Origin: an uncultured Gammaproteobacteria bacterium
Lineage (GTDB): Bacteria; Patescibacteriota; Microgenomatia; UBA8517
Length of the DNA stretch: 64,000 nt
Assembly: GCA_964583685.1 (NCBI GenBank)
Contig: CAZOVJ010000001.1
Coordinates: 393,152-457,151, forward strand
Direction of reading: 5' to 3'
The notes under the pieces: model-generated
Databases searched by the model: none
Seen by the model: the letters and a program-made list of their open reading frames with translations, nothing else
What the model was told of the DNA's origin: nothing
Shown: positions 1-64,000 of the stretch, in pieces
Layout of the letters: each line of letters begins with the position of its first letter
Numbering within the stretch: position 1 is the first letter of the stretch
Position numbers and translations under genes: made by a program

Positions 1-251
1 ATGGTGACAATTGTTTTGGTTGGTTTTTTTAGAGGCAAGGTTAAAAAGAAAGGAGCAAAAAAAGGATAATGAATCAAATCGTAATGAGAAAGTCTTTTCC
101 CCTTCTTCTTAAAATTAAAGGCTTCGATTTTCAGGCCCTTTTTTTTCCGGCTTTCCTTTTCCAAGGCCTTGACCAAATTCTTGGTATAGAAACCTATCCC
201 CCGAGTTCTGTGACCAGTACTTAAGGGTATTGTATTGATGGCTACTTTCAT
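1..251 (-). CDS. GT4 (GT-B) glycosyltransferase, N-terminal fragment running off the left edge (starts at 251)
   Basis: Manual minus-strand translation from ATG at 249-251 gives MKVAINTIPLSTGHRTRGIGFYTKNLVKALEKES..., a typical GT4 N-terminus. No stop before position 1. The ATG abuts the stop of the downstream gene. Confidence 0.5.
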   Translation of the reverse strand, partial: MKVAINTIPLSTGHRTRGIGFYTKNLVKALEKESRKKKGLKIEAFNFKKKGKRLSHYDLIHYPFFAPFFLTLPLKKPTKTIVT

Positions 252-1124
252 TTATTCTTCCTTTCCCTTCCAGTATTTAAAATAGGCAAGGGGAAAATGT
301 AAGGCTGAGAAACTAGACCAGATAAACCCGCGCATACCATCCAAAAAACCCTTATGCCTCAAGTAAAGATTTAGAAAAACAAATAGCGGTTTGATTATCG
401 AATAAAAAAGAAGGGAAAAAATATTTTTAGCAATCTTTTGTTCTTTAAAGTTCTTGGCACTCAAACTGGTGTATCTGTTAGCCCGCTCAAGATACCTTTT
501 TAAAGTTGGTGAATCGTGATGCTCCAAATCATTAAAAAGCCAGCTAACCTGGCCATCAATTTGCATTTGCTCGTGAACGGATTTGGCCGGAAAGCGGGCT
601 TTGCCCTTTTTGAGCAACCTGATTACGCCATCCGGGTAAAGGCCAGCGTGTATTAGAAACTTGCCTAAAAAGAAGTTTTTTCTGGGAACGAAAAGGGCAA
701 CAATTTCACCAGTATCTTTGCCAATTTTTCCGTTTCTTTTTTCAATTAAGGCCTGGTGTTTCTTAAAAAGCCTTTGCTTGCTTCTATCTTTTAATTTCCT
801 GGCTTTAATCTCTTTATCACTCGTTGAGATAACCCTACTTATCTCCGAAGCTAGTTCGGGCGTTACCCTTTCATCAGCGTCAAGTTGAAGAATCCAGTCT
901 CCGGTTGCATAATCTAATGCTTTCTGCTTGCTAATATGGAAAATAGGCTGATGGGCTACTCTATAAACCTTGGCTCCATAAGACTTGGCTATTTCTCGGG
1001 TTTTATCTACTGAGGACTCATCAACAACAATTATCTCATCCGCCAGTTGCTGAACAGATTCCAAACAAGGACCGATGTTCTCTTCCTCATTGCGGGTTGC
1101 AAGAACGATGCTTAGCTTTTTCAT
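252..1124 (-). CDS. GT2 family glycosyltransferase (DPM1 / polyprenol-phosphate sugar synthase-like)
   Basis: N-terminal LSIVLATRNEEENI...IIVVDESSVDKT and a DxD region (LDADE). Confidence 0.8.
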   Translation of the reverse strand: MKKLSIVLATRNEEENIGPCLESVQQLADEIIVVDESSVDKTREIAKSYGAKVYRVAHQPIFHISKQKALDYATGDWILQLDADERVTPELASEISRVISTSDKEIKARKLKDRSKQRLFKKHQALIEKRNGKIGKDTGEIVALFVPRKNFFLGKFLIHAGLYPDGVIRLLKKGKARFPAKSVHEQMQIDGQVSWLFNDLEHHDSPTLKRYLERANRYTSLSAKNFKEQKIAKNIFSLLFYSIIKPLFVFLNLYLRHKGFLDGMRGFIWSSFSALHFPLAYFKYWKGKEE

Positions 1125-1125
1125 C

Positions 1126-2796
1126 TCAATTCTCCACTATTTCAAAAGCAATATCTCCTTTTGGAAAATAAATTTTCTTTATTATATTCGCCTCATTAGG
1201 AATTTCTTCATCCGCAGGAATTTCTTCATCCGTTCCAATAATTAAGCTGTTGGGATTTTCTGGCTGCACTTGGTCAAAATCAATCGGTCCAAAATAAAAT
1301 TTATCAAATTGCTGGACAGTGGAAAAACCAAATTTATCTTTGGCTGTTAAGTAATGGTCAGCCTGAAATTTAGCTGGCGGATATTTTAAATAAAATAAGA
1401 AAAGAATGTAGGGCTGATCATAGCGGTCAGTGACAATAACCTTGTCATATTTATAGGCATTGTCCTGAACAAAAGAAACAAGCTCCTTAAGGCCATATTG
1501 GGAAGAAAAAGGATATTCCTTGGCCACATGAACCCAATACAGGTGGAGATATCTGGCAAAGTTCCAGGTGATGAAAGCAATAAGCAAAAAGTAACAAGCG
1601 ATAAGTACCTCTTGCGGTTTAATATTTTTCTTCAACCACTTGATTATTCTCACTAGTCCATAGGCGCTGATGATGGTCAGGGGAATAACCATGTTCTGGG
1701 CCCGAAGGGCATGGGGAGATTGGAAGGTTAAGGCGGCTGCCATTGGCGCTACCACTAACCACCAAAGCACAGGTTTCCACCCCTTGGACCCTTTGACAAT
1801 GGCCAGCAAACCGACAAGAATAAAGACCAAATCAAAGAGATACAGCTGACCAGTTTCCGGCACTTTATTGCGCTGAATTGCGTCACCGGACAAAAATAAA
1901 AACTCTCCCCAAAAATGCTCTCCCCAATTCTCTGTCAAGGCCAAGCCATAATTAACAACCTTATTGTGCAAAACTCGGGCCAAGAGTCCCTGATAATTGG
2001 CATGTTCACCTCTTTGTTCATTAATCCGAGCCAGAGGACCGGGGTCAGCAAAAAGACCAACCCCAGTTGCCCGGGAAACAGCTCCCGGCTTTAACAAATC
2101 AGCAACCAAAGGCAAAAGAAGAACTCCGGCTATCAGTCCAGCCATTAACAATGGCTTGAGCTTGGCTTTGAGCTGGCGACAATAAATGATGATAAAGCCT
2201 AAGCCGAGCAAGGGAACAACAAGCCTAGCCGCATGGTAAGTATACAAAGATAAGGCAAAAGGCAAAAGGCAAAAGGCAAAATATTTGAAATTTTTTAAAG
2301 ATTTTAAAAACAACCAAATGCCACAAGTAATAAAGAAGGTGGCAGCATTAACTTCCCAACCTCCTCGAGAAAAATGGATGTGCCAAGGACTTATGGCCAG
2401 GAAAAAGCTCGAGATAATGGCCAGTTTCTCTCGCCCACCTGCCCTGGGTGCGCTAATTCCCAATTCTTTAACTAGAAAATAAACAACTAATATTGTCGTT
2501 ACTCCCAAAAGAGCTCCGGGAATTCTCACTGCCCATTCATTTAAGCCAAGAAATTTAACAAAAGGCAAAACCAGGTAAAAGAAAAGACCGGGTTTATAGT
2601 CATTAAAGGACTGAAAATGAAGCGGCCAGGAATTACCGTGCTCATCTCTTCCGGTTTGGAGTAATGAATAGACATTGTAACCAATGGCCGCTTCATCAGC
2701 ATTAAGGGCCGGATAACTGTTTAATCGATAAAAGCGCAAAATGAAAGCAAGCAAAATTATCAAAAACAAAACTATTTTCTTGTTCTTAATCAGCAT
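1126..2796 (-). CDS. GT-C glycosyltransferase, ArnT/PMT (PMT_2-like) family, paralog 1
   Basis: Loop motif NADEAAIGYNVYSLLQTGRDEHG...GLNEWAVRIPGAL. About 11 TM helices. Conserved C-terminal soluble region (KFYFGPIDF). Confidence 0.85.
   Translation of the reverse strand: MLIKNKKIVLFLIILLAFILRFYRLNSYPALNADEAAIGYNVYSLLQTGRDEHGNSWPLHFQSFNDYKPGLFFYLVLPFVKFLGLNEWAVRIPGALLGVTTILVVYFLVKELGISAPRAGGREKLAIISSFFLAISPWHIHFSRGGWEVNAATFFITCGIWLFLKSLKNFKYFAFCLLPFALSLYTYHAARLVVPLLGLGFIIIYCRQLKAKLKPLLMAGLIAGVLLLPLVADLLKPGAVSRATGVGLFADPGPLARINEQRGEHANYQGLLARVLHNKVVNYGLALTENWGEHFWGEFLFLSGDAIQRNKVPETGQLYLFDLVFILVGLLAIVKGSKGWKPVLWWLVVAPMAAALTFQSPHALRAQNMVIPLTIISAYGLVRIIKWLKKNIKPQEVLIACYFLLIAFITWNFARYLHLYWVHVAKEYPFSSQYGLKELVSFVQDNAYKYDKVIVTDRYDQPYILFLFYLKYPPAKFQADHYLTAKDKFGFSTVQQFDKFYFGPIDFDQVQPENPNSLIIGTDEEIPADEEIPNEANIIKKIYFPKGDIAFEIVEN
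1198..1233. repeat. Perfect-but-one 18-nt tandem duplication (aggaatttcttcatccgY x2) encoding DEEIPA/DEEIPN
   Basis: Read directly. Lies in the C-terminal region of GT-C paralog 1. Confidence 0.9.
2252..2281. repeat. Heptanucleotide tandem repeat (GGCAAAA)x4 (sense strand TTTTGCC) inside a CDS, in frame
   Basis: Read directly. Encodes FAFCLLPFA within a TM helix of 1126..2796. Confidence 0.9.
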
Positions 2797-2797
2797 A

Positions 2798-4471
2798 TTA
2801 TTTAACCTCTATTATCCTAAAAGCCTCCTCTCCGTTTAAATATTTTATTTCTCTAAGTAGGCGAAAAAGACTTTCATCACTGGAGTCCTCTATGGGAATT
2901 CTGATCGGATCAGCCACAAAAAGCGTTCCCTTCTCTCTCCGATTGATTGACCAGTCAATTGGACTAAACTCAATATTATCCAATTGCTCTACCTGGCCAA
3001 CGTCGCCAACCTCACTTTCCCTTAATCTTGCCTGTTTTTGGTATTTTAGGGGATCATATTTCTGGTAAAACAGAAAAAAGATATAGGGTTGGGCAAATGA
3101 TTGTTGAACTTTTATTTTTTGATAATTATTCTGGACTGGGCTGACTGTTTCTACTATCTGCTTATAGCCATATTCCCAGTATTTTGAATCGTGCTTAGGA
3201 AGATGAATAAAATAAGCATCTAAAAAGTAGGTAAAACTTGCCAGATAGAAAAGAATTACTATTCCGCAACCCGCAACCCGCAGCCGTCTCCTCCCTATCC
3301 AAACAACTAAACTTCGTAAACCGAAGGCAGCAACAATCATCAAGGGAATCAACAAGTTATAAGAGCGGACTGCCTGAATTTGGTCCCTGGATAAAGCAGC
3401 TGGCAGAGGAGCTAAAAAGAGCCAAAGCCAAACAAATTTAACTTCTCTTTTGGCCGCTAATCTGGTCAGACTGACAAAACCAAAAATCAAGGCAATTAAA
3501 TCAGCAAACAATAAAACTCCCTGATTGGGGGCAGTATGTCTTGGATTTTGCCAATCTCCCTCGAAAAAGAGAAACCTTGTTGAGAAATGATTGAACCAGC
3601 GACCCAAAACTCCCCGAGTAAAATTAAGAGCTTCTGAATGAAAAAGATAATATCTCAAACTGCCAACTTTTTCATTTCCCTGGTCAAGAAAGTCTTGAAG
3701 ATAAACCTCTGGCCGCGGGTAGGAAAAGACACTGAATACTGACAACCTACCGGTTTTACCCTGAAAAAGACTGAAAATTATAGGCAAGGAAATGAAAAAT
3801 CCAGTCAAAAATGCGGCTAAAAGAGTTCTCTTTTTAAAACCCAGTAATTGCCTACGATAAAGAACTACCAATAATAAAACCACAATGGCTGACGACAGCT
3901 TAGCTCCCTGATAAATAAGCAGGCTTGAGCTAAAAAATAATCCAGAGAAGATTAAATATCTCTGTTTTTTAAAAGACCTGAAGAAAAAATAGATGCCTGC
4001 CAAAGTAAATGTTAGACAAACATTCATTTCCCAGGCGCCGCGACTAAAAAGAATGTGCCAGGGATTAATTACCAGTAAAAGACTGGCAATAATCGCCAAT
4101 TTATTGTTCTTAAAAACCTCTTTGATCAGTAGATAAAAAAGCCAGACTGCTAAAATCCCAGACAGAGCACTGGGAAGCCGGACAGCAAGTTCGTTCAGTC
4201 CTAATAGAGCGACAAAGGGGGTAGTTAAATATATATAAAGGCCGGGCTTGAAATCGCCAAAAGATTTGAAAATTATGGGTAAGAAATTACCATACTCATC
4301 TTTGCCTGTCTTTAAAATTGAGTAGGCATTGTACCCCAAGGCCGCTTCGTCCTGGGTCAGGTGGGGTGGGATAACCCCAAGTTTCCAAAGACGCAAAAAA
4401 CCGGCTAAAAGAAGAATCATTATCAGCAAACTTTGTTTAATTTTCATAAATTTCAAAAGCCGGCTGGCCAT
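2798..4471 (-). CDS. GT-C glycosyltransferase, ArnT/PMT family, paralog 2
   Basis: TQDEAALGYNAYSILKTGKDEYG...GLNELAVRLPSAL. Start is ambiguous (overlaps the upstream gene by 35 nt). Confidence 0.85.
   Translation of the reverse strand: MASRLLKFMKIKQSLLIMILLLAGFLRLWKLGVIPPHLTQDEAALGYNAYSILKTGKDEYGNFLPIIFKSFGDFKPGLYIYLTTPFVALLGLNELAVRLPSALSGILAVWLFYLLIKEVFKNNKLAIIASLLLVINPWHILFSRGAWEMNVCLTFTLAGIYFFFRSFKKQRYLIFSGLFFSSSLLIYQGAKLSSAIVVLLLVVLYRRQLLGFKKRTLLAAFLTGFFISLPIIFSLFQGKTGRLSVFSVFSYPRPEVYLQDFLDQGNEKVGSLRYYLFHSEALNFTRGVLGRWFNHFSTRFLFFEGDWQNPRHTAPNQGVLLFADLIALIFGFVSLTRLAAKREVKFVWLWLFLAPLPAALSRDQIQAVRSYNLLIPLMIVAAFGLRSLVVWIGRRRLRVAGCGIVILFYLASFTYFLDAYFIHLPKHDSKYWEYGYKQIVETVSPVQNNYQKIKVQQSFAQPYIFFLFYQKYDPLKYQKQARLRESEVGDVGQVEQLDNIEFSPIDWSINRREKGTLFVADPIRIPIEDSSDESLFRLLREIKYLNGEEAFRIIEVK
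3265..3285. repeat. Heptanucleotide repeat (CCGCAAC)x2 plus a degenerate copy inside a CDS
   Basis: Read directly. Encodes RVAGCG in 2798..4471. Confidence 0.7.
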
Positions 4472-6152
4472 CTAGAAAATTAATTGTTTTTAATTTGTGC
4501 CAGCCTTGAGGATAATTTCCCGGACCGGTAATCAGAAGACAGTCTTTTCCTTGACAATCCGCCTTTTCGCCACTTTCTAAAATAAATTCTCCGTTTTTAC
4601 TTGTTGGTATCTGCCAGTCATTGACAAAATAGAACTTGTCAAATCTATCCAGCCAATACCAGTTTGATTGGTAAAAGCGGATAAGCTCGGGGTCATTTTG
4701 GAATCTTGCAGGCTCCCAAGGCCAGTAAAATAAGAAAAATTCATGGGGCTCACCATATTTTTTAGTAATAATAAACTTCTCATATTTCTGATAATTAGTC
4801 CTACTATAATCAACCACTTCCTTATACCCATACTGCCAGGACCAAGAATAGTTCTGCCGATATTCAAAGGCATAAGCCTGGCCATAATTTTCAATAGACA
4901 GGCCCAAAAGGAAAATATAGATTACGGCGAATAAATACTGAGGAACAATTCCTCCCGCAGGGCGGGCTTTCAACCATTGCCATACCAAGTTCAGACCAAG
5001 AGCAGAAAAAATCATTGGTATTGGTAGAAGTACAATACTCCTTAAAACATGAGGGGCCTCTCGGGTTAGACTTGAAGCGATTGGTCCAAGAAGAAACCAG
5101 CTAAGCAACAAACGAGCACTTTTTTCTTTATTCATCCTCTTAACAACAACAATCAACCCTAGCAAAAAAAATGGACAATTGATGGCGTATAAAAGTCCGT
5201 GTTCGGGCAAACTAAATTGATAATGGCTTCCGCCCTTCAAAAACAAGAATTCTGGAGAGAAGTGAGAAAAGTAGTTGGCAAGAAAAGTCTTTGTAAAATA
5301 GGTAACCTTGTTGTGGATTAAGAGGCTAGCTAGAGGCGTTAATTCTGTCTTGAGTCGCTCCTCATTTATCCGGTTAATCATTCCCTGGTCCAAAATCTCC
5401 ACCCATTGATAACGGGCTTGGCCGACTGGGTTGAAAAGCTGGTAAAACATAGGCAGGAAGAAAAATGCAAAAATCAAAATGCAAAATGCAAAAATCTTTT
5501 TATTTTTTTGATAAAACGACAAAACTTCTCTTTTATAAATAAAACTGAGTCCTAAAAGTAAGAGGGGAACAAAAATTCGGGCAGAATTATAAGTCCAGAC
5601 TGACAGGGAAAGCAAACCAATCCCCAATAATATTGGCCAAGATTTTTTCTCTAAACCCAACCATAAGAAATAAACACCGGAAATAATCAGGGCCAGGGAC
5701 AAGTTGGCTTCTACCGCAACCCTGGAAACAAACAAACCCCAGGGCTCCAAGGCAAGTAAAAGGCCAGCGATAATGGCCAGTTCCTTGCTTTTAAAAAGTT
5801 TTTTAACCAATAAATAGGTAAACAAAACACTAAAAGTTCCTGCCAAAATCGAAGGAAGCCTAACAGATAAAGCACTCAGGCCAAAAAAGAACTCTGAAAT
5901 TAAAGTCAAATAAATATAAAACGGCAGCTTATAATCACCATAAGCCCTGAAAATAATCGGCAACCTCTTTCCCCACTCGTCTTTGCCGGTCTTCAAAATA
6001 GAATAAGCATTATAACCATGACTGACCTCATCCCAATTAAGAGCCGGCGGAACAAGGGAAACATGACTAAATCTGAGGAAAAAGGCAAGTAAAATAACCA
6101 ATATTACCAGTAAATTTTTCCGAACTAAAAAAAGCCCTTTTAATAACATCAA
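4437..6152 (-). CDS. GT-C glycosyltransferase, ArnT/PMT family, paralog 3
   Basis: NWDEVSHGYNAYSILKTGKDEWG motif. Polytopic. Confidence 0.85.
   Translation of the reverse strand: MMLLKGLFLVRKNLLVILVILLAFFLRFSHVSLVPPALNWDEVSHGYNAYSILKTGKDEWGKRLPIIFRAYGDYKLPFYIYLTLISEFFFGLSALSVRLPSILAGTFSVLFTYLLVKKLFKSKELAIIAGLLLALEPWGLFVSRVAVEANLSLALIISGVYFLWLGLEKKSWPILLGIGLLSLSVWTYNSARIFVPLLLLGLSFIYKREVLSFYQKNKKIFAFCILIFAFFFLPMFYQLFNPVGQARYQWVEILDQGMINRINEERLKTELTPLASLLIHNKVTYFTKTFLANYFSHFSPEFLFLKGGSHYQFSLPEHGLLYAINCPFFLLGLIVVVKRMNKEKSARLLLSWFLLGPIASSLTREAPHVLRSIVLLPIPMIFSALGLNLVWQWLKARPAGGIVPQYLFAVIYIFLLGLSIENYGQAYAFEYRQNYSWSWQYGYKEVVDYSRTNYQKYEKFIITKKYGEPHEFFLFYWPWEPARFQNDPELIRFYQSNWYWLDRFDKFYFVNDWQIPTSKNGEFILESGEKADCQGKDCLLITGPGNYPQGWHKLKTINFLDGQPAFEIYEN
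5462..5496. repeat. Heptanucleotide tandem repeat (AAAATGC/AAAAATC)x5 inside a CDS, in frame
   Basis: Read directly. Sense strand GCATTTT/GATTTTT encodes IFAFCILIFAF in a TM helix of 4437..6152. Confidence 0.9.
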
Positions 6153-7801
6153 GACTCAACTAGCCAATAAGCATCTGTTCCATTTGGGTATCTAATAATC
6201 TTCTTTGTTTTAATTTCCTGAGGAAATTCTTCCGGGCTACCAATAACTAAAACATTTTGCTTAAGCAAATCTAATTTCCAATCAATTGTCTTAAAAGTAT
6301 ATTTATCCAAGTGATAAACATCTAATTGATCCAGCCAAATTAATCCTTTTTCTTCAAATTTCCAATTTCCCGACTGCTCCTGTATCTGAGCTGGCTCAAT
6401 CTTCTTATAAAAAGCAACAAATATCTGCGGCTCTGAGATTTTTTTAGTAAAAATAATCTCTTCGTATTCACCTTCAATCAGCCCCAGATATTCCATGATC
6501 TCCCTGGTGCCATAAATCATTGCTTTTGCTTGAGTTGCCGGTTGTTGAACAAAATAATCTTCAAGGAAAAAAGCAAAGGAAACAAGAAGAATTAAGCTCG
6601 CGCCAGGAATTATCAATTTTTGAAAGTATTTGGGAAGCTTTTCCTTAAGCTCAAAATATAAATAAATTCCGCCTATACCGGAAATTATTTGAAGGGCTGG
6701 AACCATAAAAAGAACCCGATTAGCCGCATAGCCCGGACCAATACTTAAAGCCGCTGGTATGGGTGAGATGAAAATCCAAAAGATGAGCCAATTAAGTTTT
6801 TTGATTTTACCAGTTAGCCAAGCCCAAACAAAGGCTAACAATAAAAACAACTCAAAGGTGTAAAGAACTCCCTTGCCCGGAAGCATGCCATAGGTTCCTT
6901 CTCCCGGTCCCTGGCTAAAGAAAAACTGGGGAGAAAAATATGAGAAATAATTCCTTAGAAAGGTTGAAAAGACAAAAGTCAGTTTATTATTAAAAATTCG
7001 GGCAGTAAAATCGGGCAAGCCTGCTAAGACGGCCGAGTATCTGGCGTCTCTTACATTCGAAGCCAGGCTAAAAATTCCGGCTGAGGATAGCCGTGAGCCT
7101 GCCCCAAAAAACAGGCTATAGCCTGCCAATAGCAAAAAAGGGCAAAAAACAATCAGGCCAGGAAGACATCTTTTGAAATCTAGTCTTGAACGATTAAACC
7201 AAATCAAACCTAGCAACAAAAGGGGCGTCAGTAAACGGGCTGAATGATAGGAAAAAAGATTTAGGCCAAAAATTAAGGCTGAAAGAACAAAAAGTTTGGC
7301 TCTTTTCAATTCTCTTGGAGAAAATGAACAAGCCTTAAAAAAGAAGAAAAGGGCCAAGGGCAAAAGAAAGGTTGTCAAGTTAGCCTCAAAGGCTCCTCTG
7401 GACATGGGAATATGCCAAGGAGAAATGGCTAACAGTAAAGCTGTTAGAATTGCCAAATTCTGCCTTTTAAAAACCTCCTTAACCAAAAAATAAACAACCA
7501 AGATTGATAAGCTGCCTAAAATAGCATTGGGTAGCCGGACAGCAAATTCATTCAGTCCAAAAACAGCGACAAAGGGAATATCTAGATAAGCATATAGAGG
7601 AAGTTTATAATCGCCAAAGGAACGCAGGGAAAGAGGGAAAGATCTTCCCCATTGGTCTTTTCCAGTCTTCAAAATCGAATAGGCATCGTAGCCAAAAGAG
7701 GCTTCATCAGGCGTGAAGCCGGTCGGATGGTTAGACAAAGCAATAACCCGCAATACAAAGGCAATTAAAATTATGCCTACCAGTAACCATTTTCGCATCA
7801 A
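6149..7801 (-). CDS. GT-C glycosyltransferase, ArnT/PMT family, paralog 4
   Basis: TPDEASFGYDAYSILKTGKDQWG...GLNEFAVRLPNAL. Confidence 0.85.
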   Translation of the reverse strand: MMRKWLLVGIILIAFVLRVIALSNHPTGFTPDEASFGYDAYSILKTGKDQWGRSFPLSLRSFGDYKLPLYAYLDIPFVAVFGLNEFAVRLPNAILGSLSILVVYFLVKEVFKRQNLAILTALLLAISPWHIPMSRGAFEANLTTFLLPLALFFFFKACSFSPRELKRAKLFVLSALIFGLNLFSYHSARLLTPLLLLGLIWFNRSRLDFKRCLPGLIVFCPFLLLAGYSLFFGAGSRLSSAGIFSLASNVRDARYSAVLAGLPDFTARIFNNKLTFVFSTFLRNYFSYFSPQFFFSQGPGEGTYGMLPGKGVLYTFELFLLLAFVWAWLTGKIKKLNWLIFWIFISPIPAALSIGPGYAANRVLFMVPALQIISGIGGIYLYFELKEKLPKYFQKLIIPGASLILLVSFAFFLEDYFVQQPATQAKAMIYGTREIMEYLGLIEGEYEEIIFTKKISEPQIFVAFYKKIEPAQIQEQSGNWKFEEKGLIWLDQLDVYHLDKYTFKTIDWKLDLLKQNVLVIGSPEEFPQEIKTKKIIRYPNGTDAYWLVES

Positions 7802-9500
7802 TACTTTATTATACAGCCATTTAATTTACTGTATACTCTTGCTAGTGCCAAAGCATAAACTCAAAAAATTGGCAGCTTTCCTGATTTTAAGCCTTTTAAT
7901 AATCAAGTTTGTTTTACTGCTCCAAGATTCGACGCCAACAACAATTGATGAGGCCCAAAGAGCCTATTTCTCCTTCTCAATCTTCAAAATTAAACCAGAA
8001 CTGACAGGAGATTTTTGGAGCTTTGGCAAAGAACAAGGCTACTTACTATTCTGGCTTCCAATTGTCTTTCTCAAACTCCTTTTTCTTTTTCTCCCTTTAT
8101 CTACCTTGAGCCTGCGAATTTCATCTCTAATCCTTTCGTTTCTCTCCTCGTTTTTCTTTGCTCTCAGCGCTGTTTGTTTGATAAAACACCAAAAGAAACA
8201 GGAACTTATTCTTTTTTCCACTAGCTTCCTCATTTTTTTCCTCTCCCCCTGGCAAAATTTTCTCGCCACCTTCTCTTTACCTGCCAATTTAACAATCTTT
8301 TTTGTCACTTTCTCTGTTTTTGCCTTTTTAAAAAGAGAGAAAAATCGTTTTTTCTCAGCCATCTATCCAATAAGCCTTGTCCTGGCAGGCTTCACTGGCT
8401 GGCCAGGCTTAATTTTTAGCTCTACCTTTTTGCTGTTTAGTAATCGCCGACTTCGGAAATTTAGTTTAATTGGTCTAATACTCTTGATCTGCCTGCTTTA
8501 TTTAAATAAAACATTTGTAAGACAATTCCTTGAAACTTCTTTTCTTAATCACCTGAGACCAGAAAGATTAGCCTTTGAAATAAACGAAAGGCAAAGAATT
8601 GATTTTTTGGCAGTAGAAAGAAAATTTATTCTGCCCTACGGCTTGAGAAAGTTAACCTACAACAAACCTGCTCTTGCCCTAAATAAAGTTGTTTCCCAGG
8701 CTGTTTCCTTCTTTGACTTCGAGCAGTTTGCTTCACCCTTGGATTCTTACCAGATTATCCGACTGAGCGGTCTTGTGCCAAAAGGCAATCCAATTTTGGG
8801 CTATATCTGGGAAATACCCCTTGTTATCTCTGGTCTCTATCTCTTGCTTCGAAACAAAAAAATGGCTAAAGAAAAAGTTTTGCTCTTATTATTTTGCTCT
8901 GGTTTTGCTTCTTTCCTGCTTTTCGAAAAAAAGTTAATGGTTCAGTCAGCCTTTATTCTACTTCCCCTTATTCTTATTTTAGAAACATTGGCCATCTTCA
9001 ACTTTGTCTTTAAAAAACCAATTCTTTCTCTTCTTTTTCCCTTGTTTTTATTGGGCATCATCAATTATCACTATCGTTTTTTTTACCAACCTCAAAATTA
9101 TCTAACTTCCCACCCCTTTCTTTTCCGGGAAATTGGCTACTGGCTCAAAGAAAACAAAACTGATAAAGACATTATCATTACCACTAGATTTGGCTCAACT
9201 CATCTGATGACCGCATTTTATCTGGAAATAAACCCCAATCTCTTTTGGCCCGAATATCTGAATAACAAAGAAGAGAAAACCTTTGACCATCTACATTTTA
9301 AAACTTTTCAAGTAAGTCAAGATAGACTGGAAGCAAAGACTGTTTATATCGGATTGATTGGGGAATTCGTTAAACCGGGAAAGTATTTGGAACAGAGAAA
9401 ACAACCGAACTTTTTCCATCTGATAAAAACCATTTCCGCAGAAGATGAAACGGTTTTCAATTATGGCAACTCAATATGGATAGGCTATTTCAACAAATAA
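7713..9500 (+). CDS. Polytopic membrane protein, probable GT-C-like; start uncertain
   Basis: 595-aa ORF rich in F/L TM segments with a C-terminal soluble part. The annotated start overlaps the divergent gene 6149..7801, so the true start is probably downstream (possibly non-ATG). Confidence 0.5.
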   Translation: MKPVGWLDKAITRNTKAIKIMPTSNHFRINTLLYSHLIYCILLLVPKHKLKKLAAFLILSLLIIKFVLLLQDSTPTTIDEAQRAYFSFSIFKIKPELTGDFWSFGKEQGYLLFWLPIVFLKLLFLFLPLSTLSLRISSLILSFLSSFFFALSAVCLIKHQKKQELILFSTSFLIFFLSPWQNFLATFSLPANLTIFFVTFSVFAFLKREKNRFFSAIYPISLVLAGFTGWPGLIFSSTFLLFSNRRLRKFSLIGLILLICLLYLNKTFVRQFLETSFLNHLRPERLAFEINERQRIDFLAVERKFILPYGLRKLTYNKPALALNKVVSQAVSFFDFEQFASPLDSYQIIRLSGLVPKGNPILGYIWEIPLVISGLYLLLRNKKMAKEKVLLLLFCSGFASFLLFEKKLMVQSAFILLPLILILETLAIFNFVFKKPILSLLFPLFLLGIINYHYRFFYQPQNYLTSHPFLFREIGYWLKENKTDKDIIITTRFGSTHLMTAFYLEINPNLFWPEYLNNKEEKTFDHLHFKTFQVSQDRLEAKTVYIGLIGEFVKPGKYLEQRKQPNFFHLIKTISAEDETVFNYGNSIWIGYFNK

Positions 9501-11110
9501 AGAAATTTTTATTCGGATTTGGAATCATTTTAATTCTGATTCTCGGGCTTCTGTTTCGCCTTATCTGGTTGTCCAAATCTCCGCCCTCATTGAACTGGGA
9601 TGAGGCTGCCTTGGGGTACAATGCCTACTCACTTCTTTCAACCAGTAAGGATGAATTTGGTAATAGACTACCAATTTCTCTTCGTTCCTTTGATGATTAC
9701 AAACCGGCTCTTTATGCTTATGCGACCATTCCCTTCATATCTCTTTTCGGCTTAAACGAATTCGCGGTTAGACTCCCTTCTGCCATCTCCGGAACCCTAA
9801 GCATATTTTTTATCTATCTTCTTTGCCAGACTCTTTTCAAGAAAAGAAGCATCTCTCTAATTGCCGCCCTTCTACTGGCAATTGAGCCCTGGTCTGTTCA
9901 CTTCTCCCGAGCCGCCTTTGAAGCGAACCTTGCCCTAGCCCTTTTTCTCGCCGGAATTTATCTTCTCATCAAATCTCAACATAAAAACATTTATCCGTTT
10001 TTAGGCTTTTTTCTACTTGTGCTTTCTGCTTATGCCTACCACTGCCAAAAACTACTTTTTATGCCAGTCATTTTGGCCTCCTTATTGGCCTACAAAAAAT
10101 CACTGATAAAAAACAAGAAAACAATTATCCTTGTCCTTTCCATGACTTTTCTTCTTAGCCTGCCCTTAATAAACCAGTTTTTGTTTCATCAAGAAACCCT
10201 GGGCCGGCTCGGCTCGACCTCAATAATAAAAATCTGGCAAGACAAATTCTCTCAAACTCCAAATCTCTTGATTGAAAACCCGCTTTTTTTTATCGCTAAA
10301 GACCTGGGTTCACACTATCTCTCATATTTCTCACCAGTCAATCTCTTTGTTCGGGGAACAGGAGAACCAACTCAGCACATTCCCAACTTTGGCATGTTTT
10401 ACAACTTCGAATTTTTCTTTTGGCTAATCGGCTGCTTTTTGTTAATAAAGAACTTCAAAAAGCAAAAATTTTTAAGTTTTCTTATCCTGATCGCTCCCTT
10501 GCCGGCCGCCATTACCTGGAACTGGTTTTATCCGGCCAGGGTTTTACTGCTTTTTGCTCTTTTCTCAATATTAATTGCCTGGGGTTTTGAATACGTCTTT
10601 GCCTGGCTCCTTTCCGCCCGACGGCCTTTTCATCTTCTTCTCTTCTTGGCGATACTTATTTTTGGTCTCATCAATGCTGCCAACCTGGCAACCTCGCTTC
10701 TTTTCTATCTTCCCTATCAAGAACGGGGTAATTGGCAATTTGGCATGGGCGAAATAACCCAAGAAATTTCAAAAAACGAAAACAATTACCAGCAAGTTAT
10801 ATTTGAAACCAAAACCGCCCAACCCCATATTTTTGTTCTTTTTTATTCAAAATACCCACCTCGTCAATACCACCAAGAAATAGAGACTCTATCTAGGAAA
10901 AAATCCCCTAGGAAATGTTTTGATTTTGGAAAATACAAATTCCGAGATGTCTACTGGCCGAAGGATAAAAAACTAGCCAATACCCTTTTGGTTGGCCCGG
11001 AATCGAGCCTTCCCTTGGAAAAAATAAAAACCCAGGAAAATGTGAATTTTATTCAAGATGTAAGAGATTCAGAGGGAATTTTACTAGCCCGATTGGTTGG
11101 TTTGAGGTAA
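9476..11110 (+). CDS. GT-C glycosyltransferase, ArnT/PMT family, paralog 5
   Basis: NWDEAALGYNAYSLLSTSKDEFG...GLNEFAVRLPSAI. Confidence 0.85.
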   Translation: MDRLFQQIKKFLFGFGIILILILGLLFRLIWLSKSPPSLNWDEAALGYNAYSLLSTSKDEFGNRLPISLRSFDDYKPALYAYATIPFISLFGLNEFAVRLPSAISGTLSIFFIYLLCQTLFKKRSISLIAALLLAIEPWSVHFSRAAFEANLALALFLAGIYLLIKSQHKNIYPFLGFFLLVLSAYAYHCQKLLFMPVILASLLAYKKSLIKNKKTIILVLSMTFLLSLPLINQFLFHQETLGRLGSTSIIKIWQDKFSQTPNLLIENPLFFIAKDLGSHYLSYFSPVNLFVRGTGEPTQHIPNFGMFYNFEFFFWLIGCFLLIKNFKKQKFLSFLILIAPLPAAITWNWFYPARVLLLFALFSILIAWGFEYVFAWLLSARRPFHLLLFLAILIFGLINAANLATSLLFYLPYQERGNWQFGMGEITQEISKNENNYQQVIFETKTAQPHIFVLFYSKYPPRQYHQEIETLSRKKSPRKCFDFGKYKFRDVYWPKDKKLANTLLVGPESSLPLEKIKTQENVNFIQDVRDSEGILLARLVGLR

Positions 11111-12346
11111 AAGGACAATTAGCAAGAGCCAGAAGAAAACAAGAATATTAATAACTGATAGTGTTGGCATAAACCAGGCCGTGCGATAAATTAATTCTAA
11201 GCCAGCAAGAGGCGGTGCCCAGAAAAGGTGATAAAGATTGAGCAAGTGAGTGATGGAGAGAATAATATAAGGAATAAGCATCCCGGGAACTAGTCCAAGC
11301 AAAATTGTGGCAACAGGGAAAAAAGGGTAAAGATAACGTTCGTGAATACGAGTCATAAATAAAAAGCTTATTAGAGACAGCAAAACTAAGGCTGTAAAAA
11401 TCCTTTTATCTGAAAGTTTCTTTTTCTTCAACCAGAAAGTCGCTGCTATAATACCCGCTCCCAGCAAAACAAAACCCCAAATCCTGGCCGCTATGCCAAA
11501 ATATAGGCTCGAGTCCAAAACTTTTCCAGGATTAACTAACCACCAAAAATTAAATGCATTGGCAGTTAAATATCCTATCTCTCCGGGAAAAATCCTATTT
11601 TTATATAAATTAAAAAGCCATAAAAAGACATCGGTTTGGGGATGGAACCAAATCGAGACTACAAAGAGAGTTCCCAGTGAGACCAGAACGGCCTTAATCC
11701 ACAATTTCAGTTTGTAGCCTTGGACAAGAGCAATAACAAGTAGAATAGGAACAAATATGGCCAGAGAACCCTTAAAAAGCAAGGACAGAGTCATAGAAAA
11801 GGTAAATTTCAAGAAATCTTTTTTAAGCAAGTAATAAACTCCGATCAGGCCCAAGAAGTTAACCACACTATCTGTTTGACCCCAAATTGAAGAGTTATAC
11901 AAAGTAATTGGATTAAAAAGCCATACTGCACTTAATAATAGAGCTTTTTTGCTCTTTCTTTTTTTAAAGTAAGTATAAATTAACCAAGCAATACCCATAT
12001 CAGCAACAATTCCCGGAAGCTTTAGCAAAAGCACCATTCCCCGTTCTTCCCAAAACCAAATAAAACCAGAGGGAAAAATTCGAATAGTGTTATTTAAAAA
12101 CCAAGATAGTTTCTCTATCGCCAGCCAAACAGCTCTGGCAAAGGCAAAAGTAAGTATTGTCAAAGGTGGCTGATTAGGAGCAGAAAAGGGCCAACTTGCA
12201 CCTTCGTAAAAATTCTTCAGTCCTCGATCAAAGGCCAAGGTCGCCCAAGAAATGTTGTTGTTTAAATCACCATGATAAGCCACAAAAATCAAAGAGAGCC
12301 GGAAAACAAAAGCCAAGAGAAAAATTTTGAGAATCTTTTTTTTCAT
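11084..12346 (-). CDS. Polytopic membrane protein, possibly a GT-C mannosyltransferase-like (DUF2029/GT87-like) protein
   Basis: 420 aa, about 9 or more TM helices. Family assignment is tentative, from overall architecture only. Confidence 0.45.
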   Translation of the reverse strand: MKKKILKIFLLAFVFRLSLIFVAYHGDLNNNISWATLAFDRGLKNFYEGASWPFSAPNQPPLTILTFAFARAVWLAIEKLSWFLNNTIRIFPSGFIWFWEERGMVLLLKLPGIVADMGIAWLIYTYFKKRKSKKALLLSAVWLFNPITLYNSSIWGQTDSVVNFLGLIGVYYLLKKDFLKFTFSMTLSLLFKGSLAIFVPILLVIALVQGYKLKLWIKAVLVSLGTLFVVSIWFHPQTDVFLWLFNLYKNRIFPGEIGYLTANAFNFWWLVNPGKVLDSSLYFGIAARIWGFVLLGAGIIAATFWLKKKKLSDKRIFTALVLLSLISFLFMTRIHERYLYPFFPVATILLGLVPGMLIPYIILSITHLLNLYHLFWAPPLAGLELIYRTAWFMPTLSVINILVFFWLLLIVLLPQTNQSG

Positions 12347-13389
12347 AGATAGGCGAAAACTGTTAATAAAAAGGAGGCATAGAAAATTCTCTTATGCTTG
12401 TAAACATATTTGTAGCCAGCCAATAAGCCAAGAGGAAAAAACACAGCCAGATATCTCCTCAGCTCTTCCAAAAAAGGAGCAGGAACTATTGAGAAAACGA
12501 AAACCATTGTCAAAATTGACCAAGTTTTAATAAAAACTTCGTCATTTTTAAGGAGAAAAGCACCTTTATTTTTCATTATTTTGAAAAATAAGAAAAAGGA
12601 GAAAAGGCTGTAACTAATTCCGGAAATCAAGATTCGCCATTGTTTCCAATCAATAGCCCTAAAAATATCTAAAAATATTTGTAGTGGGCCTAGGTTAAAA
12701 CTATAAATTGTATGATAAACATCCAATTGATAAAAAATTGCCAGCCAACTCTTGGTAAAAAAAGAAAAATTAAAGATAAAAAGCAAGCCGGGGAAAATAA
12801 GATAAATCAAAGAGCTTTTAATGGCTAATTTTTCCTTTTTCTCCTTCAGCAGAAAAGCCAAAAGGCCTAAAAATATACAAAGCGAAACAGGCCTGACTAT
12901 CGTAGCATAACCGGATAATAAACTAGCCAAAAAATACTTTCTTTTATGAAAGCATAAATAAATAAGCATGAAGAGAGCGATAATCAGGGTTTCGGTACTA
13001 ATCTTACTGGTCTGCTCAAAAATTATTGGCGGAAAAAGGGTTATCCATAAAGAAAAAATCGGGTTTTTAGTCAACCGATAAGTAACAAAAAAAATAATAA
13101 ATAAACATAAGGCGCTGATTATCAAACCTGAAAATGGCAAATTGTGAATCACTGGATTTAAAAGAAAAATTAAAATCGGCAGTCCGGGAAGAAGCCTATT
13201 ATCTGCATATGTAAGGGTATTAGGAAAACTCCCAGATTCTAAAGCATTAGTATAGACTAAGAAATTTTCCTGCTCCAAGGAATCAGTTCCTATATTTAAG
13301 CCATGGGGATTTTTAGCTAGAAAAAGCAGGCAGTGTAAAAGAAGAGCAATGGCAAAATAAAAAAAACAAATTGACAGGTTTTTTCTCAT
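12343..13389 (-). CDS. Polytopic membrane protein, unknown function
   Basis: 348-aa hydrophobic ORF. ATGA overlap with both neighbours in the operon. Confidence 0.55.
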   Translation of the reverse strand: MRKNLSICFFYFAIALLLHCLLFLAKNPHGLNIGTDSLEQENFLVYTNALESGSFPNTLTYADNRLLPGLPILIFLLNPVIHNLPFSGLIISALCLFIIFFVTYRLTKNPIFSLWITLFPPIIFEQTSKISTETLIIALFMLIYLCFHKRKYFLASLLSGYATIVRPVSLCIFLGLLAFLLKEKKEKLAIKSSLIYLIFPGLLFIFNFSFFTKSWLAIFYQLDVYHTIYSFNLGPLQIFLDIFRAIDWKQWRILISGISYSLFSFFLFFKIMKNKGAFLLKNDEVFIKTWSILTMVFVFSIVPAPFLEELRRYLAVFFPLGLLAGYKYVYKHKRIFYASFLLTVFAYL

Positions 13390-15128
13390 TCTTGAGATTT
13401 TCCTTTAAACAAATAAAAGGCTGGCTCGCCGGAGGGAAAGGAAATTGCTTTAACTATTTCTAAATCTTCGGGAACCCGCTCCGGCTCCATGATTAAATTC
13501 ACCTTAATCTCTTTTTCCGTTGCCAGATAGAGGGTTTGCTCATCCAAAACCTGTCCCCAAGAATAAAAACCATCACCTCCTGGCGAGCCAAAATAGAATT
13601 TGTCAATATGAGAAACTTCGCCAAACCCCTTCAAATAAACTTTATTGTTCAAAGGAAACTCTTTTTGCCATTTATCAGGAGGATACTGATACCAAGCGGC
13701 AAAAAATACCCATGGCGGTTCATTGGTGGTTGAAATTATCACCTTATCATAGTTTTTCTCGAGCGCTTTAATAGATTGAATCGATTCCTGAAAGCCAGCA
13801 TGCCACCATCGCTCAGAATACCAGGGATTGTGCACCCAAAAATTGTGTTGGTAAAAGATAAAACTGAGAACAAAAAAGGATAAATAAATACCCATAAACA
13901 AAAACTTAAAATTTTTCGGCAACCTTCTCAAGCTCTCTAAGAGTCCATAGGCAATCAAAAATATAAGCGGAGGAAGGATTAAAATAAGCCGAGTGGCGTG
14001 TTTACCCCCTTCCCGAGTAATAGCTGCCGGAACAACTCCCACCAAGAGCCAAAAAGCAATCAGGCTTTTAATTTTCTTGTTCCTAAATCGGCTGAAGAAT
14101 AAAATCAGACCCAAAATAAGAGGAATTACTTCAATCTTATAAAACTGGCCAATACCTTCAATTGAATGGCGCAAATTTAAATCTCCTTTGTTAAAGAGAA
14201 AATCTGTTGAAAAGCTCTCAAAGTAATTGCTGAGAATATTTGAGCCCCAAAAAGTAAACTTATTATGAAAAAGTCTATCAATAATCGTTGGCTGCAGGCC
14301 TTCTCCCAGTTCTCCTCGCATCCGGGCATCAATCAACCTGCTAAATCCCACTTCAGATTCGGTCGTTGGGTCTGTCAGGACACTGATATAGCCGAACCTG
14401 GCTGCCCCGCCGCTAAAAAGAGTACTGTAAACAATGGGCAAACCGACGATGAGCAGGGCCAGGAAACTGGTAAGCAGGTGCTTCTGAGAAAGCTTAAATA
14501 TTTCTTTCCTCCAAATCAGGAAAAGAAAGAGCAAAAGAAAAGGCGTAAAAAGCTTGGCTGTGCTGTAAACCCAGGGAGTCAGACCAAAACAAAGGGCTGA
14601 GAGCCACAGCCACTTACCGTTCTTTAAGGATTTGAAAAATAAATAAAGGCCGATGAGCAAGAAAAAAAGAAGCTGAGTAACCTCGAAAGCAGCCCGACTG
14701 TATTGAATGTGCCAGGGAGAAAATGTCAAGACTGCGGCTGAAATAAGGGCAAAACACTCATCTTTTGTTATTTCCTTGACCAACAGATACAATGCCCAAA
14801 TACCAAGTATGCCAAAAATGACTGCCGCTAATCTGACCCCCAACGGACTGATTCCAAAGAGGGCAACCGTGGGCACAGTAGAATAAAGATAGAGGGGAGT
14901 CCGCCATTCTGCCAGAGAATGAAAGTGCAAGGGCCAAGGATTTCCTGAATAGTCTTTTCCTGTTTTTAAAATAGAATAAGCTTGATAGCCAACATCCAGC
15001 TCGTCGCCAAACAAAGATACAGGAACTTGCTCGATCCTCCAAAGACGAAGAAAGACTGCAACTGCCAATATCAAAAATAAGATAACTAATTTTTTCTTTT
15101 TCTCATACATATTTTCTGACCAGACCAA
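13386..15128 (-). CDS. GT-C glycosyltransferase, ArnT/PMT family, paralog 6
   Basis: FGDELDVGYQAYSILKTGKDYSGNPWPLHF. C-terminal KFYFGSP motif. Confidence 0.8.
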   Translation of the reverse strand: MVWSENMYEKKKKLVILFLILAVAVFLRLWRIEQVPVSLFGDELDVGYQAYSILKTGKDYSGNPWPLHFHSLAEWRTPLYLYSTVPTVALFGISPLGVRLAAVIFGILGIWALYLLVKEITKDECFALISAAVLTFSPWHIQYSRAAFEVTQLLFFLLIGLYLFFKSLKNGKWLWLSALCFGLTPWVYSTAKLFTPFLLLFLFLIWRKEIFKLSQKHLLTSFLALLIVGLPIVYSTLFSGGAARFGYISVLTDPTTESEVGFSRLIDARMRGELGEGLQPTIIDRLFHNKFTFWGSNILSNYFESFSTDFLFNKGDLNLRHSIEGIGQFYKIEVIPLILGLILFFSRFRNKKIKSLIAFWLLVGVVPAAITREGGKHATRLILILPPLIFLIAYGLLESLRRLPKNFKFLFMGIYLSFFVLSFIFYQHNFWVHNPWYSERWWHAGFQESIQSIKALEKNYDKVIISTTNEPPWVFFAAWYQYPPDKWQKEFPLNNKVYLKGFGEVSHIDKFYFGSPGGDGFYSWGQVLDEQTLYLATEKEIKVNLIMEPERVPEDLEIVKAISFPSGEPAFYLFKGKSQE

Positions 15129-15895
15129 AGAATGAAATTAAACAGATAATGTTTTAATACCCCGTGGTAAATTTTACTAGATGAAACAAGAAATTTCATC
15201 TTACCAGCACTGGCTCCGTGCTGGTGGATAACCTTAGCTGTAGGTAAATAATAAACCTTTAAACCTAGTTCCTTAACCCGGCGACAATAATCAAGGTCCT
15301 CAAAATACATAAAATAGCGCTCGTCCAAAAGCCCTACCCTTTTTCTTGCTTCTGGGGTAATCAAAAAGGCTGCCCCGACTATTGCCTCCACTTCTTCAGG
15401 CCTATCTAGTCTGGGTGCATATTTATCCAGAAGGCTCTTTTTTCCCAACCAATATTGTCTGATGGCCCGAGAAATGGTTGGCAATCTATAAACAGATGCT
15501 TGAACCTTTTTGTCGGGGTGCAAAAGTCTGGGGCCGACAACGCCTGCGTCAGTTGTTTCTTTGGCAAAATAATAGAGCTTGTCAATTGCTGCTTTTTTAA
15601 CCTCTGTATCCGAATTTAAAAGCAAAATAAATTCAGCCTTGGCCCTTTTTATGCCCTGGTTATTCGCTTTGGCAAATCCGAGATTCTCCTTATTTCTGAT
15701 AATTTTGATTTTTGTCCTGCAGCGGCGGGATTGATTTTTGATTTTATAGAGGGCGGCAACCGATCCATCGGTTGAGCCATTATCTACCACAATCACCTCA
15801 TACTTTATTTTTGGTTTTGATGTAAAAATAGAATTAAGACACCTAAGTAATAACTTTTTGGTATTAAAATTAACAATAATTATTGAAAGATTCAT
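15086..15895 (-). CDS. GT2 family glycosyltransferase
   Basis: LSIIIVNFNTKKLL...VIVVDNGSTDGS...LLLNSDTE (DxD-like). Confidence 0.8.
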   Translation of the reverse strand: MNLSIIIVNFNTKKLLLRCLNSIFTSKPKIKYEVIVVDNGSTDGSVAALYKIKNQSRRCRTKIKIIRNKENLGFAKANNQGIKRAKAEFILLLNSDTEVKKAAIDKLYYFAKETTDAGVVGPRLLHPDKKVQASVYRLPTISRAIRQYWLGKKSLLDKYAPRLDRPEEVEAIVGAAFLITPEARKRVGLLDERYFMYFEDLDYCRRVKELGLKVYYLPTAKVIHQHGASAGKMKFLVSSSKIYHGVLKHYLFNFILWSGQKICMRKRKN

Positions 15896-16809
15896 ATTTC
15901 TGTATTAAACCTGGCAAAAATTGCCTCATCAGAAACAATTGCTTCTCTTTTTTCTCTTTCTCTTAACCTTCTCAAAGTTTTAATTTTTAAGAGGGCCACC
16001 AAAACAGGTATCAAATAACCGGGATTCTTAAAAATTCTTAAGAATAAACCGCTTAAGTGCTTTTTGAAAAGAATCGGGCTGGTCAAATTTTTCCAGATAA
16101 AAAGCAGCTGATTTCTTTCTTTGATAATATTCAACCGGCGTTTGCTAAAATTATTCGGATTAACAGTCGCTTCATGCTGATGAATCACCTTTGATTTTGG
16201 CTCCCATAAAAGTTGATAGCCTCGCTTTAGTGCACGATAGCATATATCAATATCCTCCCAATAAAATGGCGAGAAAAGCTTTTCATCCATACCCTTAAGA
16301 CTCATCCAAATACTTCTTTTAAATACACCGCTTCCTCCATTGACCCAAAAAGTTGGGCTCGCTTTTCTCTTCTCTTTCCCAGGTGAATGAACGATAAAAC
16401 CTTTGCTAAACTTTGCCAGAGCATAACCATAACCTTTCTCATGAAGAGAAACAGCAAAAACTTTCTTGTTTTTAAAATGGCTAATAGCCTTTTCCAGAAA
16501 ATTCTTACTTGGCGCCACGTCGGTATTCAAAAGACAAATTAATTCCGACCTGGCCATTCTCACCCCGGTATTAACCGCCGCCGAAAAGCCCCGATTTTCT
16601 TTGTGTCTGATAAGCTTAAATTGAGAGGCAAAATTTTTCTTTAGATAGTCAACTGAAGAGTCTGTTGATTTATCATCAACAACAATAATCTCGCGAATTT
16701 TATTACTTCGCTGTGTTTGGGTTTGCAAAACCTTGGGAAAATTTTTTTCAAGCAGCTTTCTCCCATTCCAATTTGGAATAACAATGGAAACAGTCAAATT
16801 TTGAACCAT
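15892..16809 (-). CDS. GT2 family glycosyltransferase
   Basis: VSIVIPNWNGRKLL...IIVVDDKSTDSS...LLNTDV. Confidence 0.8.
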   Translation of the reverse strand: MVQNLTVSIVIPNWNGRKLLEKNFPKVLQTQTQRSNKIREIIVVDDKSTDSSVDYLKKNFASQFKLIRHKENRGFSAAVNTGVRMARSELICLLNTDVAPSKNFLEKAISHFKNKKVFAVSLHEKGYGYALAKFSKGFIVHSPGKEKRKASPTFWVNGGSGVFKRSIWMSLKGMDEKLFSPFYWEDIDICYRALKRGYQLLWEPKSKVIHQHEATVNPNNFSKRRLNIIKERNQLLFIWKNLTSPILFKKHLSGLFLRIFKNPGYLIPVLVALLKIKTLRRLREREKREAIVSDEAIFARFNTEI

Positions 16810-16810
16810 T

Positions 16811-17461
16811 TTACAGCTTGCGCACCTTTATCAGATGTAACATTCCTAATAAGAATTTTCTATCTTCCTCTATTTTAAACCCGGCATTCTTTACCAGACG
16901 CGATAAATAATTATTCCTAAAACTCTGGATGTGAGTATGCTCCCAAATCTTTCCCCTAAACTTTGTCCAAATAAACCAGACAGCCTTGAACAAAATAGAA
17001 TCAGATGGCACTAAGAATACTGCATATCCCTTTCTTTTGAGAACTCTTTTAATTTCTTTGAGAACATTCTTTGGTTGATAAATATGCTCTAAGACCTCAA
17101 GCATAAAAACCGCATCAAAGCTTTGCGTCTTGAAATTAAGCTTATGAGCATCGCCAAGTTTAAACTTCATTTTCCTATTTCTTCGCCAATGTCTATTGGC
17201 CCAATCGACAGAGGTCTTTAAAACATCAATGCCGACCAGTTCGTCTGCCTTGGATTTATCAAGAATAACCTTACTGAAAGTTCCATCAGCACTACCAATA
17301 TCTAAAATCCTCCCACCACTGGGCTCAATTAACTTGGCCACTTCCTCAAAACGTCTGGTGTGCCAAAAGCGTTGAAAAATATTCTCTTTAATAGAGCGAT
17401 AATACCAGTCAGGGGGAACATGACTGTGCAGATCGGCCGCACTTTTAAGCCTTTTATTCAT
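16811..17461 (-). CDS. Class I SAM-dependent methyltransferase
   Basis: Motif I ILDIGSADGTFS. Acidic residue after beta-2 (GIDV). Size 216 aa. Confidence 0.7.
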   Translation of the reverse strand: MNKRLKSAADLHSHVPPDWYYRSIKENIFQRFWHTRRFEEVAKLIEPSGGRILDIGSADGTFSKVILDKSKADELVGIDVLKTSVDWANRHWRRNRKMKFKLGDAHKLNFKTQSFDAVFMLEVLEHIYQPKNVLKEIKRVLKRKGYAVFLVPSDSILFKAVWFIWTKFRGKIWEHTHIQSFRNNYLSRLVKNAGFKIEEDRKFLLGMLHLIKVRKL

Positions 17462-19028
17462 TAGTAGTTCCCTTAATTCTTTTTTGGATTCTTATTTCTC
17501 CAAAGCGTTTCTCATCAATTAAGGTTGAAAAAGCATCCTCCTCTGCAATTGTTGCAGACAAATAGCGCTGAGGAATACCGCCCATGGGCTCAAGAATTAA
17601 GTAATACAACTCTGTACTTTCTTTTGTGGTTGGCAAACTATCAAGCAGGCCAATCTGGTTTCTACCGTGCCACTCAGGTAAATAGTCATAGTTTGCCAAG
17701 CCATGCCATTTGTAAAGATATGCCCAGACAATGTTAATCCACAAGGGGCTGGTCAAAGAATTCAAACTAAAAGGCTCACCCTCGGCTTCTCTATATGTGT
17801 AATCAATCGCTTTTAACTGCTTTGCCAAAAGCATATCTTTTTGGATAGCAAAAAGAGTACTTCCTTTAGGATTCTCTCTCATAATCATGCCCAAGTTGCC
17901 AAAAATCAAGAGCAGTAAAATAAAAACAGCAATAAGTTTACCTGCCTGCGCAGACAGGTATTGTTTCTCCCACAAGTTATATAAAAATATGGCCATGATA
18001 ATAGATACTGCTGGCCCAATTCCAACCATCAAAAAGGGCGTGCTTGTCCCACCAACCGTCACCACGGCTAAATGACTTAATAACCAACTGGCTAAAAAAG
18101 GACCCCAAGAAATCCGTTGACTGACGGACACGCCCTTTTTTTGTTTTTTCCACTGAAGCAAGGCCAAAACAATTAAGGCAATAACAAAAGCACCACCATA
18201 ACCTATATTCCCCGGATAGCTGTTGAAAGCAAAAATACGGCCAATTTGATTAAGATAAAGAATCAAGTAGTCTCCAAGGGATTTGGCATAAGCCAAAGAC
18301 GCCTCTTGAGCTAAAGCCAACTGTTTTAGGCCGGACAAACTCTTAAAACCAAACTTAACTTCTGCTAAGACCATTGTAGACAAAGAAGCGAAAAGAAATA
18401 AAACAAAAGTAATAAATTGTTTCCTTTGTAATCTTTTCCTGCTGAGCCACAACCACAAAGCAACTGGAACAAGGTGATAGGCAAGAAAGATTTCTGCCTG
18501 GATACTTAAGCCCAAACCCAATGCCGCCAGGGCCGGCCCCCACTTCTTTTTTCCCGCCTTAATCCAGGCCCAAAGGCCAAGATAAATAAGGGGAACTGTC
18601 CAAACCCCTATGGTTGGATTGGAAAGCCAGGTGGCGTATTGGGTTGCCTCAAATGAAATGGCAAAAAGAAATGCGGCTAAAAAGGCTGCCCCTTTTTTCT
18701 TTGTCAAAAGATAAGTTAAGTAAAAGACAACAAAAACAGTTGCGGCATTAAACAGAGCGACCCAGTATGCTGCAATAACAGGACTTCCCTTTCCAATCCA
18801 ATATCCTGGAGCCAAAAAATAATAGTAAAAAACTCCATGATAAAGACCGGGTGTTGACGCAGGCGGGCCCAAAATCTTTAAATCACCATGGACAATTTCC
18901 TGAGAGACATAGGCATCTCTTGCCTGATCATAACCAAAGGTAAGCGCTAGTTTTGGTAAAAATAAAACCCTCAAGAAGTAAGCTAACAAAAAAATACTGA
19001 AGATAATTATCAGGTCAACTTTTTTCAT
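17454..19028 (-). CDS. GT-C-like polytopic membrane protein, 'RD-motif' family paralog A
   Basis: N-terminal loop GYDQARDAYVSQEIVHGDLKILGPP resembles 42856..44343, 44327..45826 and 46809..48413. Confidence 0.65.
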   Translation of the reverse strand: MKKVDLIIIFSIFLLAYFLRVLFLPKLALTFGYDQARDAYVSQEIVHGDLKILGPPASTPGLYHGVFYYYFLAPGYWIGKGSPVIAAYWVALFNAATVFVVFYLTYLLTKKKGAAFLAAFLFAISFEATQYATWLSNPTIGVWTVPLIYLGLWAWIKAGKKKWGPALAALGLGLSIQAEIFLAYHLVPVALWLWLSRKRLQRKQFITFVLFLFASLSTMVLAEVKFGFKSLSGLKQLALAQEASLAYAKSLGDYLILYLNQIGRIFAFNSYPGNIGYGGAFVIALIVLALLQWKKQKKGVSVSQRISWGPFLASWLLSHLAVVTVGGTSTPFLMVGIGPAVSIIMAIFLYNLWEKQYLSAQAGKLIAVFILLLLIFGNLGMIMRENPKGSTLFAIQKDMLLAKQLKAIDYTYREAEGEPFSLNSLTSPLWINIVWAYLYKWHGLANYDYLPEWHGRNQIGLLDSLPTTKESTELYYLILEPMGGIPQRYLSATIAEEDAFSTLIDEKRFGEIRIQKRIKGTTNE

Positions 19029-19045
19029 AAACCAACTTTAGGCAA

Positions 19046-21478
19046 TCAAGTATAACTTTTTACCTTTCTCCTGCCAAGCAAATGGCTGGCCGGCACTAAA
19101 GTTAAGAGCAAAACCAGTGAAACCATTGATAACTTTAAACCATTAAAGAAAGATTCTGGTTGATAAACAAAACGTACCTCATGCTTGCCGCTGGGAATCT
19201 GAATTGCCCGGAAAGCAAAATCAGCCCGATAGATCTTTGTTTCTTTTCCGTCAATATAGGCCTTCCATCCCGGATAAAAGGCATCGGAAATAAAAAGCAA
19301 GCCATCTGAATCTGTTTGAACATTAATTACACTCTCCTGCTCTTCATATTTCCCGTAACTTATCTGACAAACCCCTTTTTCTCTCTTTTCTATCCCTGGC
19401 TCTTCTTCTAAAATCACTTTTTCCCTAAAGGGATATTTTGGATCAATAAGTTTTTTTAAGATCAATTGGTCATCCTTTATGACCTCCCAATCATAAACCA
19501 TAAAGGCCCGGGGAAGAACATTCTTACTCTCAAGAACAACCGTTGTTTTATCTTCAAAGGCCAAGCTAAATCTCTCAGTTCTAAAACGGCTGGGAATTTG
19601 GCCTTCTGGGTCCGGGTCATTCTTCTCATCCCTTTTTAGAGCAAGATAATACTTTGTATTCACCAGATCAAGCAAGTGTGATGTATCATTGTCAACCGTG
19701 CCGTATCTACCCACTGGATCTGTCCCCACTTTCTGACTATTTAATGCAGCCAAAAACCGAGAGATTCTCAATGGATGAATGGTTTCATAACCCTCCAGAG
19801 AATCTAATTTATAAGGTGTTCGCATATTTACAGGAACTACTCTATTCCCTGTTACCCTAAAGGGTTGTTCTTGGGAGATTAAAAAATCCAAGATTGGAGT
19901 TGTCGGAAAAATCAGTCTTCTTTCAGAAAAAGGCGTAAATTTCCATCCGAACCTAAATAATTCAAACAAAAGCAAAAACGACAAAAGTAAAAGGCCAAGC
20001 TTTTTTAATTTCTCCCATCTGGCCATAAACCAAAGAGCGACAGAAATTGTTATTAAAATAGCTGCTGGCAAAACCATATTCCTAAGAGCAACTTTATACT
20101 TGGCTATCCCACGAACAAAAAACAAACTTGGATCAGACTGGGTCATCAGGAATTTATAGACGGCAAAAGCTCCAAAGCCAGCAATTATCAAAGAAGGAAG
20201 TAATAAGGCAAAAATATATTTAAATTTGGCTCTTGCTTTCCAAATATAATCAAAGCCAAATCCCACAAGAAGAGCTACCCCAAAATTAAACAGTATTGTC
20301 GCTCTGTGAGCTGAGGCTGCTCGCATGCCAATAATATCCTCAGTCCATAAAAAGACTGGAAGGGGAGTGGGGAAAGATAAAATAAGTGAAAAAATTGATA
20401 ATATAAACAAAAACAGAACCGCTCTTTTTGTTTTTAAAAACTTTAGGCCCAAGGTTGCTAAAACAAAAACTACCACCCCAGCGTATCCAGTATTTGAGGT
20501 ATAGTCCTGGGGACCCCAGTAATTAGCGGTTGCATGATTGCCAAAATAGTCGGGGGCAAAAAATGTTATTATTTTTGACCAAGGTAAAAAGGCCCACTCA
20601 AAAGGATGTGGCTCAAAACTCCTTTGTGAAAGCCCCCATAATTCTACTGTTGGTAAAATCTGAAAAGCAGCCAGACCAAGAGCAAAAACCAAAAAGAAAG
20701 ATAAAGAGATTGTCCTTTTGATAAATTCTAAACTTCTGTCCTTGTAAAACTTTACTAACCAGAAAATAATCATGGCTATGGCCGTGTATAAACTAGTCTG
20801 GGGATAACCTGAAAGAAGTTGAAAAACCAAAGTCGATGCTAAAAGAACACCATCTTTTATTTTGCCTTTCTTCAAATATTTATCCTCAAAAAGAATGGCC
20901 AAGGGAATAAAACTTGATGCCAGTGTGTGTCCATTCCACTGGGAAAAAATAAGATTAAAACCGGAAAAAGCAAAAGCTACTCCTCCTAAAATTGATCCAA
21001 ATTTGGAGACCTTCCAATGTCTTAAGAGAAGATAGGAAAAAAAAGCAACTAGTATATGCTGGAAAGCTATTTGCAAATTCCAGGCTGTTAATTTATCAAA
21101 AAGAAAATAAACAAAATTTGTTGGCGAAAAGGGCGCCGCCTGTAGATTAGCAAAAAGTGGGGTACCAGTGAGAATATGAGGGTTCCATAAAGGCCACTGA
21201 CCAATTTTGATCAAATCAATACCCAGCATCTGTTCAGGATAGATTAATGAAACAACATCAGTAGTAATCGGATTTTTTACAGGCACTCCAACCGAGTATC
21301 CCCATTTATAATCAAGCCAGGGATAATAAACGCCAACAACAAAATCTCCGGGGATGGAAACTTGGCCAAGGAGAACCACTTTCCAAAAAAAGATTAAAAC
21401 CAGGCCAATAATCAAGACCAATGGCCAGAATCGTTTAAAGAAGGCCCAAAAACTCTTCCTCAAATCTTTCATACCCAT
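19046..21478 (-). CDS. YfhO-family (GT-C) membrane glycosyltransferase-like protein
   Basis: 810 aa. QWPLWNPHILTGTPLFA motif and C-terminal YPGWKAYIDGKE...FAFRAIQIPSGKHEV are typical of YfhO proteins. Confidence 0.65.
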   Translation of the reverse strand: MGMKDLRKSFWAFFKRFWPLVLIIGLVLIFFWKVVLLGQVSIPGDFVVGVYYPWLDYKWGYSVGVPVKNPITTDVVSLIYPEQMLGIDLIKIGQWPLWNPHILTGTPLFANLQAAPFSPTNFVYFLFDKLTAWNLQIAFQHILVAFFSYLLLRHWKVSKFGSILGGVAFAFSGFNLIFSQWNGHTLASSFIPLAILFEDKYLKKGKIKDGVLLASTLVFQLLSGYPQTSLYTAIAMIIFWLVKFYKDRSLEFIKRTISLSFFLVFALGLAAFQILPTVELWGLSQRSFEPHPFEWAFLPWSKIITFFAPDYFGNHATANYWGPQDYTSNTGYAGVVVFVLATLGLKFLKTKRAVLFLFILSIFSLILSFPTPLPVFLWTEDIIGMRAASAHRATILFNFGVALLVGFGFDYIWKARAKFKYIFALLLPSLIIAGFGAFAVYKFLMTQSDPSLFFVRGIAKYKVALRNMVLPAAILITISVALWFMARWEKLKKLGLLLLSFLLLFELFRFGWKFTPFSERRLIFPTTPILDFLISQEQPFRVTGNRVVPVNMRTPYKLDSLEGYETIHPLRISRFLAALNSQKVGTDPVGRYGTVDNDTSHLLDLVNTKYYLALKRDEKNDPDPEGQIPSRFRTERFSLAFEDKTTVVLESKNVLPRAFMVYDWEVIKDDQLILKKLIDPKYPFREKVILEEEPGIEKREKGVCQISYGKYEEQESVINVQTDSDGLLFISDAFYPGWKAYIDGKETKIYRADFAFRAIQIPSGKHEVRFVYQPESFFNGLKLSMVSLVLLLTLVPASHLLGRRKVKSYT

Positions 21479-22460
21479 ATTTTTGGCTCTCCTCTCTTGC
21501 GGCTAAAGAAAGCGTTCTCCATTTTTTTGAATCCCCTATTGTCTGCCTGGTAAAAAACAAAAGTTCTTTTGTTGTCCGCCAAAGATAGCCATTTTCCTTA
21601 TTCTCTATTATTTCTTGATGTCCACCTCCGGAAAAAACAATTGGCACTGCTCCGGTGGCCATGGCCTCGACAACACTTATACCAAAATGTTCAAGCTTCT
21701 CCGGTTCCATTTTCTCGTCAACTCCAAAACCAGATGCTGACCAAAAAAGTCTTGCTTTGCCATATAAATCCTTTAACTCATTAAAACTTGGGCTTTCAAT
21801 TATTTTTATCGGATAGCCCATGGAACTCTTTCTCAGCTTCTTAACAAAATCATTTACCCCAACTTCAACCCCACCAGCCAAAATCAGTTTCCACTCACTA
21901 AACCCAGAATCACAAAATCTTTTAAAGGCCTTTATTAAAATATCTTGCCTTTTTGCCTGCTTCAATTGAGAAAAGCGACCAATGGATACAATTAAATTTT
22001 CCTTTCTTTTGGATTTTATTTTCTCAACATCAACAGGCGGGTAAATAACAATGCTGTCAACACCATATTCTTTATCTATAAACTTTTTCGTGAAGTATGA
22101 ATTGCAGATAACTTCTCCTATCCTGAAAAATTTCATTCTATTAAGTAGGGTTTTCCCGTTCATAGAATGAAAGGGGACTTGGAAATGTAAAAAATTCTTG
22201 CGTGCACGAAGTATCGGAATACTCCCATCAGAAACCCAAAAACAAACATCGTATCCGTCTCCTCTGCCAATATCTTTGACAAAATTCACTTCTTTTAATT
22301 GAATACCGAATCTTTCTTCAATCTTTCTTTTGATATTTTCATCCTTCCATTCAACATCAACCCTATATCCCTTACCAACTAAGGCTTGGGCTACTGCCAT
22401 AGAGTAGCGCTCGCCCCCTCCCAAAGTATCCAGATATGGATTATAAATCGCTGCCCTCAT
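21435..22460 (-). CDS. GT4 (GT-B fold, family 1/4) glycosyltransferase
   Basis: EX7E motif EHFGISVVEAMATGAVPIV...GGGHQEII. Confidence 0.85.
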   Translation of the reverse strand: MRAAIYNPYLDTLGGGERYSMAVAQALVGKGYRVDVEWKDENIKRKIEERFGIQLKEVNFVKDIGRGDGYDVCFWVSDGSIPILRARKNFLHFQVPFHSMNGKTLLNRMKFFRIGEVICNSYFTKKFIDKEYGVDSIVIYPPVDVEKIKSKRKENLIVSIGRFSQLKQAKRQDILIKAFKRFCDSGFSEWKLILAGGVEVGVNDFVKKLRKSSMGYPIKIIESPSFNELKDLYGKARLFWSASGFGVDEKMEPEKLEHFGISVVEAMATGAVPIVFSGGGHQEIIENKENGYLWRTTKELLFFTRQTIGDSKKWRTLSLAAREESQKYGYERFEEEFLGLL

Positions 22461-23269
22461 TTTGCATTTTGATTTTTAAATTTTGCACTTTTTAATTGCA
22501 TTTCCCACAATTTTGCATAACTAACAAACCGACTAAACATCTGATAAATAATCTCCATAATACCAATCGGGCCGTCTAAAAAACCCAACTTGAGCACTGC
22601 TCGGTACCAAAATTCCCGAAAAACGGCGGATGAAAATCGGCAAATATTCATCTTCGGATGGCCAGCTTCAAACATCAAGCGGACTTCAATCTCTGACCAC
22701 CTATTAGTTTTTTCAACCATCTCCGTTAAGGAACGGTGAGTAAGATGAATCATTGGTTCTTTTAACTTGCCAACACTGCCTTTAATCTTCGGCTGTTCGT
22801 GAAGTTCTCCTCGCCAAGCCTCCAACTTATCCTTTTTAATCAACCTCAAAACATAATCCGGCCACCAACCACCGTGTCTCATTTCATGGCCTAGTAAAAT
22901 ATTACGCCTGGGAATAGCAAAGGCAGAGTGAACAGTGAACGGTGAACAGTGAACGGTGAACAGTGAAAGAATCTCTTTTTTAAGTTCAGGGGTTACACGC
23001 TCGTCGGCATCAATATAAAAGAGCCACTCTCCCTTGGCTTTTTCTGCTCCGAGATTCCTCCAATTTGAAAAACCCTTCTTTCTTGTTTTAATAATCTCAG
23101 CCCCATGCTTTTGGGCAATTTTCACTGTTTTATCAGTCGAGCCACTGTCAATAATAATAACCTCATCTGCCAATCCTTGAAGCGAGTTCAAACATCCACC
23201 AATCATCTTTTCTTCATTTTTGGCAACAATTATCGCACTCAAATGGACTTTTTTATTTTTCATTTCCAT
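22457..23269 (-). CDS. GT2 family glycosyltransferase carrying an in-frame heptamer-repeat insert; start trimmed to an internal Met
   Basis: LSAIIVAKNEEKMI...VIIIDSGSTDKT...YIDADE. The ORF-track start at 23323 would overlap the upstream gene by 64 nt. The C-terminal tail (EMQLKSAKFKNQNAK) is built from AAAATGC-type repeats. Confidence 0.75.
   Translation of the reverse strand: MEMKNKKVHLSAIIVAKNEEKMIGGCLNSLQGLADEVIIIDSGSTDKTVKIAQKHGAEIIKTRKKGFSNWRNLGAEKAKGEWLFYIDADERVTPELKKEILSLFTVHCSPFTVHSAFAIPRRNILLGHEMRHGGWWPDYVLRLIKKDKLEAWRGELHEQPKIKGSVGKLKEPMIHLTHRSLTEMVEKTNRWSEIEVRLMFEAGHPKMNICRFSSAVFREFWYRAVLKLGFLDGPIGIMEIIYQMFSRFVSYAKLWEMQLKSAKFKNQNAK
22460..22518. repeat. Degenerate heptamer tract (TTTTGCA/TTTTGAT/TTTTAAA) spanning a gene junction
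   Basis: Forms the C-terminal tail and stop of 22457..23269. Its first base is part of the start codon of 21435..22460. Confidence 0.75.
22926..22967. repeat. Heptanucleotide tandem repeat (RGTGAAC)x6 (sense strand GTTCACY / TTCACYG phase), in frame in a GT2 gene
   Basis: agtgaacagtgaacggtgaacagtgaacggtgaacagtgaaa encodes LFTVHCSPFTVHSAF. Confidence 0.95.
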
Positions 23270-24186
23270 GAGCCCTGACCTAAACGGCAAAGATAAAAAT
23301 CGCGAACAGCCTTTTTCTGCCATTCTCTACCTGAAAGCAAAAATTTCAGACTTTCTTTGAAAAGAGCGAGCTTTGCCCTCAAAGAAGCATATTTTATAGC
23401 AAACAAAAGTCTGTTTCGGGTAATAAAATAGTCATTTAAATTACTGCCAATTCCCGAGCTCCTGGCTACCTTGTGCCAAAGATGGGCCGAAGGTAGATAC
23501 AAAATCTGCCAACCCTTTTTCTTCATCCGTTGACACAAATCTACATCCTCTAAATACATAAAATACTCCTCATCAAAAAAACCCACTTCCTTTAAAGCCT
23601 GAGCTCTTATTAACATACAGGCTCCGCTAGCAAAATCTGTTTCCTCAACTTTATCGTATTGTCCTTTATCCAGCTCATCCACACCCCGATTACTACCCAA
23701 AAGATTTTTCCAATCGAACTTTCCTCCTGCATACCAAATAATTTTCCCCAACTCTGATTTCTTGTATCTTTTTTTGTGAAACTCAAATCCGGGTGCAAAA
23801 TAGATTTTTGGCGACAAAATCCCTGCCTTTTCATAATTTTCAGCCGCTTTAATTAATTGAAGTAAAAGACTTTTATCGACCAAGGTATCGTTGTTCAAAA
23901 GTAGCAGATAATCAGCCTTGTTTTTAAGAGCATATTTAATACCAACATTATTCCCCCCGCTAAATCCCAAGTTCTTTTTATTCTTAATTAGTTGAAAGTT
24001 GGAGGTTGAAAGTTGAAAGTTGCTGAGGCTCTCAGGTGAGCTATCAGTTGAGCCATTGTCCACCACAACCACTTCTACCCTGCAATTATCAGTTAATAGC
24101 CCCTTAAGAGATTTCAAGCACTCAAGAGTATCCTCATGGCCGTTGTAGTTCAAAATGATAATTGAAACCTTTAGCTCTTTAGCCAT
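23260..24186 (-). CDS. GT2 family glycosyltransferase
   Basis: VSIIILNYNGHEDT...VVVVDNGSTDSS...LLLNNDT. Contains the SNFQLSTSNFQL repeat insert. Confidence 0.8.
   Translation of the reverse strand: MAKELKVSIIILNYNGHEDTLECLKSLKGLLTDNCRVEVVVVDNGSTDSSPESLSNFQLSTSNFQLIKNKKNLGFSGGNNVGIKYALKNKADYLLLLNNDTLVDKSLLLQLIKAAENYEKAGILSPKIYFAPGFEFHKKRYKKSELGKIIWYAGGKFDWKNLLGSNRGVDELDKGQYDKVEETDFASGACMLIRAQALKEVGFFDEEYFMYLEDVDLCQRMKKKGWQILYLPSAHLWHKVARSSGIGSNLNDYFITRNRLLFAIKYASLRAKLALFKESLKFLLSGREWQKKAVRDFYLCRLGQGSWK
23991..24025. repeat. Heptanucleotide tandem repeat (GTTGAAA-like)x5, in frame in a GT2 gene
   Basis: gttgaaagttggaggttgaaagttgaaagttgctg encodes SNFQLSTSNFQL in 23260..24186. Confidence 0.9.
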
Positions 24187-25099
24187 TTAAAAATTTTCTT
24201 TTAATTCTCAGAAAAAATGAAGAAAAAAGATTTTTGGAACTGATAAGAGACTCTGTTGACCACCAATTATATTCCCCAATAGTCTTCTTAATCTCCTTGT
24301 CTACCTCTGGCAAAGAAAATTGTTGTCCGAGAAATTTCTCTTCCTGCCAAATTTTCAAATACAAAACAAGTTCAGAAAAGGCTTGAAGAAGAGAAAGAGC
24401 AAGACCATGAAGACCATCTTTATATCCCTGACCATGAAAATAGCGACCTAAAAATTCAGAGCTAGGTCGTCTTATAAGGTCGGGCCAAATAAATCTATGT
24501 CCTTCTTTTATTTTGTGGTTTGCTTGTATTGTTGTGTAGCGATTCATACGCCTCAAAAATTGCTCAATTGATTGATAATGATGATGAATAATAGCCAAAT
24601 CTTCTTTGGCCGGTAAATCAATTCCCCGACCCTTGGTCATAGGAATAGAGTGAATCACCTCACTCCACTTAACAGATCCCTTTTTGAAAAAACGAATATT
24701 TAAATCAGGCCACCAGCGAGAATGTTTCAGCCATTTACCAAAAACAATGTTCTTACGAGGAATTCGATAAAAATCAGGGCCAAGCCCTTGACTAGCAGAA
24801 TCGGCTATCTCCCTTAACTTTCTGGCCAAGCCCTGCTGAAGTTCTTCGTCTGCATCTAAAATTAAAATCCAATCTCCTTCTGTTTTAGAAATGGCAAAAT
24901 TCCTGGCTGGCTCGACATAACCTGTTCTCTTGTGTTTAAAAACCTTTGCCCCTGCCTTTTTGGCAATCTCAACTGTTTTGTCAATTGACTGCATATCAAC
25001 AACAACAATTTCATCTGCCAGCTGCTGGATGGAAACAAGAAGGCGTGGTAAATTTTTCTCCTCATTTAAGGTGTTGACGACAACTGAAATCTTGCTCAC
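24179..25099 (-). CDS. GT2 family glycosyltransferase
   Basis: ISVVVNTLNEEKNL...IVVVDMQSIDKT...LILDADE. Confidence 0.8.
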   Translation of the reverse strand: MSKISVVVNTLNEEKNLPRLLVSIQQLADEIVVVDMQSIDKTVEIAKKAGAKVFKHKRTGYVEPARNFAISKTEGDWILILDADEELQQGLARKLREIADSASQGLGPDFYRIPRKNIVFGKWLKHSRWWPDLNIRFFKKGSVKWSEVIHSIPMTKGRGIDLPAKEDLAIIHHHYQSIEQFLRRMNRYTTIQANHKIKEGHRFIWPDLIRRPSSEFLGRYFHGQGYKDGLHGLALSLLQAFSELVLYLKIWQEEKFLGQQFSLPEVDKEIKKTIGEYNWWSTESLISSKNLFSSFFLRIKRKFLNG

Positions 25100-25347
25100 A
25101 AATCAATTTTACCACGATATCTCAGATTTATTTAATCTTTTCCTTGAAGCCTCATTGACTCCAACCTGCCATGAGGCTATAGTATGTACGAACCTTAAAA
25201 GCAAAAATACCTATAGGAGGATTGCCTGTTTAAAAAACAACTGCAGAATGGTGACTCTGGCACTTAGCTTTTTGTCTATTTTCTTGCGCTCATCCTCATA
25301 GCGAGGAAATCGGGGCAATGACTTAGCAAACTGAAAGGAGCAAGATC

Positions 25348-25713
25348 GTGATTGAGACTAAAGATGGTCAGGGTTCTGAACAGGTTCATGTCACCATATT
25401 CACTCTAATTGCGGAACTCGAGGGCTATGCCTGGGTGGCCTGTGGCATGATTTTCGCCCAGTTTCTCATCAACCTGGTTGGCCCAGCAAGGCTAACTTGC
25501 GGTGCCGGCGAAGCCTACTGTCGGGATTGGCAGTTGCTACTCCTTTCTCTGGCAATTGGGCTAATAATATTTAGCTTAATTGCCTTGTGGTGTTTCTTCA
25601 GGAAAACCGCTTTATTCCCGCAAGTGCGTACTCCAGGGGTAATCTTAGCTAGCCTTGGGGCATTTGCCGGAATAGTGGTAGCGTCCACGATCCTGGCAGG
25701 AATTTTCTACTAG
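25348..25713 (+). CDS. Small 3-TM membrane protein of unknown function on a GC-elevated island (GTG start)
   Basis: 121-aa ORF with GGAG about 8 nt upstream of GTG. GC is visibly higher than the flanks. Three hydrophobic helices. No recognisable family. Confidence 0.4.
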   Translation: MIETKDGQGSEQVHVTIFTLIAELEGYAWVACGMIFAQFLINLVGPARLTCGAGEAYCRDWQLLLLSLAIGLIIFSLIALWCFFRKTALFPQVRTPGVILASLGAFAGIVVASTILAGIFY

Positions 25714-25772
25714 TTACAGGAGGCAGAAATGCTAAAGCTCTATGGTTGGCTGCTCTGACCGTCGGTCCATAA

Positions 25773-25812
25773 GTGGGTGTTGCTTAATGCAGCAAAGACA
25801 GGCAGCACCCAC
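25773..25812. terminator. Strong hairpin (11-bp stem GTGGGTGTTGC/GCAGCACCCAC, one G-U pair; 18-nt loop) 1 nt downstream of the stop of 25814..27535
   Basis: Inverted repeat read directly. Sits between convergent ends, so it may act as a bidirectional terminator. Confidence 0.4.
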
Positions 25813-25813
25813 C

Positions 25814-27535
25814 TCAGTATTTCACTTCGTATATATTAACTTCTGAATTTTCAAATATTTTTGTTATTCCCAGCTGAGTCTCACCAAGTTTAGCTCGCTG
25901 GTCTTTTAGCCAATAAATATAAGAAATATTATTTTCTATCAGAAACTTCCTTACTTGATTTTGTTCCAGAGTGTTTAAGAAATCTAAAACTTTTTCCCGT
26001 CTTGAAGGCCAATCGTAACCAGTGATATTTAAATTAACCTCATCTTCAAGGTAAACTGGCTTATCAGAAAAAGCAGAAACATAGGCTGTTGATTCATATA
26101 AATAAAGGGGTCTGGGTGGGTGGCTAACTGCCTTTTCTGCCGCCTCTTTATCAAAAGGATAGGTTAGCACTACAGCTTCTGGCTGTTGAGAAAGAAAGCC
26201 TAGGGCTTCAAGTTCTTGATTTGAAATTTTGGCCGGAGGCCGACCGGTCAAATAATGATTTTTTAGTGTTACAAAAGTGGTAGGAATTGTCAATAAAACA
26301 ACGCCTATCACTATAAGGATACGAGCCCATGAAGTTTTTTGCCTCTCAAACCATTCTCCCACCACCAAGCCGGCCAAGATTGCAGAAAAAAATAAAGAAT
26401 AGTAAAAAAACTGAATTGTATTCCAAGGAGTCCCCTTCTGAAGGAAAAAGAGGGGAATAAACAGGCCGGCCAATATTACTGTTCCCAAGAATATTTCAAT
26501 CTCACCTATTTTTTTAAATTTTTTCAGCCATTGACAAAAGACAATTGCTCCCAGAACCCTAGTTCCCATATTCCCCAGCCAAAATATTAGGAAAGCAATT
26601 AAATAGGCTGGAACTGCTTTCCAGTAAATCTTGGCCAGCCGATAGTTAACCATTGCCTCCTGAAATCTTGGCCAGCCCAGCCGGTCTGAAAGACCCATCA
26701 TTGTTTCCAAAAACCAAAAAGGCCGGAAAACCAAAAGCCCAACAGATTTTTTGTTTAAGGCTAAAAATAAAAGAAGAGAAATGACTAAGGAAGCAAAAAA
26801 GACAAAAATAAGCCTCCTATTTTTTTTACAAAGAATTGCTAGGCCTAGACCAAGCAAGGCTAAAACCCCAGCATAAGCCTTCACCTCAATGAGAATAGCA
26901 AAAATAAAAACAGCAAAGAGAAAATGAAAAAGAGAGAAACGCTTTTTGAGCTCTAGTAAAGCGATTAAGCCCAAAAGCAGCAAAAGCAAAGATAAAGCAA
27001 AAGGAGGATTAATCAGAGTTGAAATCGCCTGTTGGGCCCAAAACATGGACTCTCCAGTAAGCCTTCCTTCTCGGACAAGGCTCACCAGCCAGCCAAAACT
27101 AGCAGCAAAATAAGTAAAAAACAGAGCCCAAAGTGCTTGGGTTCGGGCCTGCCTCGCCGAGTCTAGGCGGGATTTTCTCCAAACAAGAACAAATTTATAG
27201 GTCGCCAGGCCAATTAAAATTGCCAAGATTGGCGGTGTCAATTGAAAATAAAGAATCTCAACCGGAATCCGGCTGATTTTATGGATAATTGCCAAAAGAA
27301 GATCAAAGCCCGGATGATAATTGGCCAGTTTCTCTCCGGCAAAAACCGGCATCTCGGCTGAATTCCTAGCTAAACTCTTAATCAAGCTAATATGCCAAAT
27401 ACCATCGTGGCCATTTGCTCCCCAGAACCCCAGACCAGAAGCACAGGCCGCATCCCAACAAAGCCCGCTTCTAACCATAACCAAGGACCAGGACAGAACA
27501 CCAAGAATAATTAGTAACACTGTTAATTTCCTCAT
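25814..27535 (-). CDS. Polytopic membrane protein, GT-C-like, unknown specificity
   Basis: 573 aa, at least 12 TM helices, C-terminal soluble domain. Co-operonic with a GT-C neighbour. Confidence 0.55.
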   Translation of the reverse strand: MRKLTVLLIILGVLSWSLVMVRSGLCWDAACASGLGFWGANGHDGIWHISLIKSLARNSAEMPVFAGEKLANYHPGFDLLLAIIHKISRIPVEILYFQLTPPILAILIGLATYKFVLVWRKSRLDSARQARTQALWALFFTYFAASFGWLVSLVREGRLTGESMFWAQQAISTLINPPFALSLLLLLLGLIALLELKKRFSLFHFLFAVFIFAILIEVKAYAGVLALLGLGLAILCKKNRRLIFVFFASLVISLLLFLALNKKSVGLLVFRPFWFLETMMGLSDRLGWPRFQEAMVNYRLAKIYWKAVPAYLIAFLIFWLGNMGTRVLGAIVFCQWLKKFKKIGEIEIFLGTVILAGLFIPLFFLQKGTPWNTIQFFYYSLFFSAILAGLVVGEWFERQKTSWARILIVIGVVLLTIPTTFVTLKNHYLTGRPPAKISNQELEALGFLSQQPEAVVLTYPFDKEAAEKAVSHPPRPLYLYESTAYVSAFSDKPVYLEDEVNLNITGYDWPSRREKVLDFLNTLEQNQVRKFLIENNISYIYWLKDQRAKLGETQLGITKIFENSEVNIYEVKY

Positions 27536-29265
27536 CAGATTTTAGTTATCCAACTTTGACAAAATTTCTTCCTTGACTGCCCTTCAACACTAAAATCCCT
27601 GTACGCCTCAGGGTGAACATACTGCCCAAGTTCAAAATCTCGACACAAAAAATCCTTTTTAATCACGTATTTTGCCAAAACATCCCGAAAGCGAGTAATG
27701 CGAGCAAAACCCTGTTCTGTCTCTTCTCTGCAATTCAGCTTCCCGTCAAAAATCCAAACAATATTTTCGTCCAGGCCATTCTCAAAACAATCAGAAACAA
27801 AGCTGACATTTCTATAGGAATAGTTTTTGTTAACCAGTCCCTCTGGTGCATTTAGATAAAAAAGGTACTCATGAAAAAGAATTTTTGGTTCAAAAGTAGA
27901 AACAATAATTTCTTTATTTGGATATGTCTTTTGAGTTAAATCTATATATCGAACAAGAACTCTATCTTGGAAAAACCATCCATCAGAAGCATAAACCGGA
28001 AAGCGATAAAAATAGATATGTAAAAGATTGACAAAAAGCAGCAAATAGATTGCGAGCAAAAAATATTTCAATCTTCCGAATCTCATTACATAACCTAAAC
28101 CGAGCCCAATTAAAATAATCAGAAAAGGGTACATCAACCCCGCTCTTTGGCTGTAAGAATGCTCGATTGTACTCAACCCAGAGGTCAACGAACCAACGGC
28201 AATGGCAACCAATAAAAACCACCATGTTTTTTTGCTTTTGAAAAACAATAGACTAAAGCCAACCAGCAAAAAAAGTAAGTCAACAAAGTAAAAAGTGCCG
28301 TGTTTCTGATAAGAAAAAGCAGCCCGAAGTTCGCCATTAAGAAACAAATTATCAGCCGAAAAAGTGTTCAGGTATTTTTCTAAAAAGCCCTTGCCATAAA
28401 CAGTTAACTTATTAATAAACAAATTATTGAACTGCCAGGGTACTGTTCTTAACCTCTCGCTGTTTACCTCACCACTTATTTCAGACAATGTTGGTAAATA
28501 GAGTTCTCCACCTCTTGCCCTCATTGATTGATTCTGGATAATAATTACTGCATAACTAGCAAGGATGACAGAAACAATAAGACTGAAAACAAGATAGGGT
28601 TTTATGCTGCGTTGACCACTAGAAAAGTAATGATAAAAAAGAGTAGCGATTATAAAAAAATAAAAAGCAATCTGACCACCTGTATAGCTAAAAAAACCCA
28701 AGAGATAAAAAGGTAAAGCATAAAAGATACCATAATCTTTCTTCTTCAGAAGAACAAGAAAACCAAGCAAAAAGAAAAAGACAAAAAAGTTTACCTCAAA
28801 GACCGTCCTACCCATTAAAAAGCTCCAGGGATTTATTGCCATTACAAAAGATGTGATAATGGCAGTCTTTTTGTCGGCGAAAAGGTGCATAACTAAGTGA
28901 TAAACAACCAGGACAGTGAGCGAAGATAAAAGTGCGCCGACCATCCTACTTGCAAAAAGGGAAAAAGGCAGAGGACCAACAATTAGCATCAATAAAAATA
29001 CTGGAACCTCTGCAACCGTAACAGTGAAATCTTGCATTTGAGTCGGTAAAACTGCCGGAGCTGTACCCGATACAAACTTACCAGTTTTAAAGAATGATTT
29101 TGCTGCAACAACATAATTGAGCTCGTCATGTGTCATTCCTATAGGGAACTTGTCAAGTAAAATTAACCTTATCCCCAGAGAAAAAATAAAAATCAGGAGC
29201 AACCAAAATTTATTTTGAAAAAACTGTTCTAAAGCCTTTTTTAACATCAGCAAAGATTGAGGCAC
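27535..29265 (-). CDS. GT-C glycosyltransferase (PMT/ArnT-like, divergent)
   Basis: First-loop motif GMTHDELNYVVAAKSFFKTGKF. Polytopic, with a C-terminal soluble domain. Confidence 0.65.
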   Translation of the reverse strand: MPQSLLMLKKALEQFFQNKFWLLLIFIFSLGIRLILLDKFPIGMTHDELNYVVAAKSFFKTGKFVSGTAPAVLPTQMQDFTVTVAEVPVFLLMLIVGPLPFSLFASRMVGALLSSLTVLVVYHLVMHLFADKKTAIITSFVMAINPWSFLMGRTVFEVNFFVFFFLLGFLVLLKKKDYGIFYALPFYLLGFFSYTGGQIAFYFFIIATLFYHYFSSGQRSIKPYLVFSLIVSVILASYAVIIIQNQSMRARGGELYLPTLSEISGEVNSERLRTVPWQFNNLFINKLTVYGKGFLEKYLNTFSADNLFLNGELRAAFSYQKHGTFYFVDLLFLLVGFSLLFFKSKKTWWFLLVAIAVGSLTSGLSTIEHSYSQRAGLMYPFLIILIGLGLGYVMRFGRLKYFLLAIYLLLFVNLLHIYFYRFPVYASDGWFFQDRVLVRYIDLTQKTYPNKEIIVSTFEPKILFHEYLFYLNAPEGLVNKNYSYRNVSFVSDCFENGLDENIVWIFDGKLNCREETEQGFARITRFRDVLAKYVIKKDFLCRDFELGQYVHPEAYRDFSVEGQSRKKFCQSWITKI

Positions 29266-30673
29266 CCATTAAAGAGTAAATAACTATAAAATAAAATATT
29301 CCTCCCAAAATCACCAAGATGACAATGGAAATTAAGTTTACAGGCAGAAAATTGCGAACAAGCAAAAGCAAAGCTGCCATTGTCAAACCAGCAATCCCCG
29401 GCTTGAAGATACTCTCAAGCAAAGAAAATTTAACATACCTTCTGGCTATATAGATGGCGATAACCGAGCTTGAAGAAACCAGGGCATAGCCGGCGGCCGC
29501 CCCATTGACTCCATATCTTTTTGTCAAAAAGGGCAAAAGAATCCAAGACAAAACTGTCCACATAATCATCAATTTAAAGGTAATTTTGATTTTGCCAATG
29601 GCATTGAGAAGATTGGTCAGTTGAGTGGTAGCGGCAGCGAAAGATGCACTGATGGCAAAAAAACTGAGAGCTGTCAGGGCCGGAATCCATTTTTGATAAC
29701 GAGGAATCACCCGAACTAAAAACGGTGCGACAATTAAAATTCCCAAAATACTGGGGAAAACTAAAAAGCAAACAAAAAATATCGAGCGGGTAACAAATCT
29801 TTCAAGTTGTTTTTTATCGTCTTGCATTCGAGAAAAGGCCGGAAAACTAACTTTTAAAACATTATCCATAAAAAATCTTAGAGGCATCTGGCCTAATTTT
29901 TGGGCAAAGCTAAGGAAACCCATTCCCGCACTACCTAAAATCCCTCCTAAAACTATTATTAGACCATCGTCCTTGATTGTTGCCAAAAGAGTATTCAGTT
30001 GATAGGGAAGGCCAAAGCGCAAAAGTTTTCTTAGAGATTTTCTGGAAAAGGCCAAGCCAGGCATCCAAGGTTGAAGCAAATAGATGGCCACCAGCCCAAC
30101 CAAGCCCCTGATTAAAACGGCAATGGTAAAGCTGGTAATTCCCAATCCTTTCCAGGCAGCCAAAACCACTACGATGTTGTAAACAATATTTTCGAGAATT
30201 TGAGGAAAGACAAGCCTTTCAAACTTCAACTTTCTCTCAAGTAAGGTTGAGGGAATAGTTTTTAGGGAAGAGAGAAGTAAAGATATTCCCAAGGCATACA
30301 AAAGATAAAGGCCCTCTTGAGATAATTTATAAAATTTGGCAATAAAAGGCGAGCTCAAAAATAATATGAGTAAAAGCAGGATGACCAATCCCTGCTGGAC
30401 AGTAAAGGTTGTTTTCAAATCTTCATCTGTAACCTTCTTCCTTTTCTGAATCAAAGAAGCAGCCAGGCCAATATCGGAAAAGTAAGCTAAAAAGTTGACA
30501 ACCGCCGAAACCATGGCAAAAACCCCAAATTGGCTCTGGTCCAAAAATGCCCATAAAAATCCAGTGGCAATAAAAGAAAGAAGATGCAATAAGAAGCTTC
30601 TGCCAGTCAGAGTAACCACTCCGTGAACTGCCCGAGCTTTTACTTTCTCAAGAGTCATCTCCGCCACACTCAA
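29210..30673 (-). CDS. Wzx-like polysaccharide/oligosaccharide flippase (MOP superfamily)
   Basis: 487 aa, about 12-14 TM helices, typical PST-family organisation. Sits in a glycan locus. Confidence 0.6.
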   Translation of the reverse strand: MSVAEMTLEKVKARAVHGVVTLTGRSFLLHLLSFIATGFLWAFLDQSQFGVFAMVSAVVNFLAYFSDIGLAASLIQKRKKVTDEDLKTTFTVQQGLVILLLLILFLSSPFIAKFYKLSQEGLYLLYALGISLLLSSLKTIPSTLLERKLKFERLVFPQILENIVYNIVVVLAAWKGLGITSFTIAVLIRGLVGLVAIYLLQPWMPGLAFSRKSLRKLLRFGLPYQLNTLLATIKDDGLIIVLGGILGSAGMGFLSFAQKLGQMPLRFFMDNVLKVSFPAFSRMQDDKKQLERFVTRSIFFVCFLVFPSILGILIVAPFLVRVIPRYQKWIPALTALSFFAISASFAAATTQLTNLLNAIGKIKITFKLMIMWTVLSWILLPFLTKRYGVNGAAAGYALVSSSSVIAIYIARRYVKFSLLESIFKPGIAGLTMAALLLLVRNFLPVNLISIVILVILGGIFYFIVIYSLMGASIFADVKKGFRTVFSK

Positions 30674-30722
30674 ATTGTAGCATTAGTCTAATTAAGAACA
30701 AAATATATTGTAAAATATTCTA
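30674..30722. promoter_or_regulatory. Divergent promoter region between the Wzx-like operon (-) and the 30723 operon (+)
   Basis: 49-nt AT-rich spacer between divergent starts. No specific -35/-10 assigned. Confidence 0.3.
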
Positions 30723-31565
30723 ATGAGCAACCAATCTGTTGGCCAGCGGATAAAATTGTTGCATCTGGTTGTCGGCTTAGGGCTGATATTCTGGCCAATA
30801 GCACTTTTTTTAAACAATACCTTCAGCAACTTTATCAGTTATATCCTTCCCTCTTTCTTTCTCTTTTCAAGTTGGATCCTTCTGAAACGCTCTTCAAAAT
30901 TATACTTTTTGCCTATCCTCTTTATCCCCCTAATTGAGCCAAAATTAGCCCTTCTCCCTTTCTGCTTCAGCCTAATTAATCTACTTTGGCAGCAGGACAA
31001 AAGAATATCCTTTGTCTTTTTATTTCTCTCTCTGCTCGTTGTTTTTGTAACTTGGAAACCCTTCTTTGGCCAAACTATTTTCAGTCCGGACTATGAAGCC
31101 CGTCAGTTTGTTATTCGTAAAACCCACCTTTATCCCACAGTCTTCATGGCCAGACTGTTCCAAAACAAGGCCCGAATTTATGGTGATAAATTCATTAATA
31201 ATTTTTTTGCTCTCAGCGACCCCAACAATTACTTTTTTGCCTTTCATCCCCGACCAATAATTATTGAAAATCAAAACCTTAATAAATTCCCTTTTATCGG
31301 ACTTTTATTTAGTCTTTTTGGTTTCTTCTATTTGGCAAAGAGTCAAAATAAAAAATTTATCATCAAGAGCCTTGTCGCCTGCCTAATTTCCCTTTCTCTT
31401 TTAATCAATTTCGACCGCCATGATTTTATCCTTTGGCTCCCCCTTGGTCTTATCTTTGTTCATGGAGTTCAAGAATTCAGCCAAAAATTTAAAAAGGCCA
31501 AATATGTTTTCTGGTTATTTTTTGTTTTTGCTATTCCAGAATTAATAAGAATTTTTTTTCAATGA
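30723..31565 (+). CDS. Polytopic membrane protein, unknown
   Basis: 280-aa hydrophobic ORF. Overlaps the downstream GT-C gene by 4 nt. Confidence 0.5.
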   Translation: MSNQSVGQRIKLLHLVVGLGLIFWPIALFLNNTFSNFISYILPSFFLFSSWILLKRSSKLYFLPILFIPLIEPKLALLPFCFSLINLLWQQDKRISFVFLFLSLLVVFVTWKPFFGQTIFSPDYEARQFVIRKTHLYPTVFMARLFQNKARIYGDKFINNFFALSDPNNYFFAFHPRPIIIENQNLNKFPFIGLLFSLFGFFYLAKSQNKKFIIKSLVACLISLSLLINFDRHDFILWLPLGLIFVHGVQEFSQKFKKAKYVFWLFFVFAIPELIRIFFQ

Positions 31566-33238
31566 AATCAATAGAAAAAATTGGGAAAGTTTTTACCTTG
31601 CTTATCTTAGCTCTGGCCATTTTTTTAGGAATCCTCACTAGGTTTTACAAACTTGGCCAAGCACCAGCCGGCCTCTATCTTGACGAGGCAGCTCAGGGAT
31701 ACAGTGCTTACTCAATCCTTAAGACTGGCAAGGACGAATTTGGTAAATCCTTCCCCGTTGTTTTCCGCTCCTTTACGGATTTCAAAACCCCTATCTATAT
31801 TTATCTGCTCGTTCCTCTTATCCCCATTTTTGGTCTTAGTAAATTTACGGTCCGTTTTCCCTCATTTATCTTCAGCGTTTTGAGTCTTCCCCTAATTTAT
31901 CTTTTAATCCGCAAAATCTGCTCTCAAAAAATCGCCAAGCCCCTTAGCCTGCTGACCAGCCTGCTCCTGGCAATTTCACCCTGGCACATCCTCTTTGGCC
32001 GGACCAACTTTGAATGCAACGTTGCCCTTTTCTTCTTCCTGGCTGGAATTTATTTCTTCTATCAAGGTCTGAAAAAGCCCAGTCGCCTTTTAATTTCAGC
32101 CATCATGTTAGCCATCGCCATCCCTAGCTACCACTCCCAAAGGCTGATTACTCCGCTCATGCTCTTACTCTTATTTATCAGGCATCGTCAAGTGCTTTTA
32201 GGACCAAAGCACCGTCGTTTTGTCTGTCTTGGCCTTTTAATTGGCCTCCTGATTAGTCTACCTACCTTGAGTGTTGCCTTTAGCCCTGGCTTCTTGGCTC
32301 GGGCTAGCGGGCTCAACATCTTCTCCCACCAACGCCAAATGCCCACTGGCTTTCTTGAAAATTATCGCGGTCCTCTTACTGAAATAATAAATAGCTCTTG
32401 GTTTCTCTCAACCCAAGAGTTTCTTTCTTTATATCTTTCTTACTTTTCTCCGAGAAATATGTTCGTCCTCGGCGACTATGACCCCCGCAGCTCTTTCCCG
32501 GAATTATCAACCTTTTTCCTCTGGCAATTTCCCTTCTACCTCTATGGCCTTTATCTTATTTTCAAAAATAAAAGCCTTAAAGAACTCCGTTTCCTTACTC
32601 TCGCCCTTCTCTTGATTTCTCCGCTCCCGGCCGCCGTTACCCGCGATCCCTATTCCACCATTCGGGCCTTACCCATGGTTATTCCTCAATTAATAATCAT
32701 CAGTTTGGGCCTGATTAAGGCCTTTCAAATTTTAAAAAAGCCAATCTTTAAACTAGCAACCTATGGCCTATTTGGCTTAATCCTCATCTATTCAATGGCC
32801 AAGCTTTACAGCTCAGTTATTGTCTTAAATGAACATTTCCGGGCCAAGTATTGGAATTATGGCTGGGAACAAGTAGTGGAAGTGCTACACAAACTTGACC
32901 CTCACTTACCAGTAGTCGTTGATACTGCCCGCTCAGAACCTTACAGCCAAATCCTTTTCTTTCTTAAATTTGAGCCCACCACCTATCAGCAGGAAAATCA
33001 GGAAGTTCCTCTTTCCCAGTACTATACCAATATGTCCAGGAACTCAAGTCGAAAAATAGGCAATATCATTACCAGGGTCATTGACTGGGAACCTGACTTA
33101 TTGATTGAACAATATTTTGTCGGTGATGCTCTGGCCATTTCTCAGCAGCAAATCGCAGTTCATAAACTTAAATTAATTGAGGAAATTGACTATCCGGATG
33201 GCAGTGTCGCTTTCAGAATCGTCAAAACCAACCCCTAA
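31562..33238 (+). CDS. GT-C glycosyltransferase, ArnT/PMT family, paralog 7
   Basis: YLDEAAQGYSAYSILKTGKDEFG...GLSKFTVRFPSFI. Confidence 0.85.
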   Translation: MKSIEKIGKVFTLLILALAIFLGILTRFYKLGQAPAGLYLDEAAQGYSAYSILKTGKDEFGKSFPVVFRSFTDFKTPIYIYLLVPLIPIFGLSKFTVRFPSFIFSVLSLPLIYLLIRKICSQKIAKPLSLLTSLLLAISPWHILFGRTNFECNVALFFFLAGIYFFYQGLKKPSRLLISAIMLAIAIPSYHSQRLITPLMLLLLFIRHRQVLLGPKHRRFVCLGLLIGLLISLPTLSVAFSPGFLARASGLNIFSHQRQMPTGFLENYRGPLTEIINSSWFLSTQEFLSLYLSYFSPRNMFVLGDYDPRSSFPELSTFFLWQFPFYLYGLYLIFKNKSLKELRFLTLALLLISPLPAAVTRDPYSTIRALPMVIPQLIIISLGLIKAFQILKKPIFKLATYGLFGLILIYSMAKLYSSVIVLNEHFRAKYWNYGWEQVVEVLHKLDPHLPVVVDTARSEPYSQILFFLKFEPTTYQQENQEVPLSQYYTNMSRNSSRKIGNIITRVIDWEPDLLIEQYFVGDALAISQQQIAVHKLKLIEEIDYPDGSVAFRIVKTNP

Positions 33239-33240
33239 AA

Positions 33241-34752
33241 TTATTGAATTTGGGCCACAAGGGGAAAAACCTTATCTCCGGGAAAATCTTCTGAAACCCC
33301 TCCCAAATCTTCGTAAAAAACCTTGAGCTCAAAATCTTGATAAAGAAGTTGCAAGGCATCACTGCCGGAAAGGGCAAAGAAAGCTTGTTTTGAGGTTCCT
33401 CCCCAATCTTCGGCCACAAAAGGGTAATCAGGGTCGTTAGTAAAATAAACAGCCGAACCTTTGGGTAATTGAGAATACCTTAATTTAACCTGCTTTATTA
33501 ATCTTTGTGCCAATCTACCCCGACTGGCAGCCCAGTAAGTAGAATCTGCCAATCTCACCGAGCTTATTGAGAGCAGCAAAAGGGCAGCAACAAATACACC
33601 GAAGATTGCGACAGCTAGTTTTTTGTTTTTTTTAGCCAATAGCCAATAAGCCTTAAAAGCTAAAAACCCAACCGCTGCCCAAAAAGCAGGCAAGGCAGCA
33701 GCTAGATAATGGCTTGATTTATGAAAAGGCAGAAATAGCACTGGAGCCAGAGCCAAGGGAAACCAAAAGACAAACAGCCAAAATCTTCTATCAATAAAAG
33801 TCTTTTTGTTTCTTAAAAATAAATAAGTAACGGCCGCTGAAAGAATGGTAACCGCTAAAAAGAATGTTGGGAAAATAAGGGAAAAATAATTACCCCAATG
33901 ACGCATAAGACTGGGGTTAAGCCGAAGACCTGGCCGGACAAAATCAATAACCATCTCGGGTAAACCCAAGGACCAAGCCAAATACCAGACAAGGGTGTTC
34001 AGGGTACTTTTAATATTAAAAGTAGGTTGGTATTGGGGCTCGGTTTGGGAAAAGCCGATAACGAAAAAGTTCAAATAAAGATAAAGTCCAAGTACAAAGA
34101 AAAGAGGCCAGATTTCTTTAATTGCTTTTAAAATAACCCGACCCGCATCTTTCTCTTTTAGAAAAAACAGCCCGCCCAAAAGAAAGGGAGTTGCCACTGC
34201 CAACTCATGGCAAGTCAAAGCCAGAAGGAAAGCAAAAAAGCTTGCAAATTTAAATCTAATTTTCTCCTTCTCTAGATACCTCCAAAAAATAACTAGACTA
34301 AAAAGCATAAACATGGCCGCAGCTAGGGTCTGAATCCCTCCGGCCAGATAATACAAACTGGCCATATTAGCGGCCGTAATGCCAAAGAAAAAGGCGACAA
34401 AAAAAGAAAGCCTGGCTTTAGCAAAAAGTCTTTGCATCAAAACATAAACCAGACTGATGTTTATAAAATGCAAAATCAGACTTAGAAACCTAAAAGGAAG
34501 ATGATTTAAACCAAAGATAGAATAAAAAATATTATATAAAACTTCTCTAAAAAGCGGCCGGTAAAAGGCAATCCCCCTTTGCTCAAAAGGATGAAATCCG
34601 AAAAAATTGATAAATGCTCTTAAACTACCATCTGTTCGGGCAACCTGGAAATGAAAAAAATCATCACCGGTAAAATAGACGGAAAAAATTGAGCAGTAAA
34701 GAAGGAGGACAACCAAAAAAATCAAGAGTAATGGTGCAAGCTTCTTAACCAC
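33241..34752 (-). CDS. GT-C-like polytopic membrane protein (PMT_2-like, divergent)
   Basis: N-terminal loop FTGDDFFHFQVARTDGS. 503 aa, multi-TM. Confidence 0.55.
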   Translation of the reverse strand: MVKKLAPLLLIFLVVLLLYCSIFSVYFTGDDFFHFQVARTDGSLRAFINFFGFHPFEQRGIAFYRPLFREVLYNIFYSIFGLNHLPFRFLSLILHFINISLVYVLMQRLFAKARLSFFVAFFFGITAANMASLYYLAGGIQTLAAAMFMLFSLVIFWRYLEKEKIRFKFASFFAFLLALTCHELAVATPFLLGGLFFLKEKDAGRVILKAIKEIWPLFFVLGLYLYLNFFVIGFSQTEPQYQPTFNIKSTLNTLVWYLAWSLGLPEMVIDFVRPGLRLNPSLMRHWGNYFSLIFPTFFLAVTILSAAVTYLFLRNKKTFIDRRFWLFVFWFPLALAPVLFLPFHKSSHYLAAALPAFWAAVGFLAFKAYWLLAKKNKKLAVAIFGVFVAALLLLSISSVRLADSTYWAASRGRLAQRLIKQVKLRYSQLPKGSAVYFTNDPDYPFVAEDWGGTSKQAFFALSGSDALQLLYQDFELKVFYEDLGGVSEDFPGDKVFPLVAQIQ

Positions 34753-34816
34753 AAGCTTATTTTAACACTGTTGAAAACCAACTTTGACCATGAACTGGGT
34801 TATCTGTAATAATTGC

Positions 34817-35548
34817 TCTATGAGTAACGATATTTATCTATCTTTGATTATCCCTGTTTATAATGAGGAAAAAATAATCAACCATACTTTAAAAGAAGTA
34901 TTAAAATATTTGTCAAAGAAACCCTTCAGTTGGGAAGTTATTGTGGTTGATGATGGAAGCAATGATCTGAGTTCAAAAATCGTAGAAGACTTCAAAAAGA
35001 AAAAAGTAAAACTGGTCAAACAAACACCAAATCAAGGTAAGGGAGCGGCCTTAAGGCTAGGGGTTGAAAAGTCAAAGGGAAATTTTATTATCTATAGCGA
35101 CGCAGATCTCTCAGTTCCTTTAGAAAACATCGCCATATTCTTATCACGGCTTAAAAAGAATGATGTTGTAATAAGTTCAAGAAGAGCAAGGGGGGCAAAG
35201 ATAGTGGTTCACCAGCCTTGGTTGCGTGAGAATATGGGTAGAGTTTATAGCTTTCTTTCTCAGCTGGTGACAGGTATTTGGGTTTCGGACTTCACTTGTG
35301 GATTCAAAGGCTTTGAAAAAAAGGCGGCGAAAGATCTGTTTGCTTGCGGGCTTCTAGATAGATGGGCTTATGATTCTGAAATTTTGTTTTTAGCCAAAAA
35401 GCATGGTTATAAAATTTGTGAAGTTCCTGTTGCCTGGACAAACAGGAAAGAAACCAGAGTAGTGCTAAGAAGGGCGGTAATAGCCTCCTTTATAGATCTT
35501 TTTAAAATTAGGGTAAACGATTTGTTAAGTAAGTATAATAGAAAGTGA
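34817..35548 (+). CDS. GT2 polyprenol-phosphate glycosyltransferase (DPM1-like); start trimmed to internal Met (ORF track starts at 34784)
   Basis: MSNDIYLSLIIPVYNEEKII...VIVVDDGSNDLS...NQGKGAALRLG...YSDADL. Confidence 0.8.
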   Translation, partial: SMSNDIYLSLIIPVYNEEKIINHTLKEVLKYLSKKPFSWEVIVVDDGSNDLSSKIVEDFKKKKVKLVKQTPNQGKGAALRLGVEKSKGNFIIYSDADLSVPLENIAIFLSRLKKNDVVISSRRARGAKIVVHQPWLRENMGRVYSFLSQLVTGIWVSDFTCGFKGFEKKAAKDLFACGLLDRWAYDSEILFLAKKHGYKICEVPVAWTNRKETRVVLRRAVIASFIDLFKIRVNDLLSKYNRK

Positions 35549-35555
35549 GGAGTTT

Positions 35556-37193
35556 ATGCCAAAACGAATCCTTCTTTTTCTTTTGATCTTAATTATTCCC
35601 ACTTTTTCTTCCCTTCTTAGGCCAGGATACTTCCCCATGCACGACGACTTACAGGCAATACGACTTTTTGAGATGGACAAGTGTATAAAAGATGGCCAGA
35701 TTCCCTGCCGTTGGGTACCGGATATGGGTTATGGTTATGGTTATCCTCAATTTAATTTCTATGCTCCATTTCCATACTACTCAATGGAGATTTTTCATCT
35801 TTTGGGTTTAGGATTTCTAGATAGCATCAAGGTAGTTTTTGCTTTAAGCGTTCTTGTTTCTACTTTTGGCATGTTTCTCTTGGGAAAATCACTTTGGGGT
35901 AACACGGGAGGATTGATCAGTGCTCTATTATATGCTTACGCACCCTATAGGGCTGTGGACATGTATGTTCGGGGAGCAGTAGGAGAATTTTGGGCACTTG
36001 CCTTTCTTCCCTTAATTTTGTGGTCTTGCAGGGAGGTTCTAAAAAACAACAGAAAAGCAGTCTTATGGCTCGCATTATCTTTGGCCGGATTATTAACATC
36101 ACACAGCATTACTTCTCTTATTTTTATTCCCGTGTTTTTTGTTTGGGTTGCTTTTCAATTTTTCTTACTTGGCAAAGAACTGAAAAATATTGTCTTGAGT
36201 TCTTTTTGGGGCTTTTCAATGGCCGCATTTTTTCTTGTTCCAGCCTGGTTTGAGAGAGGATTTGTCCACATCCAAACCCTGCTTCAAGGATACTTTAATT
36301 ATTTAGCTCACTTTGTCAGCATTAAGCAATTATTATTCTCGACTTACTGGGATTACGGCACATCTAAGCTTGGGCCATATGATGATATTTCTTTTGCTGT
36401 TGGCCTTTTGCATTGGATATTGCCCATGCTGGCAGTTTTTCTTTTTATTATTACAAAGAAGAAAAAGCAATTATTAACTTTGTTGTTTTTTGTTGCTATA
36501 GGCTGGCTAGCTCTCTTTATGACCCACCAAAAATCAGTCTTTATCTGGAACAAAATTACAATTTTATCTTATTTACAATTTCCCTGGAGATTCTTAACCG
36601 TTGCCATATGTTGTTTTTCTGCTGCCTCTGGCTCAATCGCCCTTCTTTTTCCAAAAAATAAAAAGTTCATCTTTTCAACCTTAGCTGGAATTTCTGTCTT
36701 CATTCTCATCTTATATTCAAACTATTTTAGGCCAATAAAGTGGTTAGAAATCACTGATAACGAAAAACTCTCTGGAGAGCTTTGGGAAAAACAGTTAACC
36801 ATTAGTATCTTTGATTATTTACCTATTTACGCCGAGAGTCCACCTGGAGAAAAAGCGCCTGATAAACCACTAATAATAAAAGGGGATGGTAAGACAATCT
36901 CAGGTCAGACAGGCAGTAATTGGCAAAACTGGAAAGTCAGAATGGACGAAGAAGGGCGAATTCGCTTGCCCCTGTTTTATTTTCCAGGATGGAAAGTGTG
37001 GGTGAACGGCCAAAAAACTGCCATTGATCATGATAACAAGCTGGGCTTAATAACAGTTAGAGTGACTGAGGGTGAACAACAAATTTTAGCCAAGCTTGAA
37101 AGTACGCCAATCAGAAAATTGGGCAATATGATTACTCTAGCCGGCTTTTTGACTATTCCAGTATTTTTAAGAGAGGGGGGAAAGAAAAAATGA
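35556..37193 (+). CDS. YfhO-like GT-C membrane protein, 'HDDLQ' family paralog 1
   Basis: FPMHDDLQAIRLFEMDKCIKDGQIPCRWVPDMGYGYGYP. C-terminal YFPGWKVWVNGQ shared with the 810-aa YfhO-like protein. Good SD (GGAG). Confidence 0.65.
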   Translation: MPKRILLFLLILIIPTFSSLLRPGYFPMHDDLQAIRLFEMDKCIKDGQIPCRWVPDMGYGYGYPQFNFYAPFPYYSMEIFHLLGLGFLDSIKVVFALSVLVSTFGMFLLGKSLWGNTGGLISALLYAYAPYRAVDMYVRGAVGEFWALAFLPLILWSCREVLKNNRKAVLWLALSLAGLLTSHSITSLIFIPVFFVWVAFQFFLLGKELKNIVLSSFWGFSMAAFFLVPAWFERGFVHIQTLLQGYFNYLAHFVSIKQLLFSTYWDYGTSKLGPYDDISFAVGLLHWILPMLAVFLFIITKKKKQLLTLLFFVAIGWLALFMTHQKSVFIWNKITILSYLQFPWRFLTVAICCFSAASGSIALLFPKNKKFIFSTLAGISVFILILYSNYFRPIKWLEITDNEKLSGELWEKQLTISIFDYLPIYAESPPGEKAPDKPLIIKGDGKTISGQTGSNWQNWKVRMDEEGRIRLPLFYFPGWKVWVNGQKTAIDHDNKLGLITVRVTEGEQQILAKLESTPIRKLGNMITLAGFLTIPVFLREGGKKK

Positions 37194-38854
37194 AAAGAGT
37201 GGTTCCATTTCTATTAATTATTTTTCTCGCTCTTCCCGCAGCTAGATATTTGCTTGGACAGGGTTACTTTAACATGCACGATGACTTGCAGGTTATGCGT
37301 ATTTACCAGTTTGAGAAATGCTTGGCAGACGGACAAATTCCTTGCCGATGGTCTCCTGATATGGCTTATGGATACGGTCAAGCAATGTTCAACTTTTACA
37401 GTACCTTTCCTTACTATCTTGGAGCTCTAATGAGAATTATTGCCCCTTTTTCTATCATGGAAACAGTTTTGCTTCTTTTCTTAATCTCACTTATTTTGTC
37501 TGCTTTTGGAATGTATTTTTTAGCAAAACAGTTTTGGGGGAAACTGGGTGGTATAGTGGCCGCAGTTTTGTATACTTACGCTCCCTATCATGGCCTTGAT
37601 ATCTTTATTCGAGGCGCACTGGCCGAGTCGTTTAGCTTAGCCATATTGCCATTTATTTGGCTTTTTATATATCTGGTGATTAAAAAAGCAAGCTTTCAAA
37701 GAGTTGTGGGGCTAACTCTTTCTTTGGCAATACTCTTTACCACTCACAACGTTTCTTCTTTAATGTATGCTCCCTTTACAGCTGTTTGGGCTCTCTTTTG
37801 GATAGTTTATTCAAAAAAATGGAAGTCAATATTGGGCCTTGGACTGGGGGGCGTTCTTGCTTTAGGAATTTCAGCCTTTTTTCTTCTGCCAGTCTTGTTT
37901 GAGCAGTCCTTAATCCAGAAAGAGTTTTTTACGATGGATTATCTTGACTATAATGCACATTTCGTCTCAATTAGGCAACTTTTCTTGGATAGAGCTTGGG
38001 GACATGGGCCTTCTATTTTTGGACCTGAGGATGAATTATCTTTCCAAATAGGATGGCCACACTGGTGGCTGGCAATCCCTTTAACTTTTATTGCCCTTTT
38101 CTGGTTTGTAAAAAAACGAAGCAAATCTCTACTGTTTGTCATTTTAGGTCTTTTGGGGTTTTCGGCTTTGACTGCCTTTTTAACCCATTCCCGCTCAACC
38201 CCCATATGGCAAGCAATACCCATGATGGCCTTTATTCAATTTCCCTGGAGATTTTTAGGGCCCACTATATTTGGACTTTCCTTTGGAGCCGGAGCTTTGG
38301 TAAAAACAGGAATCAAATTTAGACACCTAGTTGGCACTTTTATTATCATATTAGCAATCGTATTGAACTTTAACTATTTTAAGCCCTGGAGTACCTATGC
38401 GATAAATGATGAAGAAAAGTTAAGCGGTATCTCATTTGAGATTCAGCAAAAGTCAGCCATATTAGACTATCTTCCAAAAACTGCGCCGATTGCTCCAAAA
38501 GAGCTTGCTCCTGAAAAGCCAATTATTGCCTTCGGTGAAGCTGAAACCTACAACTTCTCAAAACGCTCAAATAGCTTCTTTTTTGATGCTGAGGTATATC
38601 AAAACACGGAAATTCAAATTCCAGTCATGTATTTCCCGGGCTGGAAAGTTATCTCTGAAAAAACTGTCATTCCCAGTTGGCCCTCAGGAGATTATGGACT
38701 CATTACTATTGAGCTACCTCAAGGCAAACATATTATCAGAGGAAGGTTTGAAAACACACCGGTACGAGACATTGGCAATACAATATCCATATTATCAACA
38801 ATCATTATTTTCTCAGGCTTTTTGGTTGAAGCTAACAAAAAGAAATCAAAATGA
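37190..38854 (+). CDS. YfhO-like GT-C membrane protein, 'HDDLQ' family paralog 2
   Basis: FNMHDDLQVMRIYQFEKCLADGQIPCRWSPDMAYGYG. C-terminal YFPGWKVISE. 4-nt overlap with the upstream gene. Confidence 0.65.
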   Translation: MKRVVPFLLIIFLALPAARYLLGQGYFNMHDDLQVMRIYQFEKCLADGQIPCRWSPDMAYGYGQAMFNFYSTFPYYLGALMRIIAPFSIMETVLLLFLISLILSAFGMYFLAKQFWGKLGGIVAAVLYTYAPYHGLDIFIRGALAESFSLAILPFIWLFIYLVIKKASFQRVVGLTLSLAILFTTHNVSSLMYAPFTAVWALFWIVYSKKWKSILGLGLGGVLALGISAFFLLPVLFEQSLIQKEFFTMDYLDYNAHFVSIRQLFLDRAWGHGPSIFGPEDELSFQIGWPHWWLAIPLTFIALFWFVKKRSKSLLFVILGLLGFSALTAFLTHSRSTPIWQAIPMMAFIQFPWRFLGPTIFGLSFGAGALVKTGIKFRHLVGTFIIILAIVLNFNYFKPWSTYAINDEEKLSGISFEIQQKSAILDYLPKTAPIAPKELAPEKPIIAFGEAETYNFSKRSNSFFFDAEVYQNTEIQIPVMYFPGWKVISEKTVIPSWPSGDYGLITIELPQGKHIIRGRFENTPVRDIGNTISILSTIIIFSGFLVEANKKKSK

Positions 38855-40563
38855 TAATAAAAAAATTTTTAAACCATCCTCTCTCTATTGCCTTTTTTTT
38901 GCTTATACTATCAATTCCCGCCAGTCTGCCTCTCCTTTCTGCCGGTTTTTATGAGCCGCATGACCTTCATCATTTTGCCGATATCTATCAAATGATACGG
39001 GCTTTTCAGTCTGGACAACTTCCTCCTAGGTTGGGGCCAGATTTTAGTTTCGGCTATGGCTACCCCTTGTTTAACTTTTATTACTTAATGCCTTTTTATT
39101 TAGGATCCTTTTTCTTCTTTTTGTTCGGTAGTATCACTGCCAGTTTTAAACTAGTCTTTTTGGTTTGCATAATTTCCTCAGTCTTGGGAATGTATCTGTT
39201 TTTGCGAGAATTTACAGGAAAATGGGGAGCAACAGTAGGCTCAATTCTATTTCTTTACACCCCTTACCGGGCAGTGCAAATTTACGTAAGGGGGGCAATG
39301 GGTGAAGCATTGGCTTTATCTTTACTCCCCCTTGTTCTATGGGGAATTACAAGAATTATTAGAAATCCTAACAATAAAAATTTAATGGCTGGTGTCTCGC
39401 TAATCACCGCCACTTTTATTCTTTCTCACAACTATCTCTGGGCGCTTTCGTTTCCTTGGATTCTACTGCTGATAATTTTCCTTATGGCTAAAAGAGGAGG
39501 AAAACGCCCTGGGAAAAGCCTCATGTTTACTGGTCTTTTATCTATCGGTCTTACTGCATATTGGTGGCTGCCTGCTTTGCTAGAAAATAAACTGGTTGCC
39601 TCAAAAACGCCATTTCCACTTATAGACCACTTCCCCTTTATCAAACAACTAATTATTCCCTCCTGGGGTTATGGCAGTTCGGTTTGGGGGCCAGGAGACG
39701 AAATTTCTTTTCAAATCGGTTTAATAAATTTGTTTGTCTTAGCGTTTTTTGCCTTGCTTCTTATTTTCAAACAAAAGCTTTTTAGAAAAAAAGGGTTCTA
39801 CTTTCCCTTGTGGGCATTGATTGGTTTTTTGGCAAGTGTCCTGATGATGAATTCCCGAACTTATTTTATTTGGAAAATTATTCCCTTTCATAATTTCATT
39901 CAGTTTCCCTGGCGCCTCTTGGTTTTTACCACTTTATTCTCAAGTGTTTTAGCCGCCATCATTGTTGATCTAGTCAGTAAAAAAGGGCAAAAATTTGCTG
40001 GAATTTTAGTTATTGGCACCAGTATGGCCTTAACTTTTAATTACTTCCAACCAAGCAAAATCTTTTATAAAACTGACAATAACTATCTTGCCCGCCTTTT
40101 TAGCGATAGAACTTTGGAGGGAAAAAAAGAAACAATCTCTGATGAATATTTAAATTATAGCGAAGATTATCTGCTTTTATCCAAATGGACAGACAAGCGG
40201 CCGAGCAACTTGCCTGAATCTAAAATTCAAGCTTCAGCTAATGCCGAAATAAAGCTTATTAAGGAAATAAATCCTACTCACTGGCAAGCTAAAGTAGAGG
40301 CAAAACAAGCAACAAAAATTATATTTCACTCTTATTACTTTCCCGGATGGTTTGCCAAGCTTGATGGAAAAAATACTGAAATTTCAGCAGCTAAACCTTA
40401 TGGTCAGATAGAACTTCAACTTTCAAAAGGCGAACACGAAGTAGAGTTTTTCTGGAAAGAAACACCTCTCCGTAAAGTGAGTGATCTTATTAGTTTACTT
40501 TCACTTATTCTAGTTATTATAGTTTTAGTTCCGAAGAAGCTCACCTTTCACAATCTCAAATAA
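38851..40563 (+). CDS. YfhO-like GT-C membrane protein, 'HDDLQ' family paralog 3 (divergent)
   Basis: YEPHDLHHFADIYQMIRAFQSGQLPPRLGPDFSFGYGYP. C-terminal YFPGWFAKLDGKN. Confidence 0.6.
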   Translation: MIIKKFLNHPLSIAFFLLILSIPASLPLLSAGFYEPHDLHHFADIYQMIRAFQSGQLPPRLGPDFSFGYGYPLFNFYYLMPFYLGSFFFFLFGSITASFKLVFLVCIISSVLGMYLFLREFTGKWGATVGSILFLYTPYRAVQIYVRGAMGEALALSLLPLVLWGITRIIRNPNNKNLMAGVSLITATFILSHNYLWALSFPWILLLIIFLMAKRGGKRPGKSLMFTGLLSIGLTAYWWLPALLENKLVASKTPFPLIDHFPFIKQLIIPSWGYGSSVWGPGDEISFQIGLINLFVLAFFALLLIFKQKLFRKKGFYFPLWALIGFLASVLMMNSRTYFIWKIIPFHNFIQFPWRLLVFTTLFSSVLAAIIVDLVSKKGQKFAGILVIGTSMALTFNYFQPSKIFYKTDNNYLARLFSDRTLEGKKETISDEYLNYSEDYLLLSKWTDKRPSNLPESKIQASANAEIKLIKEINPTHWQAKVEAKQATKIIFHSYYFPGWFAKLDGKNTEISAAKPYGQIELQLSKGEHEVEFFWKETPLRKVSDLISLLSLILVIIVLVPKKLTFHNLK

Positions 40564-42111
40564 GTAAAGCGTGTCGCGGGGACCATGAACCACATATTCT
40601 TTAAAGCCATCCGGTCTCAGGGCCTTGGGATATGCGGCAACAACCCTTAGACCTAGCTCTTCAAAATCCTGCTCGAACTTCAACCTGGAAGAATTGGCAA
40701 GCAAATAAGTTTTATTACCCGCTTTCTTAGATTCCTTGAGACTTGTAGGAAGTTCACCAATATCAATTCCCACTCCAATAACCAAAACATTAGGGACCTT
40801 GGCCAAATACATCTGCAAACCATCAGGCAAAGTGCCAAAATAGCCCTCTGTACCAACAATAATCTGGGTCTCAGGCTCTTGAGCATGGATTGTCTTAATC
40901 AGCTCTGCCGCCTCCCTTATGCCTGTTCCAGCCGTCCATTCTTCCAAATAGCCTGAGCGTTCACCTCTGGGCAGAGGTGCTTTTTCCGGATTTGTTAGTA
41001 AGAGACAATCAATACTCAAAGCATGGAGAATAAAAATGACCAGGCCTAAAAATAAAAGTTTTTGGAAAAATTCTTGCTTGACTAAAAATATTGACCCAGC
41101 CAATAACCAGAGAAAGGGAATTGAAAAAAGAATATAGCGAGCAGTAATAACCTTGGCAAACTCGGCCTGAACAAGTAAAGGGAAAAAAGACCAAGCCAAA
41201 AGCAAAACTATCTCTTTACCATATCTCCTTATATTCAAAAGGCTTCCCAGAACAAGAAAAACAACAACTACGCTCGGACCCAAAATCCAGAGCCACTGCC
41301 AGGCTCGGTGAAAATAGAAAATAAAGGGATCTTTGGGGTTTAACCAAAGATGGCTTAAGGGAAACACGTAATCTTCATTACGAGAGCCAATAAGATGAAA
41401 GTTGGGGCCGAGTCGCAGAATATTGTACATGGCAAAACTGATAATGTAGATGCTAGAGAAAAGAAAAATAAGTTTACCCAGATGAGTCAGTCTTTCTTTT
41501 TTTGTTTTGGGCCAATTACTCAGAATAACAGTTGTTGGCAAAAGAATAACAAAAAATAAAGCCGGTGATTTTGTTAGCAAGGCTCCTCCTAAAGCAAATC
41601 CAGTAAACATGGCCATATCCAAACGCATTGTTCTGACCGTAATAACAGCCAAAAAAAGGCTCCAAAGACCAAACATCGCCAACAGGGAATCGACCAAGGC
41701 CATCCTATCGAAAAATAAGCTAAAAGGAGAAACTGCCCATATTAATGAAGTAATTAAAGCCACTTTTTTGGATTTAAAAAGATAGAGAGCAAAGCTAAAA
41801 AGACCAATTATTGTTACCATGCCGGAAACAACTGAAATGAAGCGACCAATAAATAAGGGGTCACTAAATCTGTTAACTAAAAACATTAAAATCCACATAA
41901 AAAGAGGTTGTTTACCATCTGAGAGAGGTAAGAAGCGGAGGGTTGGCTCAGCCACCATAATTTGAGACCAGCGGATATAAATGGCCTCATCTGTAAAAAC
42001 AGGTAAAATCGTCAAATTATAAATTCGCAAAAAAAGGCCAATAGCAACAATCAGAAAGCCCAAAAGAATTGTTAGCTTCCAGTCTTTAAAGTAGTCTAAA
42101 AATTTAGACAT
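40525..42111 (-). CDS. GT-C glycosyltransferase, ArnT-like (PMT_2)
   Basis: First loop PVFTDEAIYIRWSQIM. 528 aa, polytopic. Confidence 0.7.
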   Translation of the reverse strand: MSKFLDYFKDWKLTILLGFLIVAIGLFLRIYNLTILPVFTDEAIYIRWSQIMVAEPTLRFLPLSDGKQPLFMWILMFLVNRFSDPLFIGRFISVVSGMVTIIGLFSFALYLFKSKKVALITSLIWAVSPFSLFFDRMALVDSLLAMFGLWSLFLAVITVRTMRLDMAMFTGFALGGALLTKSPALFFVILLPTTVILSNWPKTKKERLTHLGKLIFLFSSIYIISFAMYNILRLGPNFHLIGSRNEDYVFPLSHLWLNPKDPFIFYFHRAWQWLWILGPSVVVVFLVLGSLLNIRRYGKEIVLLLAWSFFPLLVQAEFAKVITARYILFSIPFLWLLAGSIFLVKQEFFQKLLFLGLVIFILHALSIDCLLLTNPEKAPLPRGERSGYLEEWTAGTGIREAAELIKTIHAQEPETQIIVGTEGYFGTLPDGLQMYLAKVPNVLVIGVGIDIGELPTSLKESKKAGNKTYLLANSSRLKFEQDFEELGLRVVAAYPKALRPDGFKEYVVHGPRDTLYLFEIVKGELLRN

Positions 42112-42856
42112 TATATCTACCTAAAAAAGCACTTATTCTCACCCGGGTTAAATCTTTCAAGGCCTGCCACGAGTCTTTGATGGGATTTACCCTCAAGGTA
42201 CCTTTATGATGCCAGATAACAGGCACTTCAACAACCTTTAAGCCAAGTTTTTTGGCAATATAAAGGAGCTCCAAGTCAAATCCAGCGGTCACGGCTGAGC
42301 CTTCCAGGGCCCGCTTTTCCGTAAAAACCTGCATCCTTTCAAAAACCTGCTTAACGGTCTTTTTGTTAAAGGCCTTAAAGCCACATTGAGTATCACTGTA
42401 GCCCAGTCCAAGAATTAATATTCTGAGGATTTTAAAACCATAAGCCATGGCCTTACGAATAAAAGGGGCTCCCTCTCGTCCTTGTCTTGAGCCAATAACA
42501 ATATCGTACTTTCCCCTCTCAAATTGAGGCAAAACCTTGGCTAATTGATTAATAGGTGTTGCCTGATCCATATCAGTAAAAAGAATTATCTGGCCAGAAG
42601 CAACCAGCATCCCGGCAATCACTGCCCCGGCCTTTCCCCGGTGAGGCTCTTGATAAACCTTGAAGTTTTTATGCTCACGGCTAAATTTCTCGGCCAGAAA
42701 GGTTGTCTTGTCAATTGACCCATCATCAACTATTAAAACTTCCCAAGAGTACTTTTGCTTTTTTAAATAGTGATAGACACTCTCTAGAGCACCTGATTTT
42801 ATATTTTCCTCTTCATTATAGGCCGGGATAACCAGCGAAAGGTATATTTTTTCCAT
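42104..42856 (-). CDS. GT2 polyprenol-phosphate sugar synthase-like glycosyltransferase
   Basis: LSLVIPAYNEEENI...VLIVDDGSIDKT...FTDMDQ. Confidence 0.8.
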   Translation of the reverse strand: MEKIYLSLVIPAYNEEENIKSGALESVYHYLKKQKYSWEVLIVDDGSIDKTTFLAEKFSREHKNFKVYQEPHRGKAGAVIAGMLVASGQIILFTDMDQATPINQLAKVLPQFERGKYDIVIGSRQGREGAPFIRKAMAYGFKILRILILGLGYSDTQCGFKAFNKKTVKQVFERMQVFTEKRALEGSAVTAGFDLELLYIAKKLGLKVVEVPVIWHHKGTLRVNPIKDSWQALKDLTRVRISAFLGRYNV

Positions 42857-44343
42857 TATTTAGTAAAGCCAAACATGGGATCTGTCAGATTAGAATTTTG
42901 GCCGCTACAACTTATAAGTACCTCCTCCTTCGTATACAAAGGATAATCAGGATAGATAATTCCTATTGCCCCGAAAGTTTTATGAACTTCTATGTCTTTT
43001 CTCAACGGAAAAACAATTGTATAGACAGGGCTTCCACTTTTCGGATGATTAACATGGATGTCTTCCAACCAGAAAAAATATCTATAACCCAACTCATAGC
43101 CCGGCTTTGTTATATAAGAAACAGCCACACAGGGAAAATCTTTTTCTTGAGCATCTTTTTTAATTTCGGCAACAACCGCCCTTCTCTCAATATACCCACT
43201 TTTATTTATATCCATTGAAAAAAATCTATAAATATTAATAGCTAAAAATAGAACTATTAAAGAAATTGATAGTTTTTTAAATCTTTCTTGATTGAATAAA
43301 GATGAAATAGCCACACTCACAATTCCAATCCAGACAACGGTCATCCCGTTGAAATAATATTCGGAAAGAATAATTGCGTTAAGAGAGAAAAACACGATGT
43401 ATATTGCCAGCCAGATAGACCAAAGTATAATCAGCTCTTTCCTAATCAGCTTTTTGATGGCAATAAAAAATAATAGTCCAATCAGAATGTAGAGTGCCCA
43501 TTTATGCTCGATATTAATAAACGAACCCCACAGAAGACCTGTCGTATTTTTGGAAATTAAAGTAATTGCTCTATGAAACTTAATTAGGATTCCAGAAAAA
43601 TCACCTTTGCCTATTGTCAAAGAGCCTAGCACGGCCTTTGTTTGACTAAAACCATGACGCAATTCAAAAAGGATTAAAGGCAAGGATGTTAGTATTAGTG
43701 ATATTACTCCAAAAATGGCAGCATTAATATTTAGTCTTTTTCTTCCTAAGAAAAACGCAATCAAAGCCAGGGGGGCTATAATTGCCAGAGCTAAGTTAAA
43801 ATTCCAAACTAGGCCCAGTAAAATCCCGCTCAATATAAAACCCCTTTTTTGTTCACCTCTGAGTATTAAGTGTAGGGAATAAAGAAACCAAACCGTCCAA
43901 ATTATGGCTGGCGTAGTTGGCACAACCTCCCTATCAGTTAAAACAGTATAAAAAGAAGTCGCATATATTAGAGAAGCAATTAGCCCTGTTGATTTATTGA
44001 AAATTTTCAAAAACACATAATAGCAACTCCAGATACCAAAGGCCCCCAAAAAGGTAACCATTACAACTCCTCCTATTGGATCCATGTCAAAAAGTAAATA
44101 AAATGGAATAAGAAGATAATAAAAAACAGGCCCTACAAAAACTCCGTGACTTGAAGTCTCTTGACCGATTAATCGCAAATGTTTGTTAACCAAAATATCT
44201 TTTATTATCCATCCTGCCAAATCCTGATCATGGGAATAGATAAAAAGTTGAAGAGGTTTGTAGCTTTTTAAAAATAGTCCCAATCCCAAAATTACTAGGA
44301 ATGGATAGTTCTTAATAATAAATTTTTTAATTTTGAGTTTCAA
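42856..44343 (-). CDS. GT-C-like polytopic membrane protein, 'RD-motif' family paralog B
   Basis: YSHDQDLAGWIIKDILVNKHLRLIGQETS is similar to the other RD-family members. Confidence 0.6.
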   Translation of the reverse strand: MKLKIKKFIIKNYPFLVILGLGLFLKSYKPLQLFIYSHDQDLAGWIIKDILVNKHLRLIGQETSSHGVFVGPVFYYLLIPFYLLFDMDPIGGVVMVTFLGAFGIWSCYYVFLKIFNKSTGLIASLIYATSFYTVLTDREVVPTTPAIIWTVWFLYSLHLILRGEQKRGFILSGILLGLVWNFNLALAIIAPLALIAFFLGRKRLNINAAIFGVISLILTSLPLILFELRHGFSQTKAVLGSLTIGKGDFSGILIKFHRAITLISKNTTGLLWGSFINIEHKWALYILIGLLFFIAIKKLIRKELIILWSIWLAIYIVFFSLNAIILSEYYFNGMTVVWIGIVSVAISSLFNQERFKKLSISLIVLFLAINIYRFFSMDINKSGYIERRAVVAEIKKDAQEKDFPCVAVSYITKPGYELGYRYFFWLEDIHVNHPKSGSPVYTIVFPLRKDIEVHKTFGAIGIIYPDYPLYTKEEVLISCSGQNSNLTDPMFGFTK

Positions 44344-45826
44344 TTCGTTTTCTCCTTTGAACAGTTATTCCACCAAACCTGGCCTCTTCTTCCACCACTC
44401 CTATCCCCTTTTGTCTCTCAAGCCAGGCTTCGAGCCGCTCCGGGTGAGGCGGGTCTACTTCGTATAAAGTATAAAGCAAGGAAACCTGCTCCTCCATTGG
44501 TTGATAACCATACTTGCTTCCATACCATTTAAAAAGATAGTCATAGCTATAGGGAATAACCGGCGGGACATAGACATCGACATTGAACTTCCTACTGCCA
44601 ACATCTGTATAAATCCAATCAAGGGCCTGCTTCTCATTGCCAAAGGCCACTGTTTGCGGGCCGTCAAGTCCATCGGAAATCTTATAACGGACAACCTCAA
44701 AATTTGTTGACAAAAATACATATAAAAAGAAAATAATAAATATCTTACCCGGGCCCAGTTTCCAAAGTTGTCCCAAAACAACGGCAAAAAGCAAGATGAA
44801 AATCAGATAATACCCGGTTAAATAATAACCATAGATGTTGCCAAAATTTCCCTGGAAAAAAAGAAGGCCTAAAAGAGGAGAAAGGAAAAGAAGTAGTAAA
44901 ATTTTTATACCATCCCTTTTGAGCAATTTGGGTAAAAAGGCAATAAAAGAAAATCCTATCACCCCGAGAATAAAAACCTCTCTTGCCCGCCGCCAGTGAA
45001 AAATCTTATTAGTAAAAACATCATAATAAAAATTTAATCTAGTGCCAACAACCTGCCAAAGAGAAACCTTAAAGCTTTCATCTTTGATTAAAAATTTTTC
45101 CAGACTATTGCGTATTAAACCAGCGTGTCTGATATCAAAAACAACTAACGGAAAAGCAGTAAAGAGCAGGGCGATGACACTGAGCAACAAGAATTTTTTG
45201 TCGGGCAAATTTTTGCGCCTTATCTGCCAGATGGCAAAGAGAAAAATGGCGGGAAAATAAAAAACCTCACCAGCTGAGCCAAAATGAAAAAGAGAAAGCC
45301 CGGCAATTAAGGCAATCAACGGCCAAGCCCATTTTTTTCCCTTTGTAACCAGGAGCATCATCCAAACGAGCAAAAGACTTAATAGAAGCATGGGTGTAGG
45401 ATTGGAAAGCCAGCGTGAAGCCATAATAATATAAAAAGAAAAAGAGGCAATCACAGCCGCCAAAAGTCCAGTCATTCTATCCTGAACCTTAAAGCCAAGA
45501 TAATAAAGAATGATAATGGCTAGAACACTAGTCAATGCCAAAAAAACGGCCGGCCAAACAGGGTTTCCGCCTCCAAGTAAATAAAATGGGGCAATCAAAT
45601 AATAATAAAAAGGGCCTCTAAAAATACCAGCTATTCCGGTTGTCGGCCCAATCAAAAAAAGCTTCCCTTTGTGCCACAAATCCCAAATGACCAAGGCATC
45701 CCTTCCCTGGTCATAATAAAATCCTAAAACCTGCCCCACTCGATAAACACGGACAAATAGAGCCAGGCCAAGGATAAGGAAGAGAAGAAAATAAATAAGG
45801 GGATGGTAGTTTTTGAGCTTTTTCAT
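44327..45826 (-). CDS. GT-C-like polytopic membrane protein, 'RD-motif' family paralog C
   Basis: FYYDQGRDALVIWDLWHKGKLFLIGPTTG. Confidence 0.6.
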   Translation of the reverse strand: MKKLKNYHPLIYFLLFLILGLALFVRVYRVGQVLGFYYDQGRDALVIWDLWHKGKLFLIGPTTGIAGIFRGPFYYYLIAPFYLLGGGNPVWPAVFLALTSVLAIIILYYLGFKVQDRMTGLLAAVIASFSFYIIMASRWLSNPTPMLLLSLLLVWMMLLVTKGKKWAWPLIALIAGLSLFHFGSAGEVFYFPAIFLFAIWQIRRKNLPDKKFLLLSVIALLFTAFPLVVFDIRHAGLIRNSLEKFLIKDESFKVSLWQVVGTRLNFYYDVFTNKIFHWRRAREVFILGVIGFSFIAFLPKLLKRDGIKILLLLFLSPLLGLLFFQGNFGNIYGYYLTGYYLIFILLFAVVLGQLWKLGPGKIFIIFFLYVFLSTNFEVVRYKISDGLDGPQTVAFGNEKQALDWIYTDVGSRKFNVDVYVPPVIPYSYDYLFKWYGSKYGYQPMEEQVSLLYTLYEVDPPHPERLEAWLERQKGIGVVEEEARFGGITVQRRKRIETQN

Positions 45827-46857
45827 TTTTTCTTGGCAAATTTTTTGGCTGTCTGAAGTACCTTCTCTACTGCTTTAGTAAAGGCAAGTCCCTGGATTAT
45901 TACTCCGGCTGCTGCCTTATGCCCACCCCCACCCAAGACAAGGGCTATTTTAGAAACATCAAAATCAGTCCGCGCTCTGAAACTTACTGAAAGCTTGCCT
46001 TCTTGCTTTTCCAGCATAATTATCCCAAAATCAACCCCCTTTACAACCCCGGCAAACATACTGGCTGCACCCTCATGTGCCTGTAAAGGCCTACCATACT
46101 CTAAAAATTTATTATAAGGAAGGGCTGACCAAACAAATTTAAACTTTTTTTCAAACTTCATCCCAGTAAGAAATTCGCCCCACATCTTTAAGGTATTAAA
46201 TCCCATACTGCGATAAAGGTGGAAAATAATTTTTTCTTTATCAGCTCCCCCTTTAAGAAGCTTTATGGCTGCTTCCAGGGTTTTCAAACTAGTATTGGAA
46301 AATCGGAAAACTCCTGTGTCTCCAATTATGCCAGTAAGAAGAGCTGTGGCAATATTTCTATCAATTTCAACTTTCCAATCTTTAAAAATTAAGTAAAGAA
46401 GCTCTCCAACCGAGCTAACCTTAGCATCAACTAAATTTATGTTTCCAAATTTCTCGTTTGTTTTATGATGGTCTATTACTATAAGGGGGAGGCTGGGTAC
46501 TTTTATGTCTTTATCTCCAGAAACCATGTACCAACTGGCAGAATCAAGAACAATAAAAAGATCAAATCTCAAAAAGTTATAAGTCGAAAAATCTACAACT
46601 TGAATTTTCTCAGAATAGGCTAAAAACTTAACACTTTCTGGTAGTTCATTTGGGCAGATTACTTCTACTTTTTTCCCCATTTTTTTGAGGACCTGGTACA
46701 TAGCCAGTGCGCTGCCAAAAGCATCGGGATCAGGACTACGATGGCAATTAAGCAGAATTCTCTTGGACTGCTTAATCTCTTTTAAAATTATTTTCGACTG
46801 CTGATAATTCATTGCGTGTGGACTAGTTGATATAAGGTTATTCCTCCAACTTGCCAC
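45823..46857 (-). CDS. nrnA: DHH/DHHA1 phosphoesterase, NrnA-like (oligoribonuclease / pAp phosphatase)
   Basis: DHH motif (LIVIDHHKTNEKFG), DxD (HRSPDPDAFGSA) and DHHA1 GGGH (LGGGGHKAAAG). Confidence 0.8.
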   Translation of the reverse strand: MASWRNNLISTSPHAMNYQQSKIILKEIKQSKRILLNCHRSPDPDAFGSALAMYQVLKKMGKKVEVICPNELPESVKFLAYSEKIQVVDFSTYNFLRFDLFIVLDSASWYMVSGDKDIKVPSLPLIVIDHHKTNEKFGNINLVDAKVSSVGELLYLIFKDWKVEIDRNIATALLTGIIGDTGVFRFSNTSLKTLEAAIKLLKGGADKEKIIFHLYRSMGFNTLKMWGEFLTGMKFEKKFKFVWSALPYNKFLEYGRPLQAHEGAASMFAGVVKGVDFGIIMLEKQEGKLSVSFRARTDFDVSKIALVLGGGGHKAAAGVIIQGLAFTKAVEKVLQTAKKFAKKK

Positions 46858-48413
46858 TCTTTTTCAATTTTGCTCCAGCCAAAATTGGCAACCTCTGCTT
46901 TCGGGTTGTGAGTAGGATCACACTTCTCTTTTGGCAGTTCGCAAACAACAAAAAGCTGATTGGTTATTGTTTCATCTACCCTTAATGGATCAATATCTAT
47001 TACACCAGTATCCCATTTTTCCAAAAAATACTGATATGCATCCTCGTAGTTTCTTTCAGCAATAACAGCCAAGTTGAACTTCTGACCTTCTGCTTCTTCT
47101 TGAATTTTGGCGGCAACCTCTTGAGATCTTTGCAACTGCCTGTTTGGCGGACCATTAATCGGGCTGTTCCTTAAATTAACGATAATCAAGAAACCAAAGG
47201 CGATAAGCGATAAGAAATAAGCCCTTGGAGAAAAGTCTTTTAATTTCTGGATGATTGCCCCAACTAGAAGAAATGGGGTAGCAAAGAAAAAGCCGTAATA
47301 ATGGTCATAAATTTCCTGCTTAAAAACCCCTAATCCCAAAAGGGCGAAGCCTAGCCAAATAAGAAGCAGGAAATAGGTCTTAAACTTTTTAGCTTCAAAC
47401 CTTGAACGACAAAATTCAAAACCCAACCAGATTACTCCCGCTACCAATCCCAAAGCCGTCCATTTTCCCATAAGCTCATTTTTCCCTGCCAACAATCTGG
47501 TACTAATTTTCTCAATCAAAGGCCAAACTTTAGGTAGGGCTTTCCAGGGCCGGGCAGACACCGTTGTCTGTCTTTGTAAGAAAAATTTTTTCATGGAAGA
47601 AAAGTTCCGCCACCCATGCCGAGCATCAAAAATCACCAATGGAGACATAAGTAAAGTAAAAAGAGCTAGACAAAAAACCGAATACTTTAAAAAACTTTTT
47701 GTTTTTTCTTTATCTTTTTTTATTTCTATTAAGGTTAACAACCAGAAAATTGAAATAACCGGAGCTAAAAGTAAGCCTAAATAATGAGATTGTAAAACAA
47801 AGGCAAAAGATATCGCACTTAGCAAAAACCACTTCCATTCGTGTTTTTGCCAAATACGCCAGGTTGCATAAATCGTCAAAAGGCTAAAAAAGGGCATAAT
47901 GTTCGGATTCCATGAAGAGCGAGAGTAAACAATGACCACCGGCGAAACTGCATAAAGGCCAGCAGCAACCATACTGGCTAAAGGAATTTGTCCGGGGCTT
48001 GTTGAAGGAAACCACTCTCGAGCAATCAACCAAACAAGAGCAATTGTCAAAACAGCCAAAAGGGCAATCAGGACAGCCGGTCCAACAGGAGAATATCCTG
48101 CCAGGAAAAGAGCAGGGGCCATTAGGTAATAATATAAGGGGCCCAAATACATGTCGCCAATTGATGTTCCCGGACCAATCAAGATTGGATCTAGCTTAAC
48201 CAAAAGTCTTCTGACAACAATTACATCTCTACCTTCATCACCCAAAAAAGTCATGTATTCGGAAATTCTATAAAGTCTTAAAAAGCCACCAACTAATAAA
48301 ATTAAAGCCAGGACCATAAACTCCCTTTTATTGGCTTGAATCCAGGCTTTAATTTTGATGAACAGTGAACAGTTAACGGTGAACAGTCGTCTTCTCATTA
48401 CAATTTTCTCCAA
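46809..48413 (-). CDS. GT-C-like polytopic membrane protein, 'RD-motif' family paralog D; N-terminal extension built from heptamer repeats
   Basis: FLGDEGRDVIVVRRLLVKLDPILIGPGTS. An internal ATG at 48396-48398 overlaps the upstream stop by 1 nt and reads MRRRLFTVNCSLF, encoded by the RGTGAAC tract. Confidence 0.6.
   Translation of the reverse strand: MEKIVMRRRLFTVNCSLFIKIKAWIQANKREFMVLALILLVGGFLRLYRISEYMTFLGDEGRDVIVVRRLLVKLDPILIGPGTSIGDMYLGPLYYYLMAPALFLAGYSPVGPAVLIALLAVLTIALVWLIAREWFPSTSPGQIPLASMVAAGLYAVSPVVIVYSRSSWNPNIMPFFSLLTIYATWRIWQKHEWKWFLLSAISFAFVLQSHYLGLLLAPVISIFWLLTLIEIKKDKEKTKSFLKYSVFCLALFTLLMSPLVIFDARHGWRNFSSMKKFFLQRQTTVSARPWKALPKVWPLIEKISTRLLAGKNELMGKWTALGLVAGVIWLGFEFCRSRFEAKKFKTYFLLLIWLGFALLGLGVFKQEIYDHYYGFFFATPFLLVGAIIQKLKDFSPRAYFLSLIAFGFLIIVNLRNSPINGPPNRQLQRSQEVAAKIQEEAEGQKFNLAVIAERNYEDAYQYFLEKWDTGVIDIDPLRVDETITNQLFVVCELPKEKCDPTHNPKAEVANFGWSKIEKEWQVGGITLYQLVHTQ
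48357..48391. repeat. Heptanucleotide tandem repeat (RGTGAAC family, about 5 units, partly degenerate) at a gene junction
   Basis: gatgaacagtgaacagttaacggtgaacagtcgtc encodes MRRRLFTVNCSLF, an N-terminal extension of 46809..48413 just after the stop of 48398..49108. Confidence 0.85.
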
Positions 48414-49108
48414 AGTCGAAAAAGATCCAGAAAACTCCTGACAATAACATTTAAACTAGCCCCGGTTGCTCTTCCGGCCAGTCGAGGATAATGGTTAACT
48501 CCAACTTCAACAATTTTAAACCCTTTCTTTTTTGCCTTGATTAAAAGCTCACTGCTGATGAAGGCGCCCCTTTCACTCTCCAGTCTAGAAATCTGATTAA
48601 TAACCTTTTTGGAAGCCAGTTTAAATCCACAGTCAATGTCCCGGACCCTAAGACCAAAGAGAAGAAAAACCAACCATTGCCAGAAAAAACTATTTAGCTT
48701 GCGAATAAAGGGAACTTGACGCTTTAAATAATATCCTATAACAATATCGGCACTTGTCCGCTTTTGAGTTTGGATAAATTTGCTAATCTCTAAAAAATCA
48801 AACTGACCATCAGCATCAATAAAGGCAATCCAGAAATACTTTGAATTATAAAATCCACTTTTGAGAGCTGCTCCGTAACCACGATTCACTTGATGACTAA
48901 TTATCCGTATCCTTTTGTCTTCTTTACTTAATTTCCGGGCAATTTCAGCCGTTTTGTCCTCAGAACCATCATCGATTATCAGTATTTCCCATTTATTCGC
49001 TATTTTCAGAAGAACTTCTTTGGCCTTTATAACGGTTTCCTCCAAATGTGTTTCTTCATTGTAAGCAGGAAAAAAGACCGATAACTCGCCAATCAGTTTT
49101 CCTTTCAT
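48398..49108 (-). CDS. GT2 polyprenol-phosphate sugar synthase-like glycosyltransferase
   Basis: LSVFFPAYNEETHL...ILIIDDGSEDKT...FIDADG. Confidence 0.8.
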   Translation of the reverse strand: MKGKLIGELSVFFPAYNEETHLEETVIKAKEVLLKIANKWEILIIDDGSEDKTAEIARKLSKEDKRIRIISHQVNRGYGAALKSGFYNSKYFWIAFIDADGQFDFLEISKFIQTQKRTSADIVIGYYLKRQVPFIRKLNSFFWQWLVFLLFGLRVRDIDCGFKLASKKVINQISRLESERGAFISSELLIKAKKKGFKIVEVGVNHYPRLAGRATGASLNVIVRSFLDLFRLWRKL

Positions 49109-49154
49109 ACCTGAAGTCTAGCATAAACTATTTAGGCTGTGCTAACATTTAAAC

Positions 49155-50312
49155 ATGCTAAAAAGGGGCAAGGAGTTCATCCTAATTATACTTTCCTCTT
49201 TGATTCCAACCTTGCTTATCTGGCTACCTTTTTTCTTGAGATTCAAAAGTTTCTGGACAATTCCCTTGCCCAGTGATGGCATGGCCACTATTGTTGCCAA
49301 TTATGATGGTCCTCTTTATCTCGTCCTTGCCAAAACCCTTTATAATACTCAGCAGATTGGGGAAAGTTTCTCCTTCCCTCTGCCGCTGGAATATTATGCC
49401 GCCCATTTTCCTTTATTTCCCGCTCTCATCAGACTTATTTCTTTGATTTTGGGTTACCCCTATGCCATGCTCTTGGTAACGGTTCTTTCTTCAATACTTG
49501 CCCTCTATTTCTTTAACAAACTGGGGCAGGAATACACTGATAAACAAAGCGCTCTCTGGCTAACACTGGTTTTCTCAATTTTCCCGGCAAGATGGCTTAT
49601 TGTTCGTTCCATCGGCTCGCCAGAGCCTCTCTTCATAGCCAGTATCCTCGCCTCCATCTATTTCTTTAAGAAGAAAAAATATTGGCCAGCCGGCATCTGG
49701 GGGGTAATCGCTCAACTAACCAAATCAGCTGGAATACTTCTTTTTATTGCCTATCTGGCCATCATTCTCTTTCCAAAATTAAAGACCTTCGCAACAAAAC
49801 GATTTAAAACATGGCTAAAATCTCTAGATTGGCAAGCTACTCCAGTTCTTCTCATACCATTGGCCCTACTTGCAGTTTTCTTTTTATACAAACACACCTT
49901 TAATGATTTTCTGGCTTATTTCCATTCTGGAAACAACATCCATTTACTTTTCCCTCCCTTTCAAATTTTCAACTATAGCCAGCCTTGGGTGGGAACTTTC
50001 TGGTTGGAGGAAATAATCTTTATCTACTTATTCGGCTTGCTTGGCTTGCTTAGCCTTATTAAACAAAAGAGAATCATACTGGCCTGGTTTGTGGGAATTT
50101 TCTTTGCTACCACCATTTTCATTTCCCACCGGGACCTTCTTCGTTACAGCCTGCCGATTGTTCCCTTTATTCTTATCGCTTTTTCCGACTTCTTAAACCG
50201 CAAAGAGTTTAAAATCGCCCTTGCTTTTTTAATAATCCCTATTTATCTCTTTGCTCTCAGTTATATCGCCCAGAACATTATGCCTATCTCCGACTGGGCC
50301 CCACTACTTTAA
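49155..50312 (+). CDS. Polytopic membrane protein, unknown (possibly GT-C-like)
   Basis: 385 aa, about 10 TM helices. Confidence 0.5.
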   Translation: MLKRGKEFILIILSSLIPTLLIWLPFFLRFKSFWTIPLPSDGMATIVANYDGPLYLVLAKTLYNTQQIGESFSFPLPLEYYAAHFPLFPALIRLISLILGYPYAMLLVTVLSSILALYFFNKLGQEYTDKQSALWLTLVFSIFPARWLIVRSIGSPEPLFIASILASIYFFKKKKYWPAGIWGVIAQLTKSAGILLFIAYLAIILFPKLKTFATKRFKTWLKSLDWQATPVLLIPLALLAVFFLYKHTFNDFLAYFHSGNNIHLLFPPFQIFNYSQPWVGTFWLEEIIFIYLFGLLGLLSLIKQKRIILAWFVGIFFATTIFISHRDLLRYSLPIVPFILIAFSDFLNRKEFKIALAFLIIPIYLFALSYIAQNIMPISDWAPLL

Positions 50313-50318
50313 ACAAAG

Positions 50319-50696
50319 TTGAGAGTGTTTGGAAGAAAAACTCTGCTATTCTTCAAAAATATGACCGTTGAGCAGTTTAGTGGAGCCCAGTGGGTTAGAC
50401 TAAAAGGGCCCCTTTTGAGACTTGAAGGCAGTATTTGCCCAAAATGCAGGAAAATACACTTCCCTCCCCGTCCATACTGCTATAGTTGCAACGGTAAAGA
50501 CGGCCATCGGCCTGAAGAAGATATTGATGAAACTGTGACTGTTTATCAAGCGCCACAAACTGATAGAAACCACAGATGGACAGTTGGAATCCCACTAGTT
50601 GGAAAACAATTAGAAAGAGGGCGGGTTGATTCCTGGAAAAGGCCTGTTGAAGTTACTGGAATCAGACCTAGGGCTCGACAAGTGTCCAAAAAATAG
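50319..50696 (+). CDS. DUF35/COG1545-like Zn-ribbon (OB-fold) protein, orphan, possibly degenerate; TTG start
   Basis: WVRLKGPLLRLEGSICPKCRKIHFPPRPYCYSCNG matches the CxxC...FPPR..CxxC signature of DUF35 proteins. No SCP-x/thiolase partner nearby. GC higher than the surroundings. Confidence 0.4.
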   Translation: MRVFGRKTLLFFKNMTVEQFSGAQWVRLKGPLLRLEGSICPKCRKIHFPPRPYCYSCNGKDGHRPEEDIDETVTVYQAPQTDRNHRWTVGIPLVGKQLERGRVDSWKRPVEVTGIRPRARQVSKK

Positions 50697-50702
50697 ATTT
50701 CC

Positions 50703-51557
50703 CTACAGATACCGAGCCTCCATATCCACAAGCTGTTGATTCAGGAGAGACTGAGAATAGATCGGATTAAAAACTAAGTTTTTCTTCATATAATCATTAA
50801 ATCTTTTATACCCTAAAATAATTTCAGTAACACCTGTACGATAATTATTATTTTTGGAATTTATTATTTGATCTACAGATACAAAGCGAAAATCTTCTAA
50901 TTTATAACTTGAGAACGCTTTCTTAGAAGAAAACTTTTTAGGCAAGTGTAACTGAAATACTGACACCCTTATATCTAAAACATCTAAATACATATAGGGA
51001 TTTATTTTTTCAGCAATTACATTTGGAATTTTTCCCATAACAGCAAAATCAGTAAAAACCTCTTGTTGCAAAACCCGTAAAATACTTTCTTTGTTAGAAT
51101 CGATTTTAGAAGAAAAACCCATTGGCAAAGATAGTGAACCAAAGGGTTTTCCAAGCTCAAGTCTGGGAGTTGAAATATCTTTTGCAATAAGCACTTTGTT
51201 TTGATTGCCATAAGAAGTTAAAACCAAAGCGGTTGCCACTCTTCTAGTAATTCCCTCTTTGACATAAGAAGCTATACGATACAAGGTCGAAATAGAAGTC
51301 TGAAAACTTGAGGGTATCTTTTTATAAAGAGACTCAATGGTTGTACTTTGCTCAACCAGCTGGAATATAAATGATATTGCTTCGGTAATCTTGCTGTTTG
51401 GACCAGCTACCTTGATAATTCCCCATTTATCCAAAACCCTTTGATAACCCGCATAAGATACTGGTATATCGTGATTATGTTTTTCTAAAACTGCATCAAC
51501 TGAGCCATGCTTTAAATATTCTCTAACTAAAAATTCATTAAACTCTTTTTCCGTCAT
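50703..51557 (-). CDS. Hypothetical soluble protein, no family recognised
   Basis: ORF 50703..51608 trimmed to the internal Met (MTEKEF) so that its ATG abuts the upstream stop at 51554. Confidence 0.45.
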   Translation of the reverse strand: MTEKEFNEFLVREYLKHGSVDAVLEKHNHDIPVSYAGYQRVLDKWGIIKVAGPNSKITEAISFIFQLVEQSTTIESLYKKIPSSFQTSISTLYRIASYVKEGITRRVATALVLTSYGNQNKVLIAKDISTPRLELGKPFGSLSLPMGFSSKIDSNKESILRVLQQEVFTDFAVMGKIPNVIAEKINPYMYLDVLDIRVSVFQLHLPKKFSSKKAFSSYKLEDFRFVSVDQIINSKNNNYRTGVTEIILGYKRFNDYMKKNLVFNPIYSQSLLNQQLVDMEARYL

Positions 51558-52726
51558 CCGACTAGTCTTTGAAGCCAGCCAAGTCCGGGAATTTTCCAGG
51601 TTTTCCAAATAAGAATATTGTAGGCCGCGTAATTATAGGGAATGACAAAAAATCCTATGGCAATAATAAGCATAATTTGACGGACTCCTTCCCCAAAGAA
51701 CCGGGTCCCAATACCGACCACCACTGCCTGGATAATGATTGCCCCAATTGAAGTAAAATTGAATTGTAAAAACTTTGATATTAACTTGCCTAGTTTTGTA
51801 ATCTTCTTTTCTTTAAACGTCCAAAGGTTATTGAGAGTAAAATTGGAAATTATGGCCAGTTCCGCCCCTCCAGCCGCGGCCAAGGCTGGGGTAGCACCAA
51901 GTCGATAAAAAACTTCCAAGCCGACTGCATTGATGATATAGCCAATAAAACCAACTGTCCCGAATTTTATAAATCTCTGCTTATCTTTTATTCCCAAAAT
52001 TATCGCGACTTTAAAAGTAGCAATCATTTCTTTTATGTCAAACTTTGATTGTTCTTCAGTTCGAGGAGCAAATTCAAGCGGAACTTCCACAACTTTTTTG
52101 GCATTTTTTACACTTTGATACAAAAGATCAACTTTATAGGCAAAACGGTGTAGTTCCATCAGATTATCAGGATCAATTTTGTCAAGAACTCCCTTAACTT
52201 TTGTAAGCCGAAAGCCAGTGGTTAAATCATGCAAAGATGGTTTCAAAAGCACAAGTCTAATAAATAGATTTCCAAAAAAACTAACCGCTTTCCGGCTAAA
52301 TGCCCACTCTGCTGGAACAGATCCTCCAGGGATATATCTAGAACCTATGGCATAATCGGCACCTTTTGCATACGCTTCAACCATTGGCTTGACAAACCTT
52401 GGCGGGTGTTGAAAATCAGCGTCCATTTCCATAACCGCATCTGCCTTAAGCTTATCCATTGCATATTTCATTCCCCTCACATATGCCTTGCCCAATCCAG
52501 CTTTTTTACCTTGAACTAAATGAAGTTCTTTGTGTTTTTTTTGGGCCTTTTTAACAATTTCACCAGTGCCATCTGGAGAATTATCATCAACTACAAGAAG
52601 ATGCATCTGGGTATTTTTAATTCTGGGAAACTCTTTTTCAAGAAGTTCAGGAATCATACGGCTAATATTTTTAGCCTCATTGTAGGTGGGAATTATAACA
52701 ACAATCTTCATATTTTTATCATACAT
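51554..52726 (-). CDS. GT2 polyprenol-phosphate mannose/glucose synthase fused to a C-terminal GtrA-like membrane domain
   Basis: KIVVIIPTYNEAKNI...LLVVDDNSPDGT...MEMDADFQHPP (DPM1 signature). C-terminal 4-TM GtrA-like region (FIKFGTVGFIGYIIN). Confidence 0.8.
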   Translation of the reverse strand: MYDKNMKIVVIIPTYNEAKNISRMIPELLEKEFPRIKNTQMHLLVVDDNSPDGTGEIVKKAQKKHKELHLVQGKKAGLGKAYVRGMKYAMDKLKADAVMEMDADFQHPPRFVKPMVEAYAKGADYAIGSRYIPGGSVPAEWAFSRKAVSFFGNLFIRLVLLKPSLHDLTTGFRLTKVKGVLDKIDPDNLMELHRFAYKVDLLYQSVKNAKKVVEVPLEFAPRTEEQSKFDIKEMIATFKVAIILGIKDKQRFIKFGTVGFIGYIINAVGLEVFYRLGATPALAAAGGAELAIISNFTLNNLWTFKEKKITKLGKLISKFLQFNFTSIGAIIIQAVVVGIGTRFFGEGVRQIMLIIAIGFFVIPYNYAAYNILIWKTWKIPGLGWLQRLVG

Positions 52727-53502
52727 TTTTCTGCTCTTATTTGAAATGCCAACTTAATATACTCTAATACATCTTTTATATAAATCTTAATATATTTTGG
52801 ATTAAAAGATACTTTAGATTCTCCCCTGGTTCGAAATTGATAAATAACAGGAAATTCATGAAACTTATCAGTTACTTGTGTTAGTTTAAAAAGGCTATAA
52901 AAGAAAAAGGCAAAACCTGTAACCTTCAGCTTTTGCCAATTAATCTTATCAAGCACGCCCTTTACTCTTATTGCCCTAAAGGCTCCATTTTTATCATAAA
53001 CTTGGTTTACACCCGCAACCCAAGTCGCAAAAAATGTATTGGCTAGCCAGTGATTAATTCTCCGGCTAATTGTCCAGCTCTTGGTTTTGCCAACTCCAAC
53101 GTGTCGCGACCCAACCAAAACATCAGAGCCACCCTCAATTTTCTCAAGCATATAACCCAAATGTTTAAAATCAAAAGCAAAATCCGCTTCATTGGAAATT
53201 AATACATCTGCTTTCAAATTCTTCATGGCATAAAGATAGCCCCTTATCATCGCTTTTCCCAACCCCCTTTTTCTCCCCGAGAGAAGTTCAATTTTCCTTG
53301 ATCGGCCCTTGAACCTTTTCACAATCTGACCAGTGTTATCAGGAGAGTTATCATCCACAATTAATATTTTGAAGGTGTATCTTTTTAATTTAGCTATTAA
53401 GGCCAAAAGCTCGTTAAGAAGTTTTGTTATATTCTCCTTTTCATTATAAGTTGGAATCAAAATCACAACCCGCATGTTTTTGAATTTAACAGTTTCCAAC
53501 AA
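52708..53502 (-). CDS. GT2 DPM1-like glycosyltransferase
   Basis: MRVVILIPTYNEKENI...ILIVDDNSPDNT...SNEADF. Confidence 0.75.
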   Translation of the reverse strand: MLETVKFKNMRVVILIPTYNEKENITKLLNELLALIAKLKRYTFKILIVDDNSPDNTGQIVKRFKGRSRKIELLSGRKRGLGKAMIRGYLYAMKNLKADVLISNEADFAFDFKHLGYMLEKIEGGSDVLVGSRHVGVGKTKSWTISRRINHWLANTFFATWVAGVNQVYDKNGAFRAIRVKGVLDKINWQKLKVTGFAFFFYSLFKLTQVTDKFHEFPVIYQFRTRGESKVSFNPKYIKIYIKDVLEYIKLAFQIRAEKCMIKI

Positions 53503-53559
53503 TCAACACAAGCTGATAAACTTGATATACATATTGACAAAAGCTAAAATTGCTCTGTC
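53503..53559. promoter_or_regulatory. Divergent promoter region between the GT2 operon (-) and the ABC exporter operon (+)
   Basis: 57-nt spacer containing TTGACA (53534-53539) and A/T-rich -10-like hexamers. Spacing is not ideal. Confidence 0.25.
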
Positions 53560-54594
53560 TTGGAAAATATGCTGGAGAAAATTAAACAAATAATAACAAG
53601 AAGAAAAAAGCTGACTATTGGGCTGGTTTTAGTCATTGCCGTAGCTGGATTTATTATCTACAAACGCTTCTTTGCTTTTAAGGCTGGTTTAGACAAGACA
53701 ACTGTCAAGAGAGGGAGTGTTGCCGAAGAACTAATTTTGTCCGGTGAAATAAAGGCTGAAGAGCACGCTGTATTACGATTTGAAACCTCGGGTCAAATCA
53801 TTTGGGTGGGAGCAAAAGAGAGCAATATTGTTAAAAAAGGACAACTATTGGCCAAACTTGATACAACCAGCCTTAATGCTAGCTATCAAAGAGCTCTTTC
53901 TGATCTTCGTTCAGCCCAAGCAACGGTTGAGCGTGTCCACGACGATGTTAAAGACCATGCCTCAGATGAAACTTACACTCAAAAAGAAACTAGAACAACT
54001 GCCGAGGTAGCAAAAGACAAAGCCTATGAGGCAGTCTTAATTGCTGAAAGAAATCTAAAGGGGGCATCACTCCATGCGCCGTTTAAAGGAACAGTAACCT
54101 CTGTAGCCAATCCCTTTCCTGGAGCATTTGTTCTCTATTCTCAAAACCAATTCGAAATAGTTAACCCTAAGACCATTTATTTTAATGTTTCTGCTGACCA
54201 AACCGAGATAACACTCATGAAAGAAGGCCAGGAAGTGGCAATAACCTTGGATTCTTTTCCGGAAAAAGAAATAAAGGGAACTATTGAGAATATTTCCTTT
54301 AGCCCAGACCTTGAAGAAGTGGGGGTCGTTTATAAGATAAAGGTTTCTTTTGAAGAGCTCGAAACTGAGGACCTTAAATACAGACTGGGAATGACCGGCG
54401 ATGCGACCTTTGTTATGGATGAAGTAAAAGATGTTTTGTATGTTCCTGTTCAATTTCTTAAAACAGATAAGGAAGACCATTATCTGCTGATAAACGGCGG
54501 CAAGAAAAAAGTTTACGTTGAAATAGGGGTCGAAGGCGAAGACAAAGTAGAAATAAAGGGAGACATCAAAGAGGACGATATCGTCTATGATTAG
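53560..54594 (+). CDS. Efflux transporter periplasmic adaptor (HlyD/MacA-like membrane fusion protein)
   Basis: N-terminal TM anchor, coiled-coil region, beta-barrel/lipoyl-like segments. Precedes the ABC ATPase and permease. Confidence 0.7.
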   Translation: MENMLEKIKQIITRRKKLTIGLVLVIAVAGFIIYKRFFAFKAGLDKTTVKRGSVAEELILSGEIKAEEHAVLRFETSGQIIWVGAKESNIVKKGQLLAKLDTTSLNASYQRALSDLRSAQATVERVHDDVKDHASDETYTQKETRTTAEVAKDKAYEAVLIAERNLKGASLHAPFKGTVTSVANPFPGAFVLYSQNQFEIVNPKTIYFNVSADQTEITLMKEGQEVAITLDSFPEKEIKGTIENISFSPDLEEVGVVYKIKVSFEELETEDLKYRLGMTGDATFVMDEVKDVLYVPVQFLKTDKEDHYLLINGGKKKVYVEIGVEGEDKVEIKGDIKEDDIVYD

Positions 54595-55264
54595 TTTAAG
54601 TAATGTTTATAAAACCTACTTCCTTGGAGATGAAAAAGTTGAAGCCCTCAAGAAGATAAATCTGGATATCAAAGAAGGCGAATATCTTGGAATCTTAGGC
54701 CATTCAGGCAGCGGCAAATCTACACTGATGCACATCATCGGCCTTCTTGACAGGCCGAGTAAGGGGAGGATAAAACTTTTTAATAAAAAGACTGAAAATC
54801 TCTCAGATGATGAAATCTCCCGTCTAAGGAACGAGTATATCGGATTTGTCTTTCAGCAGTTTAACCTGATTGAAAAATTTACTATTCTTGAAAACGTTCT
54901 CTTGCCGACCCTCTACGCTAAAAACAAATTAAAATTTGATCCCCAAAAACGAGCTCTTGAGCTTCTTAAAAGTTGTGGAATTCATGAGAGGGCTGACTTC
55001 TATCCTAATAAAATCTCAGGCGGCGAGCAACAAAGAACAGCCATTGTCAGAGCCCTGATGATGAACCCTAAAATTCTTTTGGCGGACGAGCCAACAGGAA
55101 ATATTGACACTAAAACAGGAGATGAGATCATGGACCTGATTGATAAATTAAATAAAGAGATGGGCGTGACCATTGTCGTGGTTACCCATGAAAAGCATAT
55201 CGTGGAGAGGACAAAACGACAAATATTTATTCGTGACGGCGAAATAGTTTCAAAATATCTTTAA
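54587..55264 (+). CDS. ABC transporter ATP-binding protein (MacB/LolD-like)
   Basis: Walker A GHSGSGKST, signature LSGGEQQR, Walker B ILLADEPTGNID. Confidence 0.9.
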   Translation: MISLSNVYKTYFLGDEKVEALKKINLDIKEGEYLGILGHSGSGKSTLMHIIGLLDRPSKGRIKLFNKKTENLSDDEISRLRNEYIGFVFQQFNLIEKFTILENVLLPTLYAKNKLKFDPQKRALELLKSCGIHERADFYPNKISGGEQQRTAIVRALMMNPKILLADEPTGNIDTKTGDEIMDLIDKLNKEMGVTIVVVTHEKHIVERTKRQIFIRDGEIVSKYL

Positions 55265-56466
55265 TGAAAAATCTTTTATTTCAAATAAAAACAGCCTCCG
55301 AGGATTTTAGAAGAAATAAAGTTCGAACATTTTTGGCCTCTCTTGGAATAATGATTGGTGTTTTATCTGTTGTCATGCTCATCGCCCTGGGGCTGGGTTT
55401 AAAAAATTATATCAAACAGCAATTTGAAAGTATGGGTTCAAACCTAATTTTTATCATGCCAGGGAGCTTTCTTTCAGGAGAAGGCGGGCTTAGATCCATG
55501 GGACCAGGCCTTATGGGAGGAGCCAAATTTGATGAGAGAGATCTAACAAGCTTGCAAAGAATCCCAGAACTTGATTATGTAATCCCCATGTACACAAAAG
55601 CTACTCTAGTTGAGGCAAAAGGAGAAGAAGAGTATGGTAATATCCTAGGCACGAATGAAGAGGCGTTTAAAGCACTTAACTTAGAGCCAAAAAAAGGCAT
55701 TGTCTTTACGAAGAGTGATGTGCAAAGAAAGGCAAAAAAGGTAGTCCTTGGCTATAATCTGGCCAAAGATCTTTTTGGAGAACCCGAAGACGCTATTGAC
55801 AAAAAGATTCGCTTTGACAATCAACGTTTTAAGGTTATAGGCATTTTGGAAAAAAAGGGTGACCAGGAAATGGATGCGGGAATTTTTATGCCCTATAAAA
55901 CTACCTTTGGAAGCATCAACCCTGACAAAACATTTTTCGCAATCTACCTGGGAGTTCACTCCGATGAAGATGTAGATAGAGTTAAAAATAAAGCAGAGGA
56001 AATTCTTCTAAAAAGGCATGAAGAAGAAGATTTTTCAGTTACAGAACAGACTGAAATGTTAAATATTGTCAATCAAATATTTGGGGTAATCAACGGTGTC
56101 CTAATTGCCATTGGTTCAATTTCTCTGGTTGTGGGTGGGATTGGAATCATGAATATTATGTATGCCAATGTTAGTGAGCGGACAAGGGAGGTGGGCATCA
56201 GGCGGGCAATCGGTGCAACCAAAAAAGACATCCTCTTTCAATTCCTGTTCGAATCAATAATGTTATCCCTGTTTGGCGGAATTATGGGTTTGGTTATAGC
56301 GATTATTTTGGTCATTATAATAAGAAACTTTTTCCCAGTGGCGATTAATCTGGTAGCAGGAATTGTAGCCTTTGGTGTAAGCACTTTTATCGGTGTTTTC
56401 TTTGGGGTTTTCCCTGCCCGCCGGGCCGCCAACCTTGAACCAATTGAAGCCATAAGATACGAATAA
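55264..56466 (+). CDS. ABC transporter permease, FtsX/MacB-like
   Basis: N-terminal TM, large periplasmic domain, then 3 C-terminal TM helices (FtsX fold). ATGA overlap with the ATPase gene. Confidence 0.8.
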   Translation: MKNLLFQIKTASEDFRRNKVRTFLASLGIMIGVLSVVMLIALGLGLKNYIKQQFESMGSNLIFIMPGSFLSGEGGLRSMGPGLMGGAKFDERDLTSLQRIPELDYVIPMYTKATLVEAKGEEEYGNILGTNEEAFKALNLEPKKGIVFTKSDVQRKAKKVVLGYNLAKDLFGEPEDAIDKKIRFDNQRFKVIGILEKKGDQEMDAGIFMPYKTTFGSINPDKTFFAIYLGVHSDEDVDRVKNKAEEILLKRHEEEDFSVTEQTEMLNIVNQIFGVINGVLIAIGSISLVVGGIGIMNIMYANVSERTREVGIRRAIGATKKDILFQFLFESIMLSLFGGIMGLVIAIILVIIIRNFFPVAINLVAGIVAFGVSTFIGVFFGVFPARRAANLEPIEAIRYE

Positions 56467-56485
56467 ATCTTTTCACTTCACACCT

Positions 56486-57484
56486 CTAAGGTGTACAAAT
56501 TAGGGTGAGAAGGCGAGCAAAGAGCCAGCCAAGAACAATTGTTATTGGTAAAGTTAAAACCCAAGAAAGAATAATATCAAGAACAATCCCCCAGCGCACA
56601 CTTGAAAATCGCCGTGCTGCACCGGAGCCGACAATAGAAGAGGTAATAGTATGGGTTGTGGACACAGGAATACCAAAAACAGAAGCCAACTGCAATACAC
56701 TGGCAGCAGAAATTTCCGCAGTAAAACCCTGCTCAGGAACTAAAGGAGCAATTTTCATACCCAGAGTTTTAATAATTCTCCACCCTCCGTAAGCAACACC
56801 TAAACCAGCCGCTAAACCAACGGTTAAAATAACCCACAAGGGTACTGTTATTTCCTCCCAACCAAAATAAAGGGCTAAAATCATTACTAAAATGCCCATT
56901 GGTTTTTGGGCATCGTTACGACCGTGGCTAAATGCCATAAAAGCAGACGATGCTATTTGTAAGTTCTTAAATAACAAAGCCGCCTTGCGGGCAGGAGCAG
57001 AGTGGAATAAATAATAAATAATTTTCATCAACAAAGCTCCAGCCAAAAATCCTAATAATGGTGAAAGAATAATGGCAATTAAAACTTTTGTTAAACCTGA
57101 CCAAAGAATTACTTTTACACCGACTGTGGCTGTCGCTGCGCCGACAACTGCTCCAATCAAACCATGGGTTTCACTAACTGGTATACCAAAATAATAGGTA
57201 AATAAACTCCAAGTCATTGTTCCCAAGAGTGCGGCTAGAACAACAGGTAGGGAAATCAGGTCTAAAATTACAATCCCCTTGCCAATGGTCAAGGCGACAG
57301 CCGTGCCAGTTAGGGCGCCAACTATCTCTAAAATCCCGGCCATTATAATGGCAAAAGTGGGCGAAAGTGCTCGTGAACCAATTGAAGTAGCAATAGCATT
57401 GGCCGCGTCAGTAAAACCACTAACAAAAGCATAAATATAGGAAAAGGAAATAACCAATAATAGCAAAACTATGGAGTGCTCCAT
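56486..57484 (-). CDS. pit: Inorganic phosphate transporter, PiT family
   Basis: Duplicated signature GFTDAANAIATSIGSRAL and HGRNDAQKPMG. About 10 TM helices. Confidence 0.8.
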   Translation of the reverse strand: MEHSIVLLLLVISFSYIYAFVSGFTDAANAIATSIGSRALSPTFAIIMAGILEIVGALTGTAVALTIGKGIVILDLISLPVVLAALLGTMTWSLFTYYFGIPVSETHGLIGAVVGAATATVGVKVILWSGLTKVLIAIILSPLLGFLAGALLMKIIYYLFHSAPARKAALLFKNLQIASSAFMAFSHGRNDAQKPMGILVMILALYFGWEEITVPLWVILTVGLAAGLGVAYGGWRIIKTLGMKIAPLVPEQGFTAEISAASVLQLASVFGIPVSTTHTITSSIVGSGAARRFSSVRWGIVLDIILSWVLTLPITIVLGWLFARLLTLICTP

Positions 57485-57487
57485 GAA

Positions 57488-58147
57488 CTATTTATATTTA
57501 ATCCTCAATCTCTCTAAAAGAATGGCATCCGCTTCACATATATCAAGGGTATCTTCCAGGGTATGGATAATTTCCTTCCATTTCATAATTGACATAAAAC
57601 CCTTTCCATCAAACATCGAGGTTCTTTCCCCCATCAAATTCTCCAAAGATTGCCTGTGCAGCTTGTCTCCCTCATCCTCCAAATCGTGCAATTTTTTGTA
57701 ACAAGAAGCAAAATCTTTTGAATCCATCTCATAATCCTTGACCATAACCATACCTTGGTGAATCAGCTCAGTCGCTTGCAAAATCAATTGGGAGAATTCT
57801 TTTAAGGCCGGATTGCTTTTAGTAATCCGGTAGATTTTAAGACGGTTTGTTACTTGCTCAAGGTTGTCGACTATATCATCTAGGGATTCTGTTAATTCTT
57901 TAATATCTTCTTTATCCAAGGGCAAGATAAATCTTTTTTCAATTTCATCAGTAATCTTGTGGACCATCTTATCTGCTTGGTCCTCCAATTTCTCAAATGC
58001 GAGGCTGTCTTTCTTCAGGTTTCTTAAATTAAAAACAATTTTCTGGAATAATTGGGCGGATTTTTTAACTATCAATGCCTGCTTTACCAGATCTTCAAAA
58101 ATTCTTGATTTCTTGGGTAAGAACATTCCCACGTTAGTGTAGCACAA
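57488..58147 (-). CDS. DUF47 (PhoU-like) phosphate transport regulator partner of PiT
   Basis: Helical protein of 219 aa immediately upstream of pit, the usual DUF47-PiT pairing. Confidence 0.65.
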
Positions 58148-58169
58148 AAATTATAGTACAATAGGATTA
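58148..58169. promoter_or_regulatory. Very short (22-nt) divergent spacer between the DUF47-pit operon and trmD
   Basis: AGGA 5 nt upstream of the trmD ATG. The promoters must overlap the coding ends. Confidence 0.2.
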
Positions 58170-58880
58170 ATGAAAATAGATATTCTCACCCTTTTCCCCC
58201 AGATGTTTAAGGGACCCTTTGATGAATCAATCCTTCGGCGAGCTCAGGATAAAGGTTTGCTGGAAATTAATATCCATAATCTCCGGGATTGGGCTGTTGA
58301 CAAACACAAAAGCGTTGACGACAGACCATATGGAGGTGGGACAGGAATGGTACTAATGATCGAGCCAATATATAAAGCCCTCAAAAATATCCGATCACCA
58401 GTCACTAGTCACCGTTCACTGGTTATTCTCCTCACTCCCCAAGGTAAATTCTTTAACCAAAAAAAGGCACAAGAACTTTCCAAGCTTGAACATTTAATTT
58501 TAATTGCCGGCCATTACGAAGGTTTTGACGAAAGAATAAGACGACATTTGGTTGATGAGGAGCTCTCAATTGGTGATTATGTTTTGACTGGTGGAGAACT
58601 TCCGGCCATGGTTGTCAGCGACGCAATTGTCCGTCTCATTCCTGGAGTTCTCGAAAAACCCGAAGCTACCAAAAACGAGTCCTTTTCACCGACTACTGTT
58701 CACCCTTCACCGTTCACCGTTTTAGAATACCCCCAATACACTCGGCCGGAAACCTTCAAGGGCTGGAAAGTCCCGAAGATTCTTCTTTCCGGCAATCATC
58801 AGGAAATTGAAAAATGGAGAAAAGAAAAGGCAATCACCCGCACCAAATCCCAACGGCCAGACCTTTTAAGAGGTCTGTAA
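58170..58880 (+). CDS. trmD: tRNA (guanine37-N1)-methyltransferase TrmD, with two heptamer-repeat-derived loop insertions
   Basis: [13 protein letters not shown]...[12 protein letters not shown]...[12 protein letters not shown]...[16 protein letters not shown]...ILLSGNH matches TrmD throughout. Encoded outside the usual rpsP-rimM-trmD-rplS context. Confidence 0.9.
58394..58421. repeat. Degenerate heptamer tract (GTCACYR/TTCACTG, about 3-4 units) inside trmD
   Basis: atcaccagtcactagtcaccgttcactg encodes SPVTSHRSL in a variable TrmD loop. Confidence 0.6.
58685..58719. repeat. Heptanucleotide tandem repeat (TTCACCG)x5 (one degenerate unit) inside trmD
   Basis: ttcaccgactactgttcacccttcaccgttcaccg encodes [12 protein letters not shown], an insertion relative to the common [15 protein letters not shown] TrmD segment. 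Confidence 0.9.
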
Positions 58881-59771
58881 TTGCCTTGCAAATTCATCGA
58901 CTGCTTTCTGCCAGGTTCTAAACTCTATTCCTAGGATCCTTTGCGTTTTTCCAGATTCCAATCCTCCAACTTTTGGTCGTGGAGTCCGACCCGGTTGTTC
59001 TAAATACTCTTTTACAGAACCCTTCTTAACCACTCTTTTTACACCCCTTGTCTTTTCCAAAAGATAATTTGCAAATTCATATGGGCTAGTAAGATTGCTG
59101 CTGGCAATATGATATACTCCAGATTTTCTTAGTCTCAATAATCTATGTAAACCTTCACATAGTTCATCAATAAAAGTCGGGGTTATTTTTTGATCAGCAA
59201 ACATTGGATAAAGTTCCCCTTTGTCAAAAAGTGTAAGGATATTCCGTGCAAAATCTGGCTTCCCGCTAAAATGGGCTCTGTAGGGATAGGAAATTCTGAC
59301 AATGGCAAAATTCCCACCAACCTTACTTATCTCCTTTTCAGCCATTAATTTCGTCCACCCATACCAACTAATTTTATCTGCACCTTCGACTAACTCTGAA
59401 TCTTCATTGTAAGGACCAGGACAATCTTCTGTGGCAGGAAATACGAAATCTGTTGAGATATAAACCAAAAAGCCATTTTTTCTCTTAGCGACCAATTTTG
59501 CTAGATTCCTAGTTCCCTCCACGTTCACTTTCCAAACATTCCCCTTTTCATCTCCTCTTTCCCTTTCGGCAAGATCCACATTGGTAAAGGCTGCAAAATG
59601 CACAACAATCGCCGGTTTCATGTCATTAAAGAATTCTCGCAAGGCCTCTTCATTTCTAATATCCAATTCGCCAATCTCTGGAGAAAGTGGTTCATACTTT
59701 TCAGGAAGAGTTTCTAAAAAGCGAGAACCAACCAAACCTGCAGACCCCGTAATGTAAATTTTCTTTTTCAT
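58866..59771 (-). CDS. rmlD: dTDP-4-dehydrorhamnose reductase
   Basis: [12 protein letters not shown] Rossmann motif and YGWTK catalytic motif. About 300 aa. Confidence 0.8.
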
Positions 59772-60334
59772 TTGTTTTCAAATTTTCCTGGAAATAGTTC
59801 TCTAAGCGTTGAGTTTTCTCTATCTCTTTCCGAAAGAGTGGGGCTTTTTATGGGCCAGTTTATATTTAAGTCCGGGTCATTCCAGGCGACTGCGCGTGTA
59901 TCTTTACCATCATAATAAGCATCAACTAAGTAGACATAATGAACTGGCTGGTCGCCTACAACACAAATAGAGTTTGCCAAGCCCTTGGGAATAAAAAGTG
60001 CTTTTGGATCAACTTCGTCAAGCTCAAATGTCTCAACCTTTCCAAAAGTGTCCGAATCGGGTCTTATATCAACAATTGCGGCAAACATTTTCCCTGTAAT
60101 AGGGTAAACCAACTTGTTCCAATCTTCTGCATGTAGAGCTCTGATAACTCCTGGCATTGAAAGTGAGTGATTCCATTGCACGGGCTTAAAATCTATACCA
60201 CTAACCTCTTTCAGTTCTCTATGTCTGAAAACCTCCCTGAAAAATCCCCTGTCATCTGGATAAGTCGGCCTTTCAATAACTAGAAGTCCAGGAATGGAGG
60301 TAGTTTTTATATAGTCACTTTTTTGCTTTTTCAT
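59768..60334 (-). CDS. rmlC: dTDP-4-dehydrorhamnose 3,5-epimerase
   Basis: Cupin with RGFFREVF...NHSLSMPGVIRALH. 188 aa. Confidence 0.8.
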   Translation of the reverse strand: MKKQKSDYIKTTSIPGLLVIERPTYPDDRGFFREVFRHRELKEVSGIDFKPVQWNHSLSMPGVIRALHAEDWNKLVYPITGKMFAAIVDIRPDSDTFGKVETFELDEVDPKALFIPKGLANSICVVGDQPVHYVYLVDAYYDGKDTRAVAWNDPDLNINWPIKSPTLSERDRENSTLRELFPGKFENK

Positions 60335-61319
60335 AAAACTTCTCAGCCTTCTTCTTCAAAGGCCGCCACCATTGTTCACTGTCTTTATACCAATTAACAG
60401 TCTTTTCAAGCCAGATATCAAAATCATATTTAGGCTTCCAGCTAAGTTCTCTCTTGATTTTACCCCAATTGACCGCATAGCGCCTGTCATGACCCGGCCT
60501 GTCTTTAACAAACTTTAGATAAGATTGATCTTTGGCAAAAATCGCTAATAATTTCTTGGCAATTTGCAAATTATCAATATCTTTTGTTAACCCACCAACT
60601 AAATAAGTTTCCCCAGTTTTCCCTTTTTTCAAAACCAAATCAATTGCTCGACAATGATCTTCCACATATAGCCAATCACGAACATATCTCCCATCACCAT
60701 AAATTGGGAGTTTTTTATCATCTATCAAATTAGTAATCATTCGGGGAATAAACTTTTCTGGATCCTGATGAGGGCCGAAATTATTTGAACAATTGCTAAT
60801 GGTTATCGCTAAACCATATGTTTCATGATAGGCCCGAACCAAATGGTCTGAAGCTGCCTTGGAAGCAGCATAGGGACTGCGCGGGGCATAAGAAGTCTTT
60901 TCATCAAATTTCTTTTCTGAATGCAAGGGAAGCGAGCCAAAACATTCATCAGTACTAACATGATGAAATCTTCTGACTTTATGTTTGAGGGCAGCATCCA
61001 TCAGAACCTGGGTTCCAATAACATTGGTCATCATAAAAATTTGTGGACCGACAATGGAGCGGTCTACATGGCTTTCGGCAGCGAAGTGGACAACATAATC
61101 AACATTCTTCATGGCCTTATTAACAACCTTTGGATTGCAAATATCACCCTTAATAAATTTGTAATTTTTATTATTAGAAAAATCTTTAGTTGAAGAAAGA
61201 TGGCCGGCATAAGTTAATTTGTCTAAGTTAACAATTCTGTCACTCGGATACTTCTTAAACCAATAGCGAATGAAGTTCGAGCCAATAAAGCCTGCCCCCC
61301 CTGTAACTAAAAGTTTCAT
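60315..61319 (-). CDS. rmlB: dTDP-glucose 4,6-dehydratase
   Basis: MKLLVTGGAGFIGSNF and YAASKAASDHLVRAY (YxxxK). Confidence 0.85.
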   Translation of the reverse strand: MKLLVTGGAGFIGSNFIRYWFKKYPSDRIVNLDKLTYAGHLSSTKDFSNNKNYKFIKGDICNPKVVNKAMKNVDYVVHFAAESHVDRSIVGPQIFMMTNVIGTQVLMDAALKHKVRRFHHVSTDECFGSLPLHSEKKFDEKTSYAPRSPYAASKAASDHLVRAYHETYGLAITISNCSNNFGPHQDPEKFIPRMITNLIDDKKLPIYGDGRYVRDWLYVEDHCRAIDLVLKKGKTGETYLVGGLTKDIDNLQIAKKLLAIFAKDQSYLKFVKDRPGHDRRYAVNWGKIKRELSWKPKYDFDIWLEKTVNWYKDSEQWWRPLKKKAEKFYEKAKK

Positions 61320-61321
61320 TT

Positions 61322-62038
61322 TTACTTCCGGGCTTTTTTAGCCCAGTGTTTATTTACCTCAAGCAGGCTCTCAAAAGTCCCGGCATCGCTCCAAAAACCC
61401 TTAAGAAGAGTCCAATTAAGCTTGCCTTCTTTTAAATAAAGATTATTTAAATCTGTTACCTCTAACTCTCCGCGTCTAGAAGGTTTAAGTTTTTTTATCT
61501 TGTCAAAAACTGTCTTGTCATAAACGTAAAGACCTGTAACAGCATAGTCTGACTTTGGTTTTTTAGGTTTTTCTTCAATTCTGATTATCTTTTTTCTGAT
61601 GTTAAAAACAGGAACTCCAAAACGCTCAGGGTCTGATACTTCTTTAAGAAAAACAAGAGATCCCCCCTCAAAAGACTGAACTTGTTTCTGGATATCGGCG
61701 TCAGTGCAGTTGTCACCCAGGATTGCACAAATTGAACCTTCGTCCGAAAAATCTTTAGCCAGATACAGGGCATCAGAAATACCACCGTCATTCTCCTGAT
61801 AAGCATATTCCAAATGTTTAACTCCAAGCTCCTCCCCGTTTTTTAAGACACGAACAAAATGGCCGGCATAAGGTCCTCCAACAACAACTAAAATTTCTTT
61901 AATACCCGCCTTGACTAGGGTTTGAATGGGATAAAAAATCATTGGTTTGTTATAAACCGGAAGAAGATGTTTATTGGTAGCAAAAGTTAGAGGATAAAGG
62001 CGGCTACCCAATCCGCCAGCTAAAACTACTCCTTTCAT
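61322..62038 (-). CDS. rmlA: Glucose-1-phosphate thymidylyltransferase (short form); start trimmed to MKGVVLAGG
   Basis: GVVLAGGLGSRLYPLT nucleotidyltransferase motif. The ORF-track start at 62128 would overlap the upstream gene. Confidence 0.75.
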   Translation of the reverse strand: MKGVVLAGGLGSRLYPLTFATNKHLLPVYNKPMIFYPIQTLVKAGIKEILVVVGGPYAGHFVRVLKNGEELGVKHLEYAYQENDGGISDALYLAKDFSDEGSICAILGDNCTDADIQKQVQSFEGGSLVFLKEVSDPERFGVPVFNIRKKIIRIEEKPKKPKSDYAVTGLYVYDKTVFDKIKKLKPSRRGELEVTDLNNLYLKEGKLNWTLLKGFWSDAGTFESLLEVNKHWAKKARK

Positions 62039-62060
62039 ACTATAAAAGATTATATCAAAC

Positions 62061-62564
62061 TTAGGCGTGCTTGTCCGCCACCGATGAAGCTCCCCAAGAA
62101 TCCGGCTTGGTTTTGGCCACAAAACCATTTCCGTTGACCATACCCACTACCTCACGAATCATTTCTCGAGTAGAGCCAAAAGGGCCAACGTCAATGTGGA
62201 TTTCCAAATCGTATTTGGCTGGGGTAATTGCCTGCCTCAATTTGGGAACAAATTCTTCAGCCGTATCTAAAGACCTTAAAGTCTCAAGATATATTTTTTC
62301 TCGCAGCCTGGGTACTTTTTTAATCTTTTCCTTTCTCCAAAAATAACGAGCTCCCCGGCCTTTCCTATGAATGACGACTGCCGTTACAAAATCAGTCTCA
62401 GACCGACCATTGATTCTTCTCACCTGAGAATCTGTACCAATAACCAATCTATAGAAACTACTTGGTTCTTCATCTACAAATTTAGAAATCTCTTCTATCA
62501 TCCGAGAAGAACTCAAAAAACCCTGAGACGGGCTGCAAAATTGCTTATTCACGGTCTTTTTCAC
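62061..62564 (-). CDS. YkuK/DUF458-like RNase H-fold protein (tentative)
   Basis: VIGTDSQ...TAVVIHRKGRGARYF resembles the YkuK family. Start may be the internal Met. Confidence 0.4.
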   Translation of the reverse strand: MKKTVNKQFCSPSQGFLSSSRMIEEISKFVDEEPSSFYRLVIGTDSQVRRINGRSETDFVTAVVIHRKGRGARYFWRKEKIKKVPRLREKIYLETLRSLDTAEEFVPKLRQAITPAKYDLEIHIDVGPFGSTREMIREVVGMVNGNGFVAKTKPDSWGASSVADKHA

Positions 62565-62617
62565 GCCTAAATTATACCTCTAAAAACCAACTAAATCAAA
62601 CACGTTTTTACAAACAC

Positions 62618-62878
62618 TCAAGCACTAAAAATCAAAGAAAAAACAACCACCAAGCCCAAAGCGGCCACGAGGATATATTCAATCAGTACAGCTAAACAAA
62701 AATCTCTACGGATCAGGTGGTGGATTATACCCCAGGTAACATAGGCTATGGCTAGAGCTATGGCTACGGCTATTTGAAAAGCTCTGTCATAGGAAAAAAA
62801 CCAAAAAGCAATTACTCCGGCCAAAAGTATACCCAAAAGAGCCAAATAATGAGGTAATTGTTTTGCTATGTGCTTCAT
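62618..62878 (-). CDS. Small 2-3 TM membrane protein
   Basis: 86-aa hydrophobic ORF in an operon with the CAP-domain gene. Contains a hexanucleotide-repeat-encoded AIAVAIALAIAY helix. Confidence 0.5.
   Translation of the reverse strand: MKHIAKQLPHYLALLGILLAGVIAFWFFSYDRAFQIAVAIALAIAYVTWGIIHHLIRRDFCLAVLIEYILVAALGLVVVFSLIFSA
62742..62771. repeat. Hexanucleotide repeat (YRGCTA)x5 encoding the (A-I/V/L) dipeptide repeat AIAVAIALAIAY
   Basis: Read directly, inside 62618..62878. Confidence 0.7.
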
Positions 62879-63765
62879 AAAATTCTTCCTGCTTTAGCCA
62901 ATAAAACTATTGCCAAAATCATGCCCAAAAAGGCCAAATGAGCCAATGAACGCCCAGCAACTCTACTTATCCTTCGCTTGTGAACAATCAAAGCATCAAT
63001 AATTATGACTGTAAACAATAAGCCAACCAATCCTAGAAAGAAAACTTGACTAATCTTAAGGGGTGAAACAACTATTTTTTCTTTGGCAATTAGAGAACTA
63101 ATCCGCGGCTGTTTTTCTTGAACAGGACTAACCTTCTGAGAAGGAGGTTTGACTGGTGTTTCGCTAGAAACAATGGGGGCAATGGCTGCTTTATCGCTAA
63201 ACTCGCTGCCAAAAAACTGGACAATCAAAGTTGTTTCAACTCCGTTTAAATCTCCCTCTATTACCGCTACTCCAATTTCCTTATATTTTGAAGAAAGTAG
63301 ATTTTCCCGATGGGTGGTGGAGGCCATCCAGGCATCAATGATAGAGTTGGGATTTGAAAAATCTCGAGCTAAATTCTCGCCGGCAAAATGATATTGATAG
63401 CCAGCGTTAAGAAAAAACTTCCAGGGCTCGGTCCCGTCAGGAGCTACATGGGCCCAATAATTTTTGTTTAACATATCAGTAGCCTTGGCCAAAGCTGCCT
63501 GAGACAAAACCGGATTTATCTTAAGAGAAGCCACACCGGTGGCTAATCTTCTCTCGTTGGTTAGCCTAACTACCTCTCCAGGAGAAATATTGGCACTATA
63601 ACCCAATATTCGGATTCCTAAAGAAGGCAGAAATCCAATTACAACCTGATAGCAAAGAATGACGCCAACTAAAAGAAAGAGACTTGATGAATGTAAAATC
63701 TTTGCCCGCTGATTATTGGATTCTCTAGGAGAAAATAGATGCAGTAAATTATGGGCAAGTTCCAT
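62875..63765 (-). CDS. CAP/SCP (PR-1/YkwD-like) domain protein with N- and C-terminal TM anchors
   Basis: NYWAHVAPDG...GENLA...WMASTTHRENLLSSKYKEIGVAV CAP signature, with hydrophobic segments at both ends. Confidence 0.7.
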   Translation of the reverse strand: MELAHNLLHLFSPRESNNQRAKILHSSSLFLLVGVILCYQVVIGFLPSLGIRILGYSANISPGEVVRLTNERRLATGVASLKINPVLSQAALAKATDMLNKNYWAHVAPDGTEPWKFFLNAGYQYHFAGENLARDFSNPNSIIDAWMASTTHRENLLSSKYKEIGVAVIEGDLNGVETTLIVQFFGSEFSDKAAIAPIVSSETPVKPPSQKVSPVQEKQPRISSLIAKEKIVVSPLKISQVFFLGLVGLLFTVIIIDALIVHKRRISRVAGRSLAHLAFLGMILAIVLLAKAGRIL

Positions 63766-63798
63766 TCATTTCATCTTAACTTCCAGCAGCCGGGGAAT

Positions 63799-64000
63799 CA
63801 ACTAAGGAAAGAAGAAAGTCTGGCAAGAAAAGAACGGATATTTCGTGATTTGAGGCTAAAAAGTCCTTGATGGCGAGAGAAAATTAGGGCCAGCTTTTTT
63901 CTTTTTTCAAAACCTTTTGTTACTAGATAAGCTGCTATAAGCCCAACCAAGAGAAATCTTAGTTTTTCTTCCAGAGTCAGACCCTGACTAACAATAGCTC
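63799..64000 (-). CDS. C-terminal 66 codons of an unidentified CDS entering from the right edge
   Basis: Minus-strand frame is open from position 64000 to the stop at 63799-63801 (...LVGLIAAYLVTKGFEKRKK...). Confidence 0.25.

What the first reader, a model, noticed from the sequence alone, without database searches (positions are those of the whole stretch)
23991..24025. GTTGAAA heptamer x5 makes a duplicated SNFQLST heptapeptide in a GT2; CCGCAAC x3 tract at 3265-3285
These are further distinct 7-nt tandem tracts inside glycosyltransferase CDSs. The recurrence of unit length 7 with different unit sequences suggests a common mechanism, for example a replication-slippage hotspot or a repeat-generating activity. 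Heptamer slippage in glycosyltransferase genes would be a frame-switching contingency mechanism.
Basis: partly seen in the sequence, partly recalled or inferred. Interest (0 to 1): 0.5.

Follow-up and report, generated by a model that had tools for sequence, protein, structure and literature searches.

The report
In-frame heptamer microsatellites in CPR genes
A short, partly decayed run of a 7-base repeat sits in frame inside a sugar-transferase gene of an uncultured, small-genome (CPR) bacterium. It is one of many such 7-base runs that copying errors leave in the genes of this bacterial group, and nothing found here shows that it works as an on/off switch.

Summary
The tracts are real but overstated. 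23990-24022 is AGTTGAA x4.7 at 84% match: 3 exact GTTGAAA units, with a longest perfect run of 19 nt. It encodes SNFQLST-SNFQL in a GT2 gene. 3264-3282 is CCGCAAC x2.7 in a GT39/PMT_2 gene.

The period-7 excess is strong and specific. There are 12 perfect tracts against 1.7 expected, and 6 against 0.02 for imperfect tracts scoring 12 or more. No other period stands out, and an E. coli polysaccharide locus shows none.

The window comes from a CPR/Microgenomates genome. In 402 kb of related CPR DNA, 14 of 15 perfect repeats of 26 nt or more with unit lengths 2-11 have period 7. All 14 lie in intact ORFs and none exceeds 35 nt.

GT2 orthologues carry such tracts at two fixed hot spots seeded by N-[FY]-[QK]-[LI] codons. 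At one hot spot protein length never changes, yet units are homogenised within genomes.

Tracts also occur in essential genes (trmD, pheS), are not biased to gene 5' ends, show no OFF alleles, and showed no length variants in any population data I could reach.

The best reading is slippage-born, selection-filtered coding microsatellites. A dedicated glycosyltransferase contingency switch is not supported, and the cyanobacterial STRR analogy fails.

The parts
23990..24022 (-). Focal heptamer tract. The sense strand reads CAACTTT CAACTTT CAACCTC CAACTTT CAACT. It is 4.7 units at 84% periodic and encodes SNFQLSTSNFQL (residues 55-66).
23260..24186 (-). GT2 (GT-A fold) glycosyltransferase CDS of 308 aa that carries the focal tract. 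Copy 1 of the heptapeptide forms the end of helix 50-55 plus loop 56-62. Copy 2 forms strand 63-68.
3264..3282 (-). CCGCAAC x2.7 perfect tract (sense TGCGGGT...). It encodes part of RRRLRVAGCG, a length-variable loop before a C-terminal hydrophobic, presumably transmembrane, segment.
2798..4471 (-). PMT_2/GT39-type membrane glycosyltransferase CDS of 557 aa that carries the CCGCAAC tract.
2252..2281 (-). AAGGCAA x4.3 perfect 30-nt tract in the PMT_2 gene 1126..2796. It encodes YFAFCLLPFAL.
22927..22967 (-). AGTGAAC/GGTGAAC x5.9 tract (perfect at period 14) in the neighbouring GT2 gene. It encodes FTVHCSPFTVHS.
22458..22491 (-). Degenerate heptamer tract (sense GCAAAAT/TCAAAAT, x4.9, 74%). It spans the stop codon of the GT2 gene 22457..23269 and the ATG of the GT4 gene 21435..22460.
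5458..5496 (-). CAAAATG-type tract (perfect 5475-5493) in the PMT_2 gene 4437..6152.
1575..1605 (-). Decayed AAGCAAT x4.4 tract in the PMT_2 gene 1126..2796.
48359..48387 (-). TGAACAG x4.1 tract (81%) near the 5' end of the PMT_2 ORF 46809..48413.
47200..47222 (-). GCGATAA x3.3 tract in the PMT_2 ORF 46809..48413.
58699..58721 (+). TTCACCS x3.3 tract in trmD. It coincides with an 8-residue insertion in the interdomain linker relative to the TrmD of PDB entry 3ky7.
58395..58412 (+). TCACYAG x2.6 tract in trmD, in a loop 3 residues longer than in the 3ky7 TrmD.
33633..33648 (-). TAGCCAA x2.3 short tract in ORF 33241..34752.
15731..15745 (-). TTGATTT x2.1 short tract in the GT2 gene 15086..15895.
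57006..57022 (-). AATAAAT x2.4 short tract in the PHO4 phosphate transporter gene.

Best explanation
The tract is a coding-region heptanucleotide microsatellite made by replication slippage (slipped-strand mispairing) in a lineage whose slippage has a strong 7-nt register. It has been filtered by selection so that only frame-preserving outcomes survive.

Proposed steps:
1. Seed (read directly from the sequence). The codons for the strand-initiating motif N-F-Q-L (AAC TTT CAA CT) already contain a 5-nt direct repeat at 7-nt spacing.
2. Expansion (inferred). Slippage adds 7-nt units. Inside a CDS only a net change of 21 nt (3 units, 7 codons) is viable. A 12-nt seed therefore becomes a 33-nt tract of 4.7 units, or 11 codons, which duplicates a heptapeptide into the loop just upstream of beta-strand 3 of the GT-A fold.
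3. Fate (inferred from comparison). The tract then either decays by point substitution or is re-homogenised by further compensated slippage. The window copy shows decay: 2 substitutions, 84% match and a longest perfect run of 19 nt. Some relatives show re-homogenisation, with perfect 32-35-nt tracts at the same sites.

In its present state the window tract is most likely a nearly frozen 7-residue loop duplication with no switching role. CCGCAAC x2.7 and about 15 other period-7 tracts in the window are smaller or older products of the same process.
For: Period specificity:
- Window: 12 tracts against 1.74 expected, and 6 against 0.02 at score 12 or more, with other periods at 0-1.
- 402 kb of CPR DNA: 14 perfect period-7 tracts of 26 nt or more, against 1 for all other periods 2-11.
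- E. coli rfb/cps control of 50 kb: 1 short tract.

Length and frame:
- Perfect tract lengths are 26-35 nt with a mode of 32-34 nt and none longer. All lie in frame in intact ORFs.

Seeding at fixed sites:
- In GT2 orthologues and paralogues the tracts recur at the same two structural sites. They encode NFQFSIFNFQF, NFQFPISNFQL, KLQITNYKLQI and LSIINYQLSII.
- AlphaFold (pLDDT 93) places copy 2 on strand 63-68 and copy 1 on the preceding loop.

Insertion origin:
- The trmD tract coincides with an 8-residue insertion in the linker relative to 3ky7.
- A simulated 21-nt deletion in the window GT2 gives SLSNFQLIKNKKNLGF. That is the spacing seen in rare orthologues such as P0058.

DNA-level turnover:
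- Lag-7 residue identity in region A is 269 against a null of 192.7, sd 7.7.
- Unit identity is 0.71 within a genome, 0.57 for same-index units between genomes and 0.56 for different-index units between genomes.

Not specific to glycosyltransferases:
- Tracts occur in trmD, PHO4 and pheS.

Prior knowledge:
- Over-representation of heptamer SSRs in many bacteria, and the proposal that it reflects the DNA segment held by the polymerase, are on record (PMC4692102 citing Mrazek 2007).
Against: - No slippage event was observed directly. No length variant was seen in any data set.
- At hot spot A the protein length is fixed: the C..D spacing is 19 in 137 of 148 orthologues and is never 7 shorter. 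Simple '12+21' birth cannot explain the perfect tracts there, so a length-neutral route must be assumed.
- The reason for a register of 7 is unknown.
- The sense-strand G depletion of the units (8.7% against about 20%) is unexplained.
- The sharp ceiling at 35 nt is unexplained.
- The focal tract has no close relatives. The nearest GT2 is 66% identical, so its own history cannot be reconstructed.
Confidence: 0.62

Rival explanations
1. The tract is a true contingency locus. Slippage by 7 nt reversibly switches the GT2, and other glycosylation genes, OFF and ON. This would diversify the cell surface, for example against phage, as in neuO or the Haemophilus and Campylobacter glycosyltransferase genes.
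For: - The frame arithmetic works. A change of 7 or 14 nt gives a stop at residue 63-71, and a change of 21 nt stays in frame.
- The tract is 5'-proximal (codons 55-66 of 308) in a surface-glycan gene within a very large glycosylation island.
- Perfect 32-33-nt tracts are maintained at the same sites in orthologues, with units homogenised at fixed length. This is what repeated OFF/ON cycling under selection for the ON length would produce.
- A heptanucleotide precedent exists in neuO (PMC13001214).
Against: - The window tract is interrupted, with only 2.7 perfect units.
- Tracts are spread along genes, at relative positions 0.03-0.90.
- They occur in the essential genes trmD and pheS.
- None of the roughly 14 long tracts is out of frame, whereas 65.6% of neuO alleles are OFF.
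- No length variant appeared in 20 assemblies, 5 pattern-scan contigs or 42 cluster members. Apparent truncated alleles turned out to be a scaffold gap or contig ends.
Confidence: 0.17
2. The tracts are a dispersed repeat family like cyanobacterial STRRs. That is, one or a few heptamer consensus sequences are spread to many loci by a sequence-specific process and have an RNA or DNA-level role.
For: - The unit length is 7 and there are many loci.
- A few units recur: GTTCACY at 22927, 48359 and 58699, and CATTTTG at 5475 and 22458.
- Identical-unit pairs number 8 against 2.2 expected, P=0.007.
Against: - 40 of 47 canonical units are distinct. The shared ones are mostly low-complexity (AAAAATC, AAAAAAG) or lie in adjacent paralogues.
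- 16 of 17 window tracts are inside CDSs and translated in frame. STRRs, by contrast, are reported from intergenic and promoter regions of cyanobacteria.
- The host is a CPR bacterium, not a cyanobacterium.
Confidence: 0.05
3. Selection acts on the protein. The duplicated heptapeptide (SNFQLST-SNFQL) would be a functional peptide repeat kept by selection, and the DNA periodicity would be a by-product.
For: - Heptapeptide repeats recur at the same two sites of many GT2 orthologues.
- The region is modelled with high confidence.
Against: - The periodicity is 7 nt, not merely 21 nt, and it includes synonymous positions. Perfect tracts occur in L002, L015 and L017.
- In region B a unit-wide base difference falls on codon positions 1, 2 and 3 in different units: position 5 is C in every unit of the window tract, T in L015 and A in L045. 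It gives unrelated residue changes. L015 is a distant paralogue, so this may partly reflect different seeds.
- The repeated residues differ freely between lineages (KLQI, ELRI, QLSV, QLLI, LSII).
- Many orthologues have no repeat at the same length.
Confidence: 0.06
4. The tracts are a chance or compositional artefact of AT-rich coding sequence, or an assembly artefact.
For: - The genome is 39% GC.
- Conserved L..I..NY.L..I codons in AT-rich usage give some built-in 7-nt similarity.
Against: - Dinucleotide-preserving shuffles never reach the observed counts.
- Only period 7 is enriched.
- Orthologues without tracts have lag-7 identity at background, 9-14 of 32.
- Independent assemblies agree base for base.
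Confidence: 0.02

Closest known systems
neuO heptanucleotide VNTR (E. coli K1 capsule O-acetyltransferase, CUS-3 prophage)
   Same: - The repeat unit is 7 nt and lies inside the 5' part of a CDS for a surface-glycan-modifying enzyme.
- It is translated as a heptapeptide repeat.
- The frame is kept only when the unit number changes by 3.
- The origin is strand slippage (PMC13001214).
   Different: - neuO has 3-53 perfect units, varies within cultures (2-5% of cells differ by one unit), and is OFF in 65.6% of genomes.
- The tract here has 4.7 units at 84% match, its relatives never exceed 5.0 units, and no variant or OFF allele was found.
General over-representation of heptamer SSRs in bacterial genomes (Mrazek et al. 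2007, as cited in PMC4692102)
   Same: - The excess is specific to period 7.
- Unit sequences vary.
- A link to polymerase slippage has been proposed.
   Different: - The described cases (Xanthomonas GGGAATC, Nostoc GGGGAYT) are G-rich and intergenic, and their length varies between close strains.
- Here the tracts are G-poor on the sense strand, lie inside CDSs, are capped at about 33 nt, and are length-locked.
Cyanobacterial STRR (short tandemly repeated repetitive) sequences
   Same: They are 7-bp tandem units present at many loci in one genome.
   Different: - STRRs are reported from intergenic and promoter regions of filamentous cyanobacteria. From my own recollection they form a few consensus families.
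- Here the units are diverse (40 of 47 distinct), coding and in frame, and the host is a CPR bacterium.
SSR-driven phase-variable glycosyltransferase genes of Haemophilus, Neisseria and Campylobacter
   Same: A repeat whose unit is not a multiple of 3 lies in a glycosyltransferase CDS, and one-unit slippage truncates the enzyme (general background from the abstracts listed).
   Different: - Those loci use mono- to pentanucleotide tracts that are long enough to be hypermutable, and they are polymorphic between isolates.
- That property was tested here in relatives and not found.
Tandem repeats in Borg elements of Methanoperedens
   Same: They are perfect, recently formed tandem repeats inside ORFs that add new peptide segments (abstract of PMC9879509, listed).
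   Different: - The Borg repeats are reported as creating new intrinsically disordered regions and as virtually absent from the host (abstract). I did not read their unit lengths or copy numbers.
- Here the tracts are chromosomal, strictly period 7, at most 5 units long, and at some sites length-neutral.

Membership tests
SSR-mediated contingency (phase-variable) locus | A tandem repeat whose unit is not a multiple of 3 lies within a CDS, so that one-unit slippage shifts the frame. | tested here: met
   The 7-nt unit lies in the GT2 CDS. A simulated change of 7 or 14 nt gives a stop at residue 63-71, and a change of 21 nt stays in frame.
SSR-mediated contingency (phase-variable) locus | The tract is long and perfect enough to be hypermutable. 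| tested here: inconclusive
   The tract has 4.7 units at 84% match, with a longest perfect run of 2.7 units. neuO spans 3-53 units. No mutation rate is known for short heptamer tracts in CPR bacteria.
SSR-mediated contingency (phase-variable) locus | Tract length is polymorphic among close strains or within populations, including out-of-frame (OFF) alleles. | tested here: not met
   For orthologous perfect tracts there were no variants among 20 assemblies, 5 flank-pattern contigs and 42 cluster members. None of the roughly 14 long tracts is out of frame. The window's own strain has no second sample, so its tract could not be tested.
SSR-mediated contingency (phase-variable) locus | Tracts are restricted to, or enriched in, surface and contingency genes and placed near the 5' end. 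| tested here: not met
   Tracts also occur in trmD, PHO4 and pheS. Relative positions in genes run from 0.03 to 0.90, and density is similar inside and outside the glycosylation island.
Cyanobacterial STRR | Heptanucleotide tandem unit. | tested here: met
   Period 7.
Cyanobacterial STRR | A few consensus unit sequences are dispersed at many loci (feature taken from my own recollection of the STRR literature). | tested here: not met
   40 distinct canonical units among 47 tracts.
Cyanobacterial STRR | Non-coding location in cyanobacterial genomes. | tested here: not met
   16 of 17 window tracts are inside CDSs. The nearest relatives are CPR/Microgenomates MAGs. STRRs are reported from intergenic and promoter regions.
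neuO-type translated heptanucleotide VNTR | A heptanucleotide repeat in a CDS is read in all three frames as a heptapeptide repeat. | tested here: met
   SNFQLST-SNFQL is encoded by 4.7 units.
neuO-type translated heptanucleotide VNTR | Copy number is highly variable (3-53), and about two thirds of alleles are OFF. | tested here: not met
   No tract exceeds 35 nt in 402 kb, and all are in frame.
Bacterial heptamer-SSR excess (slippage bias) | Period-7 repeats are over-represented relative to other periods and to shuffled sequence. | tested here: met
   The E. coli control is negative.
Glycosyltransferase family 2 (GT-A fold) | A Pfam PF00535 match above threshold and a GT-A fold. | tested here: met
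   PF00535 scores 79.8 bits against a cut-off of 23.3. The AlphaFold model has pLDDT 93 and matches GlfT2 and ppGalNAc-T catalytic domains, with TM-score up to 0.76.

The most novel reading that the evidence does not exclude
The coding heptamer tracts of CPR/Microgenomates bacteria are 'living' microsatellites that still slip at an appreciable rate. If so, genes in their very large glycosylation islands would flicker OFF and ON by 7-nt steps. The fixed-length, within-genome homogenisation seen at the GT2 hot spots would be the evolutionary footprint of that cycling. This would be the first phase-variation system described in CPR bacteria, and it would be built on an unusual 4.7-unit, length-locked heptamer design. 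A related variant is that a dedicated homogenising activity with a 7-nt register exists in this lineage.
Probability: 0.18. Interest if true: 0.7.

Novelty: new variant of a known kind. Interest (0 to 1): 0.45.

Why it matters
As posed, a glycosyltransferase frame-switch, the finding is not supported, and the focal tract is probably a nearly inert 7-residue loop duplication.

The wider pattern is worth a proper census for three reasons:
- In these gene-dense genomes, long perfect SSRs are almost exclusively of period 7.
- They sit in frame inside conserved genes at sites seeded by ordinary codon motifs, and they stop at about 33 nt.
- At one GT2 site they evolve in concert with no change in protein length.

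That gives a clean natural system for two questions. One is why bacterial replication slips in a 7-nt register, a bias noted in 2007 and, according to a 2015 paper, not followed up in detail since. The other is how microsatellites are born, renewed and constrained inside coding sequence.

The pattern also gives a concrete, read-level test of whether CPR bacteria use phase variation at all. My library searches found no paper linking Patescibacteria or the Candidate Phyla Radiation with heptanucleotide repeats or SSR phase variation.

Tried and rejected
1. Population variation at the focal tract. The window GT2 protein exists once in about 15 billion proteins, and its only other contig is identical, so no test was possible.
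2. Length variation at orthologous perfect tracts.
   - Ten assemblies each of the P0055 and P0048 populations showed no tract indels. The indels seen in the P0048 set lie in a divergent recombinant segment at 7.2-8.5 kb, away from the tracts.
   - The single metagenome scan used flanks and a 21-51-nt gap. It returned 5 contigs, all with a 42-nt gap.
   - Ten clusters at 90% identity or more showed no slippage variants.
3. Apparent OFF or variant alleles, each of which had another explanation.
   - P0122: the truncated ORF diverges from P0055 where locus L037 stops matching L017, far downstream of the tract; the tract itself is unchanged.
   - P0127: contig end plus point differences.
   - P0306: scaffold gap of Ns.
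   - The 254-aa members of the P0080 cluster: these are the neighbouring gene, linked through a fused ORF.
   - The 7-aa length difference in the P0133 cluster: a swapped N-terminal module.
4. STRR-like shared consensus. Only weak sharing of units was found.
5. CCGCAAC tract as a 7-aa insertion. The alignment with 40 orthologues and 11 paralogues shows a length-variable loop but no clean +7.
6. Lag-7 peptide analysis in the GT39 family. It is noisy because the hydrophobic, repetitive sequence gives many repeats at other lags as well.
7. Literature search for heptamer SSRs or phase variation in CPR/Patescibacteria. Nothing was found in the held library.
Full report
OBSERVATION.
The plus strand at 23990-24022 reads AGTTGAA AGTTGGA GGTTGAA AGTTGAA AGTTG. 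Tandem Repeats Finder reports period 7, 4.7 copies, 84% matches and score 52.

The tract lies on the antisense strand of ORF 23260..24186. This ORF encodes a 308-residue GT2 enzyme (PF00535, 79.8 bits). The tract is translated as S55-NFQLST-SNFQL66.

The second tract is perfect for 19 nt at 3264-3282, as CCGCAAC x2.7, and the third unit carries a mismatch. It lies in ORF 2798..4471, a PMT_2/GT39-type membrane glycosyltransferase.

A Logan unitig from run SRR3095939 is 100% identical over 21137-24963.

IS IT MORE THAN CHANCE?
Yes, and the signal is specific to period 7.
- Perfect period-7 runs of 15 nt or more number 12, against a mean of 1.74 (maximum 6) in 100 dinucleotide-preserving shuffles.
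- Runs of 19 nt or more number 3, against 0.01. Periods 4-6 and 8-12 are at expectation.
- With a score that tolerates mismatches, period 7 gives 8, 6 and 3 tracts at thresholds 10, 12 and 14. The shuffles give 0.23, 0.02 and 0.00. Every other period from 4 to 12 gives 0 or 1.
- Sixteen of the 45 TRF rows have period 7.
- A 50-kb E. coli K-12 rfb/cps polysaccharide region, analysed the same way, has a single 16-nt period-7 run.

CONTEXT.
The window is 39% GC and is packed with overlapping genes.
- About 50 kb is a glycosylation island. It holds at least 14 GT2 genes, about 16 PMT_2/GT39-like membrane proteins of 500-590 aa, a GT4, YfhO, a Polysacc_synt flippase and a methyltransferase.
- After the island come a MacAB-like ABC exporter, PHO4, a PhoU-like gene and trmD.
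- The nearest GT2 relatives (46-62% identity) are in MAGs labelled Woesebacteria, Blackburnbacteria, Daviesbacteria and Levyibacteriota, that is, CPR/Microgenomates.
- The exact protein occurs once in the 15-billion-protein collection, and the next best hit is 66% identical. No sister strain is available.

THE TRACTS ARE NOT A GLYCOSYLTRANSFERASE SPECIALITY.
- Sixteen of the 17 period-7 tracts in the window are inside ORFs. Their relative positions run from 0.03 to 0.90.
- Four tracts lie in the last 10 kb outside the glycosylation island: one in PHO4, two in trmD and one intergenic.
- The trmD tract at 58699-58721 coincides with an 8-residue insertion in the flexible interdomain linker relative to the TrmD of PDB entry 3ky7. 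The tract at 58395 sits in a loop that is 3 residues longer.
- In a relative (L009), a perfect TCAAAAA x3.9 tract lies in pheS.
- Phase-switching of trmD or pheS would be lethal, so the process that makes the tracts is general.

A LINEAGE-WIDE PATTERN.
I examined 402 kb of non-redundant CPR DNA, made up of the window plus loci fetched around GT2 relatives.
- There are 14 perfect period-7 tracts of 26 nt or more. All other periods from 2 to 11 together give one.
- Tract lengths are 26, 27, 29, 30, 32, 32, 32, 33, 33, 33, 33, 34, 34 and 35 nt. None is longer than 5.0 units.
- Every one lies in frame in a long open reading frame and is read as a heptapeptide repeat.
- The value 33 nt equals 11 codons. 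It is also what a 12-nt seed (a 5-nt direct repeat at 7-nt spacing) becomes after the smallest frame-preserving addition of 21 nt.
- Units are diverse, with 40 distinct among 47. Sharing is only modestly above null, with 8 identical pairs against 2.2, mostly low-complexity units or adjacent paralogues.
- Units are G-poor on the sense strand. G is 8.7%, against a 19.7% background and 20% expected for heptamers that avoid stop codons in all three frames. I cannot explain this.

TWO HOT SPOTS IN THE GT2 FAMILY.
Among 120 orthologues, runs of 4 or more identical residues at lag 7 number 14. Every other lag gives 0-3. The runs fall at two sites.

Region A is the 13 residues before the VVDN strand. 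Examples are KLQITNYKLQI, LSIINYQLSII and ELRIKNYELRI.

Region B lies before the I-x-N-K-x-N-L-G-F strand. Examples are the window's SNFQLSTSNFQL, plus RFKIQDSRFKI and YKLKNAEYKL.

The same peptide type appears at region B in more distant GT2 paralogues. L003 has NFQFSIFNFQF from perfect (AATTTTC)4.7. L015 has NFQFPISNFQL from perfect (AATTTCC)4.6.

The AlphaFold model of the window protein has pLDDT 93.3. It shows helix 50-55, loop 56-62 and strand 63-68. Copy 2 of the heptapeptide is therefore beta-strand 3, and copy 1 fills the loop before it. The fold matches GT-A catalytic domains such as GlfT2 and ppGalNAc-T.

Both hot spots begin with N-[FY]-[QKE]-[LIV]. In AT-rich codons this motif is AAYTWYMAAWT, which is a built-in 5-nt repeat at 7-nt spacing. 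This natural seed explains why tracts recur at these places, and it makes them look linked to glycosyltransferases.

CONCERTED EVOLUTION AT FIXED LENGTH.
- In region A the spacing from the conserved Cys to the DN motif is 19 residues in 137 of 148 orthologues. It is never 7 shorter.
- Even so, lag-7 identity there totals 269, against 192.7 (sd 7.7, maximum 217) when columns are shuffled. Lags 5, 6, 8 and 9 are at or below null.
- The repeated four-residue blocks covary between lineages: KLQI/KLQI, ELRI/ELRI, QLSV/QLSV, QLLI/QLLI and KLSV/KLSV.
- At the DNA level the tracts share one register but differ in unit sequence. L002 has TATCAAT x4.7 (perfect), L017 TACAAAT x4.6 (perfect), L044 TACTAAT and L012 TACCAAC.
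- Mean unit identity is 0.71 within a genome. It is 0.57 between same-index units of different genomes and 0.56 between different-index units. This is the classic signature of concerted evolution.
- A single '12+21' insertion cannot explain the perfect tracts in region A. They must have been made or renewed with no net length change. Possible routes are a backward plus a forward slip in one tract, short-lived intermediates 21 nt shorter or longer, or correction of misaligned heteroduplex. I could not distinguish among these.

In region B the signal is weaker. In the spacing class that contains the window protein (D..NLGF = 29, 47 proteins) lag-7 identity is 58 against 43.9, sd 5.4.

Unit position 5 is C in all five units of the window tract, T in all five units in L015 and A in all five in L045. 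L015 is a distant paralogue, so part of this may reflect independent expansion from different seeds.

A simulated 21-nt deletion in the window gene gives SLSNFQLIKNKKNLGF. That is the spacing of rare orthologues such as P0058.

IS IT A SWITCH?
The arithmetic allows it. A change of 7 or 14 nt ends the protein at residue 63-71, and a change of 21 nt is in frame. Every test I could run was negative.
- Ten assemblies each of two Woesebacteria populations carrying (AAATTAC)n tracts show no tract indels. These sets were selected by identical protein, so the test is biased.
- An unbiased flank-pattern scan of JGI metagenomes, allowing changes of -21 to +9 nt, returned 5 contigs from at least 3 lineages. 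All have the same 42-nt interval.
- Forty-two members of ten 90%-identity clusters have no slippage variant. The one 7-residue difference is a swapped N-terminal module.
- Three apparently truncated alleles have other explanations: a downstream break in the match with the tract unchanged (P0122), a contig end (P0127) and a run of Ns (P0306).
- None of about 14 long tracts is out of frame. By contrast, 65.6% of neuO alleles are OFF, and 2-5% of cells in one culture differ by one unit (PMC13001214).
- The focal tract is also interrupted, which should lower its slippage rate further.

COMPARISON WITH WHAT IS KNOWN.
- A 2015 paper states that heptamer SSRs were found over-represented in many bacterial genomes in 2007. 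It cites the idea that this reflects the length of DNA held at the polymerase active site, and it notes that no detailed work had followed by then (PMC4692102). The described cases (Xanthomonas, Nostoc) are G-rich, intergenic and length-variable.
- Cyanobacterial STRRs are 7-bp repeats reported from intergenic and promoter regions, and their function is unknown.
- neuO is the closest functional precedent: a translated heptanucleotide VNTR in a glycan-modifying enzyme.
- The present tracts share the unit length and the presumed slippage origin with all three. They differ in being short, capped at about 33 nt, G-poor, inside conserved CDSs and, at one site, length-locked while homogenised.
- Library searches found no paper that links Patescibacteria or the CPR with heptanucleotide repeats or SSR phase variation.

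VERDICT.
- The 'common mechanism' inference is right.
- The 'contingency switch in glycosyltransferases' reading is not supported, and the STRR analogy fails its membership tests.
- The most likely account is replication slippage with a 7-nt register acting on codon-encoded seeds. Selection passes only frame-preserving outcomes in tolerant loops, and the window tract is an ageing example (confidence about 0.6).
- An active 7-nt switch remains possible (about 0.17) and can be tested directly with reads.
- The lineage-wide pattern, especially fixed-length concerted evolution of coding heptamer tracts, appears undescribed. It is the part worth following up.

Noticed in passing
window 252-53502: About 50 kb is an unusually dense glycosylation island. 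It holds at least 14 GT2 genes, about 16 paralogous PMT_2/GT39-like membrane proteins of 500-590 aa (17-37% identical to each other), a GT4, YfhO, a Polysacc_synt flippase and a methyltransferase. Many of the genes overlap by a few bases.
   Followed up: partly
window 58170-58880 (trmD), tracts at 58395-58412 and 58699-58721: The essential tRNA methyltransferase gene trmD carries two heptamer tracts. The second coincides with an 8-residue insertion ([11 protein letters not shown]) in the interdomain linker relative to the TrmD of PDB entry 3ky7.
   Followed up: yes
window 22458-22491: A degenerate heptamer tract (sense GCAAAAT/TCAAAAT) spans the last codons and stop of one GT2 gene and the ATG of the next GT4 gene (ATGA overlap). 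Slippage here would alter a C-terminus and a start codon at once.
   Followed up: partly
window 22927-22967: This is the longest tract in the window at 41 nt, with alternating AGTGAAC/GGTGAAC units (perfect at period 14). It encodes FTVHCSPFTVHS in the GT2 gene next to the focal one. The same GTTCACY sense unit recurs at 48359 and in trmD at 58699.
   Followed up: partly
all period-7 tracts in the window and in L002-L017: On the sense strand the repeat units are depleted in G: 8.7% against a 19.7% background and 20% expected for stop-free heptamers. C is not depleted. This strand asymmetry is unexplained.
   Followed up: partly
L016 19038-19072 and 20086-20119: Two adjacent GT4-family genes in a Levyibacteriota genome each carry a perfect (CAAATAC)x5 tract at a similar relative position. 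Both encode IPNTKYQ repeats.
   Followed up: no
L009 19584-19610: A perfect (TCAAAAA)x3.9 tract sits inside pheS (phenylalanyl-tRNA synthetase alpha), just upstream of the conserved LLRTHTS motif. It encodes SKIKNQKSK.
   Followed up: partly
L027, L038, L039, L041 (about 90 nt around the region A tract); proteins P0133 and P0315: The N-terminal modules of the GT2 genes look mosaic. Four lineages share an identical stretch of about 90 nt around the tract while their genes are about 86% identical overall. P0315 is more than 90% identical to P0133 over the C-terminal 200 residues but divergent over the first 100. This suggests recombination breakpoints near the tracts.
   Followed up: partly
GT39 orthologues P0183-P0245, residues 6-15: Orthologues of the window's PMT_2 protein show covarying lag-7 peptides at the N-terminus (LVIRHWLLVI, FIIHNSLFII, LIIDNWLLII, LITNHWLLIT). 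This may be a third hot spot of the same kind. The signal is noisy because the hydrophobic sequence is repetitive at other lags too.
   Followed up: no
protein P0323 (549 aa, ENA contig of 3285 nt): In one assembly the two adjacent GT2 genes, orthologues of 23260..24186 and 22457..23269, are called as a single fused ORF. This implies an indel or a sequencing error at their short overlap.
   Followed up: no

Follow-up and report, generated by a model that had tools for sequence, protein, structure and literature searches.

We report here a stretch of about 0.6-0.7 kb, lodged in a conserved operon for surface glycosylation in a bacterium of the Microgenomates group (CPR/Patescibacteria), which is probably a horizontally acquired, moron-like cassette carrying a single gene, orf121. 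The DNA analysed around it, the whole of which we call the window, is 64 kb long. A preliminary description of this DNA had already offered a horizontally acquired cassette as one possibility; this reading is now well supported by the absence of the stretch from the conserved junction in relatives, by the foreign codons of orf121, and by a distant homologue of its product on a phage-like contig. The donor would have been a phage or another mobile element. The features to which the text refers are as follows, with coordinates in the window and, in brackets, the basis of the assignment:

24179-25099, minus strand: host gene for a GT2 glycosyltransferase of 306 aa (PF00535, 8e-20).
25105-25114, minus strand: extended -10-like box TGGTAAAATT, 5 nt upstream of the GTG start of the GT2 gene (25099) (conserved position in relatives).
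25148-25178, no strand: upstream hairpin, formed by a perfect stem of 8 bp, AGCCTCAT / ATGAGGCT, around a loop of 15 nt (repeat and folding analysis).
25155-25183, plus strand: sigma-70-type promoter-like site, TTGACT-17 nt-TATAGT, with 10 of 12 matches (prediction only).
25286-25817, no strand: compositionally foreign segment (change-point analysis and GC profile).
25334-25340, plus strand: Shine-Dalgarno sequence AAAGGAG, spaced 7 nt from the GTG start of orf121 (read from the sequence).
25348-25713, plus strand: orf121, membrane protein of 121 aa with three transmembrane (TM) segments (ORF, hydropathy, homologues, codon usage and AlphaFold2 model).
25551-25584, plus strand: internal near-palindrome in the codons of TM2, with a 14-bp stem and dG of -18.8 (repeat and folding analysis).
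25718-25758, plus strand: mini-ORF of 9 codons, MLKLYGWLL* at 25729-25758, after AGGAGG, 5 nt and ATG (read from the sequence).
25773-25812, plus strand: strong 3' hairpin with a loop of 14 nt, in the gap that separates the stop of orf121 from the convergent stop of the GT-C-fold gene (folding against shuffles).
25814-27535, minus strand: host gene for a polytopic membrane protein of 573 aa with a modelled GT-C fold, STT3/PglB/DPY19-like (Foldseek on the model).

A foreign insertion at a conserved operon junction

The stretch is bordered by two host genes, both read from the minus strand. For the 573-residue protein encoded on its right, no match was found in Pfam, NCBIfam or the PDB sequences; the top Foldseek matches of its alignment-based model (pLDDT 80.5), however, are all GT-C enzymes, in the order STT3/OST (E 1e-8), DPY19, PglB, AftA and ALG12. 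Judged by this model, the protein has the GT-C fold and represents a family that is unannotated by sequence. The labels given to the neighbors in the preliminary description, a glycosyltransferase on the left and a 'GT-C gene' on the right, are hence both correct, the second at the level of the fold. The surrounding cluster comprises a gene for a Wzx-type flippase, two for GT-C-type membrane proteins and several GT2 genes.

Through the 573-aa neighbor, 80 related Microgenomates genomes were collected. In 57 of these the orthologues of the flanking pair are direct neighbors on one strand, with the GT2 orthologue directly 3' of the GT-C-fold gene and spacers of -26 to 76 nt. This tight junction is seen in Woesebacteria, Blackburnbacteria, Amesbacteria, Shapirobacteria and unclassified Microgenomates. 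In the closest relatives, which are 63% identical (the metagenomic loci L088, L089 and L090), the two genes are separated by 51-nt spacers or overlap. The corresponding gap in the window is 714 nt, and a tblastn search with orf121 against all the related loci examined returned no match. Since the flanking genes are adjacent in relatives, the 714-bp stretch is a lineage-specific insertion: the presence-or-absence check named in the preliminary description finds it missing from the conserved junction in every relative examined. It is not a product of misassembly, because the sequence spanning the junctions is 100% identical in four assemblies, whose samples may be related (the window itself, Logan SRR3095939, ENA ERZ27251135 and JGI 3300008517). 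Signatures of a mobile element were looked for in the window and not found: it lacks a target-site duplication, a recombinase and a second copy, and none of its terminal inverted repeats is convincing.

The same comparison bears on the converse explanation, namely that orf121 is an ancestral gene of the operon that was lost in most relatives. The junction is indeed variable in a minority of genomes, with about 10 relatives carrying different, unrelated inserts of 0.15-3.7 kb at this site. None of these inserts is homologous to orf121, however, and the tight junction spans all the lineages named above; further, the codon usage of orf121 is foreign, and its family consists of just three clusters in about 15 billion proteins (see below). 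Ancestral presence followed by loss is thereby already largely refuted, and we assign it next to no probability.

In base composition orf121 stands apart from the window, with a GC content of 0.497 against 0.389 for the 64 kb. The sliding GC profile is not uniform: only 0.2% of 366-nt windows reach the GC content of the ORF, and the maximum of the entire 64 kb falls on it. A two-boundary maximum-likelihood change-point analysis places the raised segment at 25286-25817, with a GC content of 0.50 as opposed to 0.38 outside, while the approximately 185 nt to its left (25100-25285) are at the background level of 0.37-0.39. By composition, therefore, the island measures about 0.53 kb and not 0.7 kb. 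The GC rise for which the preliminary description had given 25100-25813 is real (0.50 versus 0.39), but its extent has to be narrowed to approximately 25286-25817. Codon usage, the other comparison named there, deviates as well: GC3 is 0.51 in orf121 against 0.37 +/- 0.04 in 50 genes of the window, and its codon score lies below those of all 143 same-length chunks of host genes. When the orf121 protein is written in host codons the GC content becomes 0.448, compared to the observed 0.497; amino-acid composition accounts for about half of the excess in GC and codon choice for the other half. The synonymous codon usage of orf121 is foreign.

On the left, sequence comparison indicates that the insertion is limited by host DNA in the form of the extended -10-like box of the GT2 gene. 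Of 34 spacers from relatives, 23 contain a TGnTAnAAT box that stops 5-10 nt short of the GT2 start codon (shuffles average 0.2), and the shorter TAnAAT is present in 33 of the 34 (shuffles average 3.8). Across the window the motif TGNTANAATT is not enriched, with 6 occurrences found against 5.9 expected; the weight of the box thus comes from its conserved position in relatives and not from its abundance. This conservation points to the junction being a transcription-unit boundary with an internal GT2 promoter, and the GT2 mRNA made from this predicted promoter would probably be leaderless. Such a boundary may also explain the presence of other inserts at the same site in about 10 relatives. 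We envisage that foreign DNA of about 0.6-0.7 kb entered between the stop of the GT-C-fold gene and the extended -10 promoter that belongs to the GT2 gene; with that promoter intact, the genes downstream would still be expressible, and a position upstream of it, at the boundary of a transcription unit, would explain why the insertion was tolerated.

orf121 and its rare protein family

The product of orf121 has three hydrophobic segments, and its AlphaFold2 model consists of three long helices (mean pLDDT 77.5). The 121-aa triple-helix membrane protein with a GGAG-GTG start noted in the preliminary description is thus recovered in its length, its AAAGGAG and GTG, and its three hydrophobic helices; the 'two Cys' ascribed to it were an undercount, the protein having four. 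Two of these, C51 and C58, are situated in the loop that follows TM1 and are invariant across the family. In the three known members this loop has the form AR-x2-C-x6-C-x2-W, with A47, R48, C51, C58 and W61 all invariant. Positive charges are concentrated in the loop between TM2 and TM3, which predicts an N-in/C-out topology. orf121 is accordingly predicted to be an inner-membrane protein with the short Cys-bearing loop on the outside, where the pair C51/C58, if outward-facing, probably forms a disulfide. All three members of the family stop inside the third hydrophobic segment (...GIFY, ...GLFF and ...GYFI), with zero residues beyond it.

When 1.84 billion cluster representatives were searched exhaustively with HMMER, the only matches beyond orf121 itself were P0002 (125 aa, 36% identity, E 3e-6) and P0003 (120 aa, 27% identity, E 1e-4); the family amounts to three clusters among about 15 billion proteins. 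These proteins are of near-equal length and have a common three-TM hydropathy layout, and conservation at 25-36% identity is good evidence, from comparison of the sequences, that orf121 is a real protein-coding gene. Word-indexed searches, both with the single protein and with a profile of the three sequences, found no cluster beyond those three; scans of viral contigs (including IMG/VR) with all three family proteins as queries were empty, as was a metagenome scan with P0001 as the query. Searches by family and by structure gave nothing usable in Pfam, NCBIfam, PHROGs, PADLOC and the PDB sequences, or with Foldseek against the PDB and BFVD: the fold matches of orf121 are generic three-helix bundles, and a weak match to DUF2569 (E 0.019) is found in one family member only.

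The P0002 locus is a 1-kb contig of about 50% GC. A larger context is available through P0006, which is 99% identical to P0003 and is encoded on JGI contigs, the longest of them 43.6 kb. The P0003/P0006 gene sits just after a tRNA-Met, within a co-directional block. Encoded there are a DNA helicase (phrog_1967, 9e-93) with matches in 319 phage records, an HNH endonuclease, a nuclease of the ERCC4 type and an annealing protein resembling Rad52; farther out on the 43.6-kb contig are genes for a primase/helicase and a methyltransferase as well as one for a PAPS reductase. By its predicted gene content this neighborhood is a module for replication and recombination of the phage type. The 20 kb that were read of the 43.6-kb contig contain no structural genes, nor was the contig found in the IMG/VR scan, and 'phage-like mobile element' is hence the safe wording for it.

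The relative on this phage-like contig is only 25-30% identical to orf121. A tblastx comparison (E<=1e-4) of the contig with the window showed nothing in common, even the orf121 match being too weak to appear. The loci of the family share only the ORF, at the protein level, and the flanks of the cassette are unrelated both to the homologous loci and to the loci of relatives. The P0006-type gene is itself GC-richer than its neighbors on the contig (GC3 z = 2.0); since the homologue is GC-rich even there, that phage was probably not the original source.

The location of orf121 in the window suggests a different role for a horizontally gained gene, namely as a glycosylation accessory: a small flippase of lipid-linked sugars of the GtrA or ArnE/F type, or a small subunit of the neighboring STT3-like GT-C enzyme. 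It lies inside a cluster with a Wzx-type flippase, two GT-C-type proteins and several GT2 enzymes, and its size is near that of GtrA and ArnE/F, which are multi-TM proteins of about 120 aa. Moreover, phages commonly carry glycan-modifying conversion genes, such as gtrABC of P22 (PMC10883804). Against this role, orf121 is on the strand opposite to the operon and is missing in every relative with the same operon; it has three TM segments and not four; and the homologue on the phage-like contig is found among replication/recombination genes instead of glycosyltransferases. No family member matches the GtrA profile (PF04138) even at E<=10, nor any other Pfam family above threshold. A GtrA-like flippase is not supported, given the missing profile match and the number of TM segments, and we consider a glycosylation accessory of any of these kinds to be quite improbable.

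Comparison with phage-borne accessory genes

Phage morons are stretches of extra DNA between genes that are adjacent in relatives, with a deviant GC content and with their own promoter and terminator; their product is often a small membrane protein, as with HK97 gp15, which resides in the inner membrane and blocks superinfection (PMC3594210). The insert in the window resembles a moron such as HK97 gene 15 in several respects: it is extra DNA (714 nt against spacers of at most 76 nt in relatives); it deviates in GC content (0.50 versus 0.39) and in codon usage; it consists of one small gene with a promoter-like site on one side and a stem-loop on the other, both only predicted as signals; and this gene encodes a small protein, predicted to reside in the inner membrane, with a homologue on a phage-like element. 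Unlike a moron, the insert is found in a chromosomal operon and not in a prophage, with conserved syntenic host genes on both flanks, and hence one defining feature of morons is missing. Nor does orf121 resemble gp15, or any of the PHROG families, in sequence or in fold.

Horizontal transfer of single genes and of prophages into Patescibacteria has been documented (Gios et al. 2025, PMC12455944). Like the islets described there, the orf121 cassette is compositionally deviant and lineage-specific, resides in a streamlined CPR genome and may have arrived by a viral route; unlike them, it is a minimal one-gene cassette, with its boundaries mapped at an operon junction, and codes for a near-orphan membrane protein in place of a metabolic or informational gene (PMC12455944). 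Foreign ORFan cassettes and horizontal transfer into Patescibacteria are thus already well known, and nothing here demands a new kind of system: this is a fairly ordinary single-gene acquisition. What it offers is a cleanly delimited case in a streamlined CPR genome, for which dozens of relatives show the site in its ancestral, empty state, together with a new and tiny, uncharacterised family of membrane proteins with a predicted disulfide loop that is common to a phage-like element and a CPR chromosome.

Among the possibilities raised in the preliminary description were a holin and a small toxin. Class I holins, such as S105 of lambda, have TM domains followed by a hydrophilic, highly charged C-terminal tail. 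orf121 is similar to them in its size class (about 100-120 aa), its three TM helices and its association with phages. In contrast to these holins, its predicted topology is the opposite one (N-in/C-out), it has no dual-start motif, and its C terminus falls inside TM3, so that no charged tail follows. The neighbors of the family are glycosylation genes in the window and replication/recombination genes or unmatched small ORFs on the phage-like contig, and no endolysin was recognised among the neighbors in either; together with the missing PHROG and Pfam matches this speaks against a holin. Type I toxins, for their part, are typically hydrophobic peptides of under 60 aa with a single TM segment, whose genes are overlapped by an antisense RNA. 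With 121 aa and three TM segments orf121 is too large to be one of these, and the Rfam scan of the region matched no known family of antitoxin RNA.

The preliminary description also named an immunity-like peptide, and a parallel may be drawn with the membrane proteins of superinfection exclusion, such as HK97 gp15, P22 SieA and T4 Imm: orf121 is likewise small and multi-TM, belongs to a phage-associated family and is encoded by a stand-alone accessory gene. In contrast, it is without homology to these proteins, and an extracytoplasmic Cys-x6-Cys loop is, to our knowledge, not a described feature of any of them. By this analogy, orf121 might be an accessory membrane protein of a phage-borne type that blocks superinfection or DNA entry, or that otherwise modifies the envelope, which we offer as a tentative guess. 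The accessory-gene position by a tRNA on the phage-like contig, the small membrane protein and the cassette architecture are circumstantial indications of an exclusion role. If the family does act against phages or on the envelope, it would be among the very few leads on phage-host interplay in Microgenomates.

More speculative, and in our view doubtful, is the wider proposal that the three clusters represent a new family of mobile, phage-borne three-TM proteins, marked by an extracytoplasmic Cys-x6-Cys-x2-Trp disulfide loop, which can lodge in chromosomes as a stand-alone, prophage-free cassette and which here, beside genes for glycans that are probable phage receptors, would protect the CPR cell from the entry of phage DNA. 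Were this true, it would constitute a new exclusion/defence module in a phylum whose phage-host biology is almost unknown.

Alternatively, the insert may be a decaying and non-functional remnant, that is, a stranded fragment of phage or other foreign DNA which is neither expressed nor under selection. orf121 is solitary, without partner genes; the mini-ORF of nine codons, with its perfect Shine-Dalgarno sequence, looks like a truncated neighbor; the un-ameliorated composition implies a recent arrival; and the four assemblies, being identical, provide no population variation by which purifying selection could be seen. Arguing against decay, orf121 is of full length relative to its homologues, has kept all the family-invariant residues and possesses a good Shine-Dalgarno sequence and start codon. 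Further, streamlined CPR genomes tend to delete useless DNA. A decaying remnant is hence unlikely; between the guess of an exclusion or envelope role and a neutral, recently stranded gene we found no discriminating evidence.

Predicted signals and RNA folding of the insert

By its predicted signals, the insert has the layout of an autonomous unit, in which the sigma-70-like site is followed by a leader of about 160 nt, by the Shine-Dalgarno sequence and orf121, and by the 3' hairpin; the 121-aa inner-membrane protein would be made from the strand opposite to the operon. The promoter-like site is the sole one in 24900-26000, where shuffles average 1.7, which is to say that its occurrence is at the level of chance. 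It is overlapped by the upstream hairpin, which the preliminary description had placed at 25148-25181; a stem-loop is present here, spanning 25148-25178, but it is a weak one, with a stem of 8 bp, a dG of -12 and a z-score of -2.4 (3 of 200 shuffles are as stable).

The 3' hairpin, in contrast, is as strong as first described and abuts the stop codon of the minus-strand GT-C-fold gene (25814-25816). It has arms of 11 nt, lengthened to 13 pairs by G-U, a dG of -20.9 kcal/mol and a z-score of -3.2, with 1 of 200 shuffles as stable; the plus strand folds better than the minus strand (-20.9 versus -18.5), on which the stem is shorter. It is without a clear U-tract, and a scan for terminators gave only a weak site on the minus strand. 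We therefore treat it as a candidate terminator or 3' stabiliser. A reading as an integron attC site was dropped: by eye there are no RYYYAAC/GTTRRRY core sites, and no integrase was noticed. An exact-pattern match of its arms in IMG/VR (L091) is due to chance, as it lies inside a ParA-like ORF on a contig of GC 0.61 with no other similarity; the pattern of the internal palindrome had no viral match.

The folding results might alternatively be taken to mean that the insert is mainly a structured RNA, whether an sRNA, an element regulating in cis or an antisense control of the glycosylation operon, with the ORF being incidental. Where a genome is AT-rich, islands of high GC often correspond to structured RNAs. 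The orf121 mRNA, with the internal near-palindrome as a part of its fold, has a z-score of -4.6 relative to shuffles (0 of 100 as stable), and the RNA of the whole island with one of -4.9. In a calibration against 24 segments of host genes, orf121, at -4.05, is the most extreme of the 25 (host mean -0.26, sd 1.4, minimum -3.95). Further, the two most stable plus-strand hairpins of the 64 kb with a stem of at least 11 bp, at 25773-25812 and 25551-25584, are both in the island, the number of such stems in the window being at chance level in simulations.

Several observations weigh against this. Rfam 15 gave no match at the gathering score anywhere in the 64 kb and no credible one at E<=10; the best permissive match in 25000-25900, to a eukaryotic miRNA family, scores 23.7 bits, where the gathering score is 86. 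No structure is apparent in the 5' leader (z +0.8), and, as the calibration shows, one ordinary segment of a host gene also reaches -3.95. The coding regions of the homologues fold just mildly better than shuffles, with z-scores of -1.55 and -1.70, and a conserved mRNA structure is hence unsupported; the loci are similar at the protein level only. Finally, the invariant cysteines and tryptophan and the hydropathy conserved at 25-36% identity point to selection on the protein. A structured RNA, which the preliminary description had set beside the coding alternative, is thus very unlikely, and a protein-coding cassette remains the preferred reading.

Directly 3' of the orf121 stop, between it and the hairpin, is the mini-ORF preceded by a perfect Shine-Dalgarno sequence; it may be the vestigial stump of the next gene of the donor.

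The glycosylation locus and its insertion-prone junction

The surface-glycosylation locus of the window is unusually large for a small genome. Arrays of paralogous genes (1126-48413) dominate the window, among them 11 paralogues of the GT2 glycosyltransferase family, a group of 14 related polytopic membrane proteins, each about 500-600 aa long, and a further paralogue trio at 35556-40563. The membrane proteins include the product of 27535-29265, whose homologue in a metagenomic close relative (L090) gives a weak match to PMT_2. The 573-aa neighbour of orf121 (25814-27535, minus strand) has more than 1,500 family members in Patescibacteria, every one of them named 'hypothetical'; among the 120 listed, just 1 has a precomputed Pfam domain. 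In its structural model the fold is GT-C, similar to STT3/PglB/DPY19 (Foldseek E 1e-8, TM about 0.5), with an α/β domain at the C-terminal end. Going by this model, the family looks like an unannotated, oligosaccharyltransferase-like one.

In about ten relatives the junction between the orthologues of the GT-C-fold and GT2 genes harbors other inserts of 0.4-3.7 kb, which are unrelated to one another (L020, L022, L028, L032, L039, L042, L054, L073, L079 and L080). They encode, for example, one additional membrane protein (453 aa) and, in the opposite orientation, a 458-aa protein as well as ORFs of 115 aa and 165 aa. Insertion has recurred at this junction.

The orf121 mRNA, its 3' end and the homologue on a phage-like contig

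The mRNA of orf121 (25348-25713, plus strand) is unusually stable (z -4.6), a property not shared by homologous genes (z about -1.6). Two features lie within and downstream of it:

25551-25584, plus strand: 14-bp near-palindrome inside the TM2 codons of orf121
25729-25758, plus strand: mini-ORF of only 9 codons (MLKLYGWLL, then stop) immediately past the orf121 stop and ahead of the 3' hairpin

The mini-ORF is preceded by a perfect Shine-Dalgarno sequence, AGGAGG, at 25718-25723 on the plus strand, 5 nt from its ATG, and it may be the cut-off beginning of the gene that came next in the donor.

On the phage-like contig L087 (JGI Ga0209342_10000539, 9550-10646) the order is tRNA-Met, a possible 75-aa ORF overlapping the start of the orf121 homologue (ATGA), the homologue itself and an 86-aa protein that has a TM segment near its C-terminus; a counterpart of this region is present in L084, L085 and L086. 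The 199-aa cluster member P0007 is a frameshift fusion of the genes for the orf121 homologue and the 86-aa protein.

An independent contig (L002; ENA ERZ27251135, k141_2438836) corresponds to window positions 24373-25710, terminating 3 nt short of the orf121 end, shortly before the 3' hairpin. The assembly break at this point could stem from strain heterogeneity or from reduced coverage where the insertion ends.

A promoter-like box upstream of the GT2 gene

Among the spacers preceding the GT2 orthologue in related loci (L004-L081), 23 of 34 contain a conserved TGnTAnAAT extended -10-like box whose end lies 5-10 nt upstream of the start codon (shuffles 0.2). The window has its own copy:

25105-25114, minus strand: TGnTAnAAT extended -10-like box upstream of the GT2 gene

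The conserved box suggests an internal promoter whose mRNA, in Microgenomates, would have no leader or almost none.

A similar box, TGCTACAATT (30673-30682, minus strand), heads the flippase gene, the first of the operon. Separately, a 12-nt inverted repeat with 11/12 complementary positions, CGTGGTAAATTT (25044-25055) and AATTTTACCACG (25105-25116), flanks the GT2 start codon, such that the promoter-box region pairs with GT2 codons 15-19; it may reflect either chance or a start-region hairpin.

Follow-up and report, generated by a model that had tools for sequence, protein, structure and literature searches.

Members of the YfhO family add sugars to teichoic acids and to surface proteins rich in Ser/Thr. 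YfhO itself is composed of 13 transmembrane (TM) helices, with a large loop ahead of the last one (PMC5836110). The PgfS/PgfM1/PgfM2 system, which comprises one GT-A enzyme and two YfhO-type GT-Cs, carries out protein glycosylation (bioRxiv 10.1101/2024.05.05.592596). Other described systems combine a GT-A enzyme, a flippase and a GT-C enzyme, including those where a cytoplasmic GT-A is found with a Wzx-type flippase (GacI/GacK/GacL; PMC8035078). The GT-C clan also contains PF10131, a family of unknown function (PMC7801869).

The window (the whole stretch of 64,000 nucleotides that was analysed) originates from a Woesebacteria-type genome and contains one GT2 gene followed by three paralogous genes, A, B and C (Table 1). 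These genes probably constitute a four-gene operon GT2-A-B-C (34784 or 34820 to 40563), in which the GT2 would make a polyprenyl-phosphate sugar that the three GT-Cs would transfer to surface acceptors. Three tandem, coupled ORFs of about 550 aa with 4-nt overlaps had been recognised in a previous sequence-only reading; they were indeed found head to tail, and both junctions consist of an ATGA stop/start. The end of the GT2 and the ATG of A are separated by 7 nt and a GAGGAG Shine-Dalgarno sequence extends across the GT2 stop codon; the unit is therefore made of four genes. The likely true start of the GT2 is the ATG at 34820, giving a protein of 242 aa, as in the JGI gene call, against 254 aa from 34784. 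The promoter-like site preceding this codon is considered a mere hint, because the site counts in the promoter/terminator scan of the region were not above shuffle expectation.

Table 1. Positions of the cassette genes, their junctions and motifs, and the other features considered in the window.
Feature	Position	Strand	Remarks
810-aa YfhO-family GT-C	19046-21478	-	comparator outside the cassette; PF09586, E 2.2e-23
Hydrophobic ORF	25348-25713		unassignable
Wzx/MOP-family flippase	29210-30673	-	candidate partner; PF13440, E 2e-58
GT2 (GT-A fold)	34784-35548	+	first cassette gene; predicted polyprenyl-phosphate sugar synthase
Promoter-like site TTGACC-18-(TG)AATAAT	34784-34813	+	weak; directly before ATG 34820
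GT2/A junction	35535-35558	+	GT2 stop TGA 35546-35548 overlapped by GAGGAG
Paralog A	35556-37193	+	545 aa; predicted GT-C fold membrane glycosyltransferase
HDD of A (MHDDLQ motif)	35640-35648		residues 29-31
A/B junction	37190-37193	+	ATGA, 4 nt; A stop overlaps B start
Paralog B	37190-38854	+	554 aa
HDD of B	37277-37285		residues 30-32
Beta-sandwich and terminal TM helix of B	38522-38848		residues 445-553
B/C junction	38851-38854	+	ATGA, 4 nt; B stop overlaps C start
Paralog C	38851-40563	+	570 aa; most divergent of the three copies
His-Asp of C (HDLHH)	38959-38964		H37-D38
PMT_2-type GT-C	40525-42111	-	conserved neighbour
GT2 partnered with the PMT_2-type GT-C	42104-42856	-	conserved neighbour
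Hydrophobic ORF	62618-62878		unassignable

The cassette GT2 displays the domain PF00535 (E 2e-31). Among proteins of solved structure, GtrB sll0501 (E 3e-17), ArnC and DPMS are its best relatives, and its best partial matches in NCBIfam (PpgS, PgfS and ArnC) are all far below the cut-offs. No hydrophobic or transmembrane segment was found in this protein. The gene was absent from the description of the trio given in the sequence-only reading. Single ORFs of 804-829 aa, in which an ortholog of the GT2 is fused to a GT-C of the trio family, were detected in five GTDB species. In another five cluster representatives, 821-832 aa long, PF00535 is found at the N-terminus, and four of these also match PF10131. 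The same four-gene order, GT2-A-B-C, recurs in 16 triad loci. The cassette GT2 is localized directly upstream of A only in the Woesebacteria subset; in other lineages, this place is occupied by a different GT2/GT-C pair.

The three paralogs align over their full length in BLASTP, with 38% identity between A and B (E 6e-121), 32% between A and C (E 1e-64) and 33% between B and C (E 2e-65). As judged from the sequences, this similarity is far beyond chance. The orthologs of A, B and C in other species are 42-61% identical to them and occur in the same gene order. Three disjoint clades are obtained for A, B and C, the clade of A being composed of 43 sequences. The order A-B-C is present in 26 of the 59 complete loci, where it is accompanied by overlapping stop/start codons, and a single copy of the family is found in 25 complete loci at the position of the triad in the cluster. 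Both one and three copies thus occur in relatives, a question that had been posed together with the proposal of a recent triplication. That proposal does not hold: the paralogs are less similar to one another than each is to its orthologs, and the sequence comparisons indicate that the triplication is ancient and that none of the paralogs is redundant. Their acceptors or linkages are probably different, or else the three work in sequence.

The multi-alignment reveals that the residues H30, D31, R53, D57, R141-G-A, E146, H186, E238 and Q350-F-x-W-R354 are invariant in A, B, C and their orthologs, and that P352 is nearly so. The invariant H30-D31 and the nearly invariant D32 are localized in the first extracytoplasmic loop, directly after TM1 and a positively charged N-terminus; the DxD-like acidic motif of the GT-C superfamily is therefore present. 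The shared HDDLQ/DGQIPCRW motif reported previously is literally present in A and B. In C, the sequence reads EPHDLHH...SGQLPPRLGPDFSFGYG: the His-Asp pair is kept, the second Asp and the two Cys of the loop are missing, and four residues are deleted in a later loop. The residues of His-Asp, VRGA..E, QFPWR and YFPGW are retained in all three proteins. The C-terminal module YFPGW...G(K/E)H, previously described as common to the trio and the 810-aa ORF, was observed in all four sequences.

Profile comparisons were realized with hhalign between the trio family and the YfhO family of the window. The membrane cores align with a probability of 99.0% (E 2.7e-18, 357 columns), compared with E values of about 1e-6 over 135-148 columns for two other GT-C families of the window used as controls. 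These values support a specific relationship of the trio with the YfhO-type GT-C enzymes at the profile level. The C-terminal slices of the trio and of the 810-aa side also align (97.8% probability, E 1e-12, 74 columns), and C detects the 810-aa protein in BLASTP (E 1.8e-4). The conserved residues of the two families co-align exactly (P234/P276, G278/G322, D281/D325 and R354/R392 in trio and YfhO, respectively), and the HDD motif is placed at most one residue from the invariant D45 of YfhO. The structures were compared through the secondary-structure registers and the PDB match lists of the AF2 models. In the two models (pLDDT of 84.5 for the 810-aa protein), the C-terminal module displays the same eight strands and the terminal helix at a constant offset of +253. 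The model of the 810-aa protein matches the same set of GT-C structures of the PDB as the trio-family model, and the family member P0289 matches positions 756-822 of the YfhO (PF09586) profile model. No YfhO-family entry was found among the PDB matches listed.

A relationship of the trio with YfhO is thus found at the profile level, and the strand/helix registers of the models agree with it for the C-terminal module. The term "short YfhO-like proteins" used there is appropriate for the homology of the core and C-terminus. It does not extend to the Pfam family: at E<1, none of A, B and C matches PF09586 (cut-off 28.5 bits), compared with 83 bits for the 810-aa protein, and strict membership of this family was rejected. 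Weak matches exist in three of 31 relatives (best E 1.7e-5). Within the GT-C clan, the trio is specifically close to YfhO and represents a trimmed YfhO, lacking the insert of the first external loop, two TM helices and the alpha/beta external subdomain.

The Pfam family reached by the trio is PF10131 (PTPS_related), which belongs to the GT-C clan CL0111. B and C score 40.7 and 41.5 bits, respectively, against a gathering cut-off of 26.4, and 30 of the 31 family members scanned reach this model (best E 1.6e-17). A has no PF10131 match, its only Pfam match being a weak PMT_2. The PF10131 model contains 621 positions, of which only 1-328 (B) and 1-311 (C) are aligned, likewise in the fused relatives, and it covers neither TM1 nor the HDD loop of the trio. 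At E<=1e-30, and with clustering at 50% identity, the trio family amounts to at least 6,166 clusters. One informative NCBI name, "6-pyruvoyl-tetrahydropterin synthase-related protein", was found among the close homologs, for one of them. Since B, C and nearly all members reach PF10131, the "undescribed subfamily" of the sequence-only reading was an overstatement. The literature searches on the family yielded no characterised PF10131 member or biochemical evidence, but merely the listing in the GT-C clan and an irrelevant transcriptome table; no NCBIfam model matches A, B or C, the search of the PDB with the family profile gave noise only, and the sequence-cluster look-up returned no name or accession for the three proteins. 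From the AF2 model and the PDB fold matches, the proteins of the trio have the GT-C fold and cross the membrane many times, and the oligosaccharyltransferases STT3, AglB and PglB are among the top structural matches. Each enzyme contains about 11-13 TM helices and a final TM anchor. The external domain has about 125 residues, of which about 75 form a beta-sandwich.

Across Microgenomates, a large glycan cluster is shared in which the family gene, or the conserved A-B-C triad, always takes the same place. In most relatives, the family gene(s) directly follow the pair formed by a PMT_2-type GT-C and its GT2, on the same strand. A Wzx homolog is found directly downstream of the family gene(s) in 35 related loci. 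In the window, 4 kb separate the Wzx gene from the cassette and the two are encoded on opposite strands; the match of the Wzx protein to the NCBIfam MOP flippase model (E 2e-43) is below cut-off. No GtrA-type flippase or GacJ-like small membrane protein was found in the window, which contains only two unassignable hydrophobic ORFs in this respect.

In the proposed pathway, the TM-less GT2 would synthesise a polyprenyl-phosphate monosaccharide at the cytoplasmic face, as its nearest solved relatives suggest. The lipid-linked sugar would then be flipped across the membrane, probably by the Wzx-type flippase, which synteny designates in most relatives. Finally, the three GT-C paralogs would pass the sugar to extracytoplasmic acceptors, the candidates being a glycopolymer of the cell surface or surface proteins rich in Ser/Thr, and the invariant His-Asp with which the first external loop begins would serve in catalysis. 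The GT2-GT-C fusions and the adjacent Wzx genes of relatives support this function in donor synthesis and transfer. A more integrated organisation may be imagined, where the GT2 and the three GT-Cs form one self-contained membrane machine, the GT-Cs anchoring the synthase (covalently so in the natural fusions), handing the donor directly from cytoplasmic to external sites and helping to translocate it, with three acceptor or linkage specificities; we regard it as improbable. A part of YfhO itself in donor translocation is an idea raised in PMC5836110.

Alternatively, A, B and C could assemble into an obligate hetero-oligomeric GT-C complex comparable to EmbA-EmbB or Pmt1-Pmt2, at least one of them, probably C, being a non-catalytic scaffold, an acceptor-binding subunit or an anchor for the GT2. 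The fixed order and overlapping codons in the 26 complete triad loci suggest that the proteins are co-translated in stoichiometric amounts. C is devoid of the second Asp and of the two Cys of the loop, and the GT2, in which no TM segment was found, is fused to a family GT-C in other lineages; a need of small GT-C enzymes for partner proteins has also been proposed (PMC8035078). However, the four conserved motifs persist in all three proteins, and the 25 complete loci with one copy at the same cluster position are about as common as the triads, so that a single protein suffices. We consider such a complex rather unlikely. The structural similarity to STT3, AglB and PglB, the position of the Wzx flippase as the most conserved downstream neighbour and a weak Wzy_C match in one family member (E 0.005) could indicate polymerases or ligases for a flipped lipid-linked oligosaccharide (Wzy/WaaL-like), or oligosaccharyltransferases, instead of monosaccharide transferases. 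This function is quite improbable for enzymes whose closest sequence relatives, of YfhO type, use polyprenyl-monophosphate monosaccharide donors (PMC8035078), and whose operon partner, in some lineages their fusion partner, is a GtrB/ArnC/DPMS-like GT2 of the kind that makes such donors.

The classification as a compact PF09586 subfamily recently triplicated in this genome could invoke the profile-level and C-terminal homology with YfhO and the three weak PF09586 matches among relatives. It is very improbable, given that A, B and C stay without a PF09586 match while PF10131 is reached instead, and that the identities (32-38% between paralogs, 42-61% between orthologs) and the three disjoint clades argue against a recent event. 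As for a role of 6-pyruvoyl-tetrahydropterin-synthase-related proteins in pterin or queuosine metabolism, the family name alone points to it. The trio consists of polytopic membrane proteins with a GT-C fold, the PTPS catalytic domain was not reported in the Pfam scans and PF10131 is listed in the GT-C clan (PMC7801869); pterin metabolism was rejected for the fold and the absence of the domain, and this assignment has practically no probability.

Under the preferred reading of a GT2 and three GT-C transferases, the locus links PF10131, a very large but unstudied family whose one informative NCBI name among the close homologs is a misnomer, to YfhO by homology and, through the operon and the natural fusions, to a donor-making GT2. 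It thereby provides a testable hypothesis for the poorly known cell surface of Microgenomates, which are uncultivated bacteria with small genomes.

Like the trio, the YfhO family (YfhO of B. subtilis and S. aureus, PgtC2 of S. pyogenes, PgfM1/PgfM2 of S. mutans) displays the homologous TM core, the YFPGW beta-sandwich with the last TM helix, an external domain inserted between the penultimate and the last TM helix, and a GT2 partner, the Pgf cluster associating one GT-A with two YfhO-type GT-Cs. The proteins of the trio differ by a length about 250 residues shorter than the 810-aa protein, by about two TM helices fewer, by their three copies and by scores under the PF09586 threshold. Their external domain comprises about 125 aa, whereas that of the 810-aa protein has about 260 aa and that of B. 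subtilis YfhO 389 aa; the combination of 13 TM helices with a domain of about 260-389 aa typical of YfhO is thus absent, the placement of the domain being the same. In contrast to the PF10131 model, the C-terminal half of the trio corresponds to the YfhO-type beta-sandwich and TM anchor. The mycobacterial genes embC-embA-embB are also three tandem paralogous GT-C genes of one operon, and EmbA-EmbB is a heterodimer; the Emb entries 7bvf and 7bve are among the PDB matches. As in other multi-component glycosylation systems, a GT-A enzyme, here of predicted activity, is encoded beside the GT-C. With GacI/GacJ/GacK/GacL of S. pyogenes, the locus shares an unanchored cytoplasmic GT-A, a candidate Wzx-type flippase and a GT-C transferase, and these three kinds of genes are clustered here and in relatives. 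Unlike the Gac system, it lacks a GacJ-like small membrane protein, its GT-C is of PF10131/YfhO-like and not PMT_2 type and exists as three paralogs, and some lineages have the GT-C and the GT2 joined in one ORF. The locus exemplifies a known type of cell-surface glycosylation system, in an unstudied variant, and involves no new principle.

The gene directly upstream of A, the first of three tandem GT-C paralogs (A, B and C; see the table), is a GT2 gene encoding 242-254 aa that ends 7 nt before A, with a GAGGAG overlapping its stop codon. The neighbouring genes are divergent upstream and convergent downstream, and therefore the unit is GT2-A-B-C. At both the A/B and B/C junctions the upstream stop overlaps the downstream start in the sequence ATGA, which confirms the head-to-tail arrangement with 4-nt overlaps described in the sequence-only reading. 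The TTG taken as the mechanical start of the GT2 gene (window 34784) coincides with a -35-like TTGACC, and an extended -10 (TG-AATAAT) ends 6 nt upstream of ATG 34820, the start called by JGI; the GT2 mRNA may be leaderless.

Coordinates of the genes and ORFs discussed (window positions; L-numbers are related loci in GTDB species genomes)
Feature	Position	Strand	Length
GT2	34784/34820-35548	+	242-254 aa
A	35556-37193	+	545 aa
B	37190-38854	+	554 aa
C	38851-40563	+	570 aa
YfhO-family GT-C	19046-21478	-	810 aa
Wzx-type flippase	29210-30673	-	
Conserved ORF, no Pfam match	25814-27535	-	573 aa
Conserved ORF, no Pfam match	27535-29265	-	576 aa
Conserved ORF, no Pfam match	7713-9500	+	595 aa
Conserved ORF, no Pfam match	30723-31565	+	280 aa
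Small hydrophobic ORF	25348-25713	+	121 aa
Small hydrophobic ORF	62618-62878	-	86 aa
Seven PMT_2-type GT-C paralogs	1126-15128; 31562-33238	-/+; +	~550 aa
Four of these seven, in tandem	1126-7801	-	
Second GT-C paralog group	42856-44343; 44327-45826; 46809-48413; 17454-19028	-	
GT2 genes interleaved with second group	42104-42856; 48398-49108		
GT2-GT-C fusion ORFs	L033:7194-9683; L042:7275-9689; L047:7227-9695; L056:6119-8539; L065:7242-9656		804-829 aa
GT2 domain fused to other partners	L030:2103-4322; L063:2068-4278; L072:523-2754; L059:9656-11767		~700-745 aa

A, B and C are full-length paralogs, with identities of 38% for A/B (E 6e-121), 32% for A/C (E 1e-64) and 33% for B/C (E 2e-65). An all-against-all BLAST of the 52 large ORFs of the window linked them only to one another, the sole exception being a C-terminal 56-residue match between C and the 810-aa YfhO-family protein (E 1.8e-4). 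The motif MHDDLQ...C...DGQIPCRW, previously attributed to all three, is literal in A and B, whereas C reads EPHDLHH...SGQLPPRL. The residues H30, D31, R53, D57, R141-G-A, E146, H186 and E238 are invariant in A, B, C and their orthologs, as are Q350-F-x-W-R354 and P483/W485, and P352 is nearly so. Proteins of the C clade lack the second Asp and both loop Cys, which A, B and the family ORFs outside the three clades (S) keep, and have a later loop shortened by a 4-residue deletion; the other invariant residues are retained. A positively charged N-terminus, a Lys-rich C-terminal tail and the position of the His-Asp immediately after TM1 together predict that both the acidic motif and the beta-sandwich are extracytoplasmic, as in other GT-C enzymes.

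In the Pfam scan, B and C score above the gathering threshold of PF10131 (PTPS_related), and none of A, B and C reaches PF09586 (YfhO), which the 810-aa protein matches with E 2.2e-23. Among the 31 aligned family members, 30 match PF10131 and three show a weak YfhO match. By Pfam criteria the trio thus belongs to the existing, uncharacterised PF10131, a member of the GT-C clan of no known function (PMC7801869). A profile comparison was realized between the 31-sequence alignment of the trio family and one built from 27 homologs of the 810-aa protein. The membrane cores align with 99.0% probability (E 2.7e-18, 357 columns, trio 1-378 and YfhO 1-407), and the two PMT_2-like GT-C families of the window, used as controls with shallower alignments (7 and 4 sequences), give weaker values, one with E 1.4e-6 across 135 columns and the other with E 4.7e-7 across 148. 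Positions conserved in the trio and in YfhO alike are exactly co-aligned (trio/YfhO: P234/P276, G278-P279/G322-P323, D281/D325, S284/S328 and R354/R392), and the HDD of the trio falls within one residue of the invariant D45 of YfhO, adjoining a YfhO insert of ~32 residues.

The C-terminal slices, aligned separately, give 97.8% (E 1e-12, 74 columns), in agreement with the YFPGW module proposed to be common to the trio and the 810-aa protein. In the AF2 models, the C-terminal strands of B (451-458, 462-469, 473-480, 485-489, 492-494, 496-499, 504-509 and 512-520, then helix 524-553) correspond to those of the 810-aa protein (pLDDT 84.5; 704-711, 715-722, 726-733, 738-742, 745-747, 749-752, 756-761 and 764-772, then helix 775-808), with an offset of about 253 residues at every strand. 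A search with the 810-aa model retrieved the same GT-C structures as the model of B, in nearly the same order. Beyond what the trio has, the 810-aa protein contains roughly two further TM helices (460-514), an alpha/beta subdomain (~515-700) and an insertion within the first external loop. B. subtilis YfhO is described with 13 TM helices, the last two of them separated by a loop of 389 aa (PMC5836110). Both the profiles and the predicted secondary structure support the YfhO-like reading. The trio, proposed earlier as perhaps an undescribed compact YfhO subfamily, thus has a trimmed YfhO-like architecture, though Pfam files it under the sister family of YfhO.

B has its closest homologs in proteins of ~555 aa that share 47-71% identity with it; the few with an organism name are mainly Candidatus Woesebacteria. 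A genome with a 51% identical B ortholog keeps the order GT2-A-B-C, its A and C orthologs being 51-52% identical. A motif-guided scan of GTDB species genomes detected 478 loci, of which the best 80 were analysed, a sample biased towards relatives of B. When 166 family ORFs are placed in a neighbour-joining tree, A, B and C form disjoint clades of 43, 38 and 37 sequences, and 48 sequences are S; such a tree cannot tell if B and C were lost from the single-copy lineages. Relatives with one copy and with three both occur: among the 59 loci flanked by 2 kb or more on both sides, 26 carry A-B-C (junctions mostly overlapping) and 25 a single S, the others being S-S (4), A-C-S (2) and B alone (2). 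These observations refute a recent triplication: the three copies arose before these species diverged and have been maintained since, which argues for non-redundant roles of A, B and C. Many of the GTDB records in which these Microgenomates-type loci lie bear the title "uncultured Gammaproteobacteria" or "Pseudomonadales bacterium" (L008, L011, L013-L015, L021-L023, L028 and others), and L024 "Clostridia bacterium"; these titles are probably placeholders or wrong labels.

The family gene(s) keep the same position across ~70 loci, within a co-directional cluster of the order GT2, PMT_2-type GT-C, S or A-B-C, Wzx-type flippase, then further membrane proteins and GT2s. Wzx follows immediately in 35 loci, the PMT_2-type GT-C precedes in 38, and the operon-type GT2 is immediately upstream in 16 triad loci and one two-copy locus. 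The window differs in that the four cassette genes are inverted together with respect to these flanks. In almost all related loci, Wzx is followed by homologs of the 573- and 576-aa ORFs, and these two ORFs are consequently candidate polymerase or ligase-type components. The whole glycan-biosynthesis supercluster (loci L004-L085 against window 21435-49108) is common to ~70 species-level genomes and mostly co-directional; the gene pair at 30723-33238 is inverted relative to it, like GT2-A-B-C. Altogether the window codes for some 20 GT-C proteins and roughly twelve GT2s. The seven PMT_2-type paralogs are 29-35% identical to each other, and the GT-A/GT-C pairs formed by the GT2 genes interleaved with the second GT-C group are conserved across Microgenomates. 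The two small hydrophobic ORFs lie in otherwise non-coding gaps and have no family match.

No hydrophobic segment was found in the GT2 sequence. Among proteins of solved structure, its best relatives are GtrB (E 3e-17), ArnC and DPMS, all polyprenyl-phosphate glycosyltransferases, and its best partial NCBIfam matches, all under cut-off, are PpgS, PgfS and ArnC. A single ORF unites an ortholog of this GT2 (33-36% identity over its full length) with a family GT-C (40-43% to A) in five GTDB species. Five more 50%-identity cluster representatives of the family (P0249, P0253, P0261, P0275 and P0311; 821-832 aa) have an N-terminal GT2 domain, with a PF10131 match in four. These fusions are Rosetta-stone evidence for a functional coupling of GT2 and GT-C, and they are consistent with an N-terminus-inside topology. 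In other representatives, which may be genuine fusions or errors of gene calling, one product holds between two and six family repeats (P0241, 1093 aa; P0242, 1116 aa; P0269, 1670 aa; P0260, 3329 aa). Among P0284, P0359, P0386 and P0289, candidate fusions or artefacts likewise, a family GT-C is followed by a C-terminal PMT/PMT_2 GT-C; the C-terminal half of P0359 has no Pfam assignment.

GT2 and the three GT-Cs, with their observed fold, homology, coupling and conservation, are best explained as an extracytoplasmic glycosylation cassette, for which we infer the donor, the acceptor, the flippase and the division of labour between A, B and C. The locus corresponds to the multi-component transmembrane glycosylation systems found in Gram-positive bacteria, most closely the variant GacI/GacK/GacL, which combines a cytoplasmic GT-A with a Wzx-type flippase (PMC8035078). 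It also resembles the Pgf cluster of S. mutans, where one GT-A and two YfhO-type GT-Cs glycosylate Ser/Thr-rich proteins (bioRxiv 10.1101/2024.05.05.592596). GT2-A-B-C is a variation on an already-known type of glycosylation system.
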